Positions 1-64,000 of a stretch of DNA of 64,000 nt are shown here, piece after piece. The notes below the pieces were generated by a model. That model was not told the DNA's origin and searched no databases. It worked only from the letters and a program-made list of their open reading frames with translations. How positions within the stretch are numbered: position 1 is the stretch's first letter; each line of letters begins with the position of its first letter. The stretch is taken from assembly GCA_965248695.1 (NCBI GenBank), contig CBDFKD010000002.1, positions 3,264,001 to 3,328,000 of the forward strand, given 5' to 3'. Made by a program: the position numbers and the translations under genes. Source of the DNA: Acidobacteriota bacterium (GTDB lineage Bacteria; Acidobacteriota; UBA890; WLXD01).

Positions 1-1362
1 GCGCAGGTCGGCGAGCGCGCCGGGAGTCTCGGTGCGACCGTCGCGCCAGCGCACAATGCCAGGCTGCAGGCCGATCCACACCTCGCCGGCAGACCCGCTC
101 TCCAACTCGGTAACGCGACCCGATGGCAATCCGCTGCCGCGACGCAACCAGCGTGTCACACCACCGTCATCGACCAGCACCCCGTTCGACGTGCCGACCA
201 GCAACCGGCCCTGGCCGTCGACCGCGACGGCGTGCGTCTGCTCGCGGCGCAGCGCGGCTCGCAAGCGGCTGCTGTCGAAGCGGCCGTCGTCGAGGCGGGC
301 GACGCCGCGTGGCGTCGCCACCCAAACGTTGCCCAGCGAATCCCCGGCGACATCGACGCCGGAGTTGCCGGGCAATCCTTGCTCGGCCGTGTAGGTCGTG
401 AAGCTGGCGGGCACCAGCTTCGCCAGACCGTCCTGGGTGGCAATCCAGATATTGCCCTCACGGTCCGCGGCGATGCCATGCGCCGTCGGATGGGGCAAGC
501 CGTTGACCTCGGTGAAGAACCGGGCTTCTTCGCCGTCGATGTGAATCACACCGCCCCAGCTAGCGAACCAGATCGAGCCATCCGGGGCGAGAGTGCCTGC
601 GTTCACGAAGCGAGCCCGCTCGCCCTCCAGCGCTGGGTGCTCGAACGGGCGGAAGCCGGCCCCGGAGGCGCGGAAAACACCGGCGTTCGTTCCCAGCCAT
701 ACGCGACCACTGGCATCCTCGAGGATGTCGTTGACGCGGACACTGGTGTGGATACCCGGCAGCGGTGCTCCCAGCCCGGCTTCACTTGCACGCCGCACGA
801 ACCCCGCGCCCCCGATCCACAGGGTACCGTCGCTGCCGCCGTGCACCGCGAAGGCGTCGACGCGATGAAGCAACTCGGTGGCGGGCTCGGCGCCGCTGAA
901 CTCGATCCGAACCACACCGCCCGGTGTTGCCAGCGCGACGCCGCCCGCGACCAGGGTCAGATCACGGACCCAGGGCTGCTCGGTATCCGCGTCAAGCCGG
1001 GAGGTGTGTAGCTGCCCATCTCCCAACCGCCAGGAAACGCCGTTGCGCGTCGCCGCCACGAGGACTCCCTCGGTCGACTGCAGCACGGCAGTGACGGCGT
1101 TGTCGGCGAGCCCGTCGGCCTCTGTGAGCACGTGGAACGTGGTGCCGTCATAGCGAGCCAGGCCCGATGATGTGGCCACCCAGATCATCCCGGCGGGATC
1201 CTGGTATACACCGACGACTTCCTGACCCGGGAGACCATCAGCCGTCGAATACGGGGTCACGTGCAAGCGCTGCGCCGTCGCGGCGGTAGGAATCGCTAGC
1301 GTCGACGTCACGCCGAGCACCGTGAGGCAAAGCCGCACCACACCGGCCAAGGCCCGTCTCAT
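1..1362 (-). CDS. Two-component regulator propeller (ligand-binding sensor) protein, 5' part; runs off the window edge
   Basis: Not in the ORF track (no stop in window). Hand translation from ATG 1362: signal-like MRRALAGVVRLCLTVLG..AQ, then repeats YSTADGLPGQEVVGVYQDPAGMIWVATSSGLARYDG, EADGLADNAVTAV and EDASGRVWLGTNAGV, typical of Reg_prop repeats. Confidence 0.85.
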   Translation of the reverse strand, partial: MRRALAGVVRLCLTVLGVTSTLAIPTAATAQRLHVTPYSTADGLPGQEVVGVYQDPAGMIWVATSSGLARYDGTTFHVLTEADGLADNAVTAVLQSTEGVLVAATRNGVSWRLGDGQLHTSRLDADTEQPWVRDLTLVAGGVALATPGGVVRIEFSGAEPATELLHRVDAFAVHGGSDGTLWIGGAGFVRRASEAGLGAPLPGIHTSVRVNDILEDASGRVWLGTNAGVFRASGAGFRPFEHPALEGERARFVNAGTLAPDGSIWFASWGGVIHIDGEEARFFTEVNGLPHPTAHGIAADREGNIWIATQDGLAKLVPASFTTYTAEQGLPGNSGVDVAGDSLGNVWVATPRGVARLDDGRFDSSRLRAALRREQTHAVAVDGQGRLLVGTSNGVLVDDGGVTRWLRRGSGLPSGRVTELESGSAGEVWIGLQPGIVRWRDGRTETPGALADLR

Positions 1363-1392
1363 GGGAGAAGCAACCATTCTTGGATCTCGTTG

Positions 1393-1411
1393 ATTACTAA
1401 AAGACAGTAAT
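1393..1411. promoter_or_regulatory. Inverted repeat ATTACT-N7-AGTAAT in an AT-rich promoter patch
   Basis: Perfect 6-bp arms about 30 bp upstream of the sensor gene start, in a locally AT-rich segment. Confidence 0.35.
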
Positions 1412-1479
1412 GGTCCCTAGTACATAGAAATACACCCTTGTGTCCGCCGTTGAGAAGCAGAAAATTGCCTCTGGACCAA

Positions 1480-1566
1480 CCTGTCAGGAGGACAGCGCCA
1501 GCCTGACGGGAGGGAAGCGCACGCCTGGCGGAGGACGGAGCAAGCCTGGCAGGAGGGCAGCGCATG
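1480..1566. repeat. Four imperfect ~22-bp tandem direct repeats (CCTGNCRGGAGGRMAGCGCA-like)
   Basis: Units start at 1480 CCTGTCAGGAGGACAGCGCCAG, 1502 CCTGACGGGAGGGAAGCGCACG, 1524 CCTGGCGGAGGACGGAGCAAG and 1545 CCTGGCAGGAGGGCAGCGCATG; intergenic. Confidence 0.75.
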
Positions 1567-2073
1567 GAGAAAAGACGGGGCCGACCGACGCATCCAGCGG
1601 TGGACAAGCAATGACCGGGATCGTGTCCACTGGCCAATCTTCCGATTCAGCCAACGACCCCGGCCACCGCCACCACGCGAGCGTTTCGCCGACTCGCTTC
1701 GTGGGAGCGATGGGTCGAGGAGGTTGTCGAGTCGCTCCCACTGTGGACAGGCTAGGCTCGGTCCCGGGGCGATACCTGAGGAAGTTCCGCGTTTTCTCTA
1801 AGGGTTTCCTGATGCCGCCATGTGCCGTCGAATTCGTGTCTGCCGTGCCAGCGCCGCGGCAGCGCTCTTGACGTCGCCATACCACCGGCTCGGCGACGCT
1901 CCCGACAGCACATCGACCGCGCCACCTCGGCAAGCGTTGAATCGGCGGCGTGCACCGGCTAGCGTTCGTCTACGCTACCCCGGCGATCAGCAACGGGTGT
2001 ATCGACATTCGCAACGAGAACAACCCGTGGGCGATCGGCGCTCCAGACTGAGCCCAGGTGTCCTCCGAACGGA

Positions 2074-3428
<1,355 letters not shown>

Positions 3429-3432
<4 letters not shown>

Positions 3433-3884
3433 GTCGACGCGAGGTTCGTGTCCTAGTGCGCCGGCTGCCCGGCACCGACGACCTGCCGCTGCCCAGATAC
3501 CAGACCGACGAATCGGCGGCCGTCGACCTGCACGCCGCGCTCACCGAGCCTGTGGAGCTGGATCCCGGCGCCATCGAGCTCATTCCCACCGGCTTGGCGA
3601 TTGCCCTGCCGCCCGGGTATGAAGCGCAGGTACGTCCGCGTTCCGGCCTTGCTGTGAAACACGGCGTCTCGCTGCCCAATACGCCTGCCACTATCGACGC
3701 CGACTATCGCGGCGAGATCAAAGTCCCGCTGATCAACCACGGCCACGAGGCCGTGACCGTCACGCGCGGCATGCGCATCGCGCAGATGCTGGTGGCGCCG
3801 GTACCGCGCATCGTCTGGGACGAGGTCGACCAGCTGCCCGAAACCGACCGTGGACCGGGCGGTTTCGGGCACACCGGCGATTAG
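3429..3884 (+). CDS. dut: dUTP diphosphatase (dUTPase)
   Basis: [30 protein letters not shown] and [10 protein letters not shown] dUTPase motifs. Confidence 0.97.
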
Positions 3885-4706
3885 CTACTGGTTCGACGGG
3901 CGCTCGGGCTGCTGATCGTCCGGCTGTTGATCAGGCTGCTCGAAGCGGCCTCGCCCGCGACCGCCCATCGACTCCTGGTGCGCCTCCAGCTCCGCGCGGG
4001 TTACCTGCCCGTTGCCATCGGCGTCGGCCCTCGATAGTCGTTCCCAGAGCATCTCCGGCAGCTGCTCGGCGCTGAGGTAGCCAACACCATCAGCGTCGAA
4101 TCGGGAAAACAGGCCATCGAGCATGCGTTCACGCATGGCGTCGCGAGCCTCACCCCAATCCCCGCGTTCGGCGCCTTGCCCACCAGCCGGGCCAGCGGGC
4201 CTGGCGGCTCGACCACGACCTCCGAATCTGCCGGCTCGGAAGCCTCCGGACCAGTGGCGACCACCCCGAAATCCGGGACGGCTGGTCCAGAGGCCCCCGC
4301 CGGCGAACCCTCTCCGACCGAAACGAGCCAAGTGACGGCCACCACGACCGCCGACGAATCCGCCAAAGCCGCGCCCAGGACCGAAGCGGCGCCCGGCAGA
4401 GAATCCCCGGCCGGCGGCAACCCCCCCAACAAAGGCTCGACGTCCCATGCTCCGGCTCTGTCGCGGCATCAACTCGTCGACGCCGACGCTGCCGTCGCCG
4501 TCTGCATCAAGCGCTGTGAGTGACTCCGAGGCCGAAGCGATCTCTGCCGCCGAGATCTCACCGTCGCCATCGGTATCCAGTGCGTTCAACAGCTGCGGCG
4601 CTTGGCCCCAGCCGCCAGGCTCTTCATCAGGCGCCTGTGCCAAGGCACTCCCGGCGCAGACCAGCACAGCGACCACCGCCGCCGCGGATGTCTTGAAAGC
4701 ACTCAT
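3885..4706 (-). CDS. Secreted EF-hand protein with Gly/Arg/Phe-rich low-complexity linker
   Basis: Signal peptide ending ALA-Q; EF-hand loops DTDGDGEISAAE, DADGDGSVGVDE, DADGVGYLSAEQ, DADGNGQVTRAE; RBS GAAGGAGG. Confidence 0.85.
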   Translation of the reverse strand: MSAFKTSAAAVVAVLVCAGSALAQAPDEEPGGWGQAPQLLNALDTDGDGEISAAEIASASESLTALDADGDGSVGVDELMPRQSRSMGRRAFVGGVAAGRGFSAGRRFGPGRGFGGFVGGRGGRHLARFGRRGFAGGGLWTSRPGFRGGRHWSGGFRAGRFGGRGRAARPAGPAGGQGAERGDWGEARDAMRERMLDGLFSRFDADGVGYLSAEQLPEMLWERLSRADADGNGQVTRAELEAHQESMGGRGRGRFEQPDQQPDDQQPERPSNQ

Positions 4707-4816
4707 CGCGTTCCTCCTTCATCTGATGGGCAACGCGACCCGACGGGTACGCCCGCGCCTCGATCCCCTCTTGTTGGATTGGACCAGATCGACGGGCAAA
4801 TGGTCGTCGGCAACCG

Positions 4817-4831
4817 GCAAAGTTGTGTAAA
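4817..4831. promoter_or_regulatory. CpxR/OmpR-family-like box GCAAA-N5-GTAAA upstream of the EF-hand gene
   Basis: GCAAAGTTGTGTAAA matches GTAAA-N5-GTAAA at 9 of 10 positions, about 110 bp upstream of the ATG. Confidence 0.4.
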
Positions 4832-5281
4832 GAACTGTAGTCAGACTGGCCGGCAGGCTTGAAACACTGGAGCGCGCTCAGTCGAATCCGGGGCGAGCGA
4901 CGAAGATGCAGCCGAACTCACCGATCGCGGCAAGGCGATCTTACTGGGCGCACTCGCCGGAATTGGACGGAGTGGAGATGGTCTTTGGATCTGCGGGGAC
5001 CGGACGATATTCCCCTTGAACTTCTTGGGGCCGGTCCGAGACACCTGTTCGAAGCGGATGCTCTTGATGTCCTTCAGGGCTTGCCGCCTGACCCAACGGC
5101 AACCGATACCGCTGCCGTCGACGACCTCCACCTCCAGCGTAGCGGCGAGGCTTCGTGTTGTAGGCCAAGACCCTATAGGGGTGCCGGTTTCGCCAGGCGT
5201 CGAGTTGACGGCTCCTAGCGGTGTCTGGCCGGACTCGGCAGTTGTTGCATAGAACTGTTGAGCGAACGAGCGCGCCGGGTT

Positions 5282-5518
5282 CTAGCCGCTCTCGCGCGCC
5301 GCAGCGAATAGGACCACTACCCCGAGCAGCACGAAGACCGCGCCCCAAACCGCCTCGCTATTGTGCGGGAAGAGGTTCTGCAGGAACAAACCTCCGCCGA
5401 TCGCGATCAGCGACACCCCGCATAGCCATCCGCCCCACGGGAACGGCCAGCAGGTGTAGTAGTAGTAGTGCGTCTCGGTGGATTGTTGCCCGGTCCGTTG
5501 GATCGTGTCGTTGTCCAT
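5282..5518 (-). CDS. Small two-TM membrane protein (LiaI/LiaF-like TM region)
   Basis: RBS AGGAGAG; GVSLIAIGGGLFLQNL and VWGAVFVLLGVVVLF helices. Confidence 0.7.
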   Translation of the reverse strand: MDNDTIQRTGQQSTETHYYYYTCWPFPWGGWLCGVSLIAIGGGLFLQNLFPHNSEAVWGAVFVLLGVVVLFAAARESG

Positions 5519-5546
5519 TGCAGCTCTCCTATGTGTGGTTTGGGGG

Positions 5547-5780
5547 CTAACGAGAGAAGGGTGGCCGCTGTCCGCCGGCCTCGGTCAGCACCCAGATCCC
5601 CAGCGCCAGCAGGATCCCCGGGCCGATGAGATCGTGCACAACGCCGGGGAGAACATCGAGCTCGGTGAGGATCAGAACGAGGCCGACAACGACGCCGCCT
5701 CCGCCCCAGAAGAACAGCCCGCTGCGACCTGCACAGCAGAAGGGCAGATAGCGGATCTCGCGCTGTGGATGGTTCACCAT
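5547..5780 (-). CDS. Small two-TM membrane protein (LiaI/LiaF-like TM region)
   Basis: RBS GGAGG; VVVGLVLILTEL and IGPGILLALGIWVL; preceded by a BlaI-type box. Confidence 0.7.
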   Translation of the reverse strand: MVNHPQREIRYLPFCCAGRSGLFFWGGGGVVVGLVLILTELDVLPGVVHDLIGPGILLALGIWVLTEAGGQRPPFSR

Positions 5781-5793
5781 CAGACCTCCACTT

Positions 5794-5807
5794 ACTACGG
5801 TTGTAGG
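5794..5807. promoter_or_regulatory. Putative BlaI/MecI operator (second copy)
   Basis: ACTACGGTTGTAGG; its reverse complement matches the 7216-7229 palindrome at 12 of 13 core positions. Confidence 0.6.
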
Positions 5808-5825
5808 ATTTCAGCTCAAGAAAAA

Positions 5826-6803
5826 TCACGCACTGAAGAACAAGAGAACCAACATCAGCCAAGTCACCGCAAAGCCACACCGTTGACGCATCCACCCCAA
5901 CTGAGTGTCACGCTCCATCAGATGTTCGACCCTCTCGGAGAGCATCGGACGGACGCCCAGCAACTGCGGAACGAACTGCAACCGGCGGGTCAGCTCCGTG
6001 CGGCTGGCGGCGGCGTATCGGTACGTTTTCATCAGCATTCCGGCGTAGGTCTCGGGGCCGCCCAGAACATCGACCGCGACGTCGTCGCAAGCCTTCTCCT
6101 CCTCCCGGTGCAGCTGCGCCGCTATCACCCCGGCGAACGGGTTCAGGGTCGAGAAGACGCGCACGCCCTCGGACGAGAAACAGTTTCCCGGCTGCCGCAG
6201 GTAGATATGGGCCAGTTCGTGGGCCAGGGCGCCGCGCAATTCTGCGTCCCCCAGCCGCGCCAAGAGATTCGACGGAAAGACGATCGCCGGGTCACCCTCG
6301 ACGATCACCGCCGGTGAGGCAAGATTCGTCTGCGTCAGGAGCCGCGGGCGCTGAGGCAACCCTTCGAACCGGCAGCGAGCCCGGATGCGCTCGGCGTTGG
6401 CTCGATACAACGCCATGACCTCATCGAGCGCCGCCGCCAGGCGTCCGTCCTCCGGCACCGGCGTCGCTCCCGTCAGCAGCGCCCCTTGCGCTCGCCGGGC
6501 GAGGGCCCACCGCACGAGAACCGCGATGCCGGTGAGCAGGATGAACACCGGCAGGACCGTCTGCGTCGGTACCGCTTGGCGCGCCCAATCGCCGAATACC
6601 TGCCGCGGCCACGCAACCACCAGCGCCAGCCCGAGCAACACCAGCGTCGACTTCAACAGCGGTGCCAGGTACAGGCACAGGCGCAACTTGCCATGCTGAA
6701 TACGAAAGACATGTACGGCCAGATGGACAAAGGCCCAGGTCAGGCTGCCGGCAACGAGGGCCGGCAGCACGTTGTTCAGCAGGAACTGGCTCGCGACGCT
6801 CAT
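5826..6803 (-). CDS. M56 family (BlaR1-like) membrane metallopeptidase, no C-terminal sensor domain
   Basis: Start MSVASQF overlaps the blaI stop (ATGA); N-terminal TM helices; ALAHELAHI, REEEKACDD, LSERVEHL motifs. Confidence 0.9.
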   Translation of the reverse strand: MSVASQFLLNNVLPALVAGSLTWAFVHLAVHVFRIQHGKLRLCLYLAPLLKSTLVLLGLALVVAWPRQVFGDWARQAVPTQTVLPVFILLTGIAVLVRWALARRAQGALLTGATPVPEDGRLAAALDEVMALYRANAERIRARCRFEGLPQRPRLLTQTNLASPAVIVEGDPAIVFPSNLLARLGDAELRGALAHELAHIYLRQPGNCFSSEGVRVFSTLNPFAGVIAAQLHREEEKACDDVAVDVLGGPETYAGMLMKTYRYAAASRTELTRRLQFVPQLLGVRPMLSERVEHLMERDTQLGWMRQRCGFAVTWLMLVLLFFSA

Positions 6804-7204
6804 CGCTGTCGGTCCTGGCGTTTTCGGCGGATCAGTTCCTCGAGCCGCCGCAGTTCGTCGTCGTCGACGCGCTCGTCCGACTCGATCAGGTGCGCGATGG
6901 CCCGGCTCGTCGAGCCGCCGTAGACTCGCCCAACGACCGATTGCAGCAGAGAGCCTGCGACCGCATCCTGGCTGGCCGCCGGCCTGTAGACATAGGCCCG
7001 GCCGTCCTTGTGGCGCTTCAGCAGCCCCTTGTCGGCGAGCCGAGTCATTACCGTCATGACCGTGGTGTAGGCAGCACCGCGCGTGGGCTCGAGGGCACGG
7101 CGCACATCTTCGACCGTCGCCTCCGTCGAATCCCACACGACCCGCATGATCTCCGCTTCCAGATCTCCCAGCCGATCCGGACTGCCGGGTTCCTGCCTGC
7201 TCAT
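6800..7204 (-). CDS. BlaI/MecI/CopY family repressor
   Basis: LGDLEAEIMRVVW, AYTTVMTVMTRLADKGLL, GRAYVY, DELRRLEELI. Confidence 0.95.
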   Translation of the reverse strand: MSRQEPGSPDRLGDLEAEIMRVVWDSTEATVEDVRRALEPTRGAAYTTVMTVMTRLADKGLLKRHKDGRAYVYRPAASQDAVAGSLLQSVVGRVYGGSTSRAIAHLIESDERVDDDELRRLEELIRRKRQDRQR

Positions 7205-7215
7205 GCGAAAGTTCT

Positions 7216-7229
7216 ACTACGACCGTAGT
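7216..7229. promoter_or_regulatory. Putative BlaI operator palindrome ACTAC-GACC-GTAGT
   Basis: Perfect 5-bp arms just upstream of the blaI-like ATG; resembles the TACA-NN-TGTA boxes of BlaI/MecI/CopY. Confidence 0.65.
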
Positions 7230-7236
7230 TTCTAAA

Positions 7237-8760
7237 TCAAGTCGGCATCGCCTGACGCAGTGACCTGACCAGCGAGATGGCCATTGCGATGCCGATGAAC
7301 AGCACCGGGAACGATGCGATCAACACACCCAGCCGGATGACCTGGAGCCCACCGACGAACATCATGAACACCGGCAATACGCCGATCACCAGCGCCCAGA
7401 ACAGGCGGTGCTCGCGGCCAGGGTTCTGGTTTGCCCGCAACTCGGCAGTGACGCTGGCGGCGAGGGTGTACGAGGCCGAATCGTAGGTCGTGGCTACGGA
7501 GATGCAGCTCACCACCGCGAGGACGGCGAGCGCGAGCGCACCGTAGGGCAGCGACGCGACGATCTGCGCGGTGGCGACGTTCATGCCGCTCTCCGCCAGT
7601 ATGGCGCTCAACGGCAGGACACCCTCCAGCTCCAAGTACAGGGCGTAGTTGCCCATGATGAAGTAGAAGATCCAGCATCCCAGCGTGCCGAAGAAGATCA
7701 TCGAAACGACGACCTGTCGGATCGTGCGCCCACGGGAGATGCGGGTCACGAAGATGCCGATCACCGGGGCAAAGGCGATCCACCAGGCCCAGTAGAAGAT
7801 CGTCCAGGCCTCTACGAAGCCGGTCGACTCGACGGCGTCGGTCCAGGTCATCATGCGGACGAAGTTCTGCACCATGAAGCCGACGGTGTCGGTGGAGGTC
7901 TTGAGGATGAACAGTGTCGGCCCCACCAGCAGCATGTAGCCCAGGAAGCACAGCACCAGCACCACGTTGAGGTCGCTCAGCCGCTTGATGCCGCGCTCGA
8001 GCCCCTTGTAGACGCTGACCGCGAACAGCCCGACGCAGAAGATCACCACGCCGGCCTCGAGGCTGAACGACGACTCGATGCCGAACAGCTCGGCGAGCAC
8101 CGCGGCGATCATCGGGGCGATTAGCCCCAGCGACGTGCCGGCTCCACCGATAAGGCCGAGCATGGCGGCAAGGTTGATGAGCCGTCCGACGACGCTGCGA
8201 TGACCCTCTGGTCCGAGCAACGCATGGCACGACGTGCTGGCGCACAGGTGCGGCACGCGCTCGACGTAGAACGGGTAGGCAATCGCCACCGTGGCCAGCG
8301 CGTACAGGCTCCAGGCAGTCACTCCCCAGTGGAACGGCCCGTAGGCGCTGGCCCACGCGATCGCCTCGACGGAGCGCGGCTCGGCACCGAACGGTGGCGC
8401 ATTGTAGTAGCTGATCCACTCCACGCCTCCAAACACTAGAAGCGACGCACCGGTGCCGGCGCAGAACAGCATCCCGGCCCAGGAGAAGGTCGAGAAGTCC
8501 GGCCGCTCGCCTTCGCCCCCCAGCCGTACCTGACCATGGCGGCTCGTGGCCAGCCAGATGAGGAACAGAATCGCGCCGATGGCGCACCACTGGTACAGGA
8601 ATCCGAAGTTGTGCGTCAGGCCATCGTACAGATCAGAGACCAAGGCCCCGGCGCGATCTGGATCGACACCGAGGGGAATACTCGCGGCGGCGACCACGCC
8701 GATGACGACGGTGAACATTACCCAGTCGATCTTCGGATCTGCCGGTGCGCCGCCACGCAT
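7237..8760 (-). CDS. BCCT family (betaine/carnitine/choline) transporter
   Basis: FSWAGMLFCAG, FHWG, GIKRLSDLN, WTIFYWAWWIAFAP..FVTRISRGRTIR signature; ATG overlaps the ALDH stop (TGATG). Confidence 0.95.
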   Translation of the reverse strand: MRGGAPADPKIDWVMFTVVIGVVAAASIPLGVDPDRAGALVSDLYDGLTHNFGFLYQWCAIGAILFLIWLATSRHGQVRLGGEGERPDFSTFSWAGMLFCAGTGASLLVFGGVEWISYYNAPPFGAEPRSVEAIAWASAYGPFHWGVTAWSLYALATVAIAYPFYVERVPHLCASTSCHALLGPEGHRSVVGRLINLAAMLGLIGGAGTSLGLIAPMIAAVLAELFGIESSFSLEAGVVIFCVGLFAVSVYKGLERGIKRLSDLNVVLVLCFLGYMLLVGPTLFILKTSTDTVGFMVQNFVRMMTWTDAVESTGFVEAWTIFYWAWWIAFAPVIGIFVTRISRGRTIRQVVVSMIFFGTLGCWIFYFIMGNYALYLELEGVLPLSAILAESGMNVATAQIVASLPYGALALAVLAVVSCISVATTYDSASYTLAASVTAELRANQNPGREHRLFWALVIGVLPVFMMFVGGLQVIRLGVLIASFPVLFIGIAMAISLVRSLRQAMPT

Positions 8761-10244
8761 CAGCGCATCACGAAGGGGTTCGCCATCGGCTCGCTGGAGG
8801 TGTTGACCCACACGGACTTGGAGCGCGTGTAGTCGTAGATCGCCTGCAGTCCGCTCTCGCGACCGTAACCGCTGTTCTTGAAGCCGCCGAACTCGGCCAC
8901 CGGGGAGACCACGCGGTAGGTGTTGACCCACACGATGCCGGCGCGGATGGCGCGGGTCATGCGTAACGCGCGGGCGCTGTCGCGGGTGAAGATGCCAGCC
9001 GCAAGGCCATACTTGGTGTCGTTGGCAGCCGCCACGACCTCCTCCTCGGTGCTGAATCGCAGCACGCTGAGCACCGGCCCGAACAGTTCGGTATCGACGA
9101 TCTGATCGCCCTGACCGGTGCACTCGATGATCGTCGGCTCGAAGAACCACCCGTCCCCCAGTCCCGACGGGCGGCCACCGCCGTGGAGGATCCTGGCACC
9201 CTGCTCCCGGGCCACCTCGATCTCCCGCTCGATCCTCTGTAGCTGGGCCTCGGTGGCCAGCGGGCCCATCTGAGTCTCATCAGCCAGCGGATCGCCGATG
9301 CGGATCTGGTCGGCTCTTTCGACCAGGCCTGCGAGGAACTGGTCGGCGATGCTCTCGTGTAGGTAGAGGCGAGATCCGGCGACACAGCTCTGACCGCTGG
9401 CGCCGAAGATGCTGGCCACGACGCCATTCGTGGCGCTCTCCATGTCGGCATCCTCGAAGACGACGACCGGAGACTTGCCGCCGAGCTCCAGCGACACCTG
9501 GGCGAGATTCTCCGCCGAGTTGCGAACCACGTGCCGCGCGGTCTCGGGACCGCCGGTGAAGCTGATGCGGGCCACGAGGGGGTGCGCGGTCAGCGCTTGC
9601 CCGCACGGTTGGCCGTGGCCGGAGATGATGTTGACCACGCCGGCAGGAAAGCCGGCCTCCTCGACGACGCGACCGAACTCCAGCAGCGGCGCCGAGGCGT
9701 CCTCGGAGGCCTTCACGACCACCGTGTTGCCGGCGGCGAGCGCCGGTCCCACCTTGACCGCCAGCAGGAACAGCTGCGAGTTCCAGGGAACCACTGCTGC
9801 GACAACACCGAGCGGCTCGCGCGTCGTGAACACCAGCAGGTCCGGCTTGTCGATGGGCAGGGTCTCGCCGTGTACCTTGTCGGCCAGACCGGCGTAGTAG
9901 TGGAAGTACTCGGCGATGTAGCCGGCCTGCCAGCGAGTCTCCTTGAGCAACTTGCCGGTATCGACGGTCTCGGTCCGCCCCAGGGCTTCCGATCGTTCGG
10001 CGAGCAGGTCACCGAGCTTGCGCAGGTACTTACCGCGCGCGGTCGGAGTGGTAGCGGCCCAGGGGCCCTCGGTGAATGCGCGGTGTGCCGCCGCCACGGC
10101 ACGGTTGACGTCCGCCTCGCTGGCATCGGGGATGCTGGCCCACGTCTCGCCGGTGGCGGGATTGACACTGTCGAAGCGGCGATCCCCCTCGGCGTCGACC
10201 CACTCGCCGTCGATCAGCATCTGGTATCGCTCGTTGCTACCCAT
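8760..10244 (-). CDS. Aldehyde dehydrogenase, TgnC-like
   Basis: PWNSQLFL, KASED, FTGGPETARHVVRNSAEN, LELGGKSP, GQSCVAG, ELFGP and C-terminal PFVMR, as recalled for the trigonelline-pathway dehydrogenase. Confidence 0.9.
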   Translation of the reverse strand: MGSNERYQMLIDGEWVDAEGDRRFDSVNPATGETWASIPDASEADVNRAVAAAHRAFTEGPWAATTPTARGKYLRKLGDLLAERSEALGRTETVDTGKLLKETRWQAGYIAEYFHYYAGLADKVHGETLPIDKPDLLVFTTREPLGVVAAVVPWNSQLFLLAVKVGPALAAGNTVVVKASEDASAPLLEFGRVVEEAGFPAGVVNIISGHGQPCGQALTAHPLVARISFTGGPETARHVVRNSAENLAQVSLELGGKSPVVVFEDADMESATNGVVASIFGASGQSCVAGSRLYLHESIADQFLAGLVERADQIRIGDPLADETQMGPLATEAQLQRIEREIEVAREQGARILHGGGRPSGLGDGWFFEPTIIECTGQGDQIVDTELFGPVLSVLRFSTEEEVVAAANDTKYGLAAGIFTRDSARALRMTRAIRAGIVWVNTYRVVSPVAEFGGFKNSGYGRESGLQAIYDYTRSKSVWVNTSSEPMANPFVMR

Positions 10245-10435
10245 GCTCTCCAACCTCACTTTGGCCAGCTTCTTCGTTGTCTTTTCCCGGCGCCGCGAGC
10301 CACACGAGTCGCGTGCAGGGGGTAGTTGTGCCTTTTGGTCACCTCGACATCAAGTGACGACCGGCAACCACGCGCATAAGATGGGGGCCCCGCGGAGCGG
10401 GGGGTACGCGCAATTCGACCCATGAGGCGGGCATT

Positions 10436-10861
10436 TTGGGCACCGGACGCGAGGTAATCGGCGGCGCACTGAGCATCGGGGGGCGCAGGCTGTCCCTTTC
10501 CAGGGCGATCCGCGCCGGCGACTTCGTCTTCCTGACCGGACAGATCCCGATGCGGGATGGCGAGGTGGTAACGGAGGGGTCGGTCGAGGAGCAGACGCGT
10601 ATCGTCCTCGATCTGATCAAGGCGACGCTGGCGGAGGCGGATTGCGGCCTCGGGGACGTGGTGAAGTCGATGATCTGGCTCAGGGATCGGGCGGATTTCC
10701 CCGGCTTCAACACTGTCTATGGTGACTACTTCCCGGACGAGCCGCCCGCCAGATCGGCGATCATTAGCGAGTTATTGGTGGACGTACGGGTCGAGATCGA
10801 GGTCGTCGCCTATAAGCCGCAGGAATGCCCTGGTCCGCAAACGCCGACGGTGCCGGCGTGA
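10436..10861 (+). CDS. RidA/YjgF family protein
   Basis: SRAIRAGDFVFLTGQIP, FPGFNTVYGDYF..PPARS, VEIEVVAY; start codon uncertain. Confidence 0.9.
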   Translation: MGTGREVIGGALSIGGRRLSLSRAIRAGDFVFLTGQIPMRDGEVVTEGSVEEQTRIVLDLIKATLAEADCGLGDVVKSMIWLRDRADFPGFNTVYGDYFPDEPPARSAIISELLVDVRVEIEVVAYKPQECPGPQTPTVPA

Positions 10862-11928
10862 AGTTCGACCTGGTGGTCAACCTGGAACGCATCGACGACT
10901 CCGTCGAAATGCAGGACGTCCTGTCGCATACCACCGAGATGGTGGAGATGGCCGACGCGGCCGGCTTCGCGATCGTCTGGGCCGCCGAGCATCACGCCAT
11001 CGAGATGACCATCGCGCCCTCGCCGTTCCAGCTGCTGACCCACTTCGCGGCGCGCACCTCGCAGATCCGTCTCGGTACGGCTGTGGTAGTGGCACCGTAC
11101 TGGCACCCGATCAAGCTCGCTGGCGAGGCGGCGCTCTTCGACCTGCTGTCCGGCGGCCGATTGGAGTTCGGCATCGGGCGTGGCGCCTATCAGCGCGAAT
11201 TCGACCGGCTCATGGACGGAATGCACCAGCATCTGGGCGTACCGATGATGCTCGAGATGCTGCCGGCAGTGAAGGCACTCTGGCAGGGCGACTACGAGCA
11301 CGACGGGGAGTACTGGAAGTTCCCGGCGTCGACCTCGTGCCCGAAGCCGTTGCAGAAACCGCACCCGCCGATCTGGGTGGCGGCCCGCGATCCCGGAACC
11401 TTCAACGCGTCGGTAGCCGAGGGTCACAGCATCGTGACCTGGGCTCTGACGCGACCCTTCGCCGAGGTGGAGCTCTACAAGAGCCACTTCGAGAAGGCGC
11501 TGGCCGCCAGCCCCGGGGTCGAGCGACCGCGCTTCGGGACCATGCGTCACGTTGGCGTGTACTGCAGCGCCGGCGGCGAAGCGCCGTTTATCCAGGCCAT
11601 TCAACGACAGGGACGAGCGTTCGAGAACCTCTTCCGCAACCTGGCGCCGGTCGTCGACGGCTTCCCACAGGATCCGGATCCGGAATTGCTGACGAACCAG
11701 GCGGAGTACGAACCCGACAACCTGATGGCCAACCTGATCCTGGGCACCCCGGCCGAGGTCATCGAAAAGCTGCAGCCATACGCCGACCTCGGTGTGGACC
11801 ACTTCGTGTTCAACTCCGCCTACGGGCTGGCGCCTGAACACCAGAAGAACTCGCTGCGACTGTTCATCGACGAGGTCATGCCGGCGTTCGTCGAGGGCTC
11901 CAGTCCCGACGCGACGACCGGCCACTAG
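10858..11928 (+). CDS. Luciferase-like (LLM) flavin-dependent monooxygenase, TgnB-like
   Basis: WAAEHH, TIAPSPF, RLGTAVVVAPYWHPIKLAGEAA, GRGAYQREF, PPIWVAARDP, FIDEVMPAF; GTG start overlaps the RidA stop. Confidence 0.9.
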   Translation: MKFDLVVNLERIDDSVEMQDVLSHTTEMVEMADAAGFAIVWAAEHHAIEMTIAPSPFQLLTHFAARTSQIRLGTAVVVAPYWHPIKLAGEAALFDLLSGGRLEFGIGRGAYQREFDRLMDGMHQHLGVPMMLEMLPAVKALWQGDYEHDGEYWKFPASTSCPKPLQKPHPPIWVAARDPGTFNASVAEGHSIVTWALTRPFAEVELYKSHFEKALAASPGVERPRFGTMRHVGVYCSAGGEAPFIQAIQRQGRAFENLFRNLAPVVDGFPQDPDPELLTNQAEYEPDNLMANLILGTPAEVIEKLQPYADLGVDHFVFNSAYGLAPEHQKNSLRLFIDEVMPAFVEGSSPDATTGH

Positions 11929-11936
11929 GAACGAGC

Positions 11937-12743
11937 ATGGTCATGGACGGTCCGACGCCGGGCACCGCGTGGACCTCCGCGGGGCAAGGACCACCGATCG
12001 TCCTCGTACACGGACTCGGGCTCAACCAGGGCTTGTGGCACTGGCTGGCTCCGGCGCTGTCGCCCAGCTACCGCGTCATCACATACGACCTGATCGGGCA
12101 CGGCACGAGTCCCAGGCCGCCGACGCCGTATTCGATACAGGACTTCGTGGACCAGCTCGACGAGCTAACGGCAGGGCTCGAGCTCGACTCCTTTGTGCTG
12201 GTCGGGTTCTCCCTCGGCGGGCTGATCGCGCAGGCCTTCGCTGTCGCCTATCCGGAGCGCGTGCCAGCGCTGGCCATCCTGCATTCGGCCCACGCCCGGA
12301 CAGAAGCCGAGACCGCCGCCGTGCTCGAGCGGGCGCGCGACGCCGCCATCCACGGACCCGGAGCCATGGTACCGGCGGCGCTCGATCGCTGGTTTAGCCC
12401 CGAATTCGCCCAACGCTCCCCCGATACGCTGCGTCGCGTCGCAGGCTGGATCGAGGCCAACGATGCCGCCGCCTTCGCGGCCGCGTATCGCGTGCTGGTC
12501 GACGCGGACGCGGAACTAGTCAATGCCCTGCACCGCATCGCGTGCCCGACGCTGGTGGTCACCGGCTCGGAGGACCACGGCAACTCCCCCGAGATGGCGC
12601 AGCGAATGGCGCGCGTCATCCCGGTTGCCGAATGCCATATTCTCCCGGGCCTGCGCCACATGGCGCTGGCCGAAGACCCGCAGTCGACGCTCGACATCCT
12701 GTTGCCGTTTCTGCGTCGGACGATCGCCGATGACCACTCGTAG
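11937..12743 (+). CDS. Alpha/beta fold hydrolase (TgnD / enol-lactonase-like)
   Basis: LVHGLG, YDLIGHG, GFSLGG nucleophile elbow, LPGLRHMA. Confidence 0.9.
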   Translation: MVMDGPTPGTAWTSAGQGPPIVLVHGLGLNQGLWHWLAPALSPSYRVITYDLIGHGTSPRPPTPYSIQDFVDQLDELTAGLELDSFVLVGFSLGGLIAQAFAVAYPERVPALAILHSAHARTEAETAAVLERARDAAIHGPGAMVPAALDRWFSPEFAQRSPDTLRRVAGWIEANDAAAFAAAYRVLVDADAELVNALHRIACPTLVVTGSEDHGNSPEMAQRMARVIPVAECHILPGLRHMALAEDPQSTLDILLPFLRRTIADDHS

Positions 12744-13773
12744 CTCCGTGATCGGGATCGTCGGCACCGGGGTTATCGGCGGCGGCTGGGCGCTGCACTT
12801 CCTGGCTCAGGGGCTCGACGTGGTGGCGTTCGATCCGCACCCGCAAGCACGTGGTCGGATGGATCGTCTGACCGAGACAGCCTGGCCGGCGCTCGAGAAG
12901 CTCGGTCTGAAACCCGGCGCCTCGCTGCGGCGACTCCGCTACGCCGACACGCTCGAAGACGCCGTCGCGGATGTCGATGTCGTGCAGGAGAGCACTCCGG
13001 AGCACCTCGAATCGAAAGTCGAGGTCTTCCGTCGTATGGACGCCGCCGCGCCGCCGGACACGCTGTTGCTGTCGAGCACCTCGGGCCTCTCGATGTCGGA
13101 CATGCAGGTCGCCTGTGCGCATCCCGAACGCACCGCCGTCGGTCACCCCTTCAACCCGCCCTATCTCATTCCGCTGGTCGAGGTGGTCGGTGGGCGCCGC
13201 ACCAGCACCGCAACGGTCGACCGTGCAGCAGCGTTCTATTCTGCTCACGGCAAGCGCGTCGTGAAGCTCCGCAAGGAGCTGCCGGGATTCATCGCCGCGC
13301 GGCTCCAGGAGGCCATGTGGCGCGAGATGCTCCACATGGTTGCCAACGACGAGGCCACGGTGCAGGAGATCGACGAAGCCATCGTCGCCGGACCGGGGTT
13401 ACGGTGGGCGATCATGGGACCAGGCTTGACGTTTCATGTTGCCGGCGGTGAAGGGGGAATGGCGCACGTGCTCGATCAGTTCGGTCCGGCGCTCAAGTGG
13501 CCGTGGACGCGGCTGGAAGCACCCGAGCTCACCGACGACCTCCGCCGCCGCATGATCGAGGGCTGTGAGGAAGAGGCCGGTGGGCGCAGCATCGCCGAGC
13601 TCATCCGGGAGCGCGATGACACTCTGATCGAGATTCTGCGGACCATCGAGCGGCGCGCCACCACGCCACGCCCCGAGGTGGAACGCCCGGTTCCTGATGG
13701 CGCCGTCGCGGAAGGCGCCGATACGGAGGGCCTCCATTCAGACGGCCCCGACACGGAGAACACCGATGAGTGA
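12730..13773 (+). CDS. L-carnitine dehydrogenase-like 3-hydroxyacyl-CoA dehydrogenase family protein
   Basis: GTGVIGGGW, VQESTPE, SSTSG, GHPFNPPYLIPLVEVV, RLQEAMWRE, GPGLRWA, QFGPALKWPWT. Confidence 0.85.
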   Translation: MTTRSSVIGIVGTGVIGGGWALHFLAQGLDVVAFDPHPQARGRMDRLTETAWPALEKLGLKPGASLRRLRYADTLEDAVADVDVVQESTPEHLESKVEVFRRMDAAAPPDTLLLSSTSGLSMSDMQVACAHPERTAVGHPFNPPYLIPLVEVVGGRRTSTATVDRAAAFYSAHGKRVVKLRKELPGFIAARLQEAMWREMLHMVANDEATVQEIDEAIVAGPGLRWAIMGPGLTFHVAGGEGGMAHVLDQFGPALKWPWTRLEAPELTDDLRRRMIEGCEEEAGGRSIAELIRERDDTLIEILRTIERRATTPRPEVERPVPDGAVAEGADTEGLHSDGPDTENTDE

Positions 13774-14566
13774 CGCCGTCCAGGTCTCCACGCGAGACGG
13801 AGTGCTGGAGATCACCCTCGACCGGCCGCCGGTCAACGCCATCGACATACCCACCAGCGTGGCCCTCGGCGAGGCCTTCGTACAGCTGCGCGACGATCCC
13901 GACCTGCGCGTCGGCATCATCACCGGCGGCGGCGAGAAGACGTTCTGTGCCGGGTGGGACTTGAAGGCGCTGGATGCCGGCGACATGGCGCTGGAGCGCT
14001 GGTGGGAGGCGGACTACGGCCCGGGCGGATTCGCCGGGCTCACCGAGCTCTGGGACCTCCACAAGCCGGTGATCGCGGCGCTCAACGGCCACGCCATCGG
14101 TGGCGGAATGGAGCTCGCGCTTGCCTGCGATCTACTGCTGGCGGCGAGCCACGTGAGCTTCCGGTTGCCGGAGCTGCCGCTCGGTATGGTGCCCGACGCC
14201 GGTGCCGTGCAGCGGTTGCCGCGCCGCCTGCCGCGCAACATCGCCATGGAGATGCTCTACCTCGGTCGCTGGCTGACGGCGGAAGAGGCGGCGCACTTCG
14301 GGCTCGTCAACGCCGTCGTCGAACCGACCGCGCTGATGGACCGGGCGCGCGAATGGGCGGCTCAGATTGCCGAGGTCGCCCCGCTGGCAGTCCAGGCAAT
14401 GAAGGAAGTGACCGGCGGACTGGACGGCATGGCGCCGCAGCGCGCCTATGAGGTGCTGCGCCAGGGTAGGTTCCAGCACTACGAACGGATGATGACGTCG
14501 GAGGACGCCAAAGAGGGCGTCAGCGCCTTCGTGGAAAAACGCGACCCGACGTTCAAGAGCGAGTAG
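13766..14566 (+). CDS. Enoyl-CoA hydratase, carnitinyl/crotonobetainyl-CoA hydratase (CaiD-like)
   Basis: FCAGWDLKA, DYGPGGFAGLTE, KPVIAALNG.AIGGG.ELALACD, SEDAKEG..AFVEKR. Confidence 0.88.
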   Translation: MSDAVQVSTRDGVLEITLDRPPVNAIDIPTSVALGEAFVQLRDDPDLRVGIITGGGEKTFCAGWDLKALDAGDMALERWWEADYGPGGFAGLTELWDLHKPVIAALNGHAIGGGMELALACDLLLAASHVSFRLPELPLGMVPDAGAVQRLPRRLPRNIAMEMLYLGRWLTAEEAAHFGLVNAVVEPTALMDRAREWAAQIAEVAPLAVQAMKEVTGGLDGMAPQRAYEVLRQGRFQHYERMMTSEDAKEGVSAFVEKRDPTFKSE

Positions 14567-14571
14567 GCCAG

Positions 14572-16632
14572 ATGGATCTCGTGCGCCTGCTATCTCCGCG
14601 TGCCGTGGCATTCGTCGGCGGACGAATCGCCGAGATGGCCATCCGACGCTGCCAGCAGCTCGGCTATTCGGGCGAGATCATGCCGGTTCATCCGCGACGC
14701 GATTCGGTCGCCGGCCTACGGTGCTATCCGAGCCTCGAGTCGCTGCCGTGCATACCCGACGCGGCCTACGTCGGGGTCAACCGCGACCTCACGATCGACA
14801 TCGTCGGACGCCTCGCCGCCATGGGCGCAGGCGGCTGCGTCTGCTACGCCGCCGGATTCGCCGAGATGGGCGACACCGGGCAGGAGTACCAGGATCGCCT
14901 GGTCGAGGCCGCCGGCAAGATGCCCTTGGTCGGCCCCAATTGCTTCGGCTTCGTGAACCTGGTGGATGACTGCGCCCTGTGGCCCTACCTGTTCGGCGGC
15001 GAGCACGTGGAGCAGGGTGTGGCGCTGATCTCCCAGAGCGGCAACATCGCCATGAACCTGACGATGAACCGGCGCTCGGTGCGATTCACCCACGTGATCG
15101 GCACCAGGAACCAGGCGGTGCTGGGGCCCGGCGACTATCTCGATGCGCTGCTGGACGATCCTCGGGTGCGCGCCGTGGGCATGTACCTGGAAGGGCTCGA
15201 CGATGTCGCTCGTTTCGGCGCGGCGGCGACGCGGGCGCTGGATCAGAGTGTGCCGGTAGTGGTCATGAAGGTTGGACGCACGGAAGCGGCGGCCGAGCGG
15301 GCCAGCACGCACACGAGCTCGCTGACCGGCGCGGACACGGTGGTCGACGCCTTCTTCAAACGCCTGGGGGTTACGCGGGTCGAGTCGCTGAACCAGCTGC
15401 TGGAGACGCTGAAGGTATTCGACCGGGCAGGACCGTTGCCCGGCAACGACGTCGTGACGCTATCGTGCTCGGGCGGAGAAGCCGCCATTCTGGCGGATCT
15501 CACCGAGCAGCGCGGGCTGAGCACCTCGGCGTTCTCGGATCAACAGCGCCGTGATCTCGAGGCCGAATTCGCCGACTACGTCACCGTCTCCAACCCCTTC
15601 GACTACAACACCTCTATCTGGGGGGACGGAGCCGCGCAGGAGCGCTGCTTCACGACCTCGATGAGCGGCGCGCACGATGCCGCGCTGCTGATCTACGACC
15701 ATCCAACGGTCAAGGCAGACGAGGTCGACGAGTGGATCGTCGCTCTCGACGCGTTCGTGAGGGCGCACGAGGCAACCGGTATGCCGTCATTTGTGGTCAG
15801 CACGATCACCGAGCTGTTGCCCGCAGCGCTGCGCCAGCGGCTGATCGAACGTGGCGTCACGCCACTGCAGGGGCTCGAGGATGGAATCTTTGCAATCGCC
15901 GCGGCAGCCAACTACGCCCGCCGACGCGCCGCTGCACCTGCCGCGATCGCGGTTCCCGGCAACGCCCCGGCTGATGGCGTCTGGCTCGACGAGTGGGAGA
16001 GCAAGCAACAACTTGCCGCGTGCGGCCTCGACTCCCCGCTGGGGGCCGTCGGGGCTGCCGACGAGCTACCGGCGATCGCCGATCGCCTCGGCTACCCGGT
16101 GGCTGTCAAGGCCGTCGGGGCCGAGTTCGCCCACAAGACCGAGCTCGGAGCCGTGGCGCTTGGCCTCGACCGCGAAGCAGCACTCGTGGCCGCCGTCGCC
16201 GAGATCACCGAGTCGGCGGCGCGAACCGGCAACCGGCCGCGCCGCTTCCTCGTGGAGCGCATGGTCGAAGATGCGGTGGCTGAGCTCCTCATTGGTGTGA
16301 AACGAGATCCGCAGTTCGGCTTGATCCTGGTCATCGGCAGCGGCGGAGTGCTCGTGGAGCTGGCCGCCGACACCGCGCTCCTGCTACTGCCAATCGACCG
16401 GACGGCAGCCGCTGCAGCGCTCGCTTCGCTGAAGATCGATCGCTTGCTAGACGGGTACCGCGGCGCGCCAGCCGGCGATCGCGACGCGGCGATCGATGCC
16501 ATCGTCGCGGTGGCGGACCTGGCGATCGGCCATTGGGATACCCTCCAGGAGCTCGATATCAACCCCCTCATGGTTCGTCCGGTTGGCCGCGGTGCCGTAG
16601 CCGCCGACGCCCTGATCCGGATGTCACTATAG
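14572..16632 (+). CDS. Acetate--CoA ligase family (ADP-forming acyl-CoA synthetase, fused subunits)
   Basis: CoA-binding N-terminus, GPNCFG, SQSG, HTSSLTG phospho-His, SCSGGE, NPFDY, ATP-grasp HKTELGAV...ELDINPL. Confidence 0.9.
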   Translation: MDLVRLLSPRAVAFVGGRIAEMAIRRCQQLGYSGEIMPVHPRRDSVAGLRCYPSLESLPCIPDAAYVGVNRDLTIDIVGRLAAMGAGGCVCYAAGFAEMGDTGQEYQDRLVEAAGKMPLVGPNCFGFVNLVDDCALWPYLFGGEHVEQGVALISQSGNIAMNLTMNRRSVRFTHVIGTRNQAVLGPGDYLDALLDDPRVRAVGMYLEGLDDVARFGAAATRALDQSVPVVVMKVGRTEAAAERASTHTSSLTGADTVVDAFFKRLGVTRVESLNQLLETLKVFDRAGPLPGNDVVTLSCSGGEAAILADLTEQRGLSTSAFSDQQRRDLEAEFADYVTVSNPFDYNTSIWGDGAAQERCFTTSMSGAHDAALLIYDHPTVKADEVDEWIVALDAFVRAHEATGMPSFVVSTITELLPAALRQRLIERGVTPLQGLEDGIFAIAAAANYARRRAAAPAAIAVPGNAPADGVWLDEWESKQQLAACGLDSPLGAVGAADELPAIADRLGYPVAVKAVGAEFAHKTELGAVALGLDREAALVAAVAEITESAARTGNRPRRFLVERMVEDAVAELLIGVKRDPQFGLILVIGSGGVLVELAADTALLLLPIDRTAAAAALASLKIDRLLDGYRGAPAGDRDAAIDAIVAVADLAIGHWDTLQELDINPLMVRPVGRGAVAADALIRMSL

Positions 16633-16681
16633 AACCCAACAGCTCGCGACAAGGAAAGTCGATGACCGGTGCTCCTGCATC

Positions 16682-17563
16682 ATGAGTACTAGCGGCGTCA
16701 TCATCACCTGCGCCGTCACCGGCTCGGGAGATACGCTCGACAAGCATCCGGATGTGCCGGTCACCCCGCAGCAGGTTGCGGACGCCTGTGTCGAGGCAGC
16801 GAATGCCGGCGCCGCGGTGGTCCACATTCACGTGCGCGATCCGGAGACGGGCAAGGGCAGCCGAAATGCCGATCTGTTTCGCGACACTGTCGAGCGCCTA
16901 CGGAGCCGCAACTCCGAAGTGATCGTCAACCTGACCTCGGGGATGGGCGGCGACTTCGTTCCCGGCGAGGACGACCCTTCCGTGGCCGGACCCGGAACCG
17001 ACCTCATCGGGCCACTCGAGCGACTGGTCCATGTCGAGGAGCTGCGACCCGATATCTGCAGCCTCGATTGCGGCAGCATGAACTTCGGCCTCGGTCACGA
17101 GGTCTACATCAACACCACCGCCAATCTCGAGATCATGGCGCGCCGTTGTCAGGAGATCGGCGTCAAGCCCGAGCTCGAGGTCTTCGATCTGGGGCAAATC
17201 CGTTGCGCCAAGTACCTTCGAGATAAGGGCCTGGTCGATGATCCGCCCATGTTCCAGATTTGCCTCGGCCTGGCGTGGGGGGCCGGTGCCGACGCCGAGT
17301 CGATGTTGGCGATGCGCAACGAGCTGCCAGAGGGCGCCAACTGGTTCGCCTTCGGCGTCGGGCGCCAGCAGATGCCGATGGCGGCTCAGAGCGTGCTGCT
17401 TGGAGGCCACGTTCGCGTCGGCCTCGAAGACAACCTCTACCTCAGCCGCGGCGTCCTGGCCAGCAACGGCGATCTGGTGGCGAAGGCTGTACGGATCGTC
17501 GAAGAGCTCGGTGCGCGCGTGCTCGAACCCGCTGAGGCGCGAGCGGTTCTAGGGATCGCCTGA
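16682..17563 (+). CDS. Beta-keto acid cleavage enzyme (BKACE/Kce family; 3-dehydrocarnitine cleavage CdhC-like)
   Basis: ITCAVTG, AGAAVVHIHVRD, NLTSGMGG, SLDCGSMNF, KPELEVFD, HVRVGLEDN. Confidence 0.92.
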   Translation: MSTSGVIITCAVTGSGDTLDKHPDVPVTPQQVADACVEAANAGAAVVHIHVRDPETGKGSRNADLFRDTVERLRSRNSEVIVNLTSGMGGDFVPGEDDPSVAGPGTDLIGPLERLVHVEELRPDICSLDCGSMNFGLGHEVYINTTANLEIMARRCQEIGVKPELEVFDLGQIRCAKYLRDKGLVDDPPMFQICLGLAWGAGADAESMLAMRNELPEGANWFAFGVGRQQMPMAAQSVLLGGHVRVGLEDNLYLSRGVLASNGDLVAKAVRIVEELGARVLEPAEARAVLGIA

Positions 17564-17815
17564 CTATCCAGGAGCTTCGCCAATAGGCGCAAAGACGACC
17601 TTGGAGTCTTGACGTTGCTGTTGTCTTTGGCCGTCGTGCCCGGGATGGTGACGGGGGCGAGGACATGCGCATCTCCTTCCTCGTCGGCGCGGACGGGGTG
17701 CTGAGCGAGGTTGTCCAGCGACCGCGGTAATCGACGCCCCGTGCAATAGGGCTTCGGACGACCGGGTTCACCGGAATACTCTCGCTGGGAGCCCCCGAGA
17801 AGCCGGAGTCCGTCG

Positions 17816-19816
17816 GTGCATCGAACCCGTAAAGCCGTCTGCAATGGACCGCTGCGAGCGCTGGTCGCGAGTGCGCTTGCGACCGCCGCGCCCTCGAGCG
17901 CCGCGGCGCAGACACCGTCCGAGGAGCTCGACCGCATCGTGTCGACCGTCGTCGCGGACATTGACACACGGTCCGTTCGCGGTGGCGAAGCGACAATCAG
18001 CTGGCACACTGACGGGCCGGTTCTGAGCGTCGACCTGAAGCTCGCCGACGAGCTGGAACTGCCCATCGTCGAGCTCGCCCATCATCCCGAGGTTGATGGC
18101 GGCTGTACGACGGTTTCGCGCTTCGAGCACAGCCGACGCAACCGGCTCGGTGGACGATTTGCTGCCGTCGGCAATGATCCGTCGCTGGCGGTTGCCGAGC
18201 TGACCGCGGACGCGAGCGGCGCGCGCCACCTGCGGTTCGCGTATCGGCAGACACCCGACGGCGAGGCTCGGCTCCGCTTGAACCTCTACGACCCCGACCC
18301 CACCGATCACACGATCCACTACCTCGACGGTCGCGCCTTCGATTCGATCCGGTTCTGGATCAGGAATCCGGGCGGCAGCCCGGCCGTGGATATCGGCATC
18401 GCCGACGCAGCCGGCGACACGCCCATACACGTGGGCACGCTCGACGAGCTTGCTACTGCACACACGGGCGTCGAGTGGCGCCTGGTCTCGCTCCCCCTGC
18501 AGGAGATGTCACAGCTTCTCGACCGTAGCCGCCTGGCGACCCTCCACCTGCAACCGTCGCGGCCGGGCAGCGGCACCATCGAGATCGACAACCTCTCCCT
18601 TTGTCGCGGCAGCGCGGAGCCCGATCGCCCCGGCCGCACGAGCGCGCCAGCCATCGCTGGGAACGGGAAATCTCTCTGGGTTTGGCATACAAGCGACCTG
18701 ATGGTCGATGGGGCCGCGCTCCAGGAGCTGACGGCGATGGTGCGCCGGCGTGGGATCGACCGCGTGTACCTGCAGCTTCCGAGCGCGCTCACGCAGGCGG
18801 GGAGTAGTGCCGCCGACAATGTCGCGCTAGAAGCCGTGGGCGGCGCCACGCTGACGGCGTTGGAAGCCGTCATCGAGGCGCTGAACAAGGCTGGAGCCGC
18901 CGTCGACGCCCTGGACGGAGCTGCCAGCTTCGCCCTGCCCGAAAACCACGCTGCGGTCGAACGCGACGTCGCGGCGGTAATCCGTTACAACGAAGCCGCT
19001 CCCTCGGGAGCGCGGTTCGCCGGCCTGCACTACGACATCGAGCCCTACCTGCTACCGGGCTTCGGCACCGAGCTGCGGGTCGAGATCGTCGCCGGGTATC
19101 TGACGATATTGGAACGCATCGCGGCACTCGCCGCTCCGGCGAACTTGCGGTTCGAGGTGGCGATCCCGTTCTGGTTCGACTCGATCCGTATGCACCGACC
19201 GAGTACGGAAGTCGACGGGGGTCTCAGCTTCCGGGTGCTCAGCGACGCAGTCATCGACGTCGTCGACTCGGTAGCGATCATGGACTACCGCACCCGGGCT
19301 GACGGCACGAATGGCACCGTGGCACTGGCTGCGAGCGAGCTCGAGTACGCCTCCGAGCGCGGCAAGCGGGTTCGTATCGGTCTGGAGACCGGGTTTCTTC
19401 CAGATCAGGACTTGCTGCGCTTCGAGGGCGAGGGCGGTCGTGGGATGCCACACGGCGACTCGTCGCGGTCTTGGATTGTCGCCGGTACCTCCGCCGAGGG
19501 GGCACGGACATACGTCGTCCCGGCAGCGCAGCTGGCCCAACTCCCGGCCACGCTGCTCAACGACGGCATCGCGGCGGCCAGCGTGCGCCACTGGCAGGCC
19601 GCCAGGCCGGTGCGCGTCGACGCCCGCCGCCTGACGTTCCACGATGTCGGCATCGAGCGTATGCGGTCCGTGATCGAGGAATCCACCGACCAGATGCGAC
19701 GCTATGCCGCATTCGAGGGCTTCGCGATTCACTACGACCGACCCTATCGTCGCCTGCTGGACAGGGCCTCGGTGCCCACCGTGGACGACGACGGCCGGCA
19801 CCGCCGCCAGCGGTAG
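17816..19816 (+). CDS. Secreted protein: carbohydrate-binding-like domain plus putative glycoside hydrolase-like TIM barrel
   Basis: Signal peptide; DSIRFWI...WRLVSLPL...IEIDNL (CBM11/CIA30-like); LWVW, GLHYDIEPY, IPFWF, IMDYR, IGLET, FAIHY motifs. Confidence 0.6.
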   Translation: MHRTRKAVCNGPLRALVASALATAAPSSAAAQTPSEELDRIVSTVVADIDTRSVRGGEATISWHTDGPVLSVDLKLADELELPIVELAHHPEVDGGCTTVSRFEHSRRNRLGGRFAAVGNDPSLAVAELTADASGARHLRFAYRQTPDGEARLRLNLYDPDPTDHTIHYLDGRAFDSIRFWIRNPGGSPAVDIGIADAAGDTPIHVGTLDELATAHTGVEWRLVSLPLQEMSQLLDRSRLATLHLQPSRPGSGTIEIDNLSLCRGSAEPDRPGRTSAPAIAGNGKSLWVWHTSDLMVDGAALQELTAMVRRRGIDRVYLQLPSALTQAGSSAADNVALEAVGGATLTALEAVIEALNKAGAAVDALDGAASFALPENHAAVERDVAAVIRYNEAAPSGARFAGLHYDIEPYLLPGFGTELRVEIVAGYLTILERIAALAAPANLRFEVAIPFWFDSIRMHRPSTEVDGGLSFRVLSDAVIDVVDSVAIMDYRTRADGTNGTVALAASELEYASERGKRVRIGLETGFLPDQDLLRFEGEGGRGMPHGDSSRSWIVAGTSAEGARTYVVPAAQLAQLPATLLNDGIAAASVRHWQAARPVRVDARRLTFHDVGIERMRSVIEESTDQMRRYAAFEGFAIHYDRPYRRLLDRASVPTVDDDGRHRRQR

Positions 19817-19950
19817 GGCTGGCGAGGCGTGCTTCGCGCGTCGATCCGATGCTGACCATGCGCGAGAGCTGACGCACAGCGGCATGAATCGACTTCCGGG
19901 GTTAGGATGGGCCCCTCTACTGCCCTCCAACGCACGGAAAGCGAGATCCG

Positions 19951-21063
19951 ATGTCGACCACCCCGACCTTGGAGCCGGAGCTGGAAGGCCGCGTCGCCGC
20001 GGCCCGCGCGGCGCTCGATGAGCAGGTCCGCAGCATTGTCGCCTGGCACTTCGACCCCGCCACCGGCTGCCCGTTTTGGTTGCAGTGGGCCGGCGAGCAG
20101 GACTGGGATCCGCGCGACGTCATCGGCGGCTTCGCCGACCTGGTGAAGTTCGGTCACTTTCAGGACGAATGGTTGCGCGGCGGCCCGGTGCGGCGCTGGG
20201 TGCCGAAAGCGTACGCCGATCGCCCGGTGTTCACCTTCGAGACCGGTGGCACCACGGGCACGCCGAAGAGCCGCATCAACATCGACGACTTCCGCGTCGA
20301 CTACGAGCTCTTCTCCGACACGCTCCCGGAGGAACACTTCCCGCCCGGCGCCAACTGGCTGATGCTCGGTCCCAGCGGCCCTCGTCGCCTGCGACTCGCG
20401 GTCGAGCACCTGGCACATCATCGCGGCGGCATCTGCTTCTGCGTCGATCTAGACCCGCGCTGGGTGATCAAGCTCATCAGGAAGGGTTGGGCCGAGCACC
20501 TCAAGGCCTACCAGGAGCACGTCATCGACCAGGCGGTCACCATCCTGGAGTCGAACCACGAGATCCGTTGCCTGTTCAGCACCCCGAAGCTGCTCGAAGC
20601 GCTGGCGCTGCGGCTCGAGGACAAGGGCACGACGATTCGAGAGGCGGGCATCACCGGCATCTTCTCGGGCGGCACCGAGTTCACCCCGCAGTGGAATCGC
20701 TTCGCGCACGAGGAGCTGCTCGACGGCGCCTACATGACCCCGACCTACGGCAACACGCTCATGGGTCTGGCGGCGAGCTCGCCGAGCGGACCACACAACG
20801 GCTACAAGATCACCTACTACGCGCCGCAGCCGCGCGCGGCCGTGCAGGTCGTCGATCCCGACGACGCTACCCAGCTGGTGCCCTACGGCGAGACCGGACG
20901 CGTGATGCTGACCACGCTCACCAAGGAGTTCTTCATGCCGCGCTTCCTGGAGCGCGACGAGGGCGAGCGCGAGCTGCCCTACGAGAGCTACCCCTGGGAC
21001 GGCGTCAGCGGCGTGCGACCCTTTGCGCGCATCGCCAAGTCGACCACCGTGGGCGTGTACTGA
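19951..21063 (+). CDS. GriC/EhpF-like truncated adenylate-forming enzyme (PaaK/LuxE-like)
   Basis: AWHFDPATGCPFW, FETGGTTGTPK P-loop, GPSGP, VDLDPRWV, YGNTLMG, GETGRV, ERD, C-terminal GVY. Confidence 0.8.
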   Translation: MSTTPTLEPELEGRVAAARAALDEQVRSIVAWHFDPATGCPFWLQWAGEQDWDPRDVIGGFADLVKFGHFQDEWLRGGPVRRWVPKAYADRPVFTFETGGTTGTPKSRINIDDFRVDYELFSDTLPEEHFPPGANWLMLGPSGPRRLRLAVEHLAHHRGGICFCVDLDPRWVIKLIRKGWAEHLKAYQEHVIDQAVTILESNHEIRCLFSTPKLLEALALRLEDKGTTIREAGITGIFSGGTEFTPQWNRFAHEELLDGAYMTPTYGNTLMGLAASSPSGPHNGYKITYYAPQPRAAVQVVDPDDATQLVPYGETGRVMLTTLTKEFFMPRFLERDEGERELPYESYPWDGVSGVRPFARIAKSTTVGVY

Positions 21064-21106
21064 TCCGCGATCAACCGACGACACCCACAACCCGAGCTGC
21101 CTGACA

Positions 21107-22525
21107 ATGATTCACTTTCCCGTCCTTCGCTGGGGCGAGCCTTACGAGAGCCTCGAGACCGAGGAGGTCGTCCACTTCGCCACCGGTGAGCCCGTTGCCC
21201 GGGTCAGCCAGGCGAGCCAGGGGATGGTGGCGCGCGACATGCGCAAGGCGCAGCGGGCGCGCAACGTTCTGCGCGAGGTGGCACCGGCCGACCTGCTGAC
21301 CATGGCCAAGAAAGCCGGCGAGCTGTTCATGACCGCCGACCTGCCGCTCGGCGACGGCACCCAGTCGCCCGACGACTTCGTGCTGCAGCAATCCGCCACC
21401 ACCGGCCTGTCCGAGCACATGTGCCGCATGAACATGGACAAGCTGCGCTTCGTACTCGACCACATGGACGAGATCCTCGAGTCGCTCACCCGCCATCTGG
21501 ATCTGGATATCCTGGCGCGCGGCTTCGGCGAGGAGGGCGGCGTCATGCGCAGCTACCAGGCGACCACCGACGCCTTGGGCATGGTGCTGCCATCGAACTC
21601 TCCCGGCGTGCACACCCTCTGGCTGCCGATCATTCCGCTGCAGATCGGACTCGTGCTCAAGCCAGGTCCGCAGGAGCCCTGGACACCGTGGCGCATGTCG
21701 CAAGCGTTCTTCGCCGCCGGCGTACCGCGCCAGGCGATCGCCGTTTACCCGGGGGGCCCCGATGTCGGCGCCGGGGTGCTCAACAACACCCAGCGCAGCC
21801 TCATCTTCGGCGGCCTGCCGACGGTCGAGCAGTACCGCGGCAACCACGGCGTGCAGGTGCACGGCCCCGGCTTCAGCAAGATCCTCTTCGGCGACGACAT
21901 GGTCGATGATTGGGAGCAGCACCTCGACCTGATGGTTGACTCGGTGCTGGTGAACTCCGGTCGCTCGTGCATCAACTGCTCGGGCATCTGGGCGTCACGT
22001 CATACACGCGAGATTGCCGCCGCCCTGGCCTCACGACTGGCCGCCGTCGAGGCCCTTCCGCCCGACAACGACGACGCCGAGCTGGCGGCGTTCACCGTCC
22101 CCGGACAGGCCAAGGCGATCTCCGAGGACATCGACGCCAATCTCGATTCCGACGGTGTGGAAGACATCACGGCGCCGTACCGCGACGCCGGCCGACTGGT
22201 GCAACAAGAGCGCTGCGACTACCTGCTACCGACGGTGGTCCACTGCGACTCGGCCGAGCGCGCCATGGCGGGCAAGGAGTACATGTTCCCCTTCGTGACC
22301 GTGGTCGAGTGTCCCCAGGAGCAGATGATCGGCGCCATCGGCGACACCCTCGTGGCCAGCGCCATCACCGAGGACGAGGCTTTCCGACAGCGCCTCCTGG
22401 ACGCCCACAACATCGATCGGCTCAACTTCGGAGCCATCCCGACGATCCAGCTCAACTGGCTGCAGCCGCACGAAGGCAACATCGTCGACTTTCTCTACCG
22501 GGCACGGGCTTTCCAAAGCGCCTGA
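21107..22525 (+). CDS. GriD/EhpG-like aldehyde dehydrogenase-fold (acyl-AMP reductase) protein
   Basis: PSNSPGVHTLW, KPGPQEPWT, HGPGFSK, NSGRSCINCS, EYMFPF, PHEGNIVDFL. Confidence 0.8.
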   Translation: MIHFPVLRWGEPYESLETEEVVHFATGEPVARVSQASQGMVARDMRKAQRARNVLREVAPADLLTMAKKAGELFMTADLPLGDGTQSPDDFVLQQSATTGLSEHMCRMNMDKLRFVLDHMDEILESLTRHLDLDILARGFGEEGGVMRSYQATTDALGMVLPSNSPGVHTLWLPIIPLQIGLVLKPGPQEPWTPWRMSQAFFAAGVPRQAIAVYPGGPDVGAGVLNNTQRSLIFGGLPTVEQYRGNHGVQVHGPGFSKILFGDDMVDDWEQHLDLMVDSVLVNSGRSCINCSGIWASRHTREIAAALASRLAAVEALPPDNDDAELAAFTVPGQAKAISEDIDANLDSDGVEDITAPYRDAGRLVQQERCDYLLPTVVHCDSAERAMAGKEYMFPFVTVVECPQEQMIGAIGDTLVASAITEDEAFRQRLLDAHNIDRLNFGAIPTIQLNWLQPHEGNIVDFLYRARAFQSA

Positions 22526-22569
22526 ACACGTGGTCGCGGGTGACCATCCCGAGTACAAAGCCGAACCGT

Positions 22570-22965
22570 CTATTGACTCGCGAGCACATCCACCAGGTTC
22601 GACTCGATGATCTTCTTGTCGGCGGTGACCAGCGTCAGATCGAGCGCCCGGGCCGTAGCCACCAGGATCCGATCTCCTGGGTCGCGAGATCGGAGTTTCA
22701 GGGTCGGCATCTCTAGCGCTACGACGCGCGAAAACCTCGCGTCCCGCATGGGAGTGCGGCGTAAGGCATCTTCCATCCACTCTCTCGGCGTAGGGGGAAA
22801 CTGCATTCGCCCGCGATCGGCAAGGAGCGTTGCCTCCCAGATCGAAGCCGGCGACAGCCAGAGCTCGGTGGCAGGTGAGACTAGAGCACTGCGTACCGAC
22901 TCACCGAGCCGCTCGGGTGCCAAGTGCGCCCAGAGCCAGATGTGGGTGTCGAGCAGCAGCTTCAC
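22570..22965 (-). CDS. vapC: Type II toxin, PIN domain
   Basis: LLLDTHIWLW, SPASIWE, RDPGDRILVATA, LVTAD. Confidence 0.93.
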   Translation of the reverse strand: MKLLLDTHIWLWAHLAPERLGESVRSALVSPATELWLSPASIWEATLLADRGRMQFPPTPREWMEDALRRTPMRDARFSRVVALEMPTLKLRSRDPGDRILVATARALDLTLVTADKKIIESNLVDVLASQ

Positions 22966-23231
22966 TCGCGCGCTACGTCCCAGTCGTCGAGATCGCCGAT
23001 AGGTCCGACAATGTCGCCCAGGATCCGAGCCGTTCCCCGCATGTCGCCCAACCAGTCGTCGGCTCGGCGGAATGGGTCTACCGGAACCACCTTTGCCACC
23101 GGTGCTCCGAATCGAGTCACCAGCACCGGCTGCCCCGTGTGTCGTACTTTTTCCATCACGGCAAGGCAGGTGGCTTTGAACTTCGAGATCGCGATTTCTT
23201 CGATGTGATCTTCCTTCGCGTCTTCGTACAT
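22962..23231 (-). CDS. Phd/YefM family antitoxin
   Basis: IAISKFKATCL..MEKV, VLVTRFGAPVAKVVP, GDIVGP; 4-bp overlap with the toxin gene. Confidence 0.92.
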   Translation of the reverse strand: MYEDAKEDHIEEIAISKFKATCLAVMEKVRHTGQPVLVTRFGAPVAKVVPVDPFRRADDWLGDMRGTARILGDIVGPIGDLDDWDVARE

Positions 23232-23253
23232 CGAGTCAATGTAACATGAACTC

Positions 23254-23272
23254 ACCATAGTCTGACTATGGT
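23254..23272. promoter_or_regulatory. TA autoregulatory operator palindrome ACCATAGTC-T-GACTATGGT
   Basis: Perfect 9-bp inverted repeat about 23 bp upstream of the antitoxin ATG. Confidence 0.75.
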
Positions 23273-23360
23273 CGATCGTTGGCCGAGAAATGAGCACGGG
23301 AATGTCTCACTGCTGCAAACCCGGGCGCCGCTCCGGTTCCGAGGGGAACGCGCGGATGCC

Positions 23361-26300
23361 TCAGTCCGGAGTCGACAGCAGCCGTTCCAATTGATCTAGA
23401 TGGCCGTCGAGCTCGGCTTTCAATTCCTCGTGGCGGGCGATCGCATCGCCGCTGGGGCGTTGATCGGCGCGATTGAGGTTGTCGTAGAGGTACTGCAGCT
23501 GGTTGACCAGCATGACCGGTGTGTAGCGACGTGGTGAATCCACTAGCGCGCACCGGATTTCCAGCAGTTCCGGCGGGATCTCGTCGCCCCGCTTCGCGAT
23601 TGCCTCCCGGAGGCGGTCGACGGCCAGGTTGGCGGCGCTGTATGTGTCGCGTACGCGCAACGACAGCCCCGCCTGGGCGCGAACGTCGGCGACCGAGATA
23701 CCCTCGGCGGCAACGCGCGGATCCATCACCACCTCCAGCTCGACACTCGCCAACCAATCCCCCTGCGACATTCGCGCGGTGTAGCTGCCGGGAGGGACCA
23801 TCGGACCGCCCTGCCCAGAGCGACGACGGCCGGCGGCGGCGTACCAGGGCCCCGGATAGCGTAGATTCCATACATACCGATGCAATCCGGCACTCTTGTC
23901 GAGCCGTGCGGTGCCGGCGCGCTCGAGTCGCCACTCGCGCATGCCAGGCTCCGCCACGACGACCGTCTCGCCGGGGTCGGCGCTCGACAGCCGGCGGATG
24001 ACCCGACCTCGAGCATCGAGGATCTCAAGTATCAGGTCGCCCTGCGGCTCGTGCGCCAGCCAGTAGTCGATGCTGGCGCCCGGGCGCGGATACTGCGGGT
24101 CGGCGGGACGCCGTTGGCGGGACGAGAACCCGCCGCCGCCGCGAAATCGGACCGCGTCACGCACGGCGAACAGATGCGCCGGCGCCCCCACCACAGCGTC
24201 GCTGATCTCGCGCAGCGGCGTGAGGTTGTACAGAATCCAGAAGCTGCGACCCATGGTCGAGAAAACCAAGTCGCCATCGAGAACCTTGATGTCGGTCACC
24301 GGCACCGCCGGCAAGTTCAGCTGCAGGGATTGCCACTGCGCTCCATCGTCGAACGACACGAACATGCCGAACTCGGTGCCGGCGTAGAGCAGCCCCTCAC
24401 GAACCGGATCCTCGCGCACGACGCGCACCGGATGATCGGCCGGAATGCCGTTGTCGCCTGTCGTGATGCGCCTCCAGCTGGCGCCGTAGTCGCCGGTGCG
24501 GAAAACGTAGGGGCCGAAATCGCCCATCTGGTACAGCAACACGGATGCGTAGGCCTTGGCAGGGTCGTGCGGTGACACCTCGATGGTCTGCACACGGCCA
24601 TAGCGCCCGAGCTCGCTGGGGGTAACGTCCTGCCAGCTGGAGCCGCCGTCACGCGTCACGTGGATCGGTCCATCGTTGGCGCCGGCCCAGATGACGCCGT
24701 ACTCGTGCGGGCTTTCCTGCACCTCGTACAACACGCTGAAGTGCTCCTCGCCGGTGACGTCGAGTGTGATCGGCGAGCCTGAGACCACCTGGGTCTCGGG
24801 ATCGAACGCGGTGAGGTCGGGCGAGATCGTCTGCCAGGTAACGCCACCGTCCTCGGTCACGTGCAGGTACTGCGAGGCGTGATAGACGCGATCCGGATCG
24901 TGCGGCGACACGTGGACCGGCACGGTGCGCTGGAATCGATACGGCAGGTCCTTGGGGTTGCGGCCATAGAGGTTCCAGTAGCCGACGTAGTAATGCTGCT
25001 CCTGGCCGGTGCGCCGATTGAACACCCCGAAGCGGCCTTTGCAGTTGGCGTAGACGATGTCGGGATCGCCCGGCTTCGGCACCGCCGGGCCGGTCTCACA
25101 ACCGCCGTGCTCCTGCCAGTACGCCTGCTGGCCGCCGGCGCGGTTGCTCAACGGCAGGCTGGGAACCGAGATCGTGCTGTTGTCCTGCTGCCCGGCGAAC
25201 AATCGGTACGGGAACTCGTCGGACACATCCACCTGGTACAGCTCGGCTGTGGGCTGATTGGTCTGCGTCGACCAGGTCGCACCGCCGTCGCGCGTGATGT
25301 TGGCGCCGCCATCGTTGCTCTGTATCCACAGGTCCGGGTCGGCAGGACTCACCCACAGGTCGTGGTTGTCGCCGTGCGGTACACGGCGGGACGTCCAGGT
25401 CTGGCCGCCGTCCTCGGATTGGTAGAAACCCTCCGCCATGCCCCACAGCCGATCGGCGTTGGTAGGGTCGGCGTGCAGGTTGCAGTAGTAGAACGGCCGG
25501 TTGCGGATGGGCTGAAAGTCAGTCACCTGTGCCCAGGTCTCACCGCGATCGTCGGACCGGTAGACGCCGCCGGCCGACTCAGGCGCCTCGATCAGCACGT
25601 AGACGCGCTCCGGGGCGGCGGCGGACACCGCGAGATCGGACTTTCCGCGCAGCCCTGTAGGCAGACCATCGGTGAGGCGACGCCAGCTATCGCCGCCGTC
25701 GTCCGATTTGAAGACCCCACCCTCCATGCCGCCCGACAGGATCGTCCAGGGCTTGCGCTCGGTCTCCCACATGCTGGCGTAGACGGTCTCGGGCTGGCCC
25801 GGCGCGAACTCCAGGTCGACTGCGCCGGTCTTGTCGGAAACGAAGAGCACATGCTCCCAGCTGCTGCCGCCGTCGCGGCTGCGGTAGATGCCACGCTCGG
25901 GGTTGGGGGCGAACGGATTGCCGATGGCGGCCACGTAGACGATGTCGGGGTTTCCGGGATGAATCAGCACCGAGCCGGTGTTGCCGGTGTCCTCGAGGCC
26001 GATATGGGTCCACGTGGCCCCGGCGTCGGTCGATTTGTAGACCCCCTTACCGATGATGACGTTGCTACGCAGGCCGTCGGAGCCGGTCGAGACGTAGAGG
26101 ATGTCGGGACTCGACTCGGCCACCGCGATCGCGCCAATGGAGCCGGTGGCAAAGACACCGTCGGAGATCGGAAACCAGTCGTGGCCGTAGTCGGTGGTTT
26201 TCCACACCCCACCGCCGCTGGCGCCCATGTAGAAGGTCCCCGGCTGCGCGCGGTGACCGGCCACCGCCGTCACTCGACCGCCGCGCGAGGGCCCGACCAT

Positions 26301-26444
26301 GTGGTACCGCAGGCCGGACAGCATCGACTCCGGAACCGGACCATCCGGAGACACCGGCGCTGACCGGGCATGGGCGCCGCTCGGCCCGGCAGTCAGCCCG
26401 GCAACTAGAAGGATGGCCAACGGAATCGCCGACTTACCGCGCAT
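23361..26444 (-). CDS. VPS10/sortilin-like BNR-repeat (glycosyl hydrolase-like) secreted protein
   Basis: Signal peptide, GPSRGGRV, many S.D.G.TW Asp-boxes, HGDNH, GQQDN, C-terminal Ig-like domain and coiled coil. Confidence 0.9.
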   Translation of the reverse strand: MRGKSAIPLAILLVAGLTAGPSGAHARSAPVSPDGPVPESMLSGLRYHMVGPSRGGRVTAVAGHRAQPGTFYMGASGGGVWKTTDYGHDWFPISDGVFATGSIGAIAVAESSPDILYVSTGSDGLRSNVIIGKGVYKSTDAGATWTHIGLEDTGNTGSVLIHPGNPDIVYVAAIGNPFAPNPERGIYRSRDGGSSWEHVLFVSDKTGAVDLEFAPGQPETVYASMWETERKPWTILSGGMEGGVFKSDDGGDSWRRLTDGLPTGLRGKSDLAVSAAAPERVYVLIEAPESAGGVYRSDDRGETWAQVTDFQPIRNRPFYYCNLHADPTNADRLWGMAEGFYQSEDGGQTWTSRRVPHGDNHDLWVSPADPDLWIQSNDGGANITRDGGATWSTQTNQPTAELYQVDVSDEFPYRLFAGQQDNSTISVPSLPLSNRAGGQQAYWQEHGGCETGPAVPKPGDPDIVYANCKGRFGVFNRRTGQEQHYYVGYWNLYGRNPKDLPYRFQRTVPVHVSPHDPDRVYHASQYLHVTEDGGVTWQTISPDLTAFDPETQVVSGSPITLDVTGEEHFSVLYEVQESPHEYGVIWAGANDGPIHVTRDGGSSWQDVTPSELGRYGRVQTIEVSPHDPAKAYASVLLYQMGDFGPYVFRTGDYGASWRRITTGDNGIPADHPVRVVREDPVREGLLYAGTEFGMFVSFDDGAQWQSLQLNLPAVPVTDIKVLDGDLVFSTMGRSFWILYNLTPLREISDAVVGAPAHLFAVRDAVRFRGGGGFSSRQRRPADPQYPRPGASIDYWLAHEPQGDLILEILDARGRVIRRLSSADPGETVVVAEPGMREWRLERAGTARLDKSAGLHRYVWNLRYPGPWYAAAGRRRSGQGGPMVPPGSYTARMSQGDWLASVELEVVMDPRVAAEGISVADVRAQAGLSLRVRDTYSAANLAVDRLREAIAKRGDEIPPELLEIRCALVDSPRRYTPVMLVNQLQYLYDNLNRADQRPSGDAIARHEELKAELDGHLDQLERLLSTPD

Positions 26445-26657
26445 GGGGATCTCCGCGACGCCAGGTGCGAGGCACCCTCGTCGACTGTTTGTGGTGTACG
26501 GCTGGACTCAGATGACCTCAGGCGGCCCTCATTCTGCCAGCTATGCCGCCGTGTTCGTTCACACCGTCGGTTTTCACTGTTCACCGTCTTGTATTGGTGC
26601 CACCAACCGGATTCAATACCGCTGGGCTAAATCCGTGGGGGATTGGAGCGCTACAGA

Positions 26658-27071
26658 ATGGAAATGAAGACTCAATCGCCCCCGAAGTCCGGCCCTCGCC
26701 CGGTTGATGTCGACGCCGAGCCCTGCACACTCGGCCGCGAGGTCAACTTCAAAGGGACCCTCGAGGCCACCGAAGACCTGACCATTCTCGGTCGTGTCGA
26801 AGGCAAGATCCTGGCCAAGGGTGCTCTCATCATCGGTAAGGAAGCCAACGCCACCGCTACCGTCGAGGGCAAGCGAATCCTGGTTCTCGGCCGCGTGAAG
26901 GGCAACATTCGCGGCACCGAGCGCATCGAGCTCGGTCCCACAGCGACCGTCTATGGCGACGTCGCGGCGCCGGTGATCCAGATCTCCGAAGGGGCTCAGT
27001 TCGAGGGGCGCGTGCACCGTCCCGGCAAAACCGACACGGGCCGCGTTATCGGACGTCTACTGGGACGCTGA
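26658..27071 (+). CDS. Polymer-forming cytoskeletal protein (bactofilin, CcmA family)
   Basis: LGREVNFKGTL, LTILGRVEGKI, GRVKGNI, VYGDV, ISEGAQFEG beta-helix. Confidence 0.93.
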   Translation: MEMKTQSPPKSGPRPVDVDAEPCTLGREVNFKGTLEATEDLTILGRVEGKILAKGALIIGKEANATATVEGKRILVLGRVKGNIRGTERIELGPTATVYGDVAAPVIQISEGAQFEGRVHRPGKTDTGRVIGRLLGR

Positions 27072-27819
27072 GACCCGGCCGCTCCGGGACAGAGTGCTCC
27101 GGCACCGAGCCTCCCCAGCGGGCGTAGATGAGCTCTGCCAGCCGACCGAAGTCGTCGAGTGACTTCGGGTCGGCGGGGATCTCACGCCCCCAGGAAGCCT
27201 GCGCCAGCGTGGCGTTGGTCCGGATCGGCGGAGCGAGGATATGGGCGCACTCCGTCCGCAGGTCGGCCACGGCACGATCCGAGCTGGACGTGCGACGGTC
27301 ATACATCGTCGGTACGACGTAGTCGGGTTCGCGCCCGAGCGTGTCTTCAACCGCCTGCCACGTCCGCCCCAGAGCCGCCAGCGGTAAGTAGCCGCCGTCG
27401 ACCGACACCGGCACGATGATCTCCGGTCGGCCGGCGCGGAGAAACGCCTCCGAGAGACCGCTCGCACCCGCCGCGGTATCGACGATCATCATGTCGGCGG
27501 GAATCTCCTTGGCGTAGGGCGGAATCTCACTCGCTGTTCGGCGTGCGATGAGGTCCAGCATCACCGGGTCGCCAGTGGGCACCACATGCAACCCGTCGCG
27601 GATGGAAATAGCGGCGAAGCGGGGGTTGAGCGTCCCCACCGGGGTCTCGGCCAGCCCACGCCGTCCCTGGAGGCTGAACCAGCTAGTCAAGCTTCCCTGC
27701 GGATCGGCGTCGCACACCACCGCCCGATAGCCGTGACGTGCGAACGCAGCCGCCAGACCGCAGGCGAGCGTCGTCTTGCCGACCCCACCCTTGCTGTTGA
27801 AAACAACGAAACGTCGCAC
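27046..27819 (-). CDS. ParA/Soj family ATPase (orphan, no parB)
   Basis: Deviant Walker A SKGGVGKTT, DADPQGSLT, IVDT, VPTMYDRRT, IRTNATLAQA; GTG start after GAGGA. Confidence 0.9.
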   Translation of the reverse strand: MRRFVVFNSKGGVGKTTLACGLAAAFARHGYRAVVCDADPQGSLTSWFSLQGRRGLAETPVGTLNPRFAAISIRDGLHVVPTGDPVMLDLIARRTASEIPPYAKEIPADMMIVDTAAGASGLSEAFLRAGRPEIIVPVSVDGGYLPLAALGRTWQAVEDTLGREPDYVVPTMYDRRTSSSDRAVADLRTECAHILAPPIRTNATLAQASWGREIPADPKSLDDFGRLAELIYARWGGSVPEHSVPERPGLSVPVDVR

Positions 27820-27935
27820 CAGATCCTCGCCTCGGACGCGCGGCGACGCGCTTTGGCGTCGGGCTGCCAACGGTCAGGGGGCGCCTATTGTCGGCGATCC
27901 CGGTCGGGCTTGTCGAGGGGGTCGCCGCTACGCGC

Positions 27936-29105
27936 TCACGGGCACAACGTCGCCGCGGCGATGGCGCCGTACCCGCGCCTGGCCGCCAGCAACTGCGCAA
28001 CTTCGAGGTATTCGTCGACGACGTGTGCCTGACCCTCCCGCGAGGGGCCGTAGCCGATCGTCGGAACCCCGGCATGGCCGGCGCTGTACGCGGCGTTGGT
28101 GCAGAACTGGTAGCTACGCAATCCGGGCGTCTGGTCAACTCGAGTCAGCGCCGCCATCGATCGGGTCACCAGCTCGTGCGTTTCCGGCAGCTTCCAGGGA
28201 GCAAACCACTTCGGCACCTCCCATCGAACGCCCGTATACGTCGCGTAGTCGGCGGTAGCGAGGCGGATCTCAACGTCGCCGACGCCGGCATCGGCGCAAA
28301 CCGCTCCCAACTCCTCGCGTAGCGCCTCCTCGGTCTCGCCAGGTAGCAGCCGGCGCTCGTAGGTAGCGCGGCAACCGCTCGGCACAACCGAGTGTGCCGG
28401 GTGTGGAATCGAGATGATGTCGGTGAGGCACATGACACCGTCGCCAACGAACGGGTCACTGCGCATCGGCAGTGCCTCGATCTGCTCGATCACCGCCCGC
28501 ATCGAATGCACCGCATTGACGCCCTTTTCGGGAGTCGACGCGTGCGACGGCACACCGGTGGTAGCCACGACCCACTCGGCGCGGCCGCGGCCGGCGCGCA
28601 CGATGTCGAGCTCTGAGGCTTCGCCAATGACCACGAAGTCGGCGCCGTGCCGCTGCATGACGACGCGCAAGGCCGCCCCTTCGAGAAGCTCCTCGCCGAC
28701 CGAGGCAGAGACCACCGCGCGGCCCCTTAGCTTCGATCGATCGAGCCTGCCGATACCGTGGATCATCGCCGCCAGCGCACCTTTCATGTCCGAGCTGCCA
28801 CGGCCGTATATTCGTCCGTCGACGGTTTCTCCTCCGAACGGATCGTGCGACCAGGCCGAGCGTGGGTGGACGTCGACGGTGTCCATGTGGGCGTCGAACA
28901 GAATCGTCGGACCCGCGCCGGCCCCCTGAACCACGCCGACGGCATTGCCGGAAGCGTCGATCTCGACCTCGTCGTAGCCCAGCTGTCGCATTTCGGCGAC
29001 GACGCGCTCCGCTACCGGCTTTTCGCCGCCGAGGACGCTCGGAATGCGCACCAGGTCGGCGGTCAGCGAAACCAGGGCCGCGTCGCCTTCCGGCAGATCG
29101 ATCAT
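27936..29105 (-). CDS. M20/ArgE-DapE family metallopeptidase (YgeY-like)
   Basis: DAHMDTV, GRGSSDMKG, VGEE, IGEAS, HASTP..GVNA, GYGP..EGQAHVVDE. Confidence 0.9.
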   Translation of the reverse strand: MIDLPEGDAALVSLTADLVRIPSVLGGEKPVAERVVAEMRQLGYDEVEIDASGNAVGVVQGAGAGPTILFDAHMDTVDVHPRSAWSHDPFGGETVDGRIYGRGSSDMKGALAAMIHGIGRLDRSKLRGRAVVSASVGEELLEGAALRVVMQRHGADFVVIGEASELDIVRAGRGRAEWVVATTGVPSHASTPEKGVNAVHSMRAVIEQIEALPMRSDPFVGDGVMCLTDIISIPHPAHSVVPSGCRATYERRLLPGETEEALREELGAVCADAGVGDVEIRLATADYATYTGVRWEVPKWFAPWKLPETHELVTRSMAALTRVDQTPGLRSYQFCTNAAYSAGHAGVPTIGYGPSREGQAHVVDEYLEVAQLLAARRGYGAIAAATLCP

Positions 29106-31849
29106 CGGTCGGCCGCGCGGCGAGCTCCCGGCTCGTCGAAGTTACGCTGGCCGTCCACGTCGCGGTCAATCCCCAGCCGAACTCCGGAACCTGACGGGAC
29201 GCAGGTGAAGGTGACCTCGCTCCCGGATGCCGCCAGGCGCTTGAGAGCCGCCAGGGTTAGCGGGTCATCGGCCGCTGAATCGGACAGGAATCGTTGGCGC
29301 GATGCGTCGTAGACCCAACCGCGCTCGACGCCGTCCTGCAATGACTTGGCGATCAGCTCGACAACGCCGGCGTCGGCCAGAGCCACGATGCTGGCTATGA
29401 GCTTCCGCTGACCGTTCGCACGACGGATCGTCGCCTGCCTGCCGACCGCCGCGTGCGTGTCGTTGCTCAGCGACCCCGGCGGCGTCGTCGCCGACGCCGG
29501 CAGGTCCGAGCCCGAGAAGGCGAGCATGAGCGCCACCAGATCAGCGACCTCCTGATCGCTCTGCACACCGAAGACCTCGGCGCTGATGAATCTCTCGACC
29601 GAGTCCACCGAGCCGTCGTGCAGAACGCCGAAGCCCGAACGGCTCAGCTTCTTGGCCGTGGTCATGCCGACCTTGTCGTAGAGCGTGCGCAGCTGCGGCA
29701 CCTTGAAGCCACGCTGCACGGAGGCGTCATTGCCGATCAGCGCCAGGTGCTGCTCGCCACGAGGACCGACCGGAATCGCTTCAAAGCTCAGATCGACGCG
29801 GCGGAATGGGGTTCCGGCGCCGGTCGGCAACGTGTGGCAGGTAGCGCAGGCAAGCCCGCCGTCGAGACCCCGCGTCAGGTCCTGGAACAACGTCAGTCCG
29901 CGGCGCGCATTGCCGGCGGGCAGTCGCTGGCCGGCACCCCCGAAGCGGCCCGTGCGGTAGTGCCCGTCCAGCACCAACCGGGGCGGCAGCGAGTTGTCGA
30001 TCTCGCGAAAGGGGTTGGGAGGGATGGAAATCGTCGCCAGGAAGTCCTCGAATTGCTGCATCTGCTTGCGGGTGAGCCGTTTGTTGTCGCCCAGCAGACC
30101 GACGAAGGCGTCGTTGAACTCCTCGATCCCGTCACGATCACCGCGCCAATGGTGCGGCTCCATGCCGATGATGTCCTGCAGGGTTTGCGTCGTCATCGGA
30201 CCCTTCATCGGATGCCAGGGCATGAACTCGTCGAGGGGGACGAGCGACGTGTTCTGGTCTTCGAGGGTCTTGAGACTACCGTCCGGAGCTCCGAGGTCCC
30301 ACGCCAGGCGGTCGGTACGGGCGTCGAGATGGCACGAGGCGCAGGCGACATGGCCGAGCCCCGATGTGGCGTGTGTGTCGTACAGGAAGGGGCGCCCCTT
30401 CTTGATCGCCGAAGGTGTCGGATCGAACAGGGCGACGCGCTGCGCCTGCCGGCCGGTCGGCGTATCGACTACCGAGATCGTTGCACTGAAGCGATTCAGC
30501 ACGTAGAGGCTCTCGCCGTCGAGATCCAGCGCCAGCCCCGTAGGCCCCTGACCGACCTCGACGGGGCTTCCGAGACGCGTACCCCCAGCATCGATACGAA
30601 CGAGGTTGTTGGAGCCCATACCGGCAACCCAGGCCTGGGTACCGTCGGCGCTCCAAACGATCGCGCGCGGGTCGCCGATGGAAAGCTCGCGCTGTCTTGT
30701 GGCAATCGTCGAAGTCGTGTAGTCGAGGTGCGGGTTGAGGTCGACGACCTGGGCAACTCGGCGGCCAGCACCGTCGATGATGGCGGCGTTGACGCGCAGG
30801 AAACGGCCATTGAGAACAGGCTCGAAACGCACCTCGTTGGTACCGTCGGTGCCCACGACGACGACATCGCCGCTCACCGGGTTGATCGCCAGCGCCATGT
30901 TGGCGTTCATCAACCGATCTACGTAGCTCACCTTCAAGCTCGTGGCGTCGATGATCGCCACGTCGCGGTCGATAACGTCCCACCCACGCGGACGGCCAGA
31001 GCGCTGCGAAAGCGACCCGCTGACCAGCTCCGTCCAGTCGCCGGCGTTGTCGTCAAGCCAGCGGCCGGTGTCGTTCTTCTTGACGATCATGGCCACCGGG
31101 GGCGGTGGCGGCAGGCCGCTGGCAATCCGCGGCTCGAAGGCACTACCGCTGTTGGGTGGTGGATTCTGCCCGTCGTAGGGACCCTCCGGGTCGCTGACCA
31201 CGTTGAGCGGGATCACACCGATACCGGACAGGTCGCCGTCGAGACCGCCGCCGAGTGACGTCGACCCGTTGCCGGACTCGAATACCGCCACATACACGGT
31301 GTCTCCATCCGGACTGACGGCCATGGCCCGAGGGTCTTCGGCATCGATCTCGATGACTCGGGGCTTGGCGTCGAGCTTCGTCGGGTTGAACACCAAGACG
31401 CGGTTCACCTGGGAACACGACACGAAAGCGCGCTCGGGGTTACCGGCAAAGACTACGTCGGTGGGCTCGTCGTCGACTTCTAGCGTCGCTCGCACGCGCA
31501 AGGTGGAGACGTCGATGATGCTGACGCTGTCCGAGATGTGGTTGACGACCCATGCTTCGTCGTCGGTTCGGAAGCGCACCGAGACCGGGTCGAGGCCGGC
31601 AAAGACGGAACCTCGAAGGACGGGCTTGCTGCCTGCCACATCGAAGATCTCGAGACGACTGGCGGCGGTATTGACTGCTGCCAGCGTGGTGCCGTCGGGG
31701 CTCAGATCGAGCGGATGGACGTGCGGCGATTCCCAGTTGACGAACGATCCCCGGTCGAGCGACCGGGCCCCTGGAGGTGCCAGCAGGATGAGCGCGAACA
31801 GCACCGCCAGCGCCAGGCCGACGGCGCCCACATGGTGGCGAGCCCGCAT
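29102..31849 (-). CDS. YVTN beta-propeller plus di-heme cytochrome c (bCcP/MauG superfamily-like) secreted protein
   Basis: Signal peptide; ESPHVHP, VVNHISDSVS propeller; two CXXCH (CASCH, CATCH); HWRGDR, FKVPQLR, LHDGS. Confidence 0.85.
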   Translation of the reverse strand: MRARHHVGAVGLALAVLFALILLAPPGARSLDRGSFVNWESPHVHPLDLSPDGTTLAAVNTAASRLEIFDVAGSKPVLRGSVFAGLDPVSVRFRTDDEAWVVNHISDSVSIIDVSTLRVRATLEVDDEPTDVVFAGNPERAFVSCSQVNRVLVFNPTKLDAKPRVIEIDAEDPRAMAVSPDGDTVYVAVFESGNGSTSLGGGLDGDLSGIGVIPLNVVSDPEGPYDGQNPPPNSGSAFEPRIASGLPPPPPVAMIVKKNDTGRWLDDNAGDWTELVSGSLSQRSGRPRGWDVIDRDVAIIDATSLKVSYVDRLMNANMALAINPVSGDVVVVGTDGTNEVRFEPVLNGRFLRVNAAIIDGAGRRVAQVVDLNPHLDYTTSTIATRQRELSIGDPRAIVWSADGTQAWVAGMGSNNLVRIDAGGTRLGSPVEVGQGPTGLALDLDGESLYVLNRFSATISVVDTPTGRQAQRVALFDPTPSAIKKGRPFLYDTHATSGLGHVACASCHLDARTDRLAWDLGAPDGSLKTLEDQNTSLVPLDEFMPWHPMKGPMTTQTLQDIIGMEPHHWRGDRDGIEEFNDAFVGLLGDNKRLTRKQMQQFEDFLATISIPPNPFREIDNSLPPRLVLDGHYRTGRFGGAGQRLPAGNARRGLTLFQDLTRGLDGGLACATCHTLPTGAGTPFRRVDLSFEAIPVGPRGEQHLALIGNDASVQRGFKVPQLRTLYDKVGMTTAKKLSRSGFGVLHDGSVDSVERFISAEVFGVQSDQEVADLVALMLAFSGSDLPASATTPPGSLSNDTHAAVGRQATIRRANGQRKLIASIVALADAGVVELIAKSLQDGVERGWVYDASRQRFLSDSAADDPLTLAALKRLAASGSEVTFTCVPSGSGVRLGIDRDVDGQRNFDEPGARRAADR

Positions 31850-31984
31850 GGTCGTCTTCTCGAATTCGGGGGATCGGGGAGGCTCGAACTGCGGCGACGG
31901 TACCATCTCGCGCCGATGCGACGCTGGCAGCTCAGCGCCCAGCGCCGCCCCCGACAAACCGTTTGACCGGTGCGCTGGCCTGAT

Positions 31985-33889
31985 CTACCAGAAGGTGATC
32001 TCGTCGACCTCGAACTCGAACGCGCCTTCACCGGCACCGGTGAACAGCACGCCCTGCAGACCGGCCGGATCGAGGCCGGCGAAGTCGCTGAAGGGGAGGC
32101 GCAGCCGTTGCCACTCTTCACCGGGCACAAAGCTGGTCATCGTCGGAATCTGGCCAAGGTTCTGGGCGAACAACATCACCATGTGGGTAGCGCCATCACC
32201 CCGAGCCCAGAACTCGATGCCCTCGTACTCCGACAGGTCCGCCGGCTGAAACTGCTGCGGGCCGGGGAACCACATCGGTCCGGCCCACGCCGAAGGCCCC
32301 GACGCTGCGATATTTCCGTTGACGCGTAGCGACCCGGAGGTGCCCGCCGCGCCGCCGTCCACCACCATCGTCTCCGCGGTGGAGCCGCCGCCAACCATCG
32401 AATCGGTTGAGACCATCCATCCGGAGCCGAAAGCGCTGTCCAGCTCGCCAGCATTGAAGCCGGCGACAAGTCCCGAGCCGACATCGGGGCGCGCCGCAGA
32501 CGCCGACGTTGCGGCCACCCCGTCACGGTAGCCGTCGCGGTCGGCGCGCACCCCGAACTTCCACACGCCAACGATGTCGCGCGTGGCGGTCACGTCGGTT
32601 GTGGGGTCGCCGCGCACGAGCAAGAGATCTGCGCGCAGCCCGGCGCGAACGCGGCCGCGATCGTCGAGCCCGAAGGCGTCCGCCGGTGCGGAGGTTGCCG
32701 CGACGAGCGCCTCGACCGGGCTCAAGCCGGCCTGCACCAGCAGGCCGAGCTCACGATGCATGCTCGCACCATGACCGGTACCGGGGTTGGGCGCGTCGGT
32801 GCCCGCCAGCACGCGGACGCCGGCCTGGTGCAAAGCAGCCACGGACTCCAGGCCATTGGCGAGGGCGCTGGTATTGAACACCCCCGCCGGAAACCCTGTT
32901 TCGAGCCCGGCGCGATCGCTGGCACTCAGGTAGGGGGCCAGCCGCGGGTCGGCAGCAAGCTCAGATCCGCCGGCCACGCCGGAGGCACTCTCGAGCACCG
33001 ACAGGGTGGGCGTCACGAACGCCGAATGGCGCTGCATCAGCTCCACGACGTCGGCTGTGGCCGGTTGGTCGTAGAACACGTGGACGATCCCGTCAGCGCC
33101 GAGCTCGACCACCGCCCTGGCATCCGCCACCGTGCCGACATGCACCACGGCGAGCAGATCGCGTGCGTGGGCCGCCTCGATGAGCGCCCCGATGGTGGGA
33201 AAATCGAGCGTGCTGAAGCGGTCAGATGAGGCATCGGTGCGAATGATCTTGAGGTAGTCGGATCCCTCGTCTACGCGCGCCTGCACGAATTCGTCCGCCT
33301 CCTCCGGGGTCGTGAGCGTCGGGATTTCCATGCCGTACTCGGTCCCGTGGCCTCCCGGCGCTGTTGCCAGGATGCCGGCGGAGAACAAGTCGGCGCGATC
33401 GAGAGCCTCCCCGTTGGCCTGCTCCCGACGCAGAACCGCGGCACCGTTGGGCTCGGTGAACATGTCGAGCTCGGTGGTCACACCGAGCATCAAGGCAGTT
33501 CGCAGCACGGGCCCGAAAACATGTGCGTGTGCGTCGATCATCCCGGGCATCAGGGTCATGCCCTCGCCCTCGATCACCTCGGCCGCGGGCGGCGCGGCAA
33601 CGTCGCCGCCGACGGCTGCCACCAGGCCGTCGCGGACCAGCACATCCGTCGTCGCTACGACGTTCTCGCCATCGAACAGGCGCACGCCGCGGAACAAGGT
33701 TGCGGTCACGGCAGAGCTGTCGACTTCGGCGATGGCGGCGACGCCAGCGCTGCCCACCAACCAGGCACGGCCACCCCGGCCCCGCAGCAGATCGAACGTC
33801 GCCATGGCTGCGAGGACAACAGCAAGGAAGATCCCCAGACGCATCAACGTATGATCCGTCGGGCGCGCGGTGGTCGTAGTCGGGGTCAT
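31985..33889 (-). CDS. Amidohydrolase with C-terminal CIA30/CBM11-like domain
   Basis: PGMIDAHAH, GGHGTEYG, AGTDAPNPG..HG, ADLLLVRGDP; C-terminal STDSMVGGGS...GIEFWARGDG...WQRLRLPFSDF. Confidence 0.88.
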   Translation of the reverse strand: MTPTTTTARPTDHTLMRLGIFLAVVLAAMATFDLLRGRGGRAWLVGSAGVAAIAEVDSSAVTATLFRGVRLFDGENVVATTDVLVRDGLVAAVGGDVAAPPAAEVIEGEGMTLMPGMIDAHAHVFGPVLRTALMLGVTTELDMFTEPNGAAVLRREQANGEALDRADLFSAGILATAPGGHGTEYGMEIPTLTTPEEADEFVQARVDEGSDYLKIIRTDASSDRFSTLDFPTIGALIEAAHARDLLAVVHVGTVADARAVVELGADGIVHVFYDQPATADVVELMQRHSAFVTPTLSVLESASGVAGGSELAADPRLAPYLSASDRAGLETGFPAGVFNTSALANGLESVAALHQAGVRVLAGTDAPNPGTGHGASMHRELGLLVQAGLSPVEALVAATSAPADAFGLDDRGRVRAGLRADLLLVRGDPTTDVTATRDIVGVWKFGVRADRDGYRDGVAATSASAARPDVGSGLVAGFNAGELDSAFGSGWMVSTDSMVGGGSTAETMVVDGGAAGTSGSLRVNGNIAASGPSAWAGPMWFPGPQQFQPADLSEYEGIEFWARGDGATHMVMLFAQNLGQIPTMTSFVPGEEWQRLRLPFSDFAGLDPAGLQGVLFTGAGEGAFEFEVDEITFW

Positions 33890-34168
33890 CGCTGCCTCTT
33901 GGAGGAGGACCGCACCCGGGCGACGAGTCCTTGCTCCGGGATCCCCACCCGGGTGCGTAACCTGACTTGAGCATCGATTATCGGAGCTATCGCATCACGG
34001 ACCAAGGGCCCACCGAGCGTATGGTCGCTGCAAACGGTGACCGGCCGCTGCCTCCCCGCCAATGGTCGAAGGGCGGCGGTGGTTTCCTTGCATCTGACCC
34101 CGAGAACTGACAACAAAGGGTCCGGAGCACGGCATACGGCTGGCTCCGAGATCCACACGGAGATTTGA

Positions 34169-34906
34169 GTGAGGCAGCGCGGTCCGGTGTGTTTGGCGGC
34201 GGGATTGGCGTTGGCCCTCAGCGTGACGCCGGCGCACGCTCAGACGCCGGGCAGCGTCCACAATCTGAGCTTTCAACCCGCCGACGACGGCCAGGGCTTC
34301 GTCATCCGTTGGGATGCGCCAGACGGGCAGACCGATGATGTCGCCGACGCTTGGAGCTATGAGGTGGAGGATCGTGGCGATGGCGCCTGGCGGTCCGTGC
34401 ACCGCGGACCAGAGACGCAGCTACGCGTGCTCCAGATGCGCATCGGTGCTTGCCGCATCCGGGTGCGTGCCATCGGTTATGGGACAACGGGACCGTGGAG
34501 CGAGGCAGACTGTACGGCACAGCCCGACGAGGCCACCATCGCCGCGGGCCCGACATGTCGCGCCGATACCACGGCAGTCTGTCTTCTCGGCAATCGATTC
34601 GCGGTACGCGTGCGATGGGGCGCGAGCCTCACCGCTGCGCAGCCGCTCGACGGCAAGGCCGCAGACGCGGAGCGCTCGTTCGCCTTCGGCGACGACAAGG
34701 TGGCCGTCACGGTTCGCATCCTCGACCTTTGCGAGCACAACGGTTTCTTCGGTGTGGAGTACACCACCCGTTCGCGCGCACCGTTTCGCCTCGAGGTGAC
34801 CGATACGCAGGCGGAGCAGGACAAGTCGTTTGCGGCACCAGCGGGGCGCGATCGCCCCCCCAAGGTGCGCTATTCGGAGGTGTTCTCCACCTGTAGCCGT
34901 GATTGA
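34169..34906 (+). CDS. Secreted FN3-like domain protein with Acidobacteria-type C-terminal domain
   Basis: Signal peptide AHA-Q; IRWDAP...YEVE...IRVRA..GPWS; CLLGNRFAVRVRW...ILDLCEHNG...LEVTDT. Confidence 0.7.
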   Translation: MRQRGPVCLAAGLALALSVTPAHAQTPGSVHNLSFQPADDGQGFVIRWDAPDGQTDDVADAWSYEVEDRGDGAWRSVHRGPETQLRVLQMRIGACRIRVRAIGYGTTGPWSEADCTAQPDEATIAAGPTCRADTTAVCLLGNRFAVRVRWGASLTAAQPLDGKAADAERSFAFGDDKVAVTVRILDLCEHNGFFGVEYTTRSRAPFRLEVTDTQAEQDKSFAAPAGRDRPPKVRYSEVFSTCSRD

Positions 34907-35006
34907 CGCCGCGTCGTGAGCGGGTCGAGCAATCGGCTCTGCTACAGTCGCCGCGGCAAGCGCCCGTATCGACAATCAAGAGCGTCCTTGATCGTGGAGG
35001 CTTTCG

Positions 35007-36275
35007 ATGACCGCCCGTTACGCACCACTACCGCCCGCTAGCAGCCCGGAGGCGCGCGAGTTGCTGGAGCGCTTCCGCGTTTCGTGCTCACGCTACGGTG
35101 TCGACCGCCGGCGCTTCATGCGACTGGTGGGCGCCGGTGCCGCCGGCGGGTTCCTGGCGGCGTGCGCGGCGCCCGACGACGATGCTACCCCGCCCGCAGC
35201 AGACGGCGACTCGCCGGCGAGCGTCTTCTTCAAGAACACCACCGACTTCATTCCTCACGGGGGGCGCAATCTCGAGGCGAGATTCGACCGCTTCGACTCC
35301 TTCCTGACCCCGGCCTCCGAGTTCTTCGTGCGCAACAACTCCTCCAGCATCGCCGTCGACGGTGACGGCTTCGCGCTACGCGTCGAAGGCCCCGGGGTCG
35401 ACAACCCGATCGATCTGACGCTCGCGCGGCTGCGCGCCATGCCGCGTCGCAGCGTTTTCGCCTATGTCGAATGCGGCGGCAACCAGCGGTCGTTCTTCGA
35501 GTTGCTGCTGGGACGCACGGCGACCGGAACGCAGTGGGGCCGCGGTGGCATCGGCATGGCGGAATGGGGCGGCGTACCTCTCGGGGAGGTACTACGGCTG
35601 GCCGGGCTGCGCGACAGCGCCGTAGACGTCCAGCTGATCGGGCTCGACGCAGACTCTCCGGAGCAGGGCTTTCGGCGGCCCATTCCGATCTCCAAAGCGC
35701 TTGATCCCGATACCGTCCTGGCCGACCGTATGAACGGTGCGTCGCTGCCCGCGGATCACGGCTACCCGCTGCGAGCCATCGTGCCCGGTTGGGTCGGAAG
35801 CACGAACATCAAGTGGCTCGGCCGCATCGTCGTATCTGACGAGAAAGTCTGGAGCCGCAACAACACTACCTCCTACGTATTGATCGGCGACGACTACCCG
35901 CCCGAGGGTGAGGCGCTGGGCCGGCCAGTGACCCTGCAATCGATCAAGAGCGCCCTGGCGCTGCCGTGGCCGGCGCGTCTGAGCCCCGGCGCGACGGTCG
36001 TTCGAGGCTTCGCACACTCGCCGCAGGCGCCGATCGCCGGGGTGGAGTGGAGTGTCGACGATGGGGCGACGTGGTATCCAGCGCGCCTGTCGGAACCGTT
36101 GATGCGCTACTCGTGGGCGCGCTTCGAGATCGATTGGGTAGCGACGAGCGGAGCCCATACGATGCTCACTCGCGCCACCGACGAGGAAGGAACCACCCAG
36201 CCCGACGCGATCCACTTCAACGAGAAGGGGTATCTGTTCAACCTGCCGCTGCCACACCCGATCTCGGTGGTATGA
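35007..36275 (+). CDS. Sulfite oxidase family molybdopterin oxidoreductase (SorA/SoxC-like), Tat-like signal
   Basis: DRRRFM twin-arginine, FFVRN, ECGGNQR Mo-ligand Cys, DHGYPLRAIVPGW, IKWL, dimerisation domain. Confidence 0.92.
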   Translation: MTARYAPLPPASSPEARELLERFRVSCSRYGVDRRRFMRLVGAGAAGGFLAACAAPDDDATPPAADGDSPASVFFKNTTDFIPHGGRNLEARFDRFDSFLTPASEFFVRNNSSSIAVDGDGFALRVEGPGVDNPIDLTLARLRAMPRRSVFAYVECGGNQRSFFELLLGRTATGTQWGRGGIGMAEWGGVPLGEVLRLAGLRDSAVDVQLIGLDADSPEQGFRRPIPISKALDPDTVLADRMNGASLPADHGYPLRAIVPGWVGSTNIKWLGRIVVSDEKVWSRNNTTSYVLIGDDYPPEGEALGRPVTLQSIKSALALPWPARLSPGATVVRGFAHSPQAPIAGVEWSVDDGATWYPARLSEPLMRYSWARFEIDWVATSGAHTMLTRATDEEGTTQPDAIHFNEKGYLFNLPLPHPISVV

Positions 36276-36646
36276 CCCGGTCGCGCCTGGCGACGGTGTT
36301 GTCCGTGCTGGTGGTGTGGGCGAGCGTTGCCCTCGTGGCCTGTGGGAGTGAGCCTCACGCCGACGTCGATCGAGGTAGCAAGCTGTACGCGCGTTACTGT
36401 TTCCAGTGCCACGACTCCGGAGAGGGCATCGGTTCGCGCCTGTCGCCGGCAGTATTGCGCAGCTATGGCACAGCAGCCGGTTTGTTCGACTACAACCGCA
36501 AGTTCATGCCGTACGCGGGCGAGGGCAGCCTGGCGGATCGCGACTACCTGGACATCACCGCCTACATGCTCGTGCAGCATGGTTTCAGCACGCCGGGGCT
36601 CGAGCTCACCCCTGAGCGGGCAACGAGCATCGATCTACGACGGTAG
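36272..36646 (+). CDS. Monoheme cytochrome c lipoprotein (partner of the sulfite oxidase)
   Basis: LVAC lipobox, CFQCH, distal MP motif; ATGA overlap with the upstream stop. Confidence 0.88.
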   Translation: MTRSRLATVLSVLVVWASVALVACGSEPHADVDRGSKLYARYCFQCHDSGEGIGSRLSPAVLRSYGTAAGLFDYNRKFMPYAGEGSLADRDYLDITAYMLVQHGFSTPGLELTPERATSIDLRR

Positions 36647-36709
36647 CCGGTAGCTGCGAAAAGGCTTCGGACTGCGCCGCCGCCCTCCCTACAATTCAGG
36701 TGGGAGGGT

Positions 36710-38359
36710 TTGTCTTTGGGCGCAACTGTGTCGTTCAGGCCGGCGCGAACAGCGCCGGCGGAGAGCCCGGCGCGGCAGCTTATAGGCCGCGGCCGCTCCG
36801 GCGTGGTGTACCGACAGGACGGCCCGGACGGCACCTTGGCAGTGAAGCTGTTTCTCGGCGACACGCTCGCCGATCTGGTGCATCGAGTTGCCTTCGGTGC
36901 CCCCAACCCCTACTCGTGGTCGGGTCCGGCGGTCCGTTGCGCCCTGTATCGTCGACGCATTCTCGCGGTGTTGGCGCGCTACTGGTTCGATGATCGGTTG
37001 CAGGTGGCGGACGCTACCCAGGTGATCTGGAACCAGACGGCGCGCGCCTGGGAGCTGCACACGCGCTTTGTCGACGGTTATCCAGCGGCGTTGCATCACC
37101 CGTTCTCGGGGGCACGCGACCACGAGCAGACCGAGCTTCGAGACGAGATCATGCACCCGCTACAGGATCACCTCGTGGACGCCGGCTTCGACGGGCTGGT
37201 CTGGCAAGCCGGCCGCGGCAATCCGGTAGCCGCCAACAACTTCCTGGTAGTCGAACGGCGCCGCGGGCGCCGCGCCGCGGGCGGCACGCGGTGGGCCTGG
37301 ATCGATCTCGAGTCCGGCGTACCAGCGCTTTTTCCAGCCGACCCGCGCCCGCTTTTCACCTTCTACCTTCCGCGTAGCTTCCAGCTTCGCCGCCCGCTGT
37401 TCGACGACGTCGACCCGAACCGACTGCTCGCGTACGTCGACGCTCATGCCGACGCGATCACCGCCGCCGTGGGCGCCAGCGGGGTTCCGCGGCTGCGACG
37501 ACGGGCCTGGCAGCTGCGCGATGCGCAGCACGAATGGAAATCACTGCCGCGACGCGACCGAGGTCTGCATTGCGCCATGGTGCGCGGTCGCGTCAGCGCC
37601 GCCGAAGCCCGGTGGTATCAGAAACATCCTCTGCGCTGGCACGCGTCGGAGCTGGCGCGCGCGACGCGGTCCGTCGCCTCGCGGGTCGGTGCCGGTATGC
37701 AGCGGTCGATCCGGTCGGTGCAAAGCATCGATGCGGCCCGGCTGGCGCACCGCGCCTGGCGCTTCGCTACGTCACAGCCCTATCGCGCCCGCGTCGGTCG
37801 TTTCTACGCGCTGGGTCGCGTGCGCCGGTGGACTCAGCGCGGGCAGCTGGGACGGCGCGAGGCCGCCTACCTCCGCCGGCTGTCATGCCACGAGCACTCC
37901 AGCTACCTGACAGATTTCGCCGTCCACTTGGCGCTGAAGCCGCCATGCAAGGCGGTAACGTGGCTGATACTGCCACTGCTGGCGCAGATGTCGATGTTGC
38001 CATTCTGGGCCGTACCGGTCGGGCTGCTTGTCGGCGGCAGCGTCACCCGGACGTCCTACACGGTCTTCCGTGCGCTGCAGGCGCGACTTGCCGGGATGCC
38101 GGCCCCCTGGATCGCTCTCGGTGTGGGGTTGCTGCCGATCGTCGGCTCGGCAGCCTATCCGGCCCAGATTCTCGCGGCAGGTCGGTCGGAACAGGGGAAG
38201 CTGGCCGGGTTGATCCTCTACGACACCCTCTCCTCGATTGGCCGGCGCGTGCCGATCTGGGGCGGGGAGGACACGGCCACCGAGCACGTCTTCAACCGCC
38301 TGGCCGATTGGGTCATCGACGATCGATCGGCGCTGCTGGCCGACTCGGGCGACAAGTAG
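36710..38359 (+). CDS. Hypothetical protein with protein-kinase-like N-terminal fold and C-terminal TM helices
   Basis: IGRGRSGVVY glycine loop, LAVKLF lysine, NNFL, WIDLESG; hydrophobic segments near the C-terminus; start uncertain. Confidence 0.6.
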   Translation: MSLGATVSFRPARTAPAESPARQLIGRGRSGVVYRQDGPDGTLAVKLFLGDTLADLVHRVAFGAPNPYSWSGPAVRCALYRRRILAVLARYWFDDRLQVADATQVIWNQTARAWELHTRFVDGYPAALHHPFSGARDHEQTELRDEIMHPLQDHLVDAGFDGLVWQAGRGNPVAANNFLVVERRRGRRAAGGTRWAWIDLESGVPALFPADPRPLFTFYLPRSFQLRRPLFDDVDPNRLLAYVDAHADAITAAVGASGVPRLRRRAWQLRDAQHEWKSLPRRDRGLHCAMVRGRVSAAEARWYQKHPLRWHASELARATRSVASRVGAGMQRSIRSVQSIDAARLAHRAWRFATSQPYRARVGRFYALGRVRRWTQRGQLGRREAAYLRRLSCHEHSSYLTDFAVHLALKPPCKAVTWLILPLLAQMSMLPFWAVPVGLLVGGSVTRTSYTVFRALQARLAGMPAPWIALGVGLLPIVGSAAYPAQILAAGRSEQGKLAGLILYDTLSSIGRRVPIWGGEDTATEHVFNRLADWVIDDRSALLADSGDK

Positions 38360-38388
38360 TCACCGGCGTCGACACGGGCGACCGGCTC

Positions 38389-39150
38389 TCAGGTGCGCAG
38401 ATACGACGCGCCGTTGGCGTCGATGATGCAACCGGTCAGATAGCCGATCCCATCGCTGGCCAGAAACGTCACCGCGCGAGCAATCTCGTCGGGCCGCGCG
38501 GCGCGATTCAGCGGGCTCTGCGCACGAATCGCACGCCCCGACTCACCCGCCAGGTGCGACACCGTCATGTCGGTCTCGACGAACCCGGGTGCCACCACGC
38601 CAACGAAGATCCCGTGCGGCGCGAGCTCCTGGGCCAGCGACTGGCTGAGCGCATTGAGCCCTGCTTTGCTGGCCCCGTAAGCGGGTCCGTGCGGCTCGCC
38701 ACGAAACGCGCCCCGCGAGGAGACGTTGATGATGCGACCCGAGCCTTGTTCCCTCATGTGTCGGGCGGCGCAGTACATCAGGTTGGCCGGGCCAAGCAGG
38801 TTGATGCCCAGCGTCCGCTCCCACGCCTGCTGCCAGGCGGAGTAGTCGACCTCGGCCGCTCGATGCAGCTCGTATATGCCGGCGTTGTTCACCAGCACGT
38901 CGATCCGACCCAGCTCCCCCACGGCCGCCGAGATGAGCCGCTCACACGCCTGTGGATCGGAAACATCAGCCTGCACGACGACATGGGGCCCGCCGGCGAG
39001 CCCTCCAGCCGTTTCCTCGGCGGCGTTTCGATTGGCGTGATAGTGCACCGCCACGCGGCCGCCCTGCGCGGCGAAACACTGTGCGACGGCACGTCCGATG
39101 CCGCGTGACGCGCCGGTCACTAGAATGTTGTGTCCGTCGAATTCCATCAC
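38389..39150 (-). CDS. Short-chain dehydrogenase/reductase (FabG-like)
   Basis: [26 protein letters not shown]. Confidence 0.95.
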
Positions 39151-39282
39151 TCCTCCAAGGGTCGGTCGAGGGCTCAGTCAGGTTGCCGCCGGTGAGGCGT
39201 TCGGATGCCCATCGTACGGTGCTGGCCGACCGACCGGAACTCGGCGGCGGCAGTGCCGTACTCCGTAGCAAGGAGGTTGCAC

Positions 39283-39666
39283 ATGGCAGACAGCAAGCTG
39301 CTCGGATGCTTGGGCGTCGTGATCGGTCTCGCGGCGTCGGTGGTCCTTGGATGGATGACCCTCGAGCTTCTGCTGTCGTTGTTCGGCGCAAGCGGCCCGG
39401 TGGCAGCGTTGACCGATCCGGTATTCCAGCACGAGCTCGGCGAGCTACTGGTTGTCGGCATGGCAATCATCAGCGTCTACGTGCTGGTGTTCCGGGAGTC
39501 GATGATTCCGAGCTTCGTAAACTGGGCGCGCTACCCATTCTGGCTCGGAGCGACGCTGAACCTCGTTGCGTGGATGCGGCTGGCCGGCGGCACGCGATGG
39601 TCGGTGTGGATGCTGCTGCTGTTCGCCATCGGAATCTGCACCCCGTGGGTCCTGTCGCGCAGATAG
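39283..39666 (+). CDS. Small multi-pass membrane protein
   Basis: RBS AGGAGG; about four hydrophobic segments. Confidence 0.65.
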   Translation: MADSKLLGCLGVVIGLAASVVLGWMTLELLLSLFGASGPVAALTDPVFQHELGELLVVGMAIISVYVLVFRESMIPSFVNWARYPFWLGATLNLVAWMRLAGGTRWSVWMLLLFAIGICTPWVLSRR

Positions 39667-39726
39667 ACTCTGCGTTTTCAGATTCGCCGACTCCCCCACC
39701 ATCCGATCTGATGACCAGGAGCGCTC

Positions 39727-42700
39727 TTGTCGACGCCCGTACGCTGCCCGCGATTCGACACCGATCAGGCATCGGATCTCGCGCGCCACTACTTCGGCCT
39801 CGAGGCGACAGCTTCCGAGCTGAGTAGCGAGCGTGATCAGAACTTCTTGCTGCGCAGCGAGGAGGGCAACCGCCACGTATTGAAGCTGTTCAACGCGCTC
39901 GAGCAGAGCGACGTGCTCGATCTTCAGACCGCCATCCTTCGTCGCCTCGCAGCCCATCCGTGCGAATATCGCTTCCCCGAGCTCGTACCTGGCGCCGATG
40001 GCCGTGATCTGATCGAGGTCGAGGCCAATGGGAAGACCTACCCGGCGTGGCTTCTGACCTGGGTCGACGGCGTGCTGATGGCCAGCGCCCGTCCGCGGTC
40101 GCGCCGGCTCGCCCGCGAGCTCGGAGACTTGCTCGGTCACGTTACCTCGGCGCTCGACGGCCTCGAGCACGCGGCCGCCGACCGCAGCCTGAAATGGAAC
40201 TTTATGCACGCTCGGCACGCCTTCGAGGTCGGACTGCCGCTGCTGCGCGATGACGACACCCGCCAACGCGTTGAACGGCTCAGCTCACGCTTCCAGGAAC
40301 ATGTCGATCCGGTGCTCCCCGGGCTGCGATCGAGCGTGATCCACAACGACGGCAACGATCGCAACATCATTGTCGGCCCGCTTCGGGGGAACGCCGCATG
40401 GCCCCAACGACACGTCGTCGGCCTCATCGATGTCGGCGACGCCCTGCAAGGTCCCACCGTTGGAGAGCTGGCGGTCGGGCTGGCGTACGCAATGCTCGAC
40501 CGCGACGACCCGATGGAGATCGCGCGCGACGTCGTCGGCGCCTATCACCAGGTGTTTCCACTGCTCGAGGCCGAAGTCGACGTGCTGTTCGATCTGGTGC
40601 TCATGCGACTGAGCCTGAGCGTCTGCAACGCTGCAGAGCAGCACGCAGCGGACCCCGACAACGACTATCTCCAGGTCAGCCAGCGCGCCGTCCTGGCGGC
40701 GCTGTCGCAACTCGAGACGATCGATCGCGGGTTGGCAACCTGTCACCTCCGTCACGCCTGCGGCTGGGAACCGAGCGCGGCCGGAGCCGAGCTCCGACGG
40801 TGGCTCCGGGCAAGGCCAGGCAGCTTTGCCGCCGTGGTCGCACCCGGATCCGAGCCGGCGGCGATCGAGGTGCTGGACCTGAGCGTCGGTAGCACCGACA
40901 TGGGCGGCGGCGCGCCGGGCATGTTCGAGGCCGCAGCATTGACCCACCGGCTCTGCGCCGTGCTCCGGAATGCCGGTGCCACGCTGGGTGTTGGCAGCTA
41001 CGACGAGACCAGATGCTGGTATGGTGGCGGGCTGTTCGCTGCGCCCGGCAACGAGGCGCCGCGCCGACGCACGGTGCACCTCGGCATTGATCTTTTCGCC
41101 GCACCGGGGGCGCCCATCCACGCGCCACTCGCCGGCACCGTCGCCAGCGCCACGATCAATCCGGGACGACTCGACTACGGACCGACCATCGTGCTGCTGC
41201 ATGAGCCCGAGGACGGACGCCCGTTCCACACGTTGTACGGACATCTTTCGCCGGATTCGCTGATCGGGCTCGAAACCGGCTCCACGGTCGAGAAGGGAGC
41301 CCGGATCGGGGCAATCGGTAACTTCCCGGACAACGGCGACTGGCCGCCACACCTGCACTTTCAGGTCATCGCCGACCCGGTAGGGCTCGAGGGCGACTTC
41401 CCCGGCGTGTCGACGCCCGCCGAGCGCGACATCTTCAAGAGCTTGTCGCCGGACCCCGACCTGATTCTGGGCCTGCTGGAACAACCCGAGTTGTCTCAAC
41501 CCGCCCACACGGAGTTGCTGGCACGGCGGAAAACGCATCTCGGTCCGTCGCTCAGCATCGCCTACCGCCGGCCGTTGACCATGGTGCGCGGCGCCGGACA
41601 GTTCCTCTACGACATCGACGGTCAGCCGTTTCTCGACGCGGTCAACAACGTGCCGCATGTCGGCCACGCGCACCCTCGCGTGGTCGCCGCCGCCAGGCGT
41701 CAGGACGCCGTCCTCAACACGAACACGCGCTACTTGCACGACAACGTCGTCCGCTACGCTGAGCGTCTGACGGCAACCCTCCCGGACCCGCTGGAGGTTT
41801 ACTTCTTCGTCTGCTCCGGGAGTGAGGCCAACGAGCTGGCGATTCGCATGGCGCGCGCTCACACCGGCCAGCGCGATGTGGTCACGCTGGATGGCGCCTA
41901 CCACGGCAACACGTCGTCGCTGGTCGACCTGAGCCCGTACAAGCACGCCGGACCGGGTGGCTCGGGCCCACCGCCGTGGGTGCACGTCGCCTGCATGCCG
42001 GACCCCTATCGCGGGCCGCACGCCGGGGACGAGGACGGCGCCGTTCGGTACGCCGAAGACGTCGCTCGGTGCTGCGAACGGGCCGCCGGGTTGGCGGCGT
42101 TCATCGCCGAGCCACTGCTCGGCTGCGGCGGCCAGATCGTGCCGCCTGAAGGCTATCTGGCTCTGGCGTTCGACCACGTCCGCTCCGCTGGCGGCGTCTG
42201 TATCGCCGATGAGGTGCAGATCGGGTTCGGCCGCGCCGGCAGCCACTTCTGGGCGTTCGACGCCATGGGCGCGGTGCCCGATATCGTCACCCTCGGCAAG
42301 CCCATCGGCAACGGCTATCCGCTCGCCGCGGTGGTCGCCACGCGCGCCGTCGCCGACTCGTTTTCCAACGGCATGGAGTACTTCAACACCTTCGGCGGCA
42401 ACCCGGTCGCTTGTGCCGTGGGCACCGCGGTGCTGGACGTGATCGAGGAAGAGGATCTGCAGTCCAACGCCCATGTCGTCGGCGCTCGTCTGCTTGCCGG
42501 GCTGCGCGAGCTGCTACCGCGTCACGACCTGATCGGCGACGTCCGTGGCCTCGGATTGTACGTCGGCATCGAGCTGGTCCTCGATCGCGTGACGCTCGAG
42601 CCGGCCGCGAACGAAGCTTCGTACGCGATCAATCGTATGCGTGACCACGGCATCCTGATGAGCACCGACGGACCCCTCCAGAACGTCCTCAAGATCAAGC

Positions 42701-42795
42701 CACCGATGTGCTTCTCGGCGGCGGATGCCGACCGGCTGGTAGAGACGCTCGATCGGATCCTCGGGGAGGATGCGCTGACCGCGGCCTGCCGCTAG
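39727..42795 (+). CDS. Fusion: APH-family phosphotransferase + M23-like domain + class III PLP aminotransferase (hydroxylysine kinase/phospho-lyase-like)
   Basis: [21 protein letters not shown]; HLGIDLF...LYGHLS...WPPHLHFQ; [39 protein letters not shown]. Confidence 0.92.
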
Positions 42796-42867
42796 CCCGG
42801 CGATACGCGGTGACCGACAATACGAACGTCGCGCTCGTATCGCTCTTGAATCAACCTGGAGACACCT

Positions 42868-43638
42868 GTGACCGATCAGGGACGCTTCATCTGGCACGAG
42901 CTCATGTCCACCGATCCCGCCGGGTCGATCGACTTCTACACCAAGCTCGTCGGGTGGCGCCACCACCGATATCCGGGCGACATGAACTACGACCTGTTCA
43001 TGCTCGGGGAGCACCCGGTGGCCGGCTGTATGCAGCTTCCCGAAGAGGCTCGGGAGCAGGGTGCACCAACGCACTGGCTCGGCTACATCCACGCCGTCGA
43101 CATTGCCGCCACGGTCATCCAGGCACGAGAGCTGGGCGCCAGTATCCTGCACGAGTCGGAGCTACCGGAGATCGGGACGTTCGCCGTCCTCATGGACCCG
43201 CAGGGCGCCGTGGTGACCTTCTACCAGCCGCTGAGCGCGCCGCAGCCCGGCGGCGATGCCGAGACCGGCGAGTTCGCCTGGAACGAGCTCGCGACCACCG
43301 ACCTGGATGCCGCCTGGAGCTTCTACTCGGCGCTGTTCGGCTGGCAGATCGGCAGCGACATGGACTTGGGCGAGGGGCTCGGCACGTATCGCATCTTCAG
43401 CGTCGACGGGCGAAACATCGGTGGAATTTGGAAGAAACCCGAGCAGATGCCGGTGTCCGCGTGGCTCTACTACGCCGAGGTCGACAGCTGCGAGAGCGCG
43501 GCCACTCGAATCGGCGAGCTCGGTGGAACGGTCATCAACGGGCCGATGGAGGTTCCTGGCGGCGACACGATCGTGCAGGCGACCGACCCGCAGGGCGGCT
43601 TCTTCGCGCTCCACGCTAGGTCGGCAGCGGCGGGTTAG
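42868..43638 (+). CDS. VOC (glyoxalase/bleomycin resistance) family, two-domain
   Basis: FIWHELMSTD and FAWNELATTD repeats, DPQG twice. Confidence 0.92.
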   Translation: MTDQGRFIWHELMSTDPAGSIDFYTKLVGWRHHRYPGDMNYDLFMLGEHPVAGCMQLPEEAREQGAPTHWLGYIHAVDIAATVIQARELGASILHESELPEIGTFAVLMDPQGAVVTFYQPLSAPQPGGDAETGEFAWNELATTDLDAAWSFYSALFGWQIGSDMDLGEGLGTYRIFSVDGRNIGGIWKKPEQMPVSAWLYYAEVDSCESAATRIGELGGTVINGPMEVPGGDTIVQATDPQGGFFALHARSAAAG

Positions 43639-43731
43639 GGCCACGGCGACAGGACAAGACAACCGACGCCGACACTGGCCACTCGCAACGCAGTCATATC
43701 GCCGCACGCCGGCAAACGAGATACTGGTGGT

Positions 43732-45129
43732 ATGAGCTTCCCAGGGGTGGGGCACCGACGCCTCCAATGGACTGTCAACCTGGCGCTCGCCGCGCTGGCG
43801 GTGCTCGTGCCCGCCGCCGGCGGGGCAGGGGCCACCGCACCGCCGGCGATTGCTGCCACGATCTACCACATTCAGATCGTCACCGACCTCGAGTCGCTGC
43901 CGGCCGAATACTGGCACTCTGCGTATGCCAGCGACACGAACCCACTCATCGAGAGCCGCGCCGAGCCAACGGCCGGCCAGCTGGCCAGGCTGCGCACGGC
44001 GATCGATCGATTGCCGCCGCTCCTGCGCGGGTCGATCTCGAAGATCTCCATCGCCAGCTATGCTGGCGGCGGCGCGGCCGGTGACAGCACCGTTGCCGGC
44101 GATACTTACGGCAACAACATCATCGTCAGCGCTACCCAGGTCGCGAGCCAGACGAATCTGAACAATGTCGTGGCGCACGAGGCGGTGCACTGTTTCCAGG
44201 GGCTCGTCGACCTGGCTCACAACACCGACACCGGCAACATTCCCGCCGACACGCTCACGAAGGTGAGCTCGGCACGGGGCAAGCTCCGCAACAGCACCAT
44301 CGCGCAGGTTCTCCGGCGCTTGCAGAACAGCGCCAAGATCGCCGATTCTGTGTACCGTGAGTACGCTGGTGACGCCTGGGCCTCGACATATAGCGGCGTG
44401 GGTGACGCCGTGACCTCGGGGTTCGCGGCACCTTACGGCTCCGAAGGCCCGCGCGAGGACCTGGCGGAGCTGGGTAGCATCTTCGTCGGTTCAGACTTCG
44501 CCAACCACGCCTACTGCTCGCAGTTCGAGGGCTACGACAAGGAGATTCCGGACCAGCGTGCCCTGGCGATCGCCAAGCTGAACCTGCTCCGCGCACTCGG
44601 CCTGATCGACGAGGGGCAATACGGACAGTGCGTGCGCAATGCGGATCCGGTGGACGCCCAACTCATATCCATGGGGTCGCGCGAGTTCGACGGCGACCTG
44701 GGCCATGGAACCCAGACCGTCCGGCACGAGGACCTGGATCACGACTGGCTGATGTGGCGGATCCACGGCGAGGCTGCGGACGCCAAGATCGAGATCCGCC
44801 TGCGCATGCGCCGTGCCGACGCGCCGTCGATCGGATCACCGATTGGATTCTATGCGCTCGACACCGTGGGTTCGTTCGGTATGGCCGCCGACACCCTTAC
44901 CCCGATCGCGGCGCAGAACGTGATCAACTTTCAGCGCAGCGATACATCCAATCCGACCGAGTTCGCCGCCTACGCGAGAATCTCCGGCGGCGGGTACGTG
45001 CTGATCACCGATTTCAGCGCCGACATGGTCAAGGGCTACGCGTTCAACGTGCCCTTCTATTCGATCATCGAGATCGAGGCGGATGCCACCGACCGGATGG
45101 ATCTGATCTGGTTCCTCTGGGAGCGATAG
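43732..45129 (+). CDS. Secreted putative zinc-binding metallopeptidase
   Basis: Signal peptide; VAHEAVH (HEXXH); GFAAPYGSEGPREDLAE third-ligand motif. Confidence 0.7.
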   Translation: MSFPGVGHRRLQWTVNLALAALAVLVPAAGGAGATAPPAIAATIYHIQIVTDLESLPAEYWHSAYASDTNPLIESRAEPTAGQLARLRTAIDRLPPLLRGSISKISIASYAGGGAAGDSTVAGDTYGNNIIVSATQVASQTNLNNVVAHEAVHCFQGLVDLAHNTDTGNIPADTLTKVSSARGKLRNSTIAQVLRRLQNSAKIADSVYREYAGDAWASTYSGVGDAVTSGFAAPYGSEGPREDLAELGSIFVGSDFANHAYCSQFEGYDKEIPDQRALAIAKLNLLRALGLIDEGQYGQCVRNADPVDAQLISMGSREFDGDLGHGTQTVRHEDLDHDWLMWRIHGEAADAKIEIRLRMRRADAPSIGSPIGFYALDTVGSFGMAADTLTPIAAQNVINFQRSDTSNPTEFAAYARISGGGYVLITDFSADMVKGYAFNVPFYSIIEIEADATDRMDLIWFLWER

Positions 45130-45138
45130 CGCCGGCCA

Positions 45139-45831
45139 TCATTGTTCGCCCAGCAAGCGGGGCAGGTGCTTCGAAGCTTCACGGATCGTGAGTCCGGACA
45201 GCTCGTCGCCGTAGCGGGTCAGGAAGTCCTGCACCGCGCGCGGATCCGTGTAGGCATACGTTCGGAGCGCCCAGCCGATCGCCTTACGAATGAAGAAGTC
45301 GGTTTCGTGGCGACACTCGGCACAATACCGGAACAGCCGTCGCACGTCGGTGGCCTCGCGGTGGCGCTCCTGACAGATGATGGCGGTGCGACGAATCCAC
45401 AGGTCGCCGTCGGAGATCCAGGCATCGATGGTCGGCCACATCACCTCCGGGCAATCGGCCACACAACCGCCCACGAGATGCGTGGCGACGCTGTCGACCA
45501 GATCCCACCAGGCGCCGTCGCGGATGAAGTGCTCGTAGGTCGGCAGCGCGGCGGGCACGATGAAGCGCTTGAAGCGGCGCGCCAGATCGATCGCCGCGTA
45601 CTTGCACTCGCGCTGCGGTTGGTCCCACAGCTCGCGCAGCGCCGCTTCGTACGATTCGAGATCGGTCACCGGATAGTCGCGCGCCGCCTGCGCCGTCACT
45701 GCCCTCCGCGGCTTCGTCTGAACCCCGAAGAATGGCATGTCGGTCTTCATGTAGGCCTGCATCTGGCGCGCCTTGGCGTCGTCGGCAAGAGCCGCCAGCT
45801 GCGCCAGCACGAACCGGGTGCGGGGGATCAC
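45139..45831 (-). CDS. alkD: DNA alkylation repair protein (AlkD-like HEAT-repeat glycosylase)
   Basis: MQAYMK, WWDLVD, LWIRRTAI, FFIRKAIGWALR, REASKHL. Confidence 0.92.
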   Translation of the reverse strand: MIPRTRFVLAQLAALADDAKARQMQAYMKTDMPFFGVQTKPRRAVTAQAARDYPVTDLESYEAALRELWDQPQRECKYAAIDLARRFKRFIVPAALPTYEHFIRDGAWWDLVDSVATHLVGGCVADCPEVMWPTIDAWISDGDLWIRRTAIICQERHREATDVRRLFRYCAECRHETDFFIRKAIGWALRTYAYTDPRAVQDFLTRYGDELSGLTIREASKHLPRLLGEQ

Positions 45832-45835
45832 GCCG

Positions 45836-46522
45836 CTATCCGTCCGTAGCCGGCGCCAACGCCTCGACGAACTGCTGGAATACGGCCCCGTCGCGAAGCA
45901 CCGGCCCGTGGCCGAAGCAAATTGTCTCCGGCCCGAGCACGGCGAGCTTGCGCAGCGAGGCGCGATTACGCTCGGGATCAGGGGTGAACATCGCCGGCGG
46001 CTCCCGCAACCGGCGCCGCAGCGTGAACGGATTCATCGCCAGCGCCGCGTCTCCGATCACCAGTAGACGATCCGTCGGGCGCCAGAACGACAGGTGGCCC
46101 GGCGTGTGCCCGGGCGTGTGCAATACAGTGAAGTCACCCAACCGCTCACCCTCCTCCAGGGTCCGGTCGACCGGATGGCCGGGGCCGCCGGCAAGCCTCG
46201 TTTGCACCCGACCCATGCGCCCTTCCGGGTCCGGATACAGGAGCTGCAACTCGCCGGACTCAGCCACCGCCCGATCTCCGGTACCGCACCAGAGCGGTAT
46301 GTTCAGTCGCCCGCAGATCTTGTGACTGCTCCCCTGATGGTCAGGATGAGCATGGGTCAGCGCGTGGGCGCGTACTTGGCGTCTCTCGAGCGCACCCAGA
46401 ATTCTGCCGGCTGACCAGCGGACACCGGCATCGACGAGAACGTCGTCGAGCAGATAGCAATTCAGACTCGACAGCGGCGCCAGTGGTACGCGGATCACGC
46501 CCTCCGCCACCCGCTCGATCAT
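45836..46522 (-). CDS. MBL-fold metallo-hydrolase
   Basis: THAHPDHQG, HTPGHTPGH, GDA, FGHG. Confidence 0.92.
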   Translation of the reverse strand: MIERVAEGVIRVPLAPLSSLNCYLLDDVLVDAGVRWSAGRILGALERRQVRAHALTHAHPDHQGSSHKICGRLNIPLWCGTGDRAVAESGELQLLYPDPEGRMGRVQTRLAGGPGHPVDRTLEEGERLGDFTVLHTPGHTPGHLSFWRPTDRLLVIGDAALAMNPFTLRRRLREPPAMFTPDPERNRASLRKLAVLGPETICFGHGPVLRDGAVFQQFVEALAPATDG

Positions 46523-46580
46523 TGGCTGGCGATCAGGCGGCCTGGCGCGAGGGCCCATGTGTGTCGGCACGACATACGGC

Positions 46581-47333
46581 TCACAGTGCCGTCAACAGCT
46601 CGACGCCGTCACGGGTCACCACCACCGTGTGCTCGTATTGCGCCGCCAGGCTGCCGTCGTTGGTCCGCAGCGTCCATCCGTCGTCGCTCTCGAGCGCTCG
46701 GTCGGCCGACGTCGACAGGAAGGGCTCGATGGTGAGTACGAGGCCGTCGCTGAACCGGCGCCGATCGCGCGGATCGTAATAGTTGAGCAGCGTCCGCGGG
46801 TCCTCGTGCAGGCTGCGCCCGACCCCGTGTCCACAGAGATTGCGGATCACGCGGAAGCCGCGCCGACGGGCCACCTTCTCGACCGCGCGGCCGACGCCGT
46901 TGACGAGCTTGCCGGGACGCACGACGCTGAGAGCCGCGCTTAACGCCTCCTGCGCCGCGTCACAGAGCTCCTGCGCCTCGGGAGCGACAGCGCCTACCGG
47001 AAACGAAGCGCCGGCGTCGGCATAGTAGCCGTCGAGCTCGGCCGACACGTCGATGTTGACCAGATCGCCATCGCGCACCTCGCGATCGCCTGGGATGCCA
47101 TGCGCCGCCTCGTCGTTGACGCTGATGCAGGTGGCCGCTGGAAAACCGTATGCCAACTCGGGGGCGGATCGGGCGCCAGCCGCGGCCAACTCGGCGCGCC
47201 CAAGATCATCGAGCTCGCGCGTGGTGATTCCGGCGCGCAGCTGACGGCGCTGCGCTTCGATGGTGAGCGCAACGGCGCGCCCGACAGCCCGCATGCCGTC
47301 CAGATCGACGCCAACCGGCAGCTTCACGACCAT
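46581..47333 (-). CDS. map: Type I methionyl aminopeptidase
   Basis: CISVNDEAAHGIP, GDLVNIDVS, YYAD, GHGVGRSLHEDP, TIEPF, AQYEHT. Confidence 0.95.
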   Translation of the reverse strand: MVVKLPVGVDLDGMRAVGRAVALTIEAQRRQLRAGITTRELDDLGRAELAAAGARSAPELAYGFPAATCISVNDEAAHGIPGDREVRDGDLVNIDVSAELDGYYADAGASFPVGAVAPEAQELCDAAQEALSAALSVVRPGKLVNGVGRAVEKVARRRGFRVIRNLCGHGVGRSLHEDPRTLLNYYDPRDRRRFSDGLVLTIEPFLSTSADRALESDDGWTLRTNDGSLAAQYEHTVVVTRDGVELLTAL

Positions 47334-47385
47334 TCGAACCGCCTCCTGCTGCGACAGCGGACGCGCTCCTCCGACCCGCTTCTCA

Positions 47386-49065
47386 CTAGCGCTCCGGTAT
47401 CTCCTCGCCGAGCAGCTCGGCACGTATGAGCGCCGGCGGGATGCCGCCGGCAGACAGAAACGCATCGTACAGCGCCGACGGCGGGTTCGGCGGCCCGTTG
47501 GCGGCCACCCAATCGTCACGCAGCCGCTCGATCTCCTGCATGCCGATCAGGTATCCGAGCACGTACGTCGGCCGACGCGGATACATGCTCACTTCGAGCT
47601 CGGCGGCGCTGCGCTCGAAGCGCACCCGATCCACGAGGAAGCTCACCGCTTCCTGAACGCCCATGCGTCCGGTATGCAGGCTGACGTCGAGGATGACGCG
47701 CGCTGCGCGCCACAAACGGTTCCGCAGGATAGTGAGCTCGACGTCGTCTCCGCTGAGGAAACCGAGCTCGAACATGAGCTTCTCGGTGAACAGCCCCCAC
47801 CCTTCGATCGTTATGGGCTCACCCACCTCGCGCCGCAGAATCCGACCGTTCTCCCGGGCCTTCAACGCGTGTACGTGATGGCCTGGATAGGCCTCGTGGA
47901 CGGCGATGATCGGCGTCCAGGCGTGATGATGCGAGCGCGAACGCTCGAGGCGCTGCTCGGCCGGCAGCCCCGCATCGATCGGCGTCAACACCAGCCGCCC
48001 TTCGAGGTCCTCGCCATACGACCGTACAGTCTGGAACGTTCCGAACGGCGAAGACCTGCGCATGGCCGGCGGGGTGTCCACGGTGATCACGCGCTCGCCG
48101 TCGGGCAACGTGACCGCGCGCTGCTCGAGAACAAACGCCCTGGCGGCGTCCATGTGTGATTGGTACGCCTCCTTGATGGCGTCGAAGGGCGGATGGTCGT
48201 CCTTGATCGCTTCGTAGACATCGATCCAGTGGGCACCGGGCGTGATGCGCTCGGCGACCTCCTGAGCCCGGGCTTCCGTTTCCTCGAATGCCCGTTCGCC
48301 GCGCGCCAGGATCGCGTCGGCATCGTCAGCGAGCAGCCAGCGACGCTGCACAAGGAAGTCGTAGTGCTCTTTGCCGATCGCCCAGTTACCGTCGGAGCGA
48401 CGCAGCACATCGTCGCGCAGATACGTCTCGAAGGTGTCCAAGGCATCGATGGCGTTCTGCAATACCGGCGCCAGCGCGCCCGAACCGTCGAGTGCGGCGA
48501 TTCCCGCGCCCCGCTCACGAAGGGCCGTGACAGTCGCCGAAACCTCGAAGAGCGCCGCCTCGGTAAATCTGCGCGGCGGCCGGCGCAGGTTGACCCGCGC
48601 CGCTTCGACGGCTGCCGGCAGAGCCTCCAATCGCAGTAAGAGGCCTTCGAGGCCACCGTCGAGGTCCTTCGGGTCGGACTCGGCGCCATCCAGCGCCCGC
48701 GCAATCGAGCCCGCCTGAACGTAGATCGTCGGGTCCGTCTCCCAGGCGCGCCGGGCCTCGGCGTCATAGATCGCCGCCTCCAGAGCCCCGACGGCGTAGG
48801 CGCGATCGATCCGCTGTGGACGCGACAGCGCCGCAACATCGATGGCGCGCAGCCGTTCCAGCACCATTCGCTGCGCGGCGATGCGAGCGACGAAGCCGGC
48901 GGCGCGCAGATCCCGCGGCGTCAGAGAGTCCGTGCCGCGCAGCTCGAGGTAGTCCTCGAGGAGGATCTCCAGTCGCTCACCGTCTTGGAGCATCGGCGCG
49001 CCACAGGCGCTGCAGAGGACGACTGCGAGCGCAATCGCAGTGAGCCTACCTCCGCCCACCACCAC
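47386..49065 (-). CDS. DUF885 family lipoprotein (putative metallopeptidase)
   Basis: LCSAC lipobox; HEAYPGHH, EGWGLFTE, LWRAARVILDVSLH, GYLIG. Confidence 0.9.
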   Translation of the reverse strand: MVVGGGRLTAIALAVVLCSACGAPMLQDGERLEILLEDYLELRGTDSLTPRDLRAAGFVARIAAQRMVLERLRAIDVAALSRPQRIDRAYAVGALEAAIYDAEARRAWETDPTIYVQAGSIARALDGAESDPKDLDGGLEGLLLRLEALPAAVEAARVNLRRPPRRFTEAALFEVSATVTALRERGAGIAALDGSGALAPVLQNAIDALDTFETYLRDDVLRRSDGNWAIGKEHYDFLVQRRWLLADDADAILARGERAFEETEARAQEVAERITPGAHWIDVYEAIKDDHPPFDAIKEAYQSHMDAARAFVLEQRAVTLPDGERVITVDTPPAMRRSSPFGTFQTVRSYGEDLEGRLVLTPIDAGLPAEQRLERSRSHHHAWTPIIAVHEAYPGHHVHALKARENGRILRREVGEPITIEGWGLFTEKLMFELGFLSGDDVELTILRNRLWRAARVILDVSLHTGRMGVQEAVSFLVDRVRFERSAAELEVSMYPRRPTYVLGYLIGMQEIERLRDDWVAANGPPNPPSALYDAFLSAGGIPPALIRAELLGEEIPER

Positions 49066-51733
49066 TTCCTCTGACCGTGACCTTCCCCTCGGCTGTTTCA
49101 GCCGCCGCCGCGACGACGACTGTATAGTCTCCCGGCCCGGCCAGCGGCGGCCCGAAGCGCGGCCGATTGTCGTCAGTCTCGTCCACGGCCAGATCCCACG
49201 TCGCGGCGTTGAGACCCACCTGGCCGGTGCCCTCCAACGTGCGCACGACATCGCCCTCGGCGTCGAGCACAGTGATCTCGACTTCATCGCTCGTCGAAGC
49301 TAGCCAGTAGTGCATCGTGACCCGCGGCCGGCTGCCGCCACCACCGAAGCCGAATCCACGGCGCGCCAGGGTCACGGCCTCGATGTCGAACAGGTGTAGC
49401 GGCTGCTCACGAACTTCGGCGGTCAGTTGCTGGACAGGTCGCAGATCGAGAGCCCACATGCCCCGCCCGTGGGTAGCGACGACGAGCAGATCGTCGCGCG
49501 GGTGGATGATCATGTCCTGTACGAACGTGTGCGGAATGCCGCCCGGTAGGGCATACCACCCGGAGCCGCCGTCGAGGCTGACGTACACGCCCGTATCGGT
49601 GCCAACGTAGAGCATGCCCTCGACGTTCGGGTCCTCCTTGACGACATTGATCGGCCCGCCCGGGATCCCTGCGGCGAGGTCCTGCCACGTAGCCCCGCGG
49701 TCGGTCGACTTCCAGAGATAGGCGGCGAAATCATCGTCGCGCTTACCGTTCTGCGTCATGTAGACGCTATCGACATCGTACTTGGAGGCCACGATCTCGG
49801 CGATCACCTTGCCGCGCGGCAGCTCGCCGGTGATCTCGGCCCAGCCAGACCCCGCCTCGGACGTCCAAACGCGTCCGTCGTCCGTACCGACGTACAGCAG
49901 ACCGAACTGCAACGGCGACTCTGATATCGAATAAATCGTCTGGTACGGGATGTCACCGATCTTGTCGACCTCGTTGTAGGTCAGATCTTCGCTGATGCGT
50001 TCCCAGGACTCACCGCGATTCATCGAGCGGTACAGGAAGTTCATGCCGTGGTAAATGACCCGCGGGTTGTGCGGCGAGATGATGAACGGTGCGATCCATT
50101 GCCCACGGAGTGGCGGCTCGCCTTCCTCCGGCTGCGGCACGAGCTGCTCACGATCCCCCGAGGCAATGTCGGCGCGGAAGATGCTGCCGTAGAAGCCGGC
50201 GGCGTAGACCACGTCAGGGTCGGTGGGGTCGACGACGTGGGTCGATCCTTCGCCTCCCGGCGCATCCTCGAACTCGACCGCCGGAATGTTGTTGCGCCCG
50301 CGACTGAGGTCGACGGTGGCGCGCCGCGAGCCGTGATCCTGGATCGATCCGTACACCCGGAAGGGCTCGTCCATGTCGTGGCCGACGTTGAAGAACTGCA
50401 CCAGCGGCATGTTGTTCTCGAACGTGCGCCAGTTGTCGCCGGCATCGTAGGAGATCGCCAAGCCGCCATCGTTGACGTTGACGAGATAGTCGGGATTGTC
50501 CGGGTCGATCCACAGGCCGTGATGGTCGCCGTGCATCCCCTCGAGACGACGGAACGTGCGCCCGGCGTCATCGGAAACGTTCAACCTCAGCCCCATCACG
50601 TAGATGCGGTCCTCGTCGGCAGGATCGACGCGGATCTGGCCAAACACCCATCCGTAGGTCCCACCGAGTCCCTGCATGTAGTCGTTGTGCTCCGAGGTCT
50701 GCCGCCAGCTCTCACCGCCATCGTCGGAGCGGAAGACGGTGGCGCCGCGGATCACCGGCGCGCGCGGCCGGCCGTAGGCGTCGGTCTCGTCCTCGTCGGG
50801 CATGCGGGCAACTTCGTAGTTGTCTACGAAGGCGTACACCACATCGGGGTTCGACGCCGCGACGTCGATGCCGATGCGTCCGCGGTGGGCAGGAGCGGGC
50901 AGCCCCTCGTTGATCTGTCGCCAGTTGGCCCCGGCGTCGGTGCTCTTCCACACCCCGGACCCGTCGGTGTCGGGGGTGTTGCGCGGATCGTTCCATTTCT
51001 TGCGAACGCGCTCCCAGGTCGAGACGTATAGCGTGTCGGGATCGCCAGGATCTACCGCCAGATCGATGGCACCGGTGCGATCGTTGATGAACAGCACCAG
51101 CTCCCAGGTCGCACCGCCGTCGGTGGTCTTGTAAACGCCGCGTTCCGGGCTATCGGTCCACTCCCGACCCGAGGCCGCGGCATAGACAATGTCCGGGTTG
51201 GTCGGATGGACAACGATGCGCGGCACCGTATTCGTCGCCGCCAGCCCCATGTGCTCCCAGGTGTCGCCACCATCGATGGACTTGTAGACTCCCGCACCCG
51301 CCATCGAGCTACGGAAGATGTTGGCCTCCCCGGTTCCGATCCAGACGATGTTCTGGTCCGACGGCGCGATCGTGACGTCGCCGATCGAAGTCGACACGCC
51401 GTGCTCGAACACCGGCTCCCACGACACGCCCTCGTTACGGCTGCGCCAGACACCGCCCGAAGCGCCCGCCACGAACATCGTGTAGCTCTGCCCGCGCGGC
51501 GTGACCACCGCCACATCGGTCATGCGGCCGCTGACATTCGTGGGCCCGAGAAACTGCCAGCGAAGGCCCTTGAAGAGCGACGCTTCTGCCATCCGGACAT
51601 GCTCGTCATGGGCGGCGAAGCGCGCTTCCGGCGGTGTGGGGCCGGTTGCCTGCTGCCCGGCAGCCGACGGGACAATTGCCAGCGACACTGCCAGGGCGAC
51701 GAGTGAGAGACGATGGCTGGGAGCGATGGTCAC
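49046..51733 (-). CDS. VPS10/sortilin-like BNR-repeat secreted protein
   Basis: GPTNVSGRM, GTGEAN, Asp-boxes, HGDHH, GSIQD, GTDDG, ATHGRG, C-terminal Ig-like domain. Confidence 0.9.
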   Translation of the reverse strand: MTIAPSHRLSLVALAVSLAIVPSAAGQQATGPTPPEARFAAHDEHVRMAEASLFKGLRWQFLGPTNVSGRMTDVAVVTPRGQSYTMFVAGASGGVWRSRNEGVSWEPVFEHGVSTSIGDVTIAPSDQNIVWIGTGEANIFRSSMAGAGVYKSIDGGDTWEHMGLAATNTVPRIVVHPTNPDIVYAAASGREWTDSPERGVYKTTDGGATWELVLFINDRTGAIDLAVDPGDPDTLYVSTWERVRKKWNDPRNTPDTDGSGVWKSTDAGANWRQINEGLPAPAHRGRIGIDVAASNPDVVYAFVDNYEVARMPDEDETDAYGRPRAPVIRGATVFRSDDGGESWRQTSEHNDYMQGLGGTYGWVFGQIRVDPADEDRIYVMGLRLNVSDDAGRTFRRLEGMHGDHHGLWIDPDNPDYLVNVNDGGLAISYDAGDNWRTFENNMPLVQFFNVGHDMDEPFRVYGSIQDHGSRRATVDLSRGRNNIPAVEFEDAPGGEGSTHVVDPTDPDVVYAAGFYGSIFRADIASGDREQLVPQPEEGEPPLRGQWIAPFIISPHNPRVIYHGMNFLYRSMNRGESWERISEDLTYNEVDKIGDIPYQTIYSISESPLQFGLLYVGTDDGRVWTSEAGSGWAEITGELPRGKVIAEIVASKYDVDSVYMTQNGKRDDDFAAYLWKSTDRGATWQDLAAGIPGGPINVVKEDPNVEGMLYVGTDTGVYVSLDGGSGWYALPGGIPHTFVQDMIIHPRDDLLVVATHGRGMWALDLRPVQQLTAEVREQPLHLFDIEAVTLARRGFGFGGGGSRPRVTMHYWLASTSDEVEITVLDAEGDVVRTLEGTGQVGLNAATWDLAVDETDDNRPRFGPPLAGPGDYTVVVAAAAETAEGKVTVRGSGGGRR

Positions 51734-51774
51734 GGCGATTTCTCCGAATTGGTGGTCCCGTTCAGAAGCCCTGC

Positions 51775-52608
51775 CTAGCGAGGACTCGGTGGGCGTGCGG
51801 CGTTCCATTGCTGCAGCACCCAGCTGACGCCCTGCTGCAAGGCCGGCACGTAGCCGGCCGACTGGTAGTGCCCGATACCCTCCAGCGGAAGGAACCGGAC
51901 GGGGGCGCCGCGATCGGCAAGCGACGAGACTGCGGCCTCGGCTCGCGCGAACGGGATCAGCTCGTCGTCGCGACTGTTGACGACGAACAGCGGCACTCGC
52001 ATCAGGCCATCGAGCCACGGCGCCGAACCTTCTGTCACGGCGGCGAGGAATGCGTCCGGGTCGGCGCGTGATCTGCCCTCATGATCGACGACCGGCACGG
52101 AGGCGATCGCGATCGCGGCATCGAACACTTCAGGATGGTTGGCGGCGAAGAACCAGGTACCCATACCACCCAGACTGAATCCCGTCACCAGGATGCGGTC
52201 GGCATCGATCGGATAGTCGCGCAGCAGGGTGTCGATCAGATCCAGCACAGCGGCTTCGCTGCGTGGGTGATTCCACGATCCCTCGGGACAGTTCGGGGCA
52301 ACGAGAATCGCCCGCATCGAGCTCACCCCCGACTCTACCAAGATTCGCATGAAGTCGCGCCCGAGCCGCTTCGGCTGCTCCCCCCGCCAGCCGTAGTGGA
52401 GTCCCACAATCAGCGGCAGTGACTCGTTCGCTCCAACGTCCGCCGGCGCCGCGACGGCGTAGTGCAACTCGGTGCCGTCGGCGAGCGCCAGATCTAGCTC
52501 TTGAATCGCGACACGCTGGAGCACGACAGATCTCGCTGCGAGGCTGAGAGACGACACGGCGGCGAGCAACACCAGCGCGAACGTCAGTTTGGCAGATGCT
52601 GCACGCAT
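51775..52608 (-). CDS. Secreted alpha/beta hydrolase (esterase/peptidase-like)
   Basis: Signal peptide; PLIVGLH, YPIDADRILVTGFSLGG.GTW, DELIP, GIGH. Confidence 0.85.
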   Translation of the reverse strand: MRAASAKLTFALVLLAAVSSLSLAARSVVLQRVAIQELDLALADGTELHYAVAAPADVGANESLPLIVGLHYGWRGEQPKRLGRDFMRILVESGVSSMRAILVAPNCPEGSWNHPRSEAAVLDLIDTLLRDYPIDADRILVTGFSLGGMGTWFFAANHPEVFDAAIAIASVPVVDHEGRSRADPDAFLAAVTEGSAPWLDGLMRVPLFVVNSRDDELIPFARAEAAVSSLADRGAPVRFLPLEGIGHYQSAGYVPALQQGVSWVLQQWNAARPPSPR

Positions 52609-52777
52609 ACCGAGCCTCGGGCAGGAATCGCTCGGCGGAGTTTCGCACGGCGGGGCGGCACGCGATATCCCGTCCGCGGCGTACCGAATCAACGCTCCGG
52701 TTCCGCAGCGGGGCTCCTCCGGACGGTAGGATGCGTCTGGCTGGAGCCGACCGAACTCAACCGACCGGAGCACGACC

Positions 52778-54277
52778 ATGCGACGCATGACCCTGTGGAT
52801 GATGCTGTTGAGCCTTCTACTACCAGCCAGTGCCTGGCCGCAGGCGGTTGGCGAGGAAATACCACAAGTGGAGAGCGATTCAGGCCGGACTGCCGACAGC
52901 CGCAAGCTGGCGAATGCCCTGCGCCTGCTCGAGACGTGGATCGAGGCTGAGCTCGCCTACAAGCGGATCCCGGGCATGTCGGCGGCGATCGTCCACGACC
53001 AGGAGGTCGTCTGGGCGCACGGCTTCGGTTTCGCGGACCTCGAGAGCAGGACGCCAGCCACGCCGCAGACCATCTACAGCATTTGCTCGATCTCGAAGCT
53101 GTTCACCAGCATCGCGGTGATGCAGCAGCGCGATGCCGGCAAGCTGCGCCTCGACGACGCAATCGGTGACCACTTGCCGTGGTTCAACATCGAGGAAGCG
53201 CACGCCGACTCCGGGCGAGCCACTTTGCGGGGGACGCTGACGCATTCGGCGGGGCTACCGCGTGAGTCAGCCCACCCTTACTGGACAGGCCCGGAGTTTC
53301 TGTTTCCCACCCGCGATCAGATCATGGCGGGTGTGGCCGGGCAGCAGACGTTGTATCCGGCCGACACGTATTTCCAGTACTCGAACCTCGGTTTGACGCT
53401 CGCCGGCGAGACCGTTGCCGCAGTGTCGGCGCAGCCGTACGCCGAATACATCCAGCAACACATCTTGAACCCGTTGGGCATGAGCTCGACCACCACGGAG
53501 ATCCCTGCCGACCAGGCCGGTGGCCGCCTGGCCATTGGCTACGGGCCAACGCCACGGGAAGGGGCCCGCCCGCGACTCCCTGTGTTCCAGGCACGCGGCA
53601 TCGTGCCCGCCGCCGGCTTCGCCTCAACCGTCGAGGACCTGGCGAAGTTCGCCTCCTGGCAGTTCCGCCTCCTCGCCTCCGGCGACGACGAGATACTGGA
53701 TGCCAATACGCTCCGGGAGATGCATCGAGTGCATTGGGTCGACGCCGACTGGAGCACGCACTGGGGCCTCGGTTTCGCTGTGTCTCGCCGCGACGACGCG
53801 ACGTTTGTCGGCCACGGCGGCTCCTGTCCCGGATTCCGTAGCACCGTGACGCTACAGACGTCCGACCGAGTGGCGATCACCGTGATGGCCAACGCCATGG
53901 GCGTGAATCCCGGTCAGGTGGCCCAACGCGCCTACGAGCTCGTCGCGCCGGCGCTCATAGCCGCCGCCGCCGGCGACGACGACACGACCGACGCGTCCGT
54001 CACCGACGACGCCGATCTCGAGCGCTACCTCGGTCTGTATCGTTCCTACTGGGGCGAGAGCGCGATCGTGCGCTGGGAGGATGGCCTGGCCGCCGTGGGG
54101 CTACCCACCGAAGATCCCCTTGGCAACCTCACCAAGCTCGAACATGTCGACGGACACACCTTCCGGCGGTTGCGCGACAATGGCCAGCCGGGAGAGGACT
54201 GGGTGTTCGTGGTCAACGGGAACGGCGACGTGACGCGCTTGCAGCAGCACGGGAACTACTCGGAAAAGGTGCGCTAG
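52778..54277 (+). CDS. Serine hydrolase (class C beta-lactamase-like) with C-terminal domain
   Basis: SISK (SXXK), LTHSAGL, YSN, GHGG; signal peptide. Confidence 0.93.
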   Translation: MRRMTLWMMLLSLLLPASAWPQAVGEEIPQVESDSGRTADSRKLANALRLLETWIEAELAYKRIPGMSAAIVHDQEVVWAHGFGFADLESRTPATPQTIYSICSISKLFTSIAVMQQRDAGKLRLDDAIGDHLPWFNIEEAHADSGRATLRGTLTHSAGLPRESAHPYWTGPEFLFPTRDQIMAGVAGQQTLYPADTYFQYSNLGLTLAGETVAAVSAQPYAEYIQQHILNPLGMSSTTTEIPADQAGGRLAIGYGPTPREGARPRLPVFQARGIVPAAGFASTVEDLAKFASWQFRLLASGDDEILDANTLREMHRVHWVDADWSTHWGLGFAVSRRDDATFVGHGGSCPGFRSTVTLQTSDRVAITVMANAMGVNPGQVAQRAYELVAPALIAAAAGDDDTTDASVTDDADLERYLGLYRSYWGESAIVRWEDGLAAVGLPTEDPLGNLTKLEHVDGHTFRRLRDNGQPGEDWVFVVNGNGDVTRLQQHGNYSEKVR

Positions 54278-54336
54278 CTCGCCGCCGACTCTCTCTGAGT
54301 CCGTGGGCGAACGTCTCGACGACCGGCCCGTTCACA

Positions 54337-55569
54337 TCACTCGTAGCGCAACGCCTCGATCGGGTCGAGCTGCGCGGCGCGCGTAGCCGGGTAGATCCCA
54401 GACACCAGGCCAGCAGCCATCGACACGCTGGTCGACAGCACGATCGACGACGCCGTGACCACCGTCTCCCAGCCGGCCGAGGCGGCGACTACCCTGGCGA
54501 TGATGATCCCCATCGCCACGCCGGCGGCACCACCAAGCACGCTGATGGCGAACGCTTCGATCATGAACTGCGCGCGGATTTCCTGTCGGCGGGCGCCGAC
54601 TGCCCGTCGGATGCCGATCTCACGGGTGCGCTCGAGCACGGTGGCAAGCATGATGTTGGTGATGCCGATGCCGCCGACGAGCAACGAGATACCGGCGATG
54701 CAGCCCATGACGATGTTGAACAGGCGCTGAGTCTGCCGGCTCTGATCCAGCAGTGCCTCCGGGATCACCAGCTCGAAGTCATCCTCGCCGCCGTGGATAC
54801 GCTCGAGCAGTCGCCGGATGGCGATAGCGCTCGCCTGTGGCGACACCTCCTCGCCGAGGCGCACGACGATCTCGTCGATCGGGGCGCTGAGGGGCTCGCG
54901 ATCGAATTTGCGAATAGCGGTGGTGACCGGGACGTAGATTTCCGATGCGGTGGTGCCGATATCCACTCCTTCGAAGGATCCGGCACCGTTGACCTCTTCC
55001 AGTATCCCGATTACCTCGAACCACACGTCGTTGATCTTTAGCTGATTACCGAGCGCCGTCTGTACGCCGTACAGGTCGCGTCGGATACCGGCGCCGATCA
55101 CCGCGACCTGCGCGTGGCGCTCCTCGTCGAGACGATCCAAGAACCGTCCTTCGCTGACGCGCAGCCCGGATAGCTCCGCCTGCCGATACGAAACGCCGAT
55201 GACGCTCCCCTCGGTACGCGATTCGACCGCCATGATCTTGTAGGCGTCGATCTCCACCCGCGGCACCGCCAGTTCAACGCCCGGGATGCTGTCGCGGATT
55301 ACGCTCGCGTCGCGCAGTGATACTCCAAGCGACGTCTGGCGGATCTCGTTGAGCTCGTTGTCGCTGCGATCCACGTCGCGCACGAGCACGTTCCGCAGAC
55401 CCATACGGTCGATGATCTCCATCGCCTGTAGCTCGGCGCCAGCGCCGATCGACAGCATCGCGATCACCGCACCGACGCCGAAAATCATGCCGAGCATCGT
55501 CAGCAGCGAGCGTAGCTTGTGGGTCGCCAGGTTGGTGAGCGCGCTGAGCAGCGCCTCGGCAACGCTCAA
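54337..55569 (-). CDS. MacB/FtsX-type ABC transporter permease
   Basis: LRSLLTMLGMIFGVGAVIAM, GGIGITNIML..V.ERTREIGIRRAVGA, LDPIEALRYE. Confidence 0.95.
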   Translation of the reverse strand: MSVAEALLSALTNLATHKLRSLLTMLGMIFGVGAVIAMLSIGAGAELQAMEIIDRMGLRNVLVRDVDRSDNELNEIRQTSLGVSLRDASVIRDSIPGVELAVPRVEIDAYKIMAVESRTEGSVIGVSYRQAELSGLRVSEGRFLDRLDEERHAQVAVIGAGIRRDLYGVQTALGNQLKINDVWFEVIGILEEVNGAGSFEGVDIGTTASEIYVPVTTAIRKFDREPLSAPIDEIVVRLGEEVSPQASAIAIRRLLERIHGGEDDFELVIPEALLDQSRQTQRLFNIVMGCIAGISLLVGGIGITNIMLATVLERTREIGIRRAVGARRQEIRAQFMIEAFAISVLGGAAGVAMGIIIARVVAASAGWETVVTASSIVLSTSVSMAAGLVSGIYPATRAAQLDPIEALRYE

Positions 55570-56849
55570 GGCACCGTGCCGCCGCCGAGAAGTCCCGGAG
55601 CGTCGGCCTCGGCACCATCTCTTGCTACTGCCGCGCGCGACGGATCCTCGAGCGCTACGACCTCGCCCGCCTCGATCCCCGAGTCCACCACCACGCGCCC
55701 CAACGCCGCCGAGCCCAGCTGAACAGGTGCCACGTCGTAGCCGTTGCCGGAGCGCCTATAGACGAACGGGTTGCCATCGTCATCCTGGAAGATGGCCTCG
55801 CGCGGCACTGCGATGACGTCGTCCAGGTCGTGCAACAGCAGCGTCGCCCGTACGCGCTGGCCGGGTTTCATCTTTGTCGGGTCGGTACGCGTCAGCTCGA
55901 GGTCGACATCGAAATACTGCACCGGCGACCATCGCGTGCGTCGCTTGGCGACCGCGGCCACCACCCTCACGGAGGCTTCCACCGTCTCGCCTGGATGCGA
56001 ATCGAGCACAACCGTCGCCTGGGTGCCCACCTCCACGCCGCCGGCGTCTGCCTCGAGCACGAAGACCTGAGCCTTCATAACCTCCAGCTGGGGGATCTCG
56101 GCAATCGGCTGCCCCGGAAAGGCCATCTGGCCGATCGACGGCACATCGCCCATCCAGTTGCGCTGTAGTACGAAGATCCCGGCGTGCGGTGCCCTTACCT
56201 CGAGCTCACTGAGCCCGGCCTCCGCCTTCTGAATCGTCAGCTCTGCCTTGCGACGCTCGATCGCCAACAGGTCCAGCTCCACCTCGCCGAGCGCGGCACG
56301 GATGTCCTGCGCGTCCTCGGCGTGCTGCATGCGAGTCGTCGCCAGCGCCTCGTCGATCTGAGCTTCGAGAATCTCCTTGCTCGAATAGATCTCCGCGTCG
56401 GTGCTCTGGAAATCCTGCGCATGCTCGAGCTGTAACGATGCCAGCGAGGCATCGCGCCCCAGATTCTCCAGCTGGGTGCTCTGCTGGATGCTCGTCTGCT
56501 CCGTCCGGTTGGTGGCCTTGTCGCGCTCCGACTGGCCGTCGAAGAGCTCCTTCTCCATATCCGTCGGGTCGAAGCGGATCACCACCTCGTTCGCCTCGAC
56601 TCGCGAGCCGTCGCGCGCGTTCCAGGCGATCTTCATGGGCTCTCTAGTTGCCGTCGGCACGGTAAGCGCGGTCGCCGTCTCGGCAACCAGAACGCCCTCG
56701 GCATCGATGCGATGCACGAACCGGCTACGCTCGACGCGATAGGTCGCCATCGGCTCGGGCTCGTTCCACGAACGCACCAGCGTCAGCCCACCGCCGGCAG
56801 CGATTACCAGCACGGCGGTGGCGGCGAGCCATCGTACGCGCGCGCTCAT
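55566..56849 (-). CDS. Efflux periplasmic adaptor (HlyD/MFP) 3
   Basis: N-terminal TM, coiled coil, VRAPHAG, MKPGQRV, VPREAI. Confidence 0.88.
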   Translation of the reverse strand: MSARVRWLAATAVLVIAAGGGLTLVRSWNEPEPMATYRVERSRFVHRIDAEGVLVAETATALTVPTATREPMKIAWNARDGSRVEANEVVIRFDPTDMEKELFDGQSERDKATNRTEQTSIQQSTQLENLGRDASLASLQLEHAQDFQSTDAEIYSSKEILEAQIDEALATTRMQHAEDAQDIRAALGEVELDLLAIERRKAELTIQKAEAGLSELEVRAPHAGIFVLQRNWMGDVPSIGQMAFPGQPIAEIPQLEVMKAQVFVLEADAGGVEVGTQATVVLDSHPGETVEASVRVVAAVAKRRTRWSPVQYFDVDLELTRTDPTKMKPGQRVRATLLLHDLDDVIAVPREAIFQDDDGNPFVYRRSGNGYDVAPVQLGSAALGRVVVDSGIEAGEVVALEDPSRAAVARDGAEADAPGLLGGGTVP

Positions 56850-58102
56850 GCTTCCGGCCGCGTCTCGGCGACCTGATCACCGGCTTCGAGACCGTTCAGT
56901 ACCTGCACCGCGAACGCGTTACGAGCGCCCAACTCGACGCGCACGCGCTCGTGTCCGAACATGGTCTGCCGATAGACCACCGGGCCGTCGTCAGACGGAA
57001 ACACCGCGTGCGCCGGAATCACCAACACTTCGACGATGCGCTCGGCCTCGACGGTGCCACGGAAGCGCATACCGGGGCGCATGCGCTCGGTATCGGTCTC
57101 GTCGAGCGCCAGGTCGAGTCGAACCACCTTCAAAGGGGAACGAGAGGCGCGCTTGCGCTGCACGGTCATCGCGATCGACTCGATGCGGGCGTCGTACTGT
57201 AGGTCGGGGTGGGCATCGAGTCGGAGCGTTACCGACTGTCCCTGCTGCACGCGACCCGCATCGGCTTCGTCCAGCTCTCCACGAGCCATCATCAGCTCGA
57301 GGTTCGGGACCTCGATGACACGCTCGTGCCGCCAGGTCGAATCACCCACCTTCTTCTTCTCGCCACGCCAGTTGGTCGAATAAATGACGGTTCCGGCGCG
57401 TGGTGACTTGACCGTCAGACTCTCGATCGCGGTCTCGGTCTCCGATACGAGCCGCACGGCCCGATCTCGTTGAGCTTCGAGCGCCTGCCGTTGGGCCGCG
57501 GCAGCCGTCTCGGCAGCAGCGAGTTGCCCCTGGAGGCTCACCACCTGAACCTCGGCAACCTCCACGTCGAGCTGATCGATCTCGGCCTGATTCGCCGAAC
57601 GTAGATCATCGGGCACATCGTTCTTCAGACGAGCCTTGCTCAGGGTGGCCTCGGCCTCGGCGTGTTGAAGCGCGAGCGTCATTAGCTGTTGCTTGGTGTC
57701 GGCGTCGAGCTTCTCGATGTTCTTGCCGGCCCCCTCCGCCTCGGCTTGAAGCTGCAGGAGACGCTGGTCCAGCTCCGATGTGTCGAACGCCAACACCGGG
57801 GCGCCGAGCTCAGCCTCGGTTCCCTCGGGCGCCATGAAGCGGATCGTGAAGTCGTAGACCCCCTCCACCTGGGGCGGCGTCAGCTGGCTCGAATCGCGGG
57901 ATGCGAGCGTCCCCTCGACGTCGACGCCGATCACCAGATCATCGATGCGGGCGACCGCCCAGGAGACGTCAGAACCCGACGCGAAGGCTGCGGCAAGCCA
58001 CCAGCCCACGCTGAGGACGATGACGGCAACCAACGCAACGAGGCGAAGCGCGGCTCGCCGACGACTGCGACGAGCCACAACCTGGTGAGGGGGCGACGCC
58101 AT
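56846..58102 (-). CDS. Efflux periplasmic adaptor (HlyD/MFP) 2
   Basis: N-terminal TM, coiled coil, VKSPRAG, MRPGMRF, IPAHAV. Confidence 0.88.
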   Translation of the reverse strand: MASPPHQVVARRSRRRAALRLVALVAVIVLSVGWWLAAAFASGSDVSWAVARIDDLVIGVDVEGTLASRDSSQLTPPQVEGVYDFTIRFMAPEGTEAELGAPVLAFDTSELDQRLLQLQAEAEGAGKNIEKLDADTKQQLMTLALQHAEAEATLSKARLKNDVPDDLRSANQAEIDQLDVEVAEVQVVSLQGQLAAAETAAAAQRQALEAQRDRAVRLVSETETAIESLTVKSPRAGTVIYSTNWRGEKKKVGDSTWRHERVIEVPNLELMMARGELDEADAGRVQQGQSVTLRLDAHPDLQYDARIESIAMTVQRKRASRSPLKVVRLDLALDETDTERMRPGMRFRGTVEAERIVEVLVIPAHAVFPSDDGPVVYRQTMFGHERVRVELGARNAFAVQVLNGLEAGDQVAETRPEA

Positions 58103-59325
58103 CAGCGCAGGCCCACCCGGGTTCCGAGCGGTGGGCCCTCCTCGAGCACGCAGTCGTGCGAGTTGCAGGGGCCGAGCCGGACCGGCTGACGCTCGGAGTT
58201 GGCGAGGACGACGAAGACGCCCTCGTCGCCGAACTCCAGTGCCCGCCGCGACACCAGCGCGACCTGATCGCGCGCTGCCGTTTCGACCTCGACCTTAACC
58301 GACATGCCCGGACGCATGATCTCCGGGTCGGATTCATCGAGGTCGAGGTAGGCGAGGAAAAAGCGTTGCATCGACCGACGATCGGCGGTGTTGGCGACCG
58401 GGGCGATCTCGCGCACGACGCCGCCGATCGTGCGCTCAGGATAGGCATCGAGCGTGCATTGCACGCGCATGCCGGGCGTGACCTTGCCATCATCGACGTC
58501 GGACAACCGCGCTTCGACGATCATCTTCGACAAGTCGGGAATCTCCATTATGGTGCTGCTCACCCAGGCGGTGTCGCCGACCTGGAACTTGCGATCCTCG
58601 CGCCGATTCTCCAGCGCCACGGCGATACCTGACTGGGGTGCTCGCAGCACCATGGTATCGATTGCCCGGCGCGCCTCGGAAACCTCGCGCTCGCTCTTGG
58701 CAACATCGATCCGTAGCACCTCGAGCTCGGCCTGGGCGGCGTCCAGGTGCCCCTGCAGATCCGCCACGGCTTTCTCGTGACCGACCCGTGCTTGATCGTG
58801 GGCCAACTGCTTTTCCTGATAGGTCTTGCGCGTCTGGACGTCCTCGGGAACCTCTGCCTCGATCTCGGCCTTGCGCATCAGGACGCGGTTGCGCTCGACA
58901 TCGAACTCCTTCTGAGCTGTCTGTCCCTGGAGCTCGGCTTCGCGACCAACCAACGCGTTCAACGCGGTCTGGCGAGCGGTGATCTTGTTCTCCAGATCGC
59001 TGGCAATCTGCGCTGTGTCGAGCTCGACCAGGCGGTCCCCCTCAGCGACGAATGATCCATCCTCGACCATCCAGCGGATCGTCGTCTCCCAGTTCGGCAG
59101 CCGCGGCACCTGAATCTGCTCTCCATACGCCGCTCGCAGCTCACCGCTCATCAGCAACGTCTGATGAAATGACCCCTCGCGGACCACGTCTTCGGCAACC
59201 TCTTCACGCTCTGGAACCGTTGGGTCGGCAGAAGCAGAACGCTCGCCGGAGCAGCCTGCCAGCAGCGCCAACAACACGCCGCTGAACAGCGTTCCACGAA
59301 GCGTGACGTATCGGCGATCGCGCAT
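58102..59325 (-). CDS. Efflux periplasmic adaptor (HlyD/MFP) 1, lipoprotein
   Basis: LAGC lipobox, coiled coil, LRAPQSG, MRPGMSV. Confidence 0.88.
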   Translation of the reverse strand: MRDRRYVTLRGTLFSGVLLALLAGCSGERSASADPTVPEREEVAEDVVREGSFHQTLLMSGELRAAYGEQIQVPRLPNWETTIRWMVEDGSFVAEGDRLVELDTAQIASDLENKITARQTALNALVGREAELQGQTAQKEFDVERNRVLMRKAEIEAEVPEDVQTRKTYQEKQLAHDQARVGHEKAVADLQGHLDAAQAELEVLRIDVAKSEREVSEARRAIDTMVLRAPQSGIAVALENRREDRKFQVGDTAWVSSTIMEIPDLSKMIVEARLSDVDDGKVTPGMRVQCTLDAYPERTIGGVVREIAPVANTADRRSMQRFFLAYLDLDESDPEIMRPGMSVKVEVETAARDQVALVSRRALEFGDEGVFVVLANSERQPVRLGPCNSHDCVLEEGPPLGTRVGLR

Positions 59326-59529
59326 GGACGATTCGCGCTCCAGGGCCCTTGGGGGGAGCAGGCAGATTCATATTCTCTCTTATTGGACGCACGCGAATCA
59401 TCTTTCGATGGTGCGTTCCGTCGCTCGCGGCGGCAGAGTCCGAGAAACCGGTGCCGAAAAGAACTGCGAAAGCCCGGAATCGGTTCGCTATACTCGACCC
59501 AACCTGGTATTCGACCCAGCCTGCCAGGC

Positions 59530-60513
59530 GTGCCGAGTTCGTGCACCCATTCTATCCCTGTGGCACCCGGAGAGTCGATCCAGGCAGCCATCGACGCGGC
59601 GACTGACGGCGACGTCATCGAGCTGGGCCCCGGCGAATACGTCGAGCGCATCAACTTCAGGGGCAAGGCTGTCCGAGTCACCGGGAGCGGCGAGGCCACG
59701 GTCATCCGCGGCACGGGGGCCGGCCCGGTGGTGCGTTTTTCCAGCCGCGAGGGGTCAGACAGCGTGCTGGATTCGGTGGTGGTCACCGGCGGTGTGGCTC
59801 GGCGTGGCGGCGGCATCTATATCCACAACGCCAGCCCGACAATCGTGAGAACGATCGTCAGTGCGAACCGTGCCACTCAGCAGGGAAGTGGAATCTACGT
59901 CGGTGGCGGTGGCGCGCCGCTGATCTACAACAACCTCGTCATCTACAACACCAAAGACAGCAGCGGTGATCCGCACGCCATCGAGATCGTCGCGGCTTCG
60001 CCGTGGGTGATCAACAACACCATTGCTCGCAGCGACAGCAACGGCCTGATCTCTCGCGGCGGTGCACCAGTCATTCGCAACAACCTACTGGTGTGGAACG
60101 GCACGCCAGCCGGAGGCGGCCGACGCGGCCGCGGCATTTGCGACTTCAGCAACGACCAGGCGTCAATCCACTACAACGGATTCCACCGCAACACGATCGC
60201 CGCAATCCTGCGCGGCGGGCGGGACTGGAAAAAGATCCGCCCGCTGCAGAGTCAGCGTCCCGATCCGCTGGTGGGGCGCAACATCGACGGCAACCCGCGC
60301 TTCGCGGCCCGACCGCCGGTCGATGCCGATGCTGCGAGCTTCTCGGATTTCGATCTGGCAGGAGCCGGCAAAGCAATGGACCGCGGCGATCCGGCTGTGG
60401 CGTGCAACGACCTGGATGGCACACGCAACGACCTCGACTTCTCCGGCGGGCTGTTCGCCAGCGGAACCGACGCGCTTCCGACACTGGGCGCCTGCGGAAC
60501 GATACCTGCCTAG
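59530..60513 (+). CDS. Right-handed parallel beta-helix (pectin lyase-like) protein
   Basis: SIQAAIDAA..GDVI.L.PG.Y.ERINFRGK, GGGIY, NNTI, NNL, DLDGTRND; start uncertain, no clear signal peptide. Confidence 0.8.
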   Translation: MPSSCTHSIPVAPGESIQAAIDAATDGDVIELGPGEYVERINFRGKAVRVTGSGEATVIRGTGAGPVVRFSSREGSDSVLDSVVVTGGVARRGGGIYIHNASPTIVRTIVSANRATQQGSGIYVGGGGAPLIYNNLVIYNTKDSSGDPHAIEIVAASPWVINNTIARSDSNGLISRGGAPVIRNNLLVWNGTPAGGGRRGRGICDFSNDQASIHYNGFHRNTIAAILRGGRDWKKIRPLQSQRPDPLVGRNIDGNPRFAARPPVDADAASFSDFDLAGAGKAMDRGDPAVACNDLDGTRNDLDFSGGLFASGTDALPTLGACGTIPA

Positions 60514-60720
60514 GCCGCAGCCCCTGAAGAACCGACCGTTCCGGGGTACAGAAGATCATCGCCGGAGCCGATGAATCAGCCGTCGCTCGCGGTGCCCCCA
60601 ACATAACGTTCCACGAGACGTCGAATGGGCGCGCCCCGAGGGCAATTCGCACGCCCATTTCCTGCGTTCCTGCGCGAAACGGAGTAGGAGATCACGTGTA
60701 AAGAGAAGCAAGCCTACGAT

Positions 60721-60770
60721 TAGACTCTTTGAAAGTAGACTTCTTGAACGTAGACCTCTAAGAAGTCTAG
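60721..60770. promoter_or_regulatory. Putative PadR operator array: three 15-bp TAGAC-led direct repeats with an embedded 10-bp inverted repeat
   Basis: TAGACTCTTTGAAAG / TAGACTTCTTGAACG / TAGACCTCTAAGAAG; TAGACTTCTT (60736-60745) is the reverse complement of AAGAAGTCTA (60760-60769). Confidence 0.7.
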
Positions 60771-60855
60771 TGTGGGTAGCCTTGACGAAAACAAACGCAC
60801 AGCTTTACGCACGGTCCGGCTGGAACATTTCCTGGTCGCACCCCGAGGGATATCC

Positions 60856-61218
60856 GTGAGCGACGAGATCCGGACACATCTGCCGCTGACCGATCTGGCG
60901 CTCAACATCATGTTGACACTGTCGGACGGCGAGCAGCACGGCTACGCCATGATCAAGGCAATCGAGCTCCGAGGACGCCGGCCACTGCGGTCCGGCACCC
61001 TGTACGCGGGCCTCCAACGACTCCTCGTGGCCGGGCTGGTAAAGGAATCGCAGCCGCCCAGCGAGGCCGGCGATGATCGCCGCCGCCGCTACTACGCGAT
61101 GACGGAGCGGGGCGAGCAGGTGCTACGCGCAGAGATGACCCGACTCGGGGAGCTACTGGACTTGGCCCGCGACCGCGATCTGATCGACGAGGCCCCGTTT
61201 CCCCAGCGTCGGCAGTAG
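60856..61218 (+). CDS. PadR family transcriptional regulator
   Basis: HLPLT..ALNIMLTL, HGYAMIK, GTLYAGLQRL, RRRYYAMTERG. Confidence 0.93.
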   Translation: MSDEIRTHLPLTDLALNIMLTLSDGEQHGYAMIKAIELRGRRPLRSGTLYAGLQRLLVAGLVKESQPPSEAGDDRRRRYYAMTERGEQVLRAEMTRLGELLDLARDRDLIDEAPFPQRRQ

Positions 61219-61222
61219 ATCG

Positions 61223-63908
61223 GTGCGGCGACAACCACCCTCGCTTGCCGAGCGGCTGGCGGTGCGGATCTTCCAAGCCTGCCTGATGGCGTTGCCGGCG
61301 GCGAAGCGCCATCGCGACGGCGAGTTCCTGGAGCAATTGTTCCGCGATCGGATCGCCGACGTGGTCACCTCCAGGGCGCGGCTCGCAACCCTCTTGGGGG
61401 AGTGCATCGCCATCCTCGGCGCCGCCTGCCGCATCCGCTTGGACCTCCGTTCGCAACCACGCCAGGAGGCGCATTTCCCTGCCGCTGAGCCGGAGAGCCT
61501 CATGGGCAACCTGTTCGCTGACCTTCGCTATGCGCTCCGGGCACTTCGCATGCGCCCGGGCTTCGTCCTCCTGTCGACCGTCACATTGGCGCTCGGTATC
61601 GGCGCCAACACAGCCATCTTCAGCGTCGTGTACGGCGTACTGCTTCGACCGCTCGCCCTTGCCGACCCCGAACGGGTCGTCTTCCTGGTGCAAACGAGCC
61701 CGGAACAGCCGGGAGCTCCGGGGACGACATCGCCGGAGAACCTGGAGTACTGGCGCGAGCACGCCGAATCGTTCCAGGGCATCACCGCGTGGTACTTCGA
61801 TTCGCTGACGCTAGAGGAACCGGACGCCGAGGCGCACGAGCTCGGCTACGCGCTGAAGGTCGGCGTGAACTTCTTCGACGTGCTGGGCGTACGCCCGGCG
61901 CTCGGTCGCGGATTCAACCGGCAGGACGAGGTGCGCGGTGCCCCGGCCCGCACGGCAGTGGTTTCGCACCGGCTGTGGCGCGACCGTTGGGGAAGTGATC
62001 CACAGGTCATCGGCCGCTCCGTCGGACTCGACGGAGCACCACACGAGATCGTCGGCGTGATGCCGCCGCAAGTGCCTATCCCCGGCTACGACATCGACGT
62101 CTGGGTCCCGGTGTGGTTCGACGTCGAGGACGTCGCCATGACGCGTCGCCTCAACACCGTCGGACGCCTGCGCGACGGCACCACAATCGAGCTGGCGCAA
62201 CGGGAGATGTCGACGCTATCGGAGGCCATCGGCGAGGCGATGCCAGCGTACGTCGGATGGGACGTGGCCGTCATGCCGGCGCACGATCGCATCGTTGGCG
62301 CCATCGGGCCGGCGCTCTTGATTACCTTCGGGGCGGTAGCCTTCGTCCTCCTGATCGCCTGTGCCAATCTCGCCAACCTGTTGCTGGCCCGCGCCACCGT
62401 CCGTAGGCGGGAATATGCGATCCGAGCCGCAGTCGGAGCTTCGCGCAGCCGCATCGCCCGGCAGGCCATGCTGGAGAGTCTGGCGATTGCGTTACTCGGT
62501 GGCGCCGTCGGGGTCGGGGTGGCGCGGATCGGCCACTCCTTGCTCCTCGCCGCCGCTCCGGCCGTACTCCCTCGCGTCGCCGATATCCGGCTCGACCTGC
62601 CCGTGCTCGGGTTCGGCTTCGCCGTGGCGCTGGCGACCGGGATCCTCTTCGGCGTCCTGCCGGCCTGGCAGTCGGCATCGATCGATCCCAGCCGCGCGCT
62701 GCGGGGAGCCGGTGCGACGGCCACTGCCGGCGGACACGCGCGGGCCGTGCTCGTCGTGTCGCAGGTGGCGATCACCATGACTCTGATCACCGGCGCCGGG
62801 ATGCTCCTGCTCAGCCTGGTCAGGCTGGAGAGTGTCGATCCGGGATATGACGCCGGGCAGGCGCTGGCAGCACGGATCTTTCTTGAACCCAGGTAGATAC
62901 GCTGATGAGGACGTGCAGCGTCGCTACTTCGACGACTTGCTCGGCGAGCTCCGAACGATGCCGGGCGTCGAGGCAGTGGGCGGCGCCACCGGTCTACCGA
63001 TGGACCCCGTCGGCATCGACTTCGACTCGCCGTTCATGCCGGAGAGCTTCGAGGGCGAACGCGCGGATCTGCCGCGCGCCGACTATCGATTTGCTACACC
63101 CGGCTACACCGAAGCGCTGGGAATCCCGCTGCTTGCCGGCCGCACCCTGAGGGCCGCAGATGGCGTCGAGGATCGACCGGTCGCGGTCGTTAACGAGACC
63201 CTGGCGCGCAACATCTGGCCCGGTGAGAGCCCACTGGGCAAACGCGTAACGATCTTCTTCAGAGGAGCCATCGATCACGAGATTGTCGGCGTGGTGGGAG
63301 ATGTCCGTTTCCGCGGCCTCAGATCCGAACCGCGCCCAGAGCTCTACGTCCCGTTTCGCGAGCTTCCCTGGGGCACGTTGACCGTCGTGGTGCGCACGCC
63401 CGACCCGGCCGCGGCGGCGGCGAGGGTGCGCGCGACCGTTCTGGCCCGCGACCCGCGGCAGCCACCGCACAGCGTGCTCCCGGTGGCCGATCTGGTGACC
63501 GCCTCACTGGCGGGCAACCGTTTCTACGCAACATTGCTGACGGCGTTCGCCGCCGTAGCAATGGCGATCTCCGGAGCCGGTATCTACGGAGTCATCTCCT
63601 ACTGGGTGAGCCGCAGCACGCACGAGATCGGCGTGCGGGTGGCGTTGGGCGCGGCGCGATCGGGGGTGATCGGCCTCGTAACCCTCCGCGGCGCACGACT
63701 GACGCTCATCGGAACGGCAATCGGCACCGTGGGATCGTTGCTCGCCGGCAGGCTGCTCGAAGGGCTGCTTTTCGGTGTCTCGACGACTCACGCCGGGGTG
63801 CTGACGGCGGCGGCGGGTGGGCTCGCGCTGGTGGCAATGGCGGCCTGTTACGTGCCGGCGCGGCGGGCTGCGCGCGTCAGCCCGGTGGTGGCGCTGCGCC
63901 AGGGTTGA
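61223..63908 (+). pseudogene. ADOP-type duplicated ABC permease interrupted by a +1 frameshift near 62891
   Basis: First ORF (DLRYALR, LALGIGANTAIFS, LLIACANLANLLLAR) stops at TAG 62894-62896; the protein continues in the +1 frame (GRYADEDVQ...GIYGVISY...EIGVRVALGA...VPARRAARV.P..ALR). Confidence 0.85.
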
Positions 63909-64000
63909 GCAACCACTAGTGGCCTGCAGCGACCGGCTATTAGGGCTGGTTCCGTTCCTTACGGCGCACTACCGACAGCGCTGTATCGCCAGCGCCCTTC

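Follow-up and report, generated by a model that had tools for sequence, protein, structure and literature searches.

A putative betaine-degrading gene cluster combining trigonelline-type and carnitine-type enzymes in an Acidobacteriota genome

The locus considered here resembles two catabolic systems. Rhizobial clusters encoding a flavin reductase together with a luciferase-like flavin monooxygenase (LLM) are found on Agrobacterium pAt, where the gene order is flavin reductase-ALDH-LLM-hydrolase and the cluster adjoins ProXWV, and on S. meliloti pSymA, where the only LLM match on the replicon is clustered, some 3 kb from nifB, with genes for a flavin reductase, an ALDH, a hydrolase, an ABC transporter and SSADH. 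A strain lacking pSymA does not grow on trigonelline (PMC4207669). The second system is the route from gamma-butyrobetaine to glycine betaine, which is mirrored by all five CoA-side enzyme types.

In the window, which is the whole analysed stretch of 64,000 nucleotides from an Acidobacteriota bacterium, the cluster consists of nine genes arranged in two divergent operons. The minus-strand operon consists of genes coding for an NAD(P)-dependent ALDH (8760..10244; PF00171, 558.6 bits), with an alternative GTG start at 10259, and a 507-aa BCCT-family betaine/carnitine/choline transporter (7237..8760; PF02028, 460.4 bits), the ALDH stop and the BCCT start overlapping as TGATG. A 176-bp intergenic region (10260..10435), presumed to contain the promoters and operators of both operons, precedes the plus-strand operon; no sigma-70-like promoter was found in it, which says little for an Acidobacterium. 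The plus-strand operon begins with a TTG-started gene coding for a RidA-family protein, a predicted enamine/imine deaminase with the "PARS" arginine present (10436..10861; PF01042, 95 bits), which shares a 4-nt overlap (GTGA) with the GTG-started gene of a TgnB-like group C LLM (10858..11928; PF00296, 172 bits). After a gap of 8 nt there follows a PcaD/TgnD-like alpha/beta-fold hydrolase (11937..12743; PF00561, 108 bits), the stop of which overlaps by 14 nt the start of a 347-aa short-form carnitine-dehydrogenase-like NAD-dependent 3-hydroxy-acid dehydrogenase (12730..13773; PF02737/PF00725), itself overlapping by 8 nt a CaiD-like crotonase-fold enoyl-CoA hydratase (13766..14566; PF00378, 216.8 bits). 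The last two genes code for a fused alpha/beta NDP-forming (ADP-forming) acyl-CoA synthetase (14572..16632; PF13380, PF13607, PF13549), 5 nt downstream of the hydratase, and, after another 49 nt, a beta-keto acid cleavage enzyme, BKACE (16682..17563; PF05853, 338.5 bits). All the reading frames are open, and the His motif of the ligase and the His/His/Glu columns of BKACE can be read from the sequence. Pfam, NCBIfam and the reading of the junctions, which are mostly overlaps or gaps of 5-49 bp, thus bear out the gene identities and the divergent, tightly packed layout given in the preliminary description.

The nearest public locus, L003, belongs to an Acidobacteriota MAG and shows 81-97% protein identity across the cluster and the same flanking genes, which supports the earlier assignment to a probable Acidobacterium; a search of acidobacterial relatives found the cluster in no other genus. 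The window contains no flavin reductase, ACAD, regulator or PF06684 gene, and TgnA-, TgnE- and PF06684-type genes, SSADH and any regulator gene are absent from the cluster itself.

The LLM and ALDH (41-58% identity) and the hydrolase (32-37%) are homologues of the rhizobial cluster proteins. The LLM shares 49-50% identity with the pAt enzyme and 41-43% with the pSymA one, and a very large number of homologues exist at 65-94% identity. Three close homologues among the 120 matches listed carry the JGI name "trigonelline monooxygenase, oxygenase component", and the rank-3 ESM Atlas cluster bears the trigonelline monooxygenase name. The best of its 22 PDB matches, none of which is a diketocamphane-type Baeyer-Villiger LLM, is 7bip with only 95.6 bits. 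The ALDH shares 58% identity with the ALDH next to the LLM on pSymA, 46% with its pAt counterpart and 36% with the SSADH of pSymA, its best NCBIfam match being BADH (494.9 against a cut-off of 668.6). The hydrolase contains the nucleophile motif GFSLGG, in agreement with GxSxG, and is 37% and 32% identical to the LLM-adjacent hydrolases of pAt and pSymA, respectively; it scores 163.5-175.8 bits with PcaD models (163.5 against a cut-off of 255.85), and its PDB matches include esterases and an enol-lactonase at 84-92 bits and E-2-(acetamidomethylene)succinate hydrolase at 55.7 bits. RidA scores 91.6 with TIGR00004 (cut-off 106.25) and 59.8 with RutC (169.1). The trigonelline-type resemblance of LLM, ALDH and hydrolase noticed earlier is upheld by the pAt and pSymA homology, the JGI names and the ESM Atlas rank.

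The CoA-side genes resemble the carnitine/gamma-butyrobetaine route, each scoring below its NCBIfam equivalog cut-off; the resemblance noted earlier is supported, a carnitine-specific identity is not. The dehydrogenase reaches 370.9 with the L-carnitine dehydrogenase model PRK07066 (cut-off 414), and the hydratase 320.8 with the crotonobetainyl-CoA hydratase (CaiD) model (cut-off 500; next model 228). PDB matches of the ligase include the colinear DMSP-CoA ligase/lyase DddX (7cm9, 215 bits), and ADP-forming CoA ligases for 3-hydroxypropionate (233 bits) and 4-hydroxybutyrate (211 bits). BKACE scores 256 with the Kce model (cut-off 382), 333 bits with PDB 3c6c and 185 bits with the 3-oxoadipate:acetyl-CoA acetyltransferase model.

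The window dehydrogenase has no thioesterase domain. According to a table of lengths, a C-terminal thioesterase extension is carried by none of the 29 LLM-linked dehydrogenases versus 11 of the 32 unlinked copies. In the BKACE tree, 27 of the 29 LLM-linked proteins fall into one clade and 10 of the 11 thioesterase-type ones into the other, which also receives the two remaining LLM-linked BKACEs; the deep split has a support of only 87 (quick search, SH-aLRT alone), and this, like the two outliers, tells against coupling of the modules. The 5.89-Mb genome possesses two BKACE genes. The window copy groups with the LLM-linked BKACEs, apart from the second one, which forms a pair with a dehydrogenase elsewhere in the genome (58% and 45% identity) and groups with the thioesterase-type clusters. 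Judged by their sequences, the LLM-linked CoA genes are a distinct, thioesterase-less subtype.

The union of the two modules was surveyed in the best 80 of 560 confirmed LLM loci (LLM identity 57-94%). Contrary to the refuting case named in the preliminary description, that the modules are never adjacent in other genomes, the hydratase, dehydrogenase and BKACE genes (at least 40% identity) flank LLM in 20 of these best 80 loci, and in 15 of the 42 having full 10-kb flanks. The 20 joined loci come from 15 Alpha- and three Gammaproteobacteria, one unclassified member of Pseudomonadota and one of Acidobacteriota. With two copies per 5.89 Mb, BKACE is expected to lie no more than 10 kb from a particular gene in about 0.7% of cases, so the linkage exceeds chance. 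The gene order varies, being RidA-LLM-hydrolase-(ACAD)-CDH-ECH-ligase-BKACE in the window and L009, RidA-x-ECH-CDH-BKACE-LLM in the L026 type, inverted in L081 and L143, and ALDH-LLM-ECH-HCDH, then GlxA, then BKACE-ABC-ACAD-ligase on pW43B of the cultured Parasedimentitalea marina W43 (RefSeq annotation). LLM-hydrolase is the most constant unit, with a hydrolase of at least 40% identity adjoining LLM in 33 of the best 80 loci, the two genes often forming an operon of their own next to LysR; ALDH orthologues (59-76% identity) lie near LLM in 26 and RidA orthologues (59-95%) in 18 of the same 80. In five genomes where the LLM locus seemingly lacked ALDH and hydrolase, both are present and adjacent (72-76% and 48-51% identity), in two cases just past the analysed flank. 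A 707-aa protein of P. marina is a family III CoA-transferase (mesaconate-CoA-transferase model, 432 bits) fused to a TgnA-like flavin reductase; of four relatives encoding such a fusion, L084 and L099 have it at full length, whereas in L051 and L122 it extends to query residue 552-556.

Clusters of LLM, ALDH and hydrolase without CoA genes are common, as are BKACE-CDH-ACAD-ligase-ECH clusters without LLM. In the BKACE-centred loci, the sole set unbiased with respect to LLM, this gene is present in just 7 of 80, many of these contigs being short; both observations, together with the lack in the window of a flavin reductase, ACAD, regulator and PF06684 gene, were counted against coupling of the modules.

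The BCCT protein scores 422 with TIGR00842, above the cut-off of 407.55, and was rejected as a CaiT equivalog (399.7 against 541). It adjoins LLM only in L003 among the best 80 of 560 loci and is confined to this genus, relatives having PotABCD-like or ProU-type (ProV/ProW) ABC importers instead, which does not bear out the shared BCCT importer as previously described. There is one importer per cluster. Relatives also carry GbdR-like GlxA regulators (231.9 bits, cut-off 480).

The nine genes could be read as two complete independent pathways placed side by side, with LLM, ALDH, hydrolase and RidA yielding methylamine and succinate semialdehyde, the ligase, hydratase, dehydrogenase and BKACE yielding glycine betaine and acetoacetate, and the halves staying together owing to joint occurrence of their substrates, both taken up by a promiscuous BCCT. 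This is possible but rather doubtful. Each module does occur alone and has the same enzyme types as published pathways, the carnitine models are the best matches on the CoA side, and separate LysR, GntR and GlxA regulators stand beside the parts in L015, making that arrangement look modular. CoA-linked and unlinked LLMs are intermixed in the LLM tree, with at least eight label changes forced by well-supported branches, suggesting that the reaction of LLM itself is the same in both contexts. Genes for trigonelline, stachydrine and carnitine catabolism were reportedly located together on pSym by Goldmann et al. in 1991. Besides, no chemically compelling route from published trigonelline intermediates into the ligase-hydratase-dehydrogenase-BKACE series could be written, which counts against coupling, and since the CoA side mirrors the gamma-butyrobetaine route, an independent carnitine-type pathway fits it equally well. 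Against two separate pathways, genes of both halves are intermixed in single operons, a linkage that outlasts several rearrangements, the trigonelline set is incomplete in its reductase, SSADH and PF06684 protein, a single importer serves each cluster, and a canonical-type BKACE-dehydrogenase pair already exists in the genome. Together with this interleaving, the distinct CoA subtype and the CoA-transferase-reductase fusions make one locus for two different osmolytes the weaker of the two readings offered in the preliminary description, and for homarine, listed there among the compounds to assay, a different operon has since been published (PMC13236597).

It is unlikely that LLM, rather than opening a pyridinium ring, takes as its substrate an acyclic onium compound of the carnitine type or a by-product of the carnitine route, for instance by splitting the C-N bond of betainyl-CoA or of a betaine to release trimethylamine and an aldehyde, or by Baeyer-Villiger-type attack on 3-dehydrocarnitine or trimethylaminoacetone with subsequent ester hydrolysis. 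The LLM-hydrolase operon beside LysR would be the usual layout of an oxygenase and an esterase/lactonase, the thioesterase-less linked dehydrogenases would need a separate hydrolase, ALDH best matches betaine-aldehyde and aminobutyraldehyde dehydrogenase models, and other LLM contexts carry enzyme types for glyoxylate-like or onium-aldehyde-like substrates, including a TPP enzyme nearest to sulfoacetaldehyde acetyltransferase (428.5 bits, cut-off 620), class II aldolase and GbcA-like Rieske proteins. However, LLM, ALDH, hydrolase and the PF06684 proteins of the relatives' clusters are all homologous to rhizobial trigonelline-type cluster neighbours, TgnB is indicated by the names in the source records and by the ESM Atlas cluster, diketocamphane-type enzymes are missing from the 22 PDB matches, and a precedent for such a reaction was not found. 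Degradation of an uncharged organic acid or lactone, such as by a beta-ketoadipate-like route with an enol-lactonase-like hydrolase, BKACE as 3-oxoadipate:acetyl-CoA transferase and an incidental BCCT, is very improbable. It draws on the PcaD models being the best hydrolase matches, on the acetyltransferase score of BKACE and on CMD-family genes in 10 of the best 80 of 560 LLM loci, but all such scores are under their cut-offs and under the carnitine-type and Kce scores, the surrounding importers and regulators are of betaine types, and ALDH and BCCT are translationally coupled.

The favoured reading, at about even odds, is that the nine genes make up a single catabolic unit, acquired horizontally, for a quaternary-amine (betaine-type) solute, in which the two modules cooperate and are not independent neighbours. 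In such a coupled pathway, the betaine would be imported by BCCT and attacked at the carbon beside the cationic nitrogen by LLM with FMNH2, supplied by a reductase encoded elsewhere, by analogy with TgnB; the resulting aldehyde or lactol would be oxidised by ALDH, and formyl and methylamine (enamine/imine) remnants would be removed by the hydrolase and RidA. The ADP-forming ligase may then produce a CoA ester to be hydrated by the CaiD-like hydratase, the released 3-hydroxy acid would be oxidised by the carnitine-dehydrogenase-like enzyme, and BKACE with acetyl-CoA would cleave the 3-keto acid to give acetoacetate together with a shortened acyl-CoA, the order of the oxygenolytic and CoA halves not being fixed by this succession of steps. 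Betaine signals surround the unit, namely BCCT in the window and ProV/ProW or PotABCD-like importers and GbdR-like GlxA regulators in relatives. Recurrence of the union across many further bacteria suggests a single, previously undescribed unit for betaine degradation rather than a pairing by chance, and its substrate is probably a betaine that is neither plain trigonelline nor plain carnitine.

The cluster under study (7237-17563) consists of nine genes arranged in two divergent operons 176 bp apart, and the gene list of the preliminary description was reproduced exactly by the Pfam and NCBIfam matches and the reading frames. The minus-strand operon comprises an aldehyde dehydrogenase (ALDH) gene (8760-10244) and a BCCT transporter gene (7237-8760), the ATG of which overlaps the ALDH stop codon as TGATG. 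The plus-strand operon comprises seven genes coding for RidA (10436-10861), a luciferase-like flavin monooxygenase (LLM; 10858-11928), an alpha/beta hydrolase (11937-12743), a 3-hydroxyacyl-CoA-dehydrogenase-family protein (12730-13773), a crotonase-fold hydratase (13766-14566), a fused NDP-forming acyl-CoA synthetase (14572-16632) and a beta-keto acid cleavage enzyme (BKACE; 16682-17563). Four of the cluster junctions overlap, and the remaining gaps are 5, 8 and 49 nt long. LLM, ALDH and hydrolase are hereafter called the oxygenase half, and dehydrogenase, hydratase, ligase and BKACE the CoA half; the hydrolase stop overlaps the dehydrogenase start by 14 nt, and the halves therefore do not form separate transcription units here. 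Scanning the cluster revealed nothing resembling a promoter, and all terminator-like sites that it revealed lie within genes. None of the nine proteins reaches an NCBIfam equivalog, and their names must therefore rest on comparison.

The cluster is flanked by a BlaI/BlaR1-like pair on one side and by a 666-aa ORF on the other. The former (5826-7204, minus strand) combines a gene for a BlaI-like repressor with one for a BlaR1/M56-like membrane protease immediately upstream of the BCCT gene, is kept in the closest public locus (L003, from an Acidobacteriota MAG) and is probably unrelated to the cluster. The latter (17816-19816, plus strand) lies directly 3' of the BKACE gene, has no Pfam or NCBIfam match and occupies the same position only in L003 (76%). 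No betaine-related genes were seen elsewhere within the 64-kb window. Other CDSs in it include one for a 273-aa protein in which EF-hand calcium-binding motifs recur (3885-4706, minus strand) and which matches XopAW and lanmodulin models weakly and below cut-off, and a 1022-aa ORF (39727-42795, plus strand) combining phosphotransferase (APH), peptidase M23 and class III aminotransferase domains.

In the oxygenase half, the LLM is 49-50% identical to the LLM encoded on plasmid At (pAt) of Agrobacterium fabrum C58 and 41-43% identical to that on the S. meliloti replicon pSymA, all identities to trigonelline clusters being relative to pAt and pSymA proteins and not to those of Acinetobacter baylyi ADP1. 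The ALDH, divergently adjacent to its own LLM, shares 58% identity with the LLM-adjacent ALDH of pSymA and 46% with that of pAt, while the hydrolase, which adjoins the LLM, is 32-37% identical to the rhizobial LLM-adjacent hydrolases and has enol-lactonases and esterases as its best matches. Three of the 120 close LLM homologues listed (67-76% identity) bear the JGI name trigonelline monooxygenase, oxygenase component, and a cluster named in this way ranks third for the LLM in the ESM Atlas. The pAt cluster has the order flavin reductase-ALDH-LLM-hydrolase-CMD-NIPSNAP-PF06684-2-hydroxyacid dehydrogenase and lies beside ProXWV. The only LLM match on pSymA belongs to a PF06684-hydrolase-flavin reductase-LLM-ALDH-PotABCD-like transporter-SSADH cluster located about 3 kb from nifB and nifA. 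The classical trc locus is reported to have been mapped adjacent to nifAB. According to PMC4207669, a strain devoid of pSymA cannot use trigonelline as sole carbon source. In the LLM tree (84 rows), the 82 LLMs of the window's kind branch away from the two rhizobial sequences as a clade of their own (support 98). Homology and neighbourhood together suggest that the LLM, ALDH and hydrolase are of the trigonelline type.

As in the tgn, trc and pAt clusters, a two-component LLM, a BADH-like ALDH and a PcaD-like hydrolase stand side by side with an adjoining betaine importer, but in the window there are no adjacent flavin reductase, SSADH, PF06684, CMD or NIPSNAP genes, and RidA and four carnitine-type genes are added to the set. 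Perchat et al. are said to have assigned in 2018 TgnC as ALDH, TgnD as hydrolase, TgnE as SSADH and TgnF as an accessory protein; in our view, TgnF would correspond to PF06684. The trigonelline set in the window is incomplete: it contains no flavin reductase (TgnA), the single PF01613 match of the genome being located about 1.7 Mb away on the same contig, C2 (1560111-1560542); the best genome-wide match to the pSymA SSADH, at only 36% identity, is the cluster ALDH itself; and PF06684 was not found in the genome (96.4% complete), a weak negative given that none of 14 control genomes matched it either.

The CoA half resembles the carnitine/gamma-butyrobetaine route of S. meliloti and P. aeruginosa in possessing an NDP-forming ligase, a CaiD-like hydratase, a carnitine-dehydrogenase-like enzyme and a BKACE, but differs from it in that the dehydrogenase carries no thioesterase, the cluster has no acyl-CoA dehydrogenase (ACAD) and the scores stay below equivalog cut-offs. 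The dehydrogenase scores 370.9 against the cut-off of 414 with the L-carnitine dehydrogenase model PRK07066 and 317 against 592 with PRK07531, which represents the 495-aa form with a thioesterase, the protein itself being the short form. The hydratase scores 320.8 against 500 with the crotonobetainyl-CoA hydratase model NF002936, still its best model by about 90 bits. The BKACE, encoded in the same operon as the dehydrogenase, is a clear member of its family (PF05853, 338.5 bits), with no carnitine-specific BKACE model among its NCBIfam matches and with homologues under uninformative names such as 'DUF849' and 'Kce protein'. The cluster attributed to Bazire et al. in 2019 reportedly comprises a CoA ligase, an acyl-CoA dehydrogenase, a crotonobetainyl-CoA hydratase, a thioesterase-bearing carnitine dehydrogenase and a BKACE. 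The S. meliloti carnitine dehydrogenase has a dual role, hydrolysing betainyl-CoA as well, as stated in PMC12482172.

The ligase is of the ADP-forming type, and its best colinear solved relative is DddX (PDB 7cm9; residues 11-682, 215 bits). DddX is the ATP-dependent DMSP-CoA ligase/lyase, which joins CoA to the sulfonium betaine DMSP, and to our knowledge no other NDP-forming acyl-CoA synthetase of solved structure acts on an onium carboxylate, but at 215 bits DddX is no closer to the ligase than archaeal hydroxy-acid CoA ligases are (233 and 211 bits). No ACAD is present in the window, and the nearest homologue in the genome of the ACAD encoded in the cluster of locus L009 lies solitary among unrelated genes (C2:4880332, 73% identity). 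The BCCT transporter passes TIGR00842 (422 against 407.55) and stays below the cut-offs of the CaiT, glycine-betaine and BetT equivalogs. As with the E. coli cai operon, the best specific NCBIfam matches of the BCCT and the hydratase are CaiT and CaiD, both below cut-off; the E. coli route is anaerobic and reductive, relies on an AMP-forming ligase and a CoA-transferase and includes neither a dehydrogenase nor a BKACE.

The synteny survey proposed in the preliminary description for the joined arrangement was carried out on LLM-centred loci from one genome per species, with the best 80 of 560 confirmed loci (57-94% LLM identity) taken, 38 reference proteins mapped onto them by tblastn with at least half of the query covered, and genes counted at 40% identity or more. 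The union proved not to be a one-off, as hydratase, dehydrogenase and BKACE genes flank the LLM in 20 of these best 80 loci, and in 15 of the 42 among them that have full 10-kb flanks; 24 of the 80 have two or more of the five genes of the CoA side. The 20 joined loci belong to 15 Alphaproteobacteria, three Gammaproteobacteria, one unclassified member of Pseudomonadota and one of Acidobacteriota. Within the same best 80 of 560 loci, the LLM is accompanied by the hydrolase in 33, by ALDH in 26, by RidA in 18 and by BCCT in one. The CoA-linked loci are scattered over the LLM tree, where well-supported branches force at least eight changes.

The linkage persists while gene order varies between lineages. 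L009 has the order RidA-LLM-hydrolase-ACAD-dehydrogenase-hydratase-ligase-BKACE with flavin reductase, ALDH and CMD genes upstream, which is the window order plus three genes. On plasmid pW43B of Parasedimentitalea marina W43, the annotation gives ALDH-LLM-'carnitinyl-CoA dehydratase'-HCDH, then GlxA, then BKACE-four ABC genes-ACAD-ligase, and a divergent RidA-hydrolase-'CoA transferase'-PF06684 operon adjoins this joined cluster. Loci L026-L031 show RidA-HisA-like-hydratase-dehydrogenase-BKACE-LLM, the HisA-like TIM-barrel gene being placed between RidA and the hydratase. In one alphaproteobacterial group (L026:2977-7232, also L027 and L029-L031), the joined cluster contains a divergent histidine-ammonia-lyase-family gene.

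Five genomes that seemingly had no ALDH and hydrolase at the LLM locus possess both, mutually adjacent, and in two of them (G001, G002) the pair lies just outside the fetched flank. The apparent absence of the two genes from such loci (L023-type) is hence no evidence that the LLM works without them. Twelve gammaproteobacterial loci (L037, L041, L055, L059, L060, L063, L069, L070, L072, L075, L078, L080) with 57-59% LLM identity have another conserved context, TetR-hydrolase-TPP enzyme-LLM-DUF805-GbcA-like Rieske-class II aldolase-MerR-Rieske fusion, whose TPP enzyme is nearest to sulfoacetaldehyde acetyltransferase. Loci L039, L040, L043, L061, L065 and L074, from SAR116 (Puniceispirillum), Pelagibius and others, have the order ALDH-LLM-(PF06684)-hydrolase-TPP enzyme and may represent a marine version of trigonelline-type clusters in which the TPP enzyme replaces SSADH.

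The metagenome scan centred on BKACE (best 80 of 592 loci, 54-66% identity, many on short contigs) provides the only sample that is unbiased with respect to LLM, and an LLM is present in seven of these best 80 loci. A second architecture, BKACE-dehydrogenase (long)-ACAD-ligase-hydratase, has no LLM. Dehydrogenase length separates the two kinds: none of the 29 LLM-linked dehydrogenases exceeds 356 aa, and 11 of the 32 unlinked ones measure 454-568 aa, as expected of the form fused to a thioesterase. The BKACE tree was built from 102 rows (100 loci, the window and the second copy of the genome, with L128 left out for too short a match) by a quick IQ-TREE search under LG+G4 with SH-aLRT support only. 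Its midpoint split, supported at only 87, puts 27 of the 29 LLM-linked rows on one side and 10 of the 11 thioesterase-type rows on the other. The linked rows are subject to ascertainment, since 22 of the 29 stem from loci centred on the LLM, from the window or from the P. marina plasmid. The window BKACE falls in another clade than thioesterase-type carnitine clusters and the second BKACE of the genome. The LLM-linked L081 and L143 group on the thioesterase-type side in a small Tgn-linked subclade.

The gene annotated only as 'CoA transferase' on pW43B (L084:5028-7151, minus strand) codes for a 707-aa fusion protein. Its residues 1-390 match family III CoA-transferases (432 bits with the succinyl-CoA:mesaconate model, cut-off 700), and the part from residue 399 onward, which is TgnA-like, matches HpaC/C1-type flavin reductases, as do the pAt and pSymA reductases. 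The fusion occurs in four loci, at full length in L084 and L099 and up to query residue 552-556 in L051 and L122; the transferase stands alone in L048 and L050 and the reductase in L009, L013, L082 and L156, with L096 cut by the contig end. In L009 and L013 the flavin reductase adjoins the cluster.

The source genome contains a second BKACE-dehydrogenase pair (C2:4512500-4514387; L085:8495-10376), 58% and 45% identical to the proteins of the window. This BKACE groups with thioesterase-type clusters in the BKACE tree, and there is no transporter or regulator beside the pair, its neighbours being TPR, DUF6687 and CBM9 proteins. A second BCCT gene (C2:2991941-2993425; L086:6855-9472), the product of which is 67% identical to that of the window, adjoins a homocysteine S-methyltransferase/BHMT-like gene, with which it may form a betaine demethylation pair. 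The LLM was found in all four other genomes of the same genus and was missing from the 36 further acidobacterial relatives covered by the search; among the matches listed, its closest relatives outside the genus are proteobacterial (75-79% identity). No G+C anomaly was detected. L009 keeps ACAD, reductase and CMD genes that are absent from the window cluster, and among the loci compared BCCT occurs only in the window's genus. We read the cluster as having been acquired at the level of the genus.

With regard to known systems, the homarine operon homABCDER (Nat Microbiol 2026, PMC13236597), which encodes FAD-binding HomA, HomB and peptidase-like HomC and yields N-methylglutamate, is similar in its ALDH-like enzyme, in its N-methylpyridinium betaine substrate and in the betaine transporter located beside it in one species. 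However, the accessible text of that paper names no LLM, dehydrogenase or BKACE and has no occurrence of 'monooxygenase' or 'carnitine', and on comparison of the descriptions the domain set given there is unlike the Pfam content of the window, so this identity was rejected. The Rut pathway likewise brings together LLM (RutA), RidA (RutC) and alpha/beta hydrolase (RutD) folds, and by analogy the trio suggests that the substrate is cleaved oxygenolytically beside a nitrogen and that the enamine/imine is then cleared; unlike in Rut, the scores are 59.8 against 169.1 for RutC and 63.7 against 238.5 for RutD, and no RutA model is among the 25 LLM matches listed. The Rut, beta-ketoadipate-like, DMSP (DddX) and F420-dependent readings were all rejected, their scores being below cut-off or not specific.

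Homologies, operon structure, recurrence, the distinct subtype of the linked CoA genes and the fusion are observed, whereas substrate, chemical steps and order of the halves are all inferred. A betaine is a likely substrate in view of the importers (BCCT, ProV/ProW) and the GbdR-like regulators. Each half is of a known kind, and the main weakness of a coupled reading is that no convincing route could be drawn from the published trigonelline intermediates to the ligase-hydratase-dehydrogenase-BKACE sequence. We consider it about as likely as not that both halves serve one coupled pathway in which a TgnB-type step takes place. Two independent pathways that are simply co-located appear less likely to us; if the halves belonged to unrelated pathways, a protein joining the electron supplier of the oxygenase to a CoA-transferase would be hard to account for. 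It is improbable that the LLM acts on an acyclic carnitine-type compound. It is possible, though we hold this with somewhat less than even confidence, that the cluster represents an undescribed hybrid in which a TgnB-type oxygenase and a CoA route work on one betaine skeleton; it would be common among Alpha- and Gammaproteobacteria, and a single acidobacterial genus would have acquired it. A full-text literature search, covering few subscription papers and no supplements, returned no description of an LLM joined to carnitine-dehydrogenase/BKACE genes.

In such a hybrid pathway, the TgnB-type oxygenase would open, or cleave next to, the cationic nitrogen of the betaine, and the same carbon skeleton would be converted to a CoA thioester by the ADP-forming ligase or, in relatives, by the CoA-transferase that forms one protein with the flavin reductase of the oxygenase. 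The skeleton would then be hydrated, oxidised as a 3-hydroxy acid and cleaved by BKACE, so that an N-methylpyridinium betaine or a related one would be degraded by way of CoA.

Plants, algae and animals release trigonelline, homarine, carnitine and gamma-butyrobetaine as major nitrogen-rich osmolytes, whose breakdown routes have been worked out compound by compound. The names 'carnitine dehydrogenase', 'carnitinyl-CoA dehydratase' and '3-keto-5-aminohexanoate cleavage' may be wrong for the thioesterase-less subtype, and cultured carriers exist for settling the question, such as Parasedimentitalea marina W43, with its plasmid pW43B, or strains of Leisingera or Pelagibius. The conserved union of the two halves points either to a substrate not recognised so far or to a CoA-dependent branch that has been overlooked in a known pathway.
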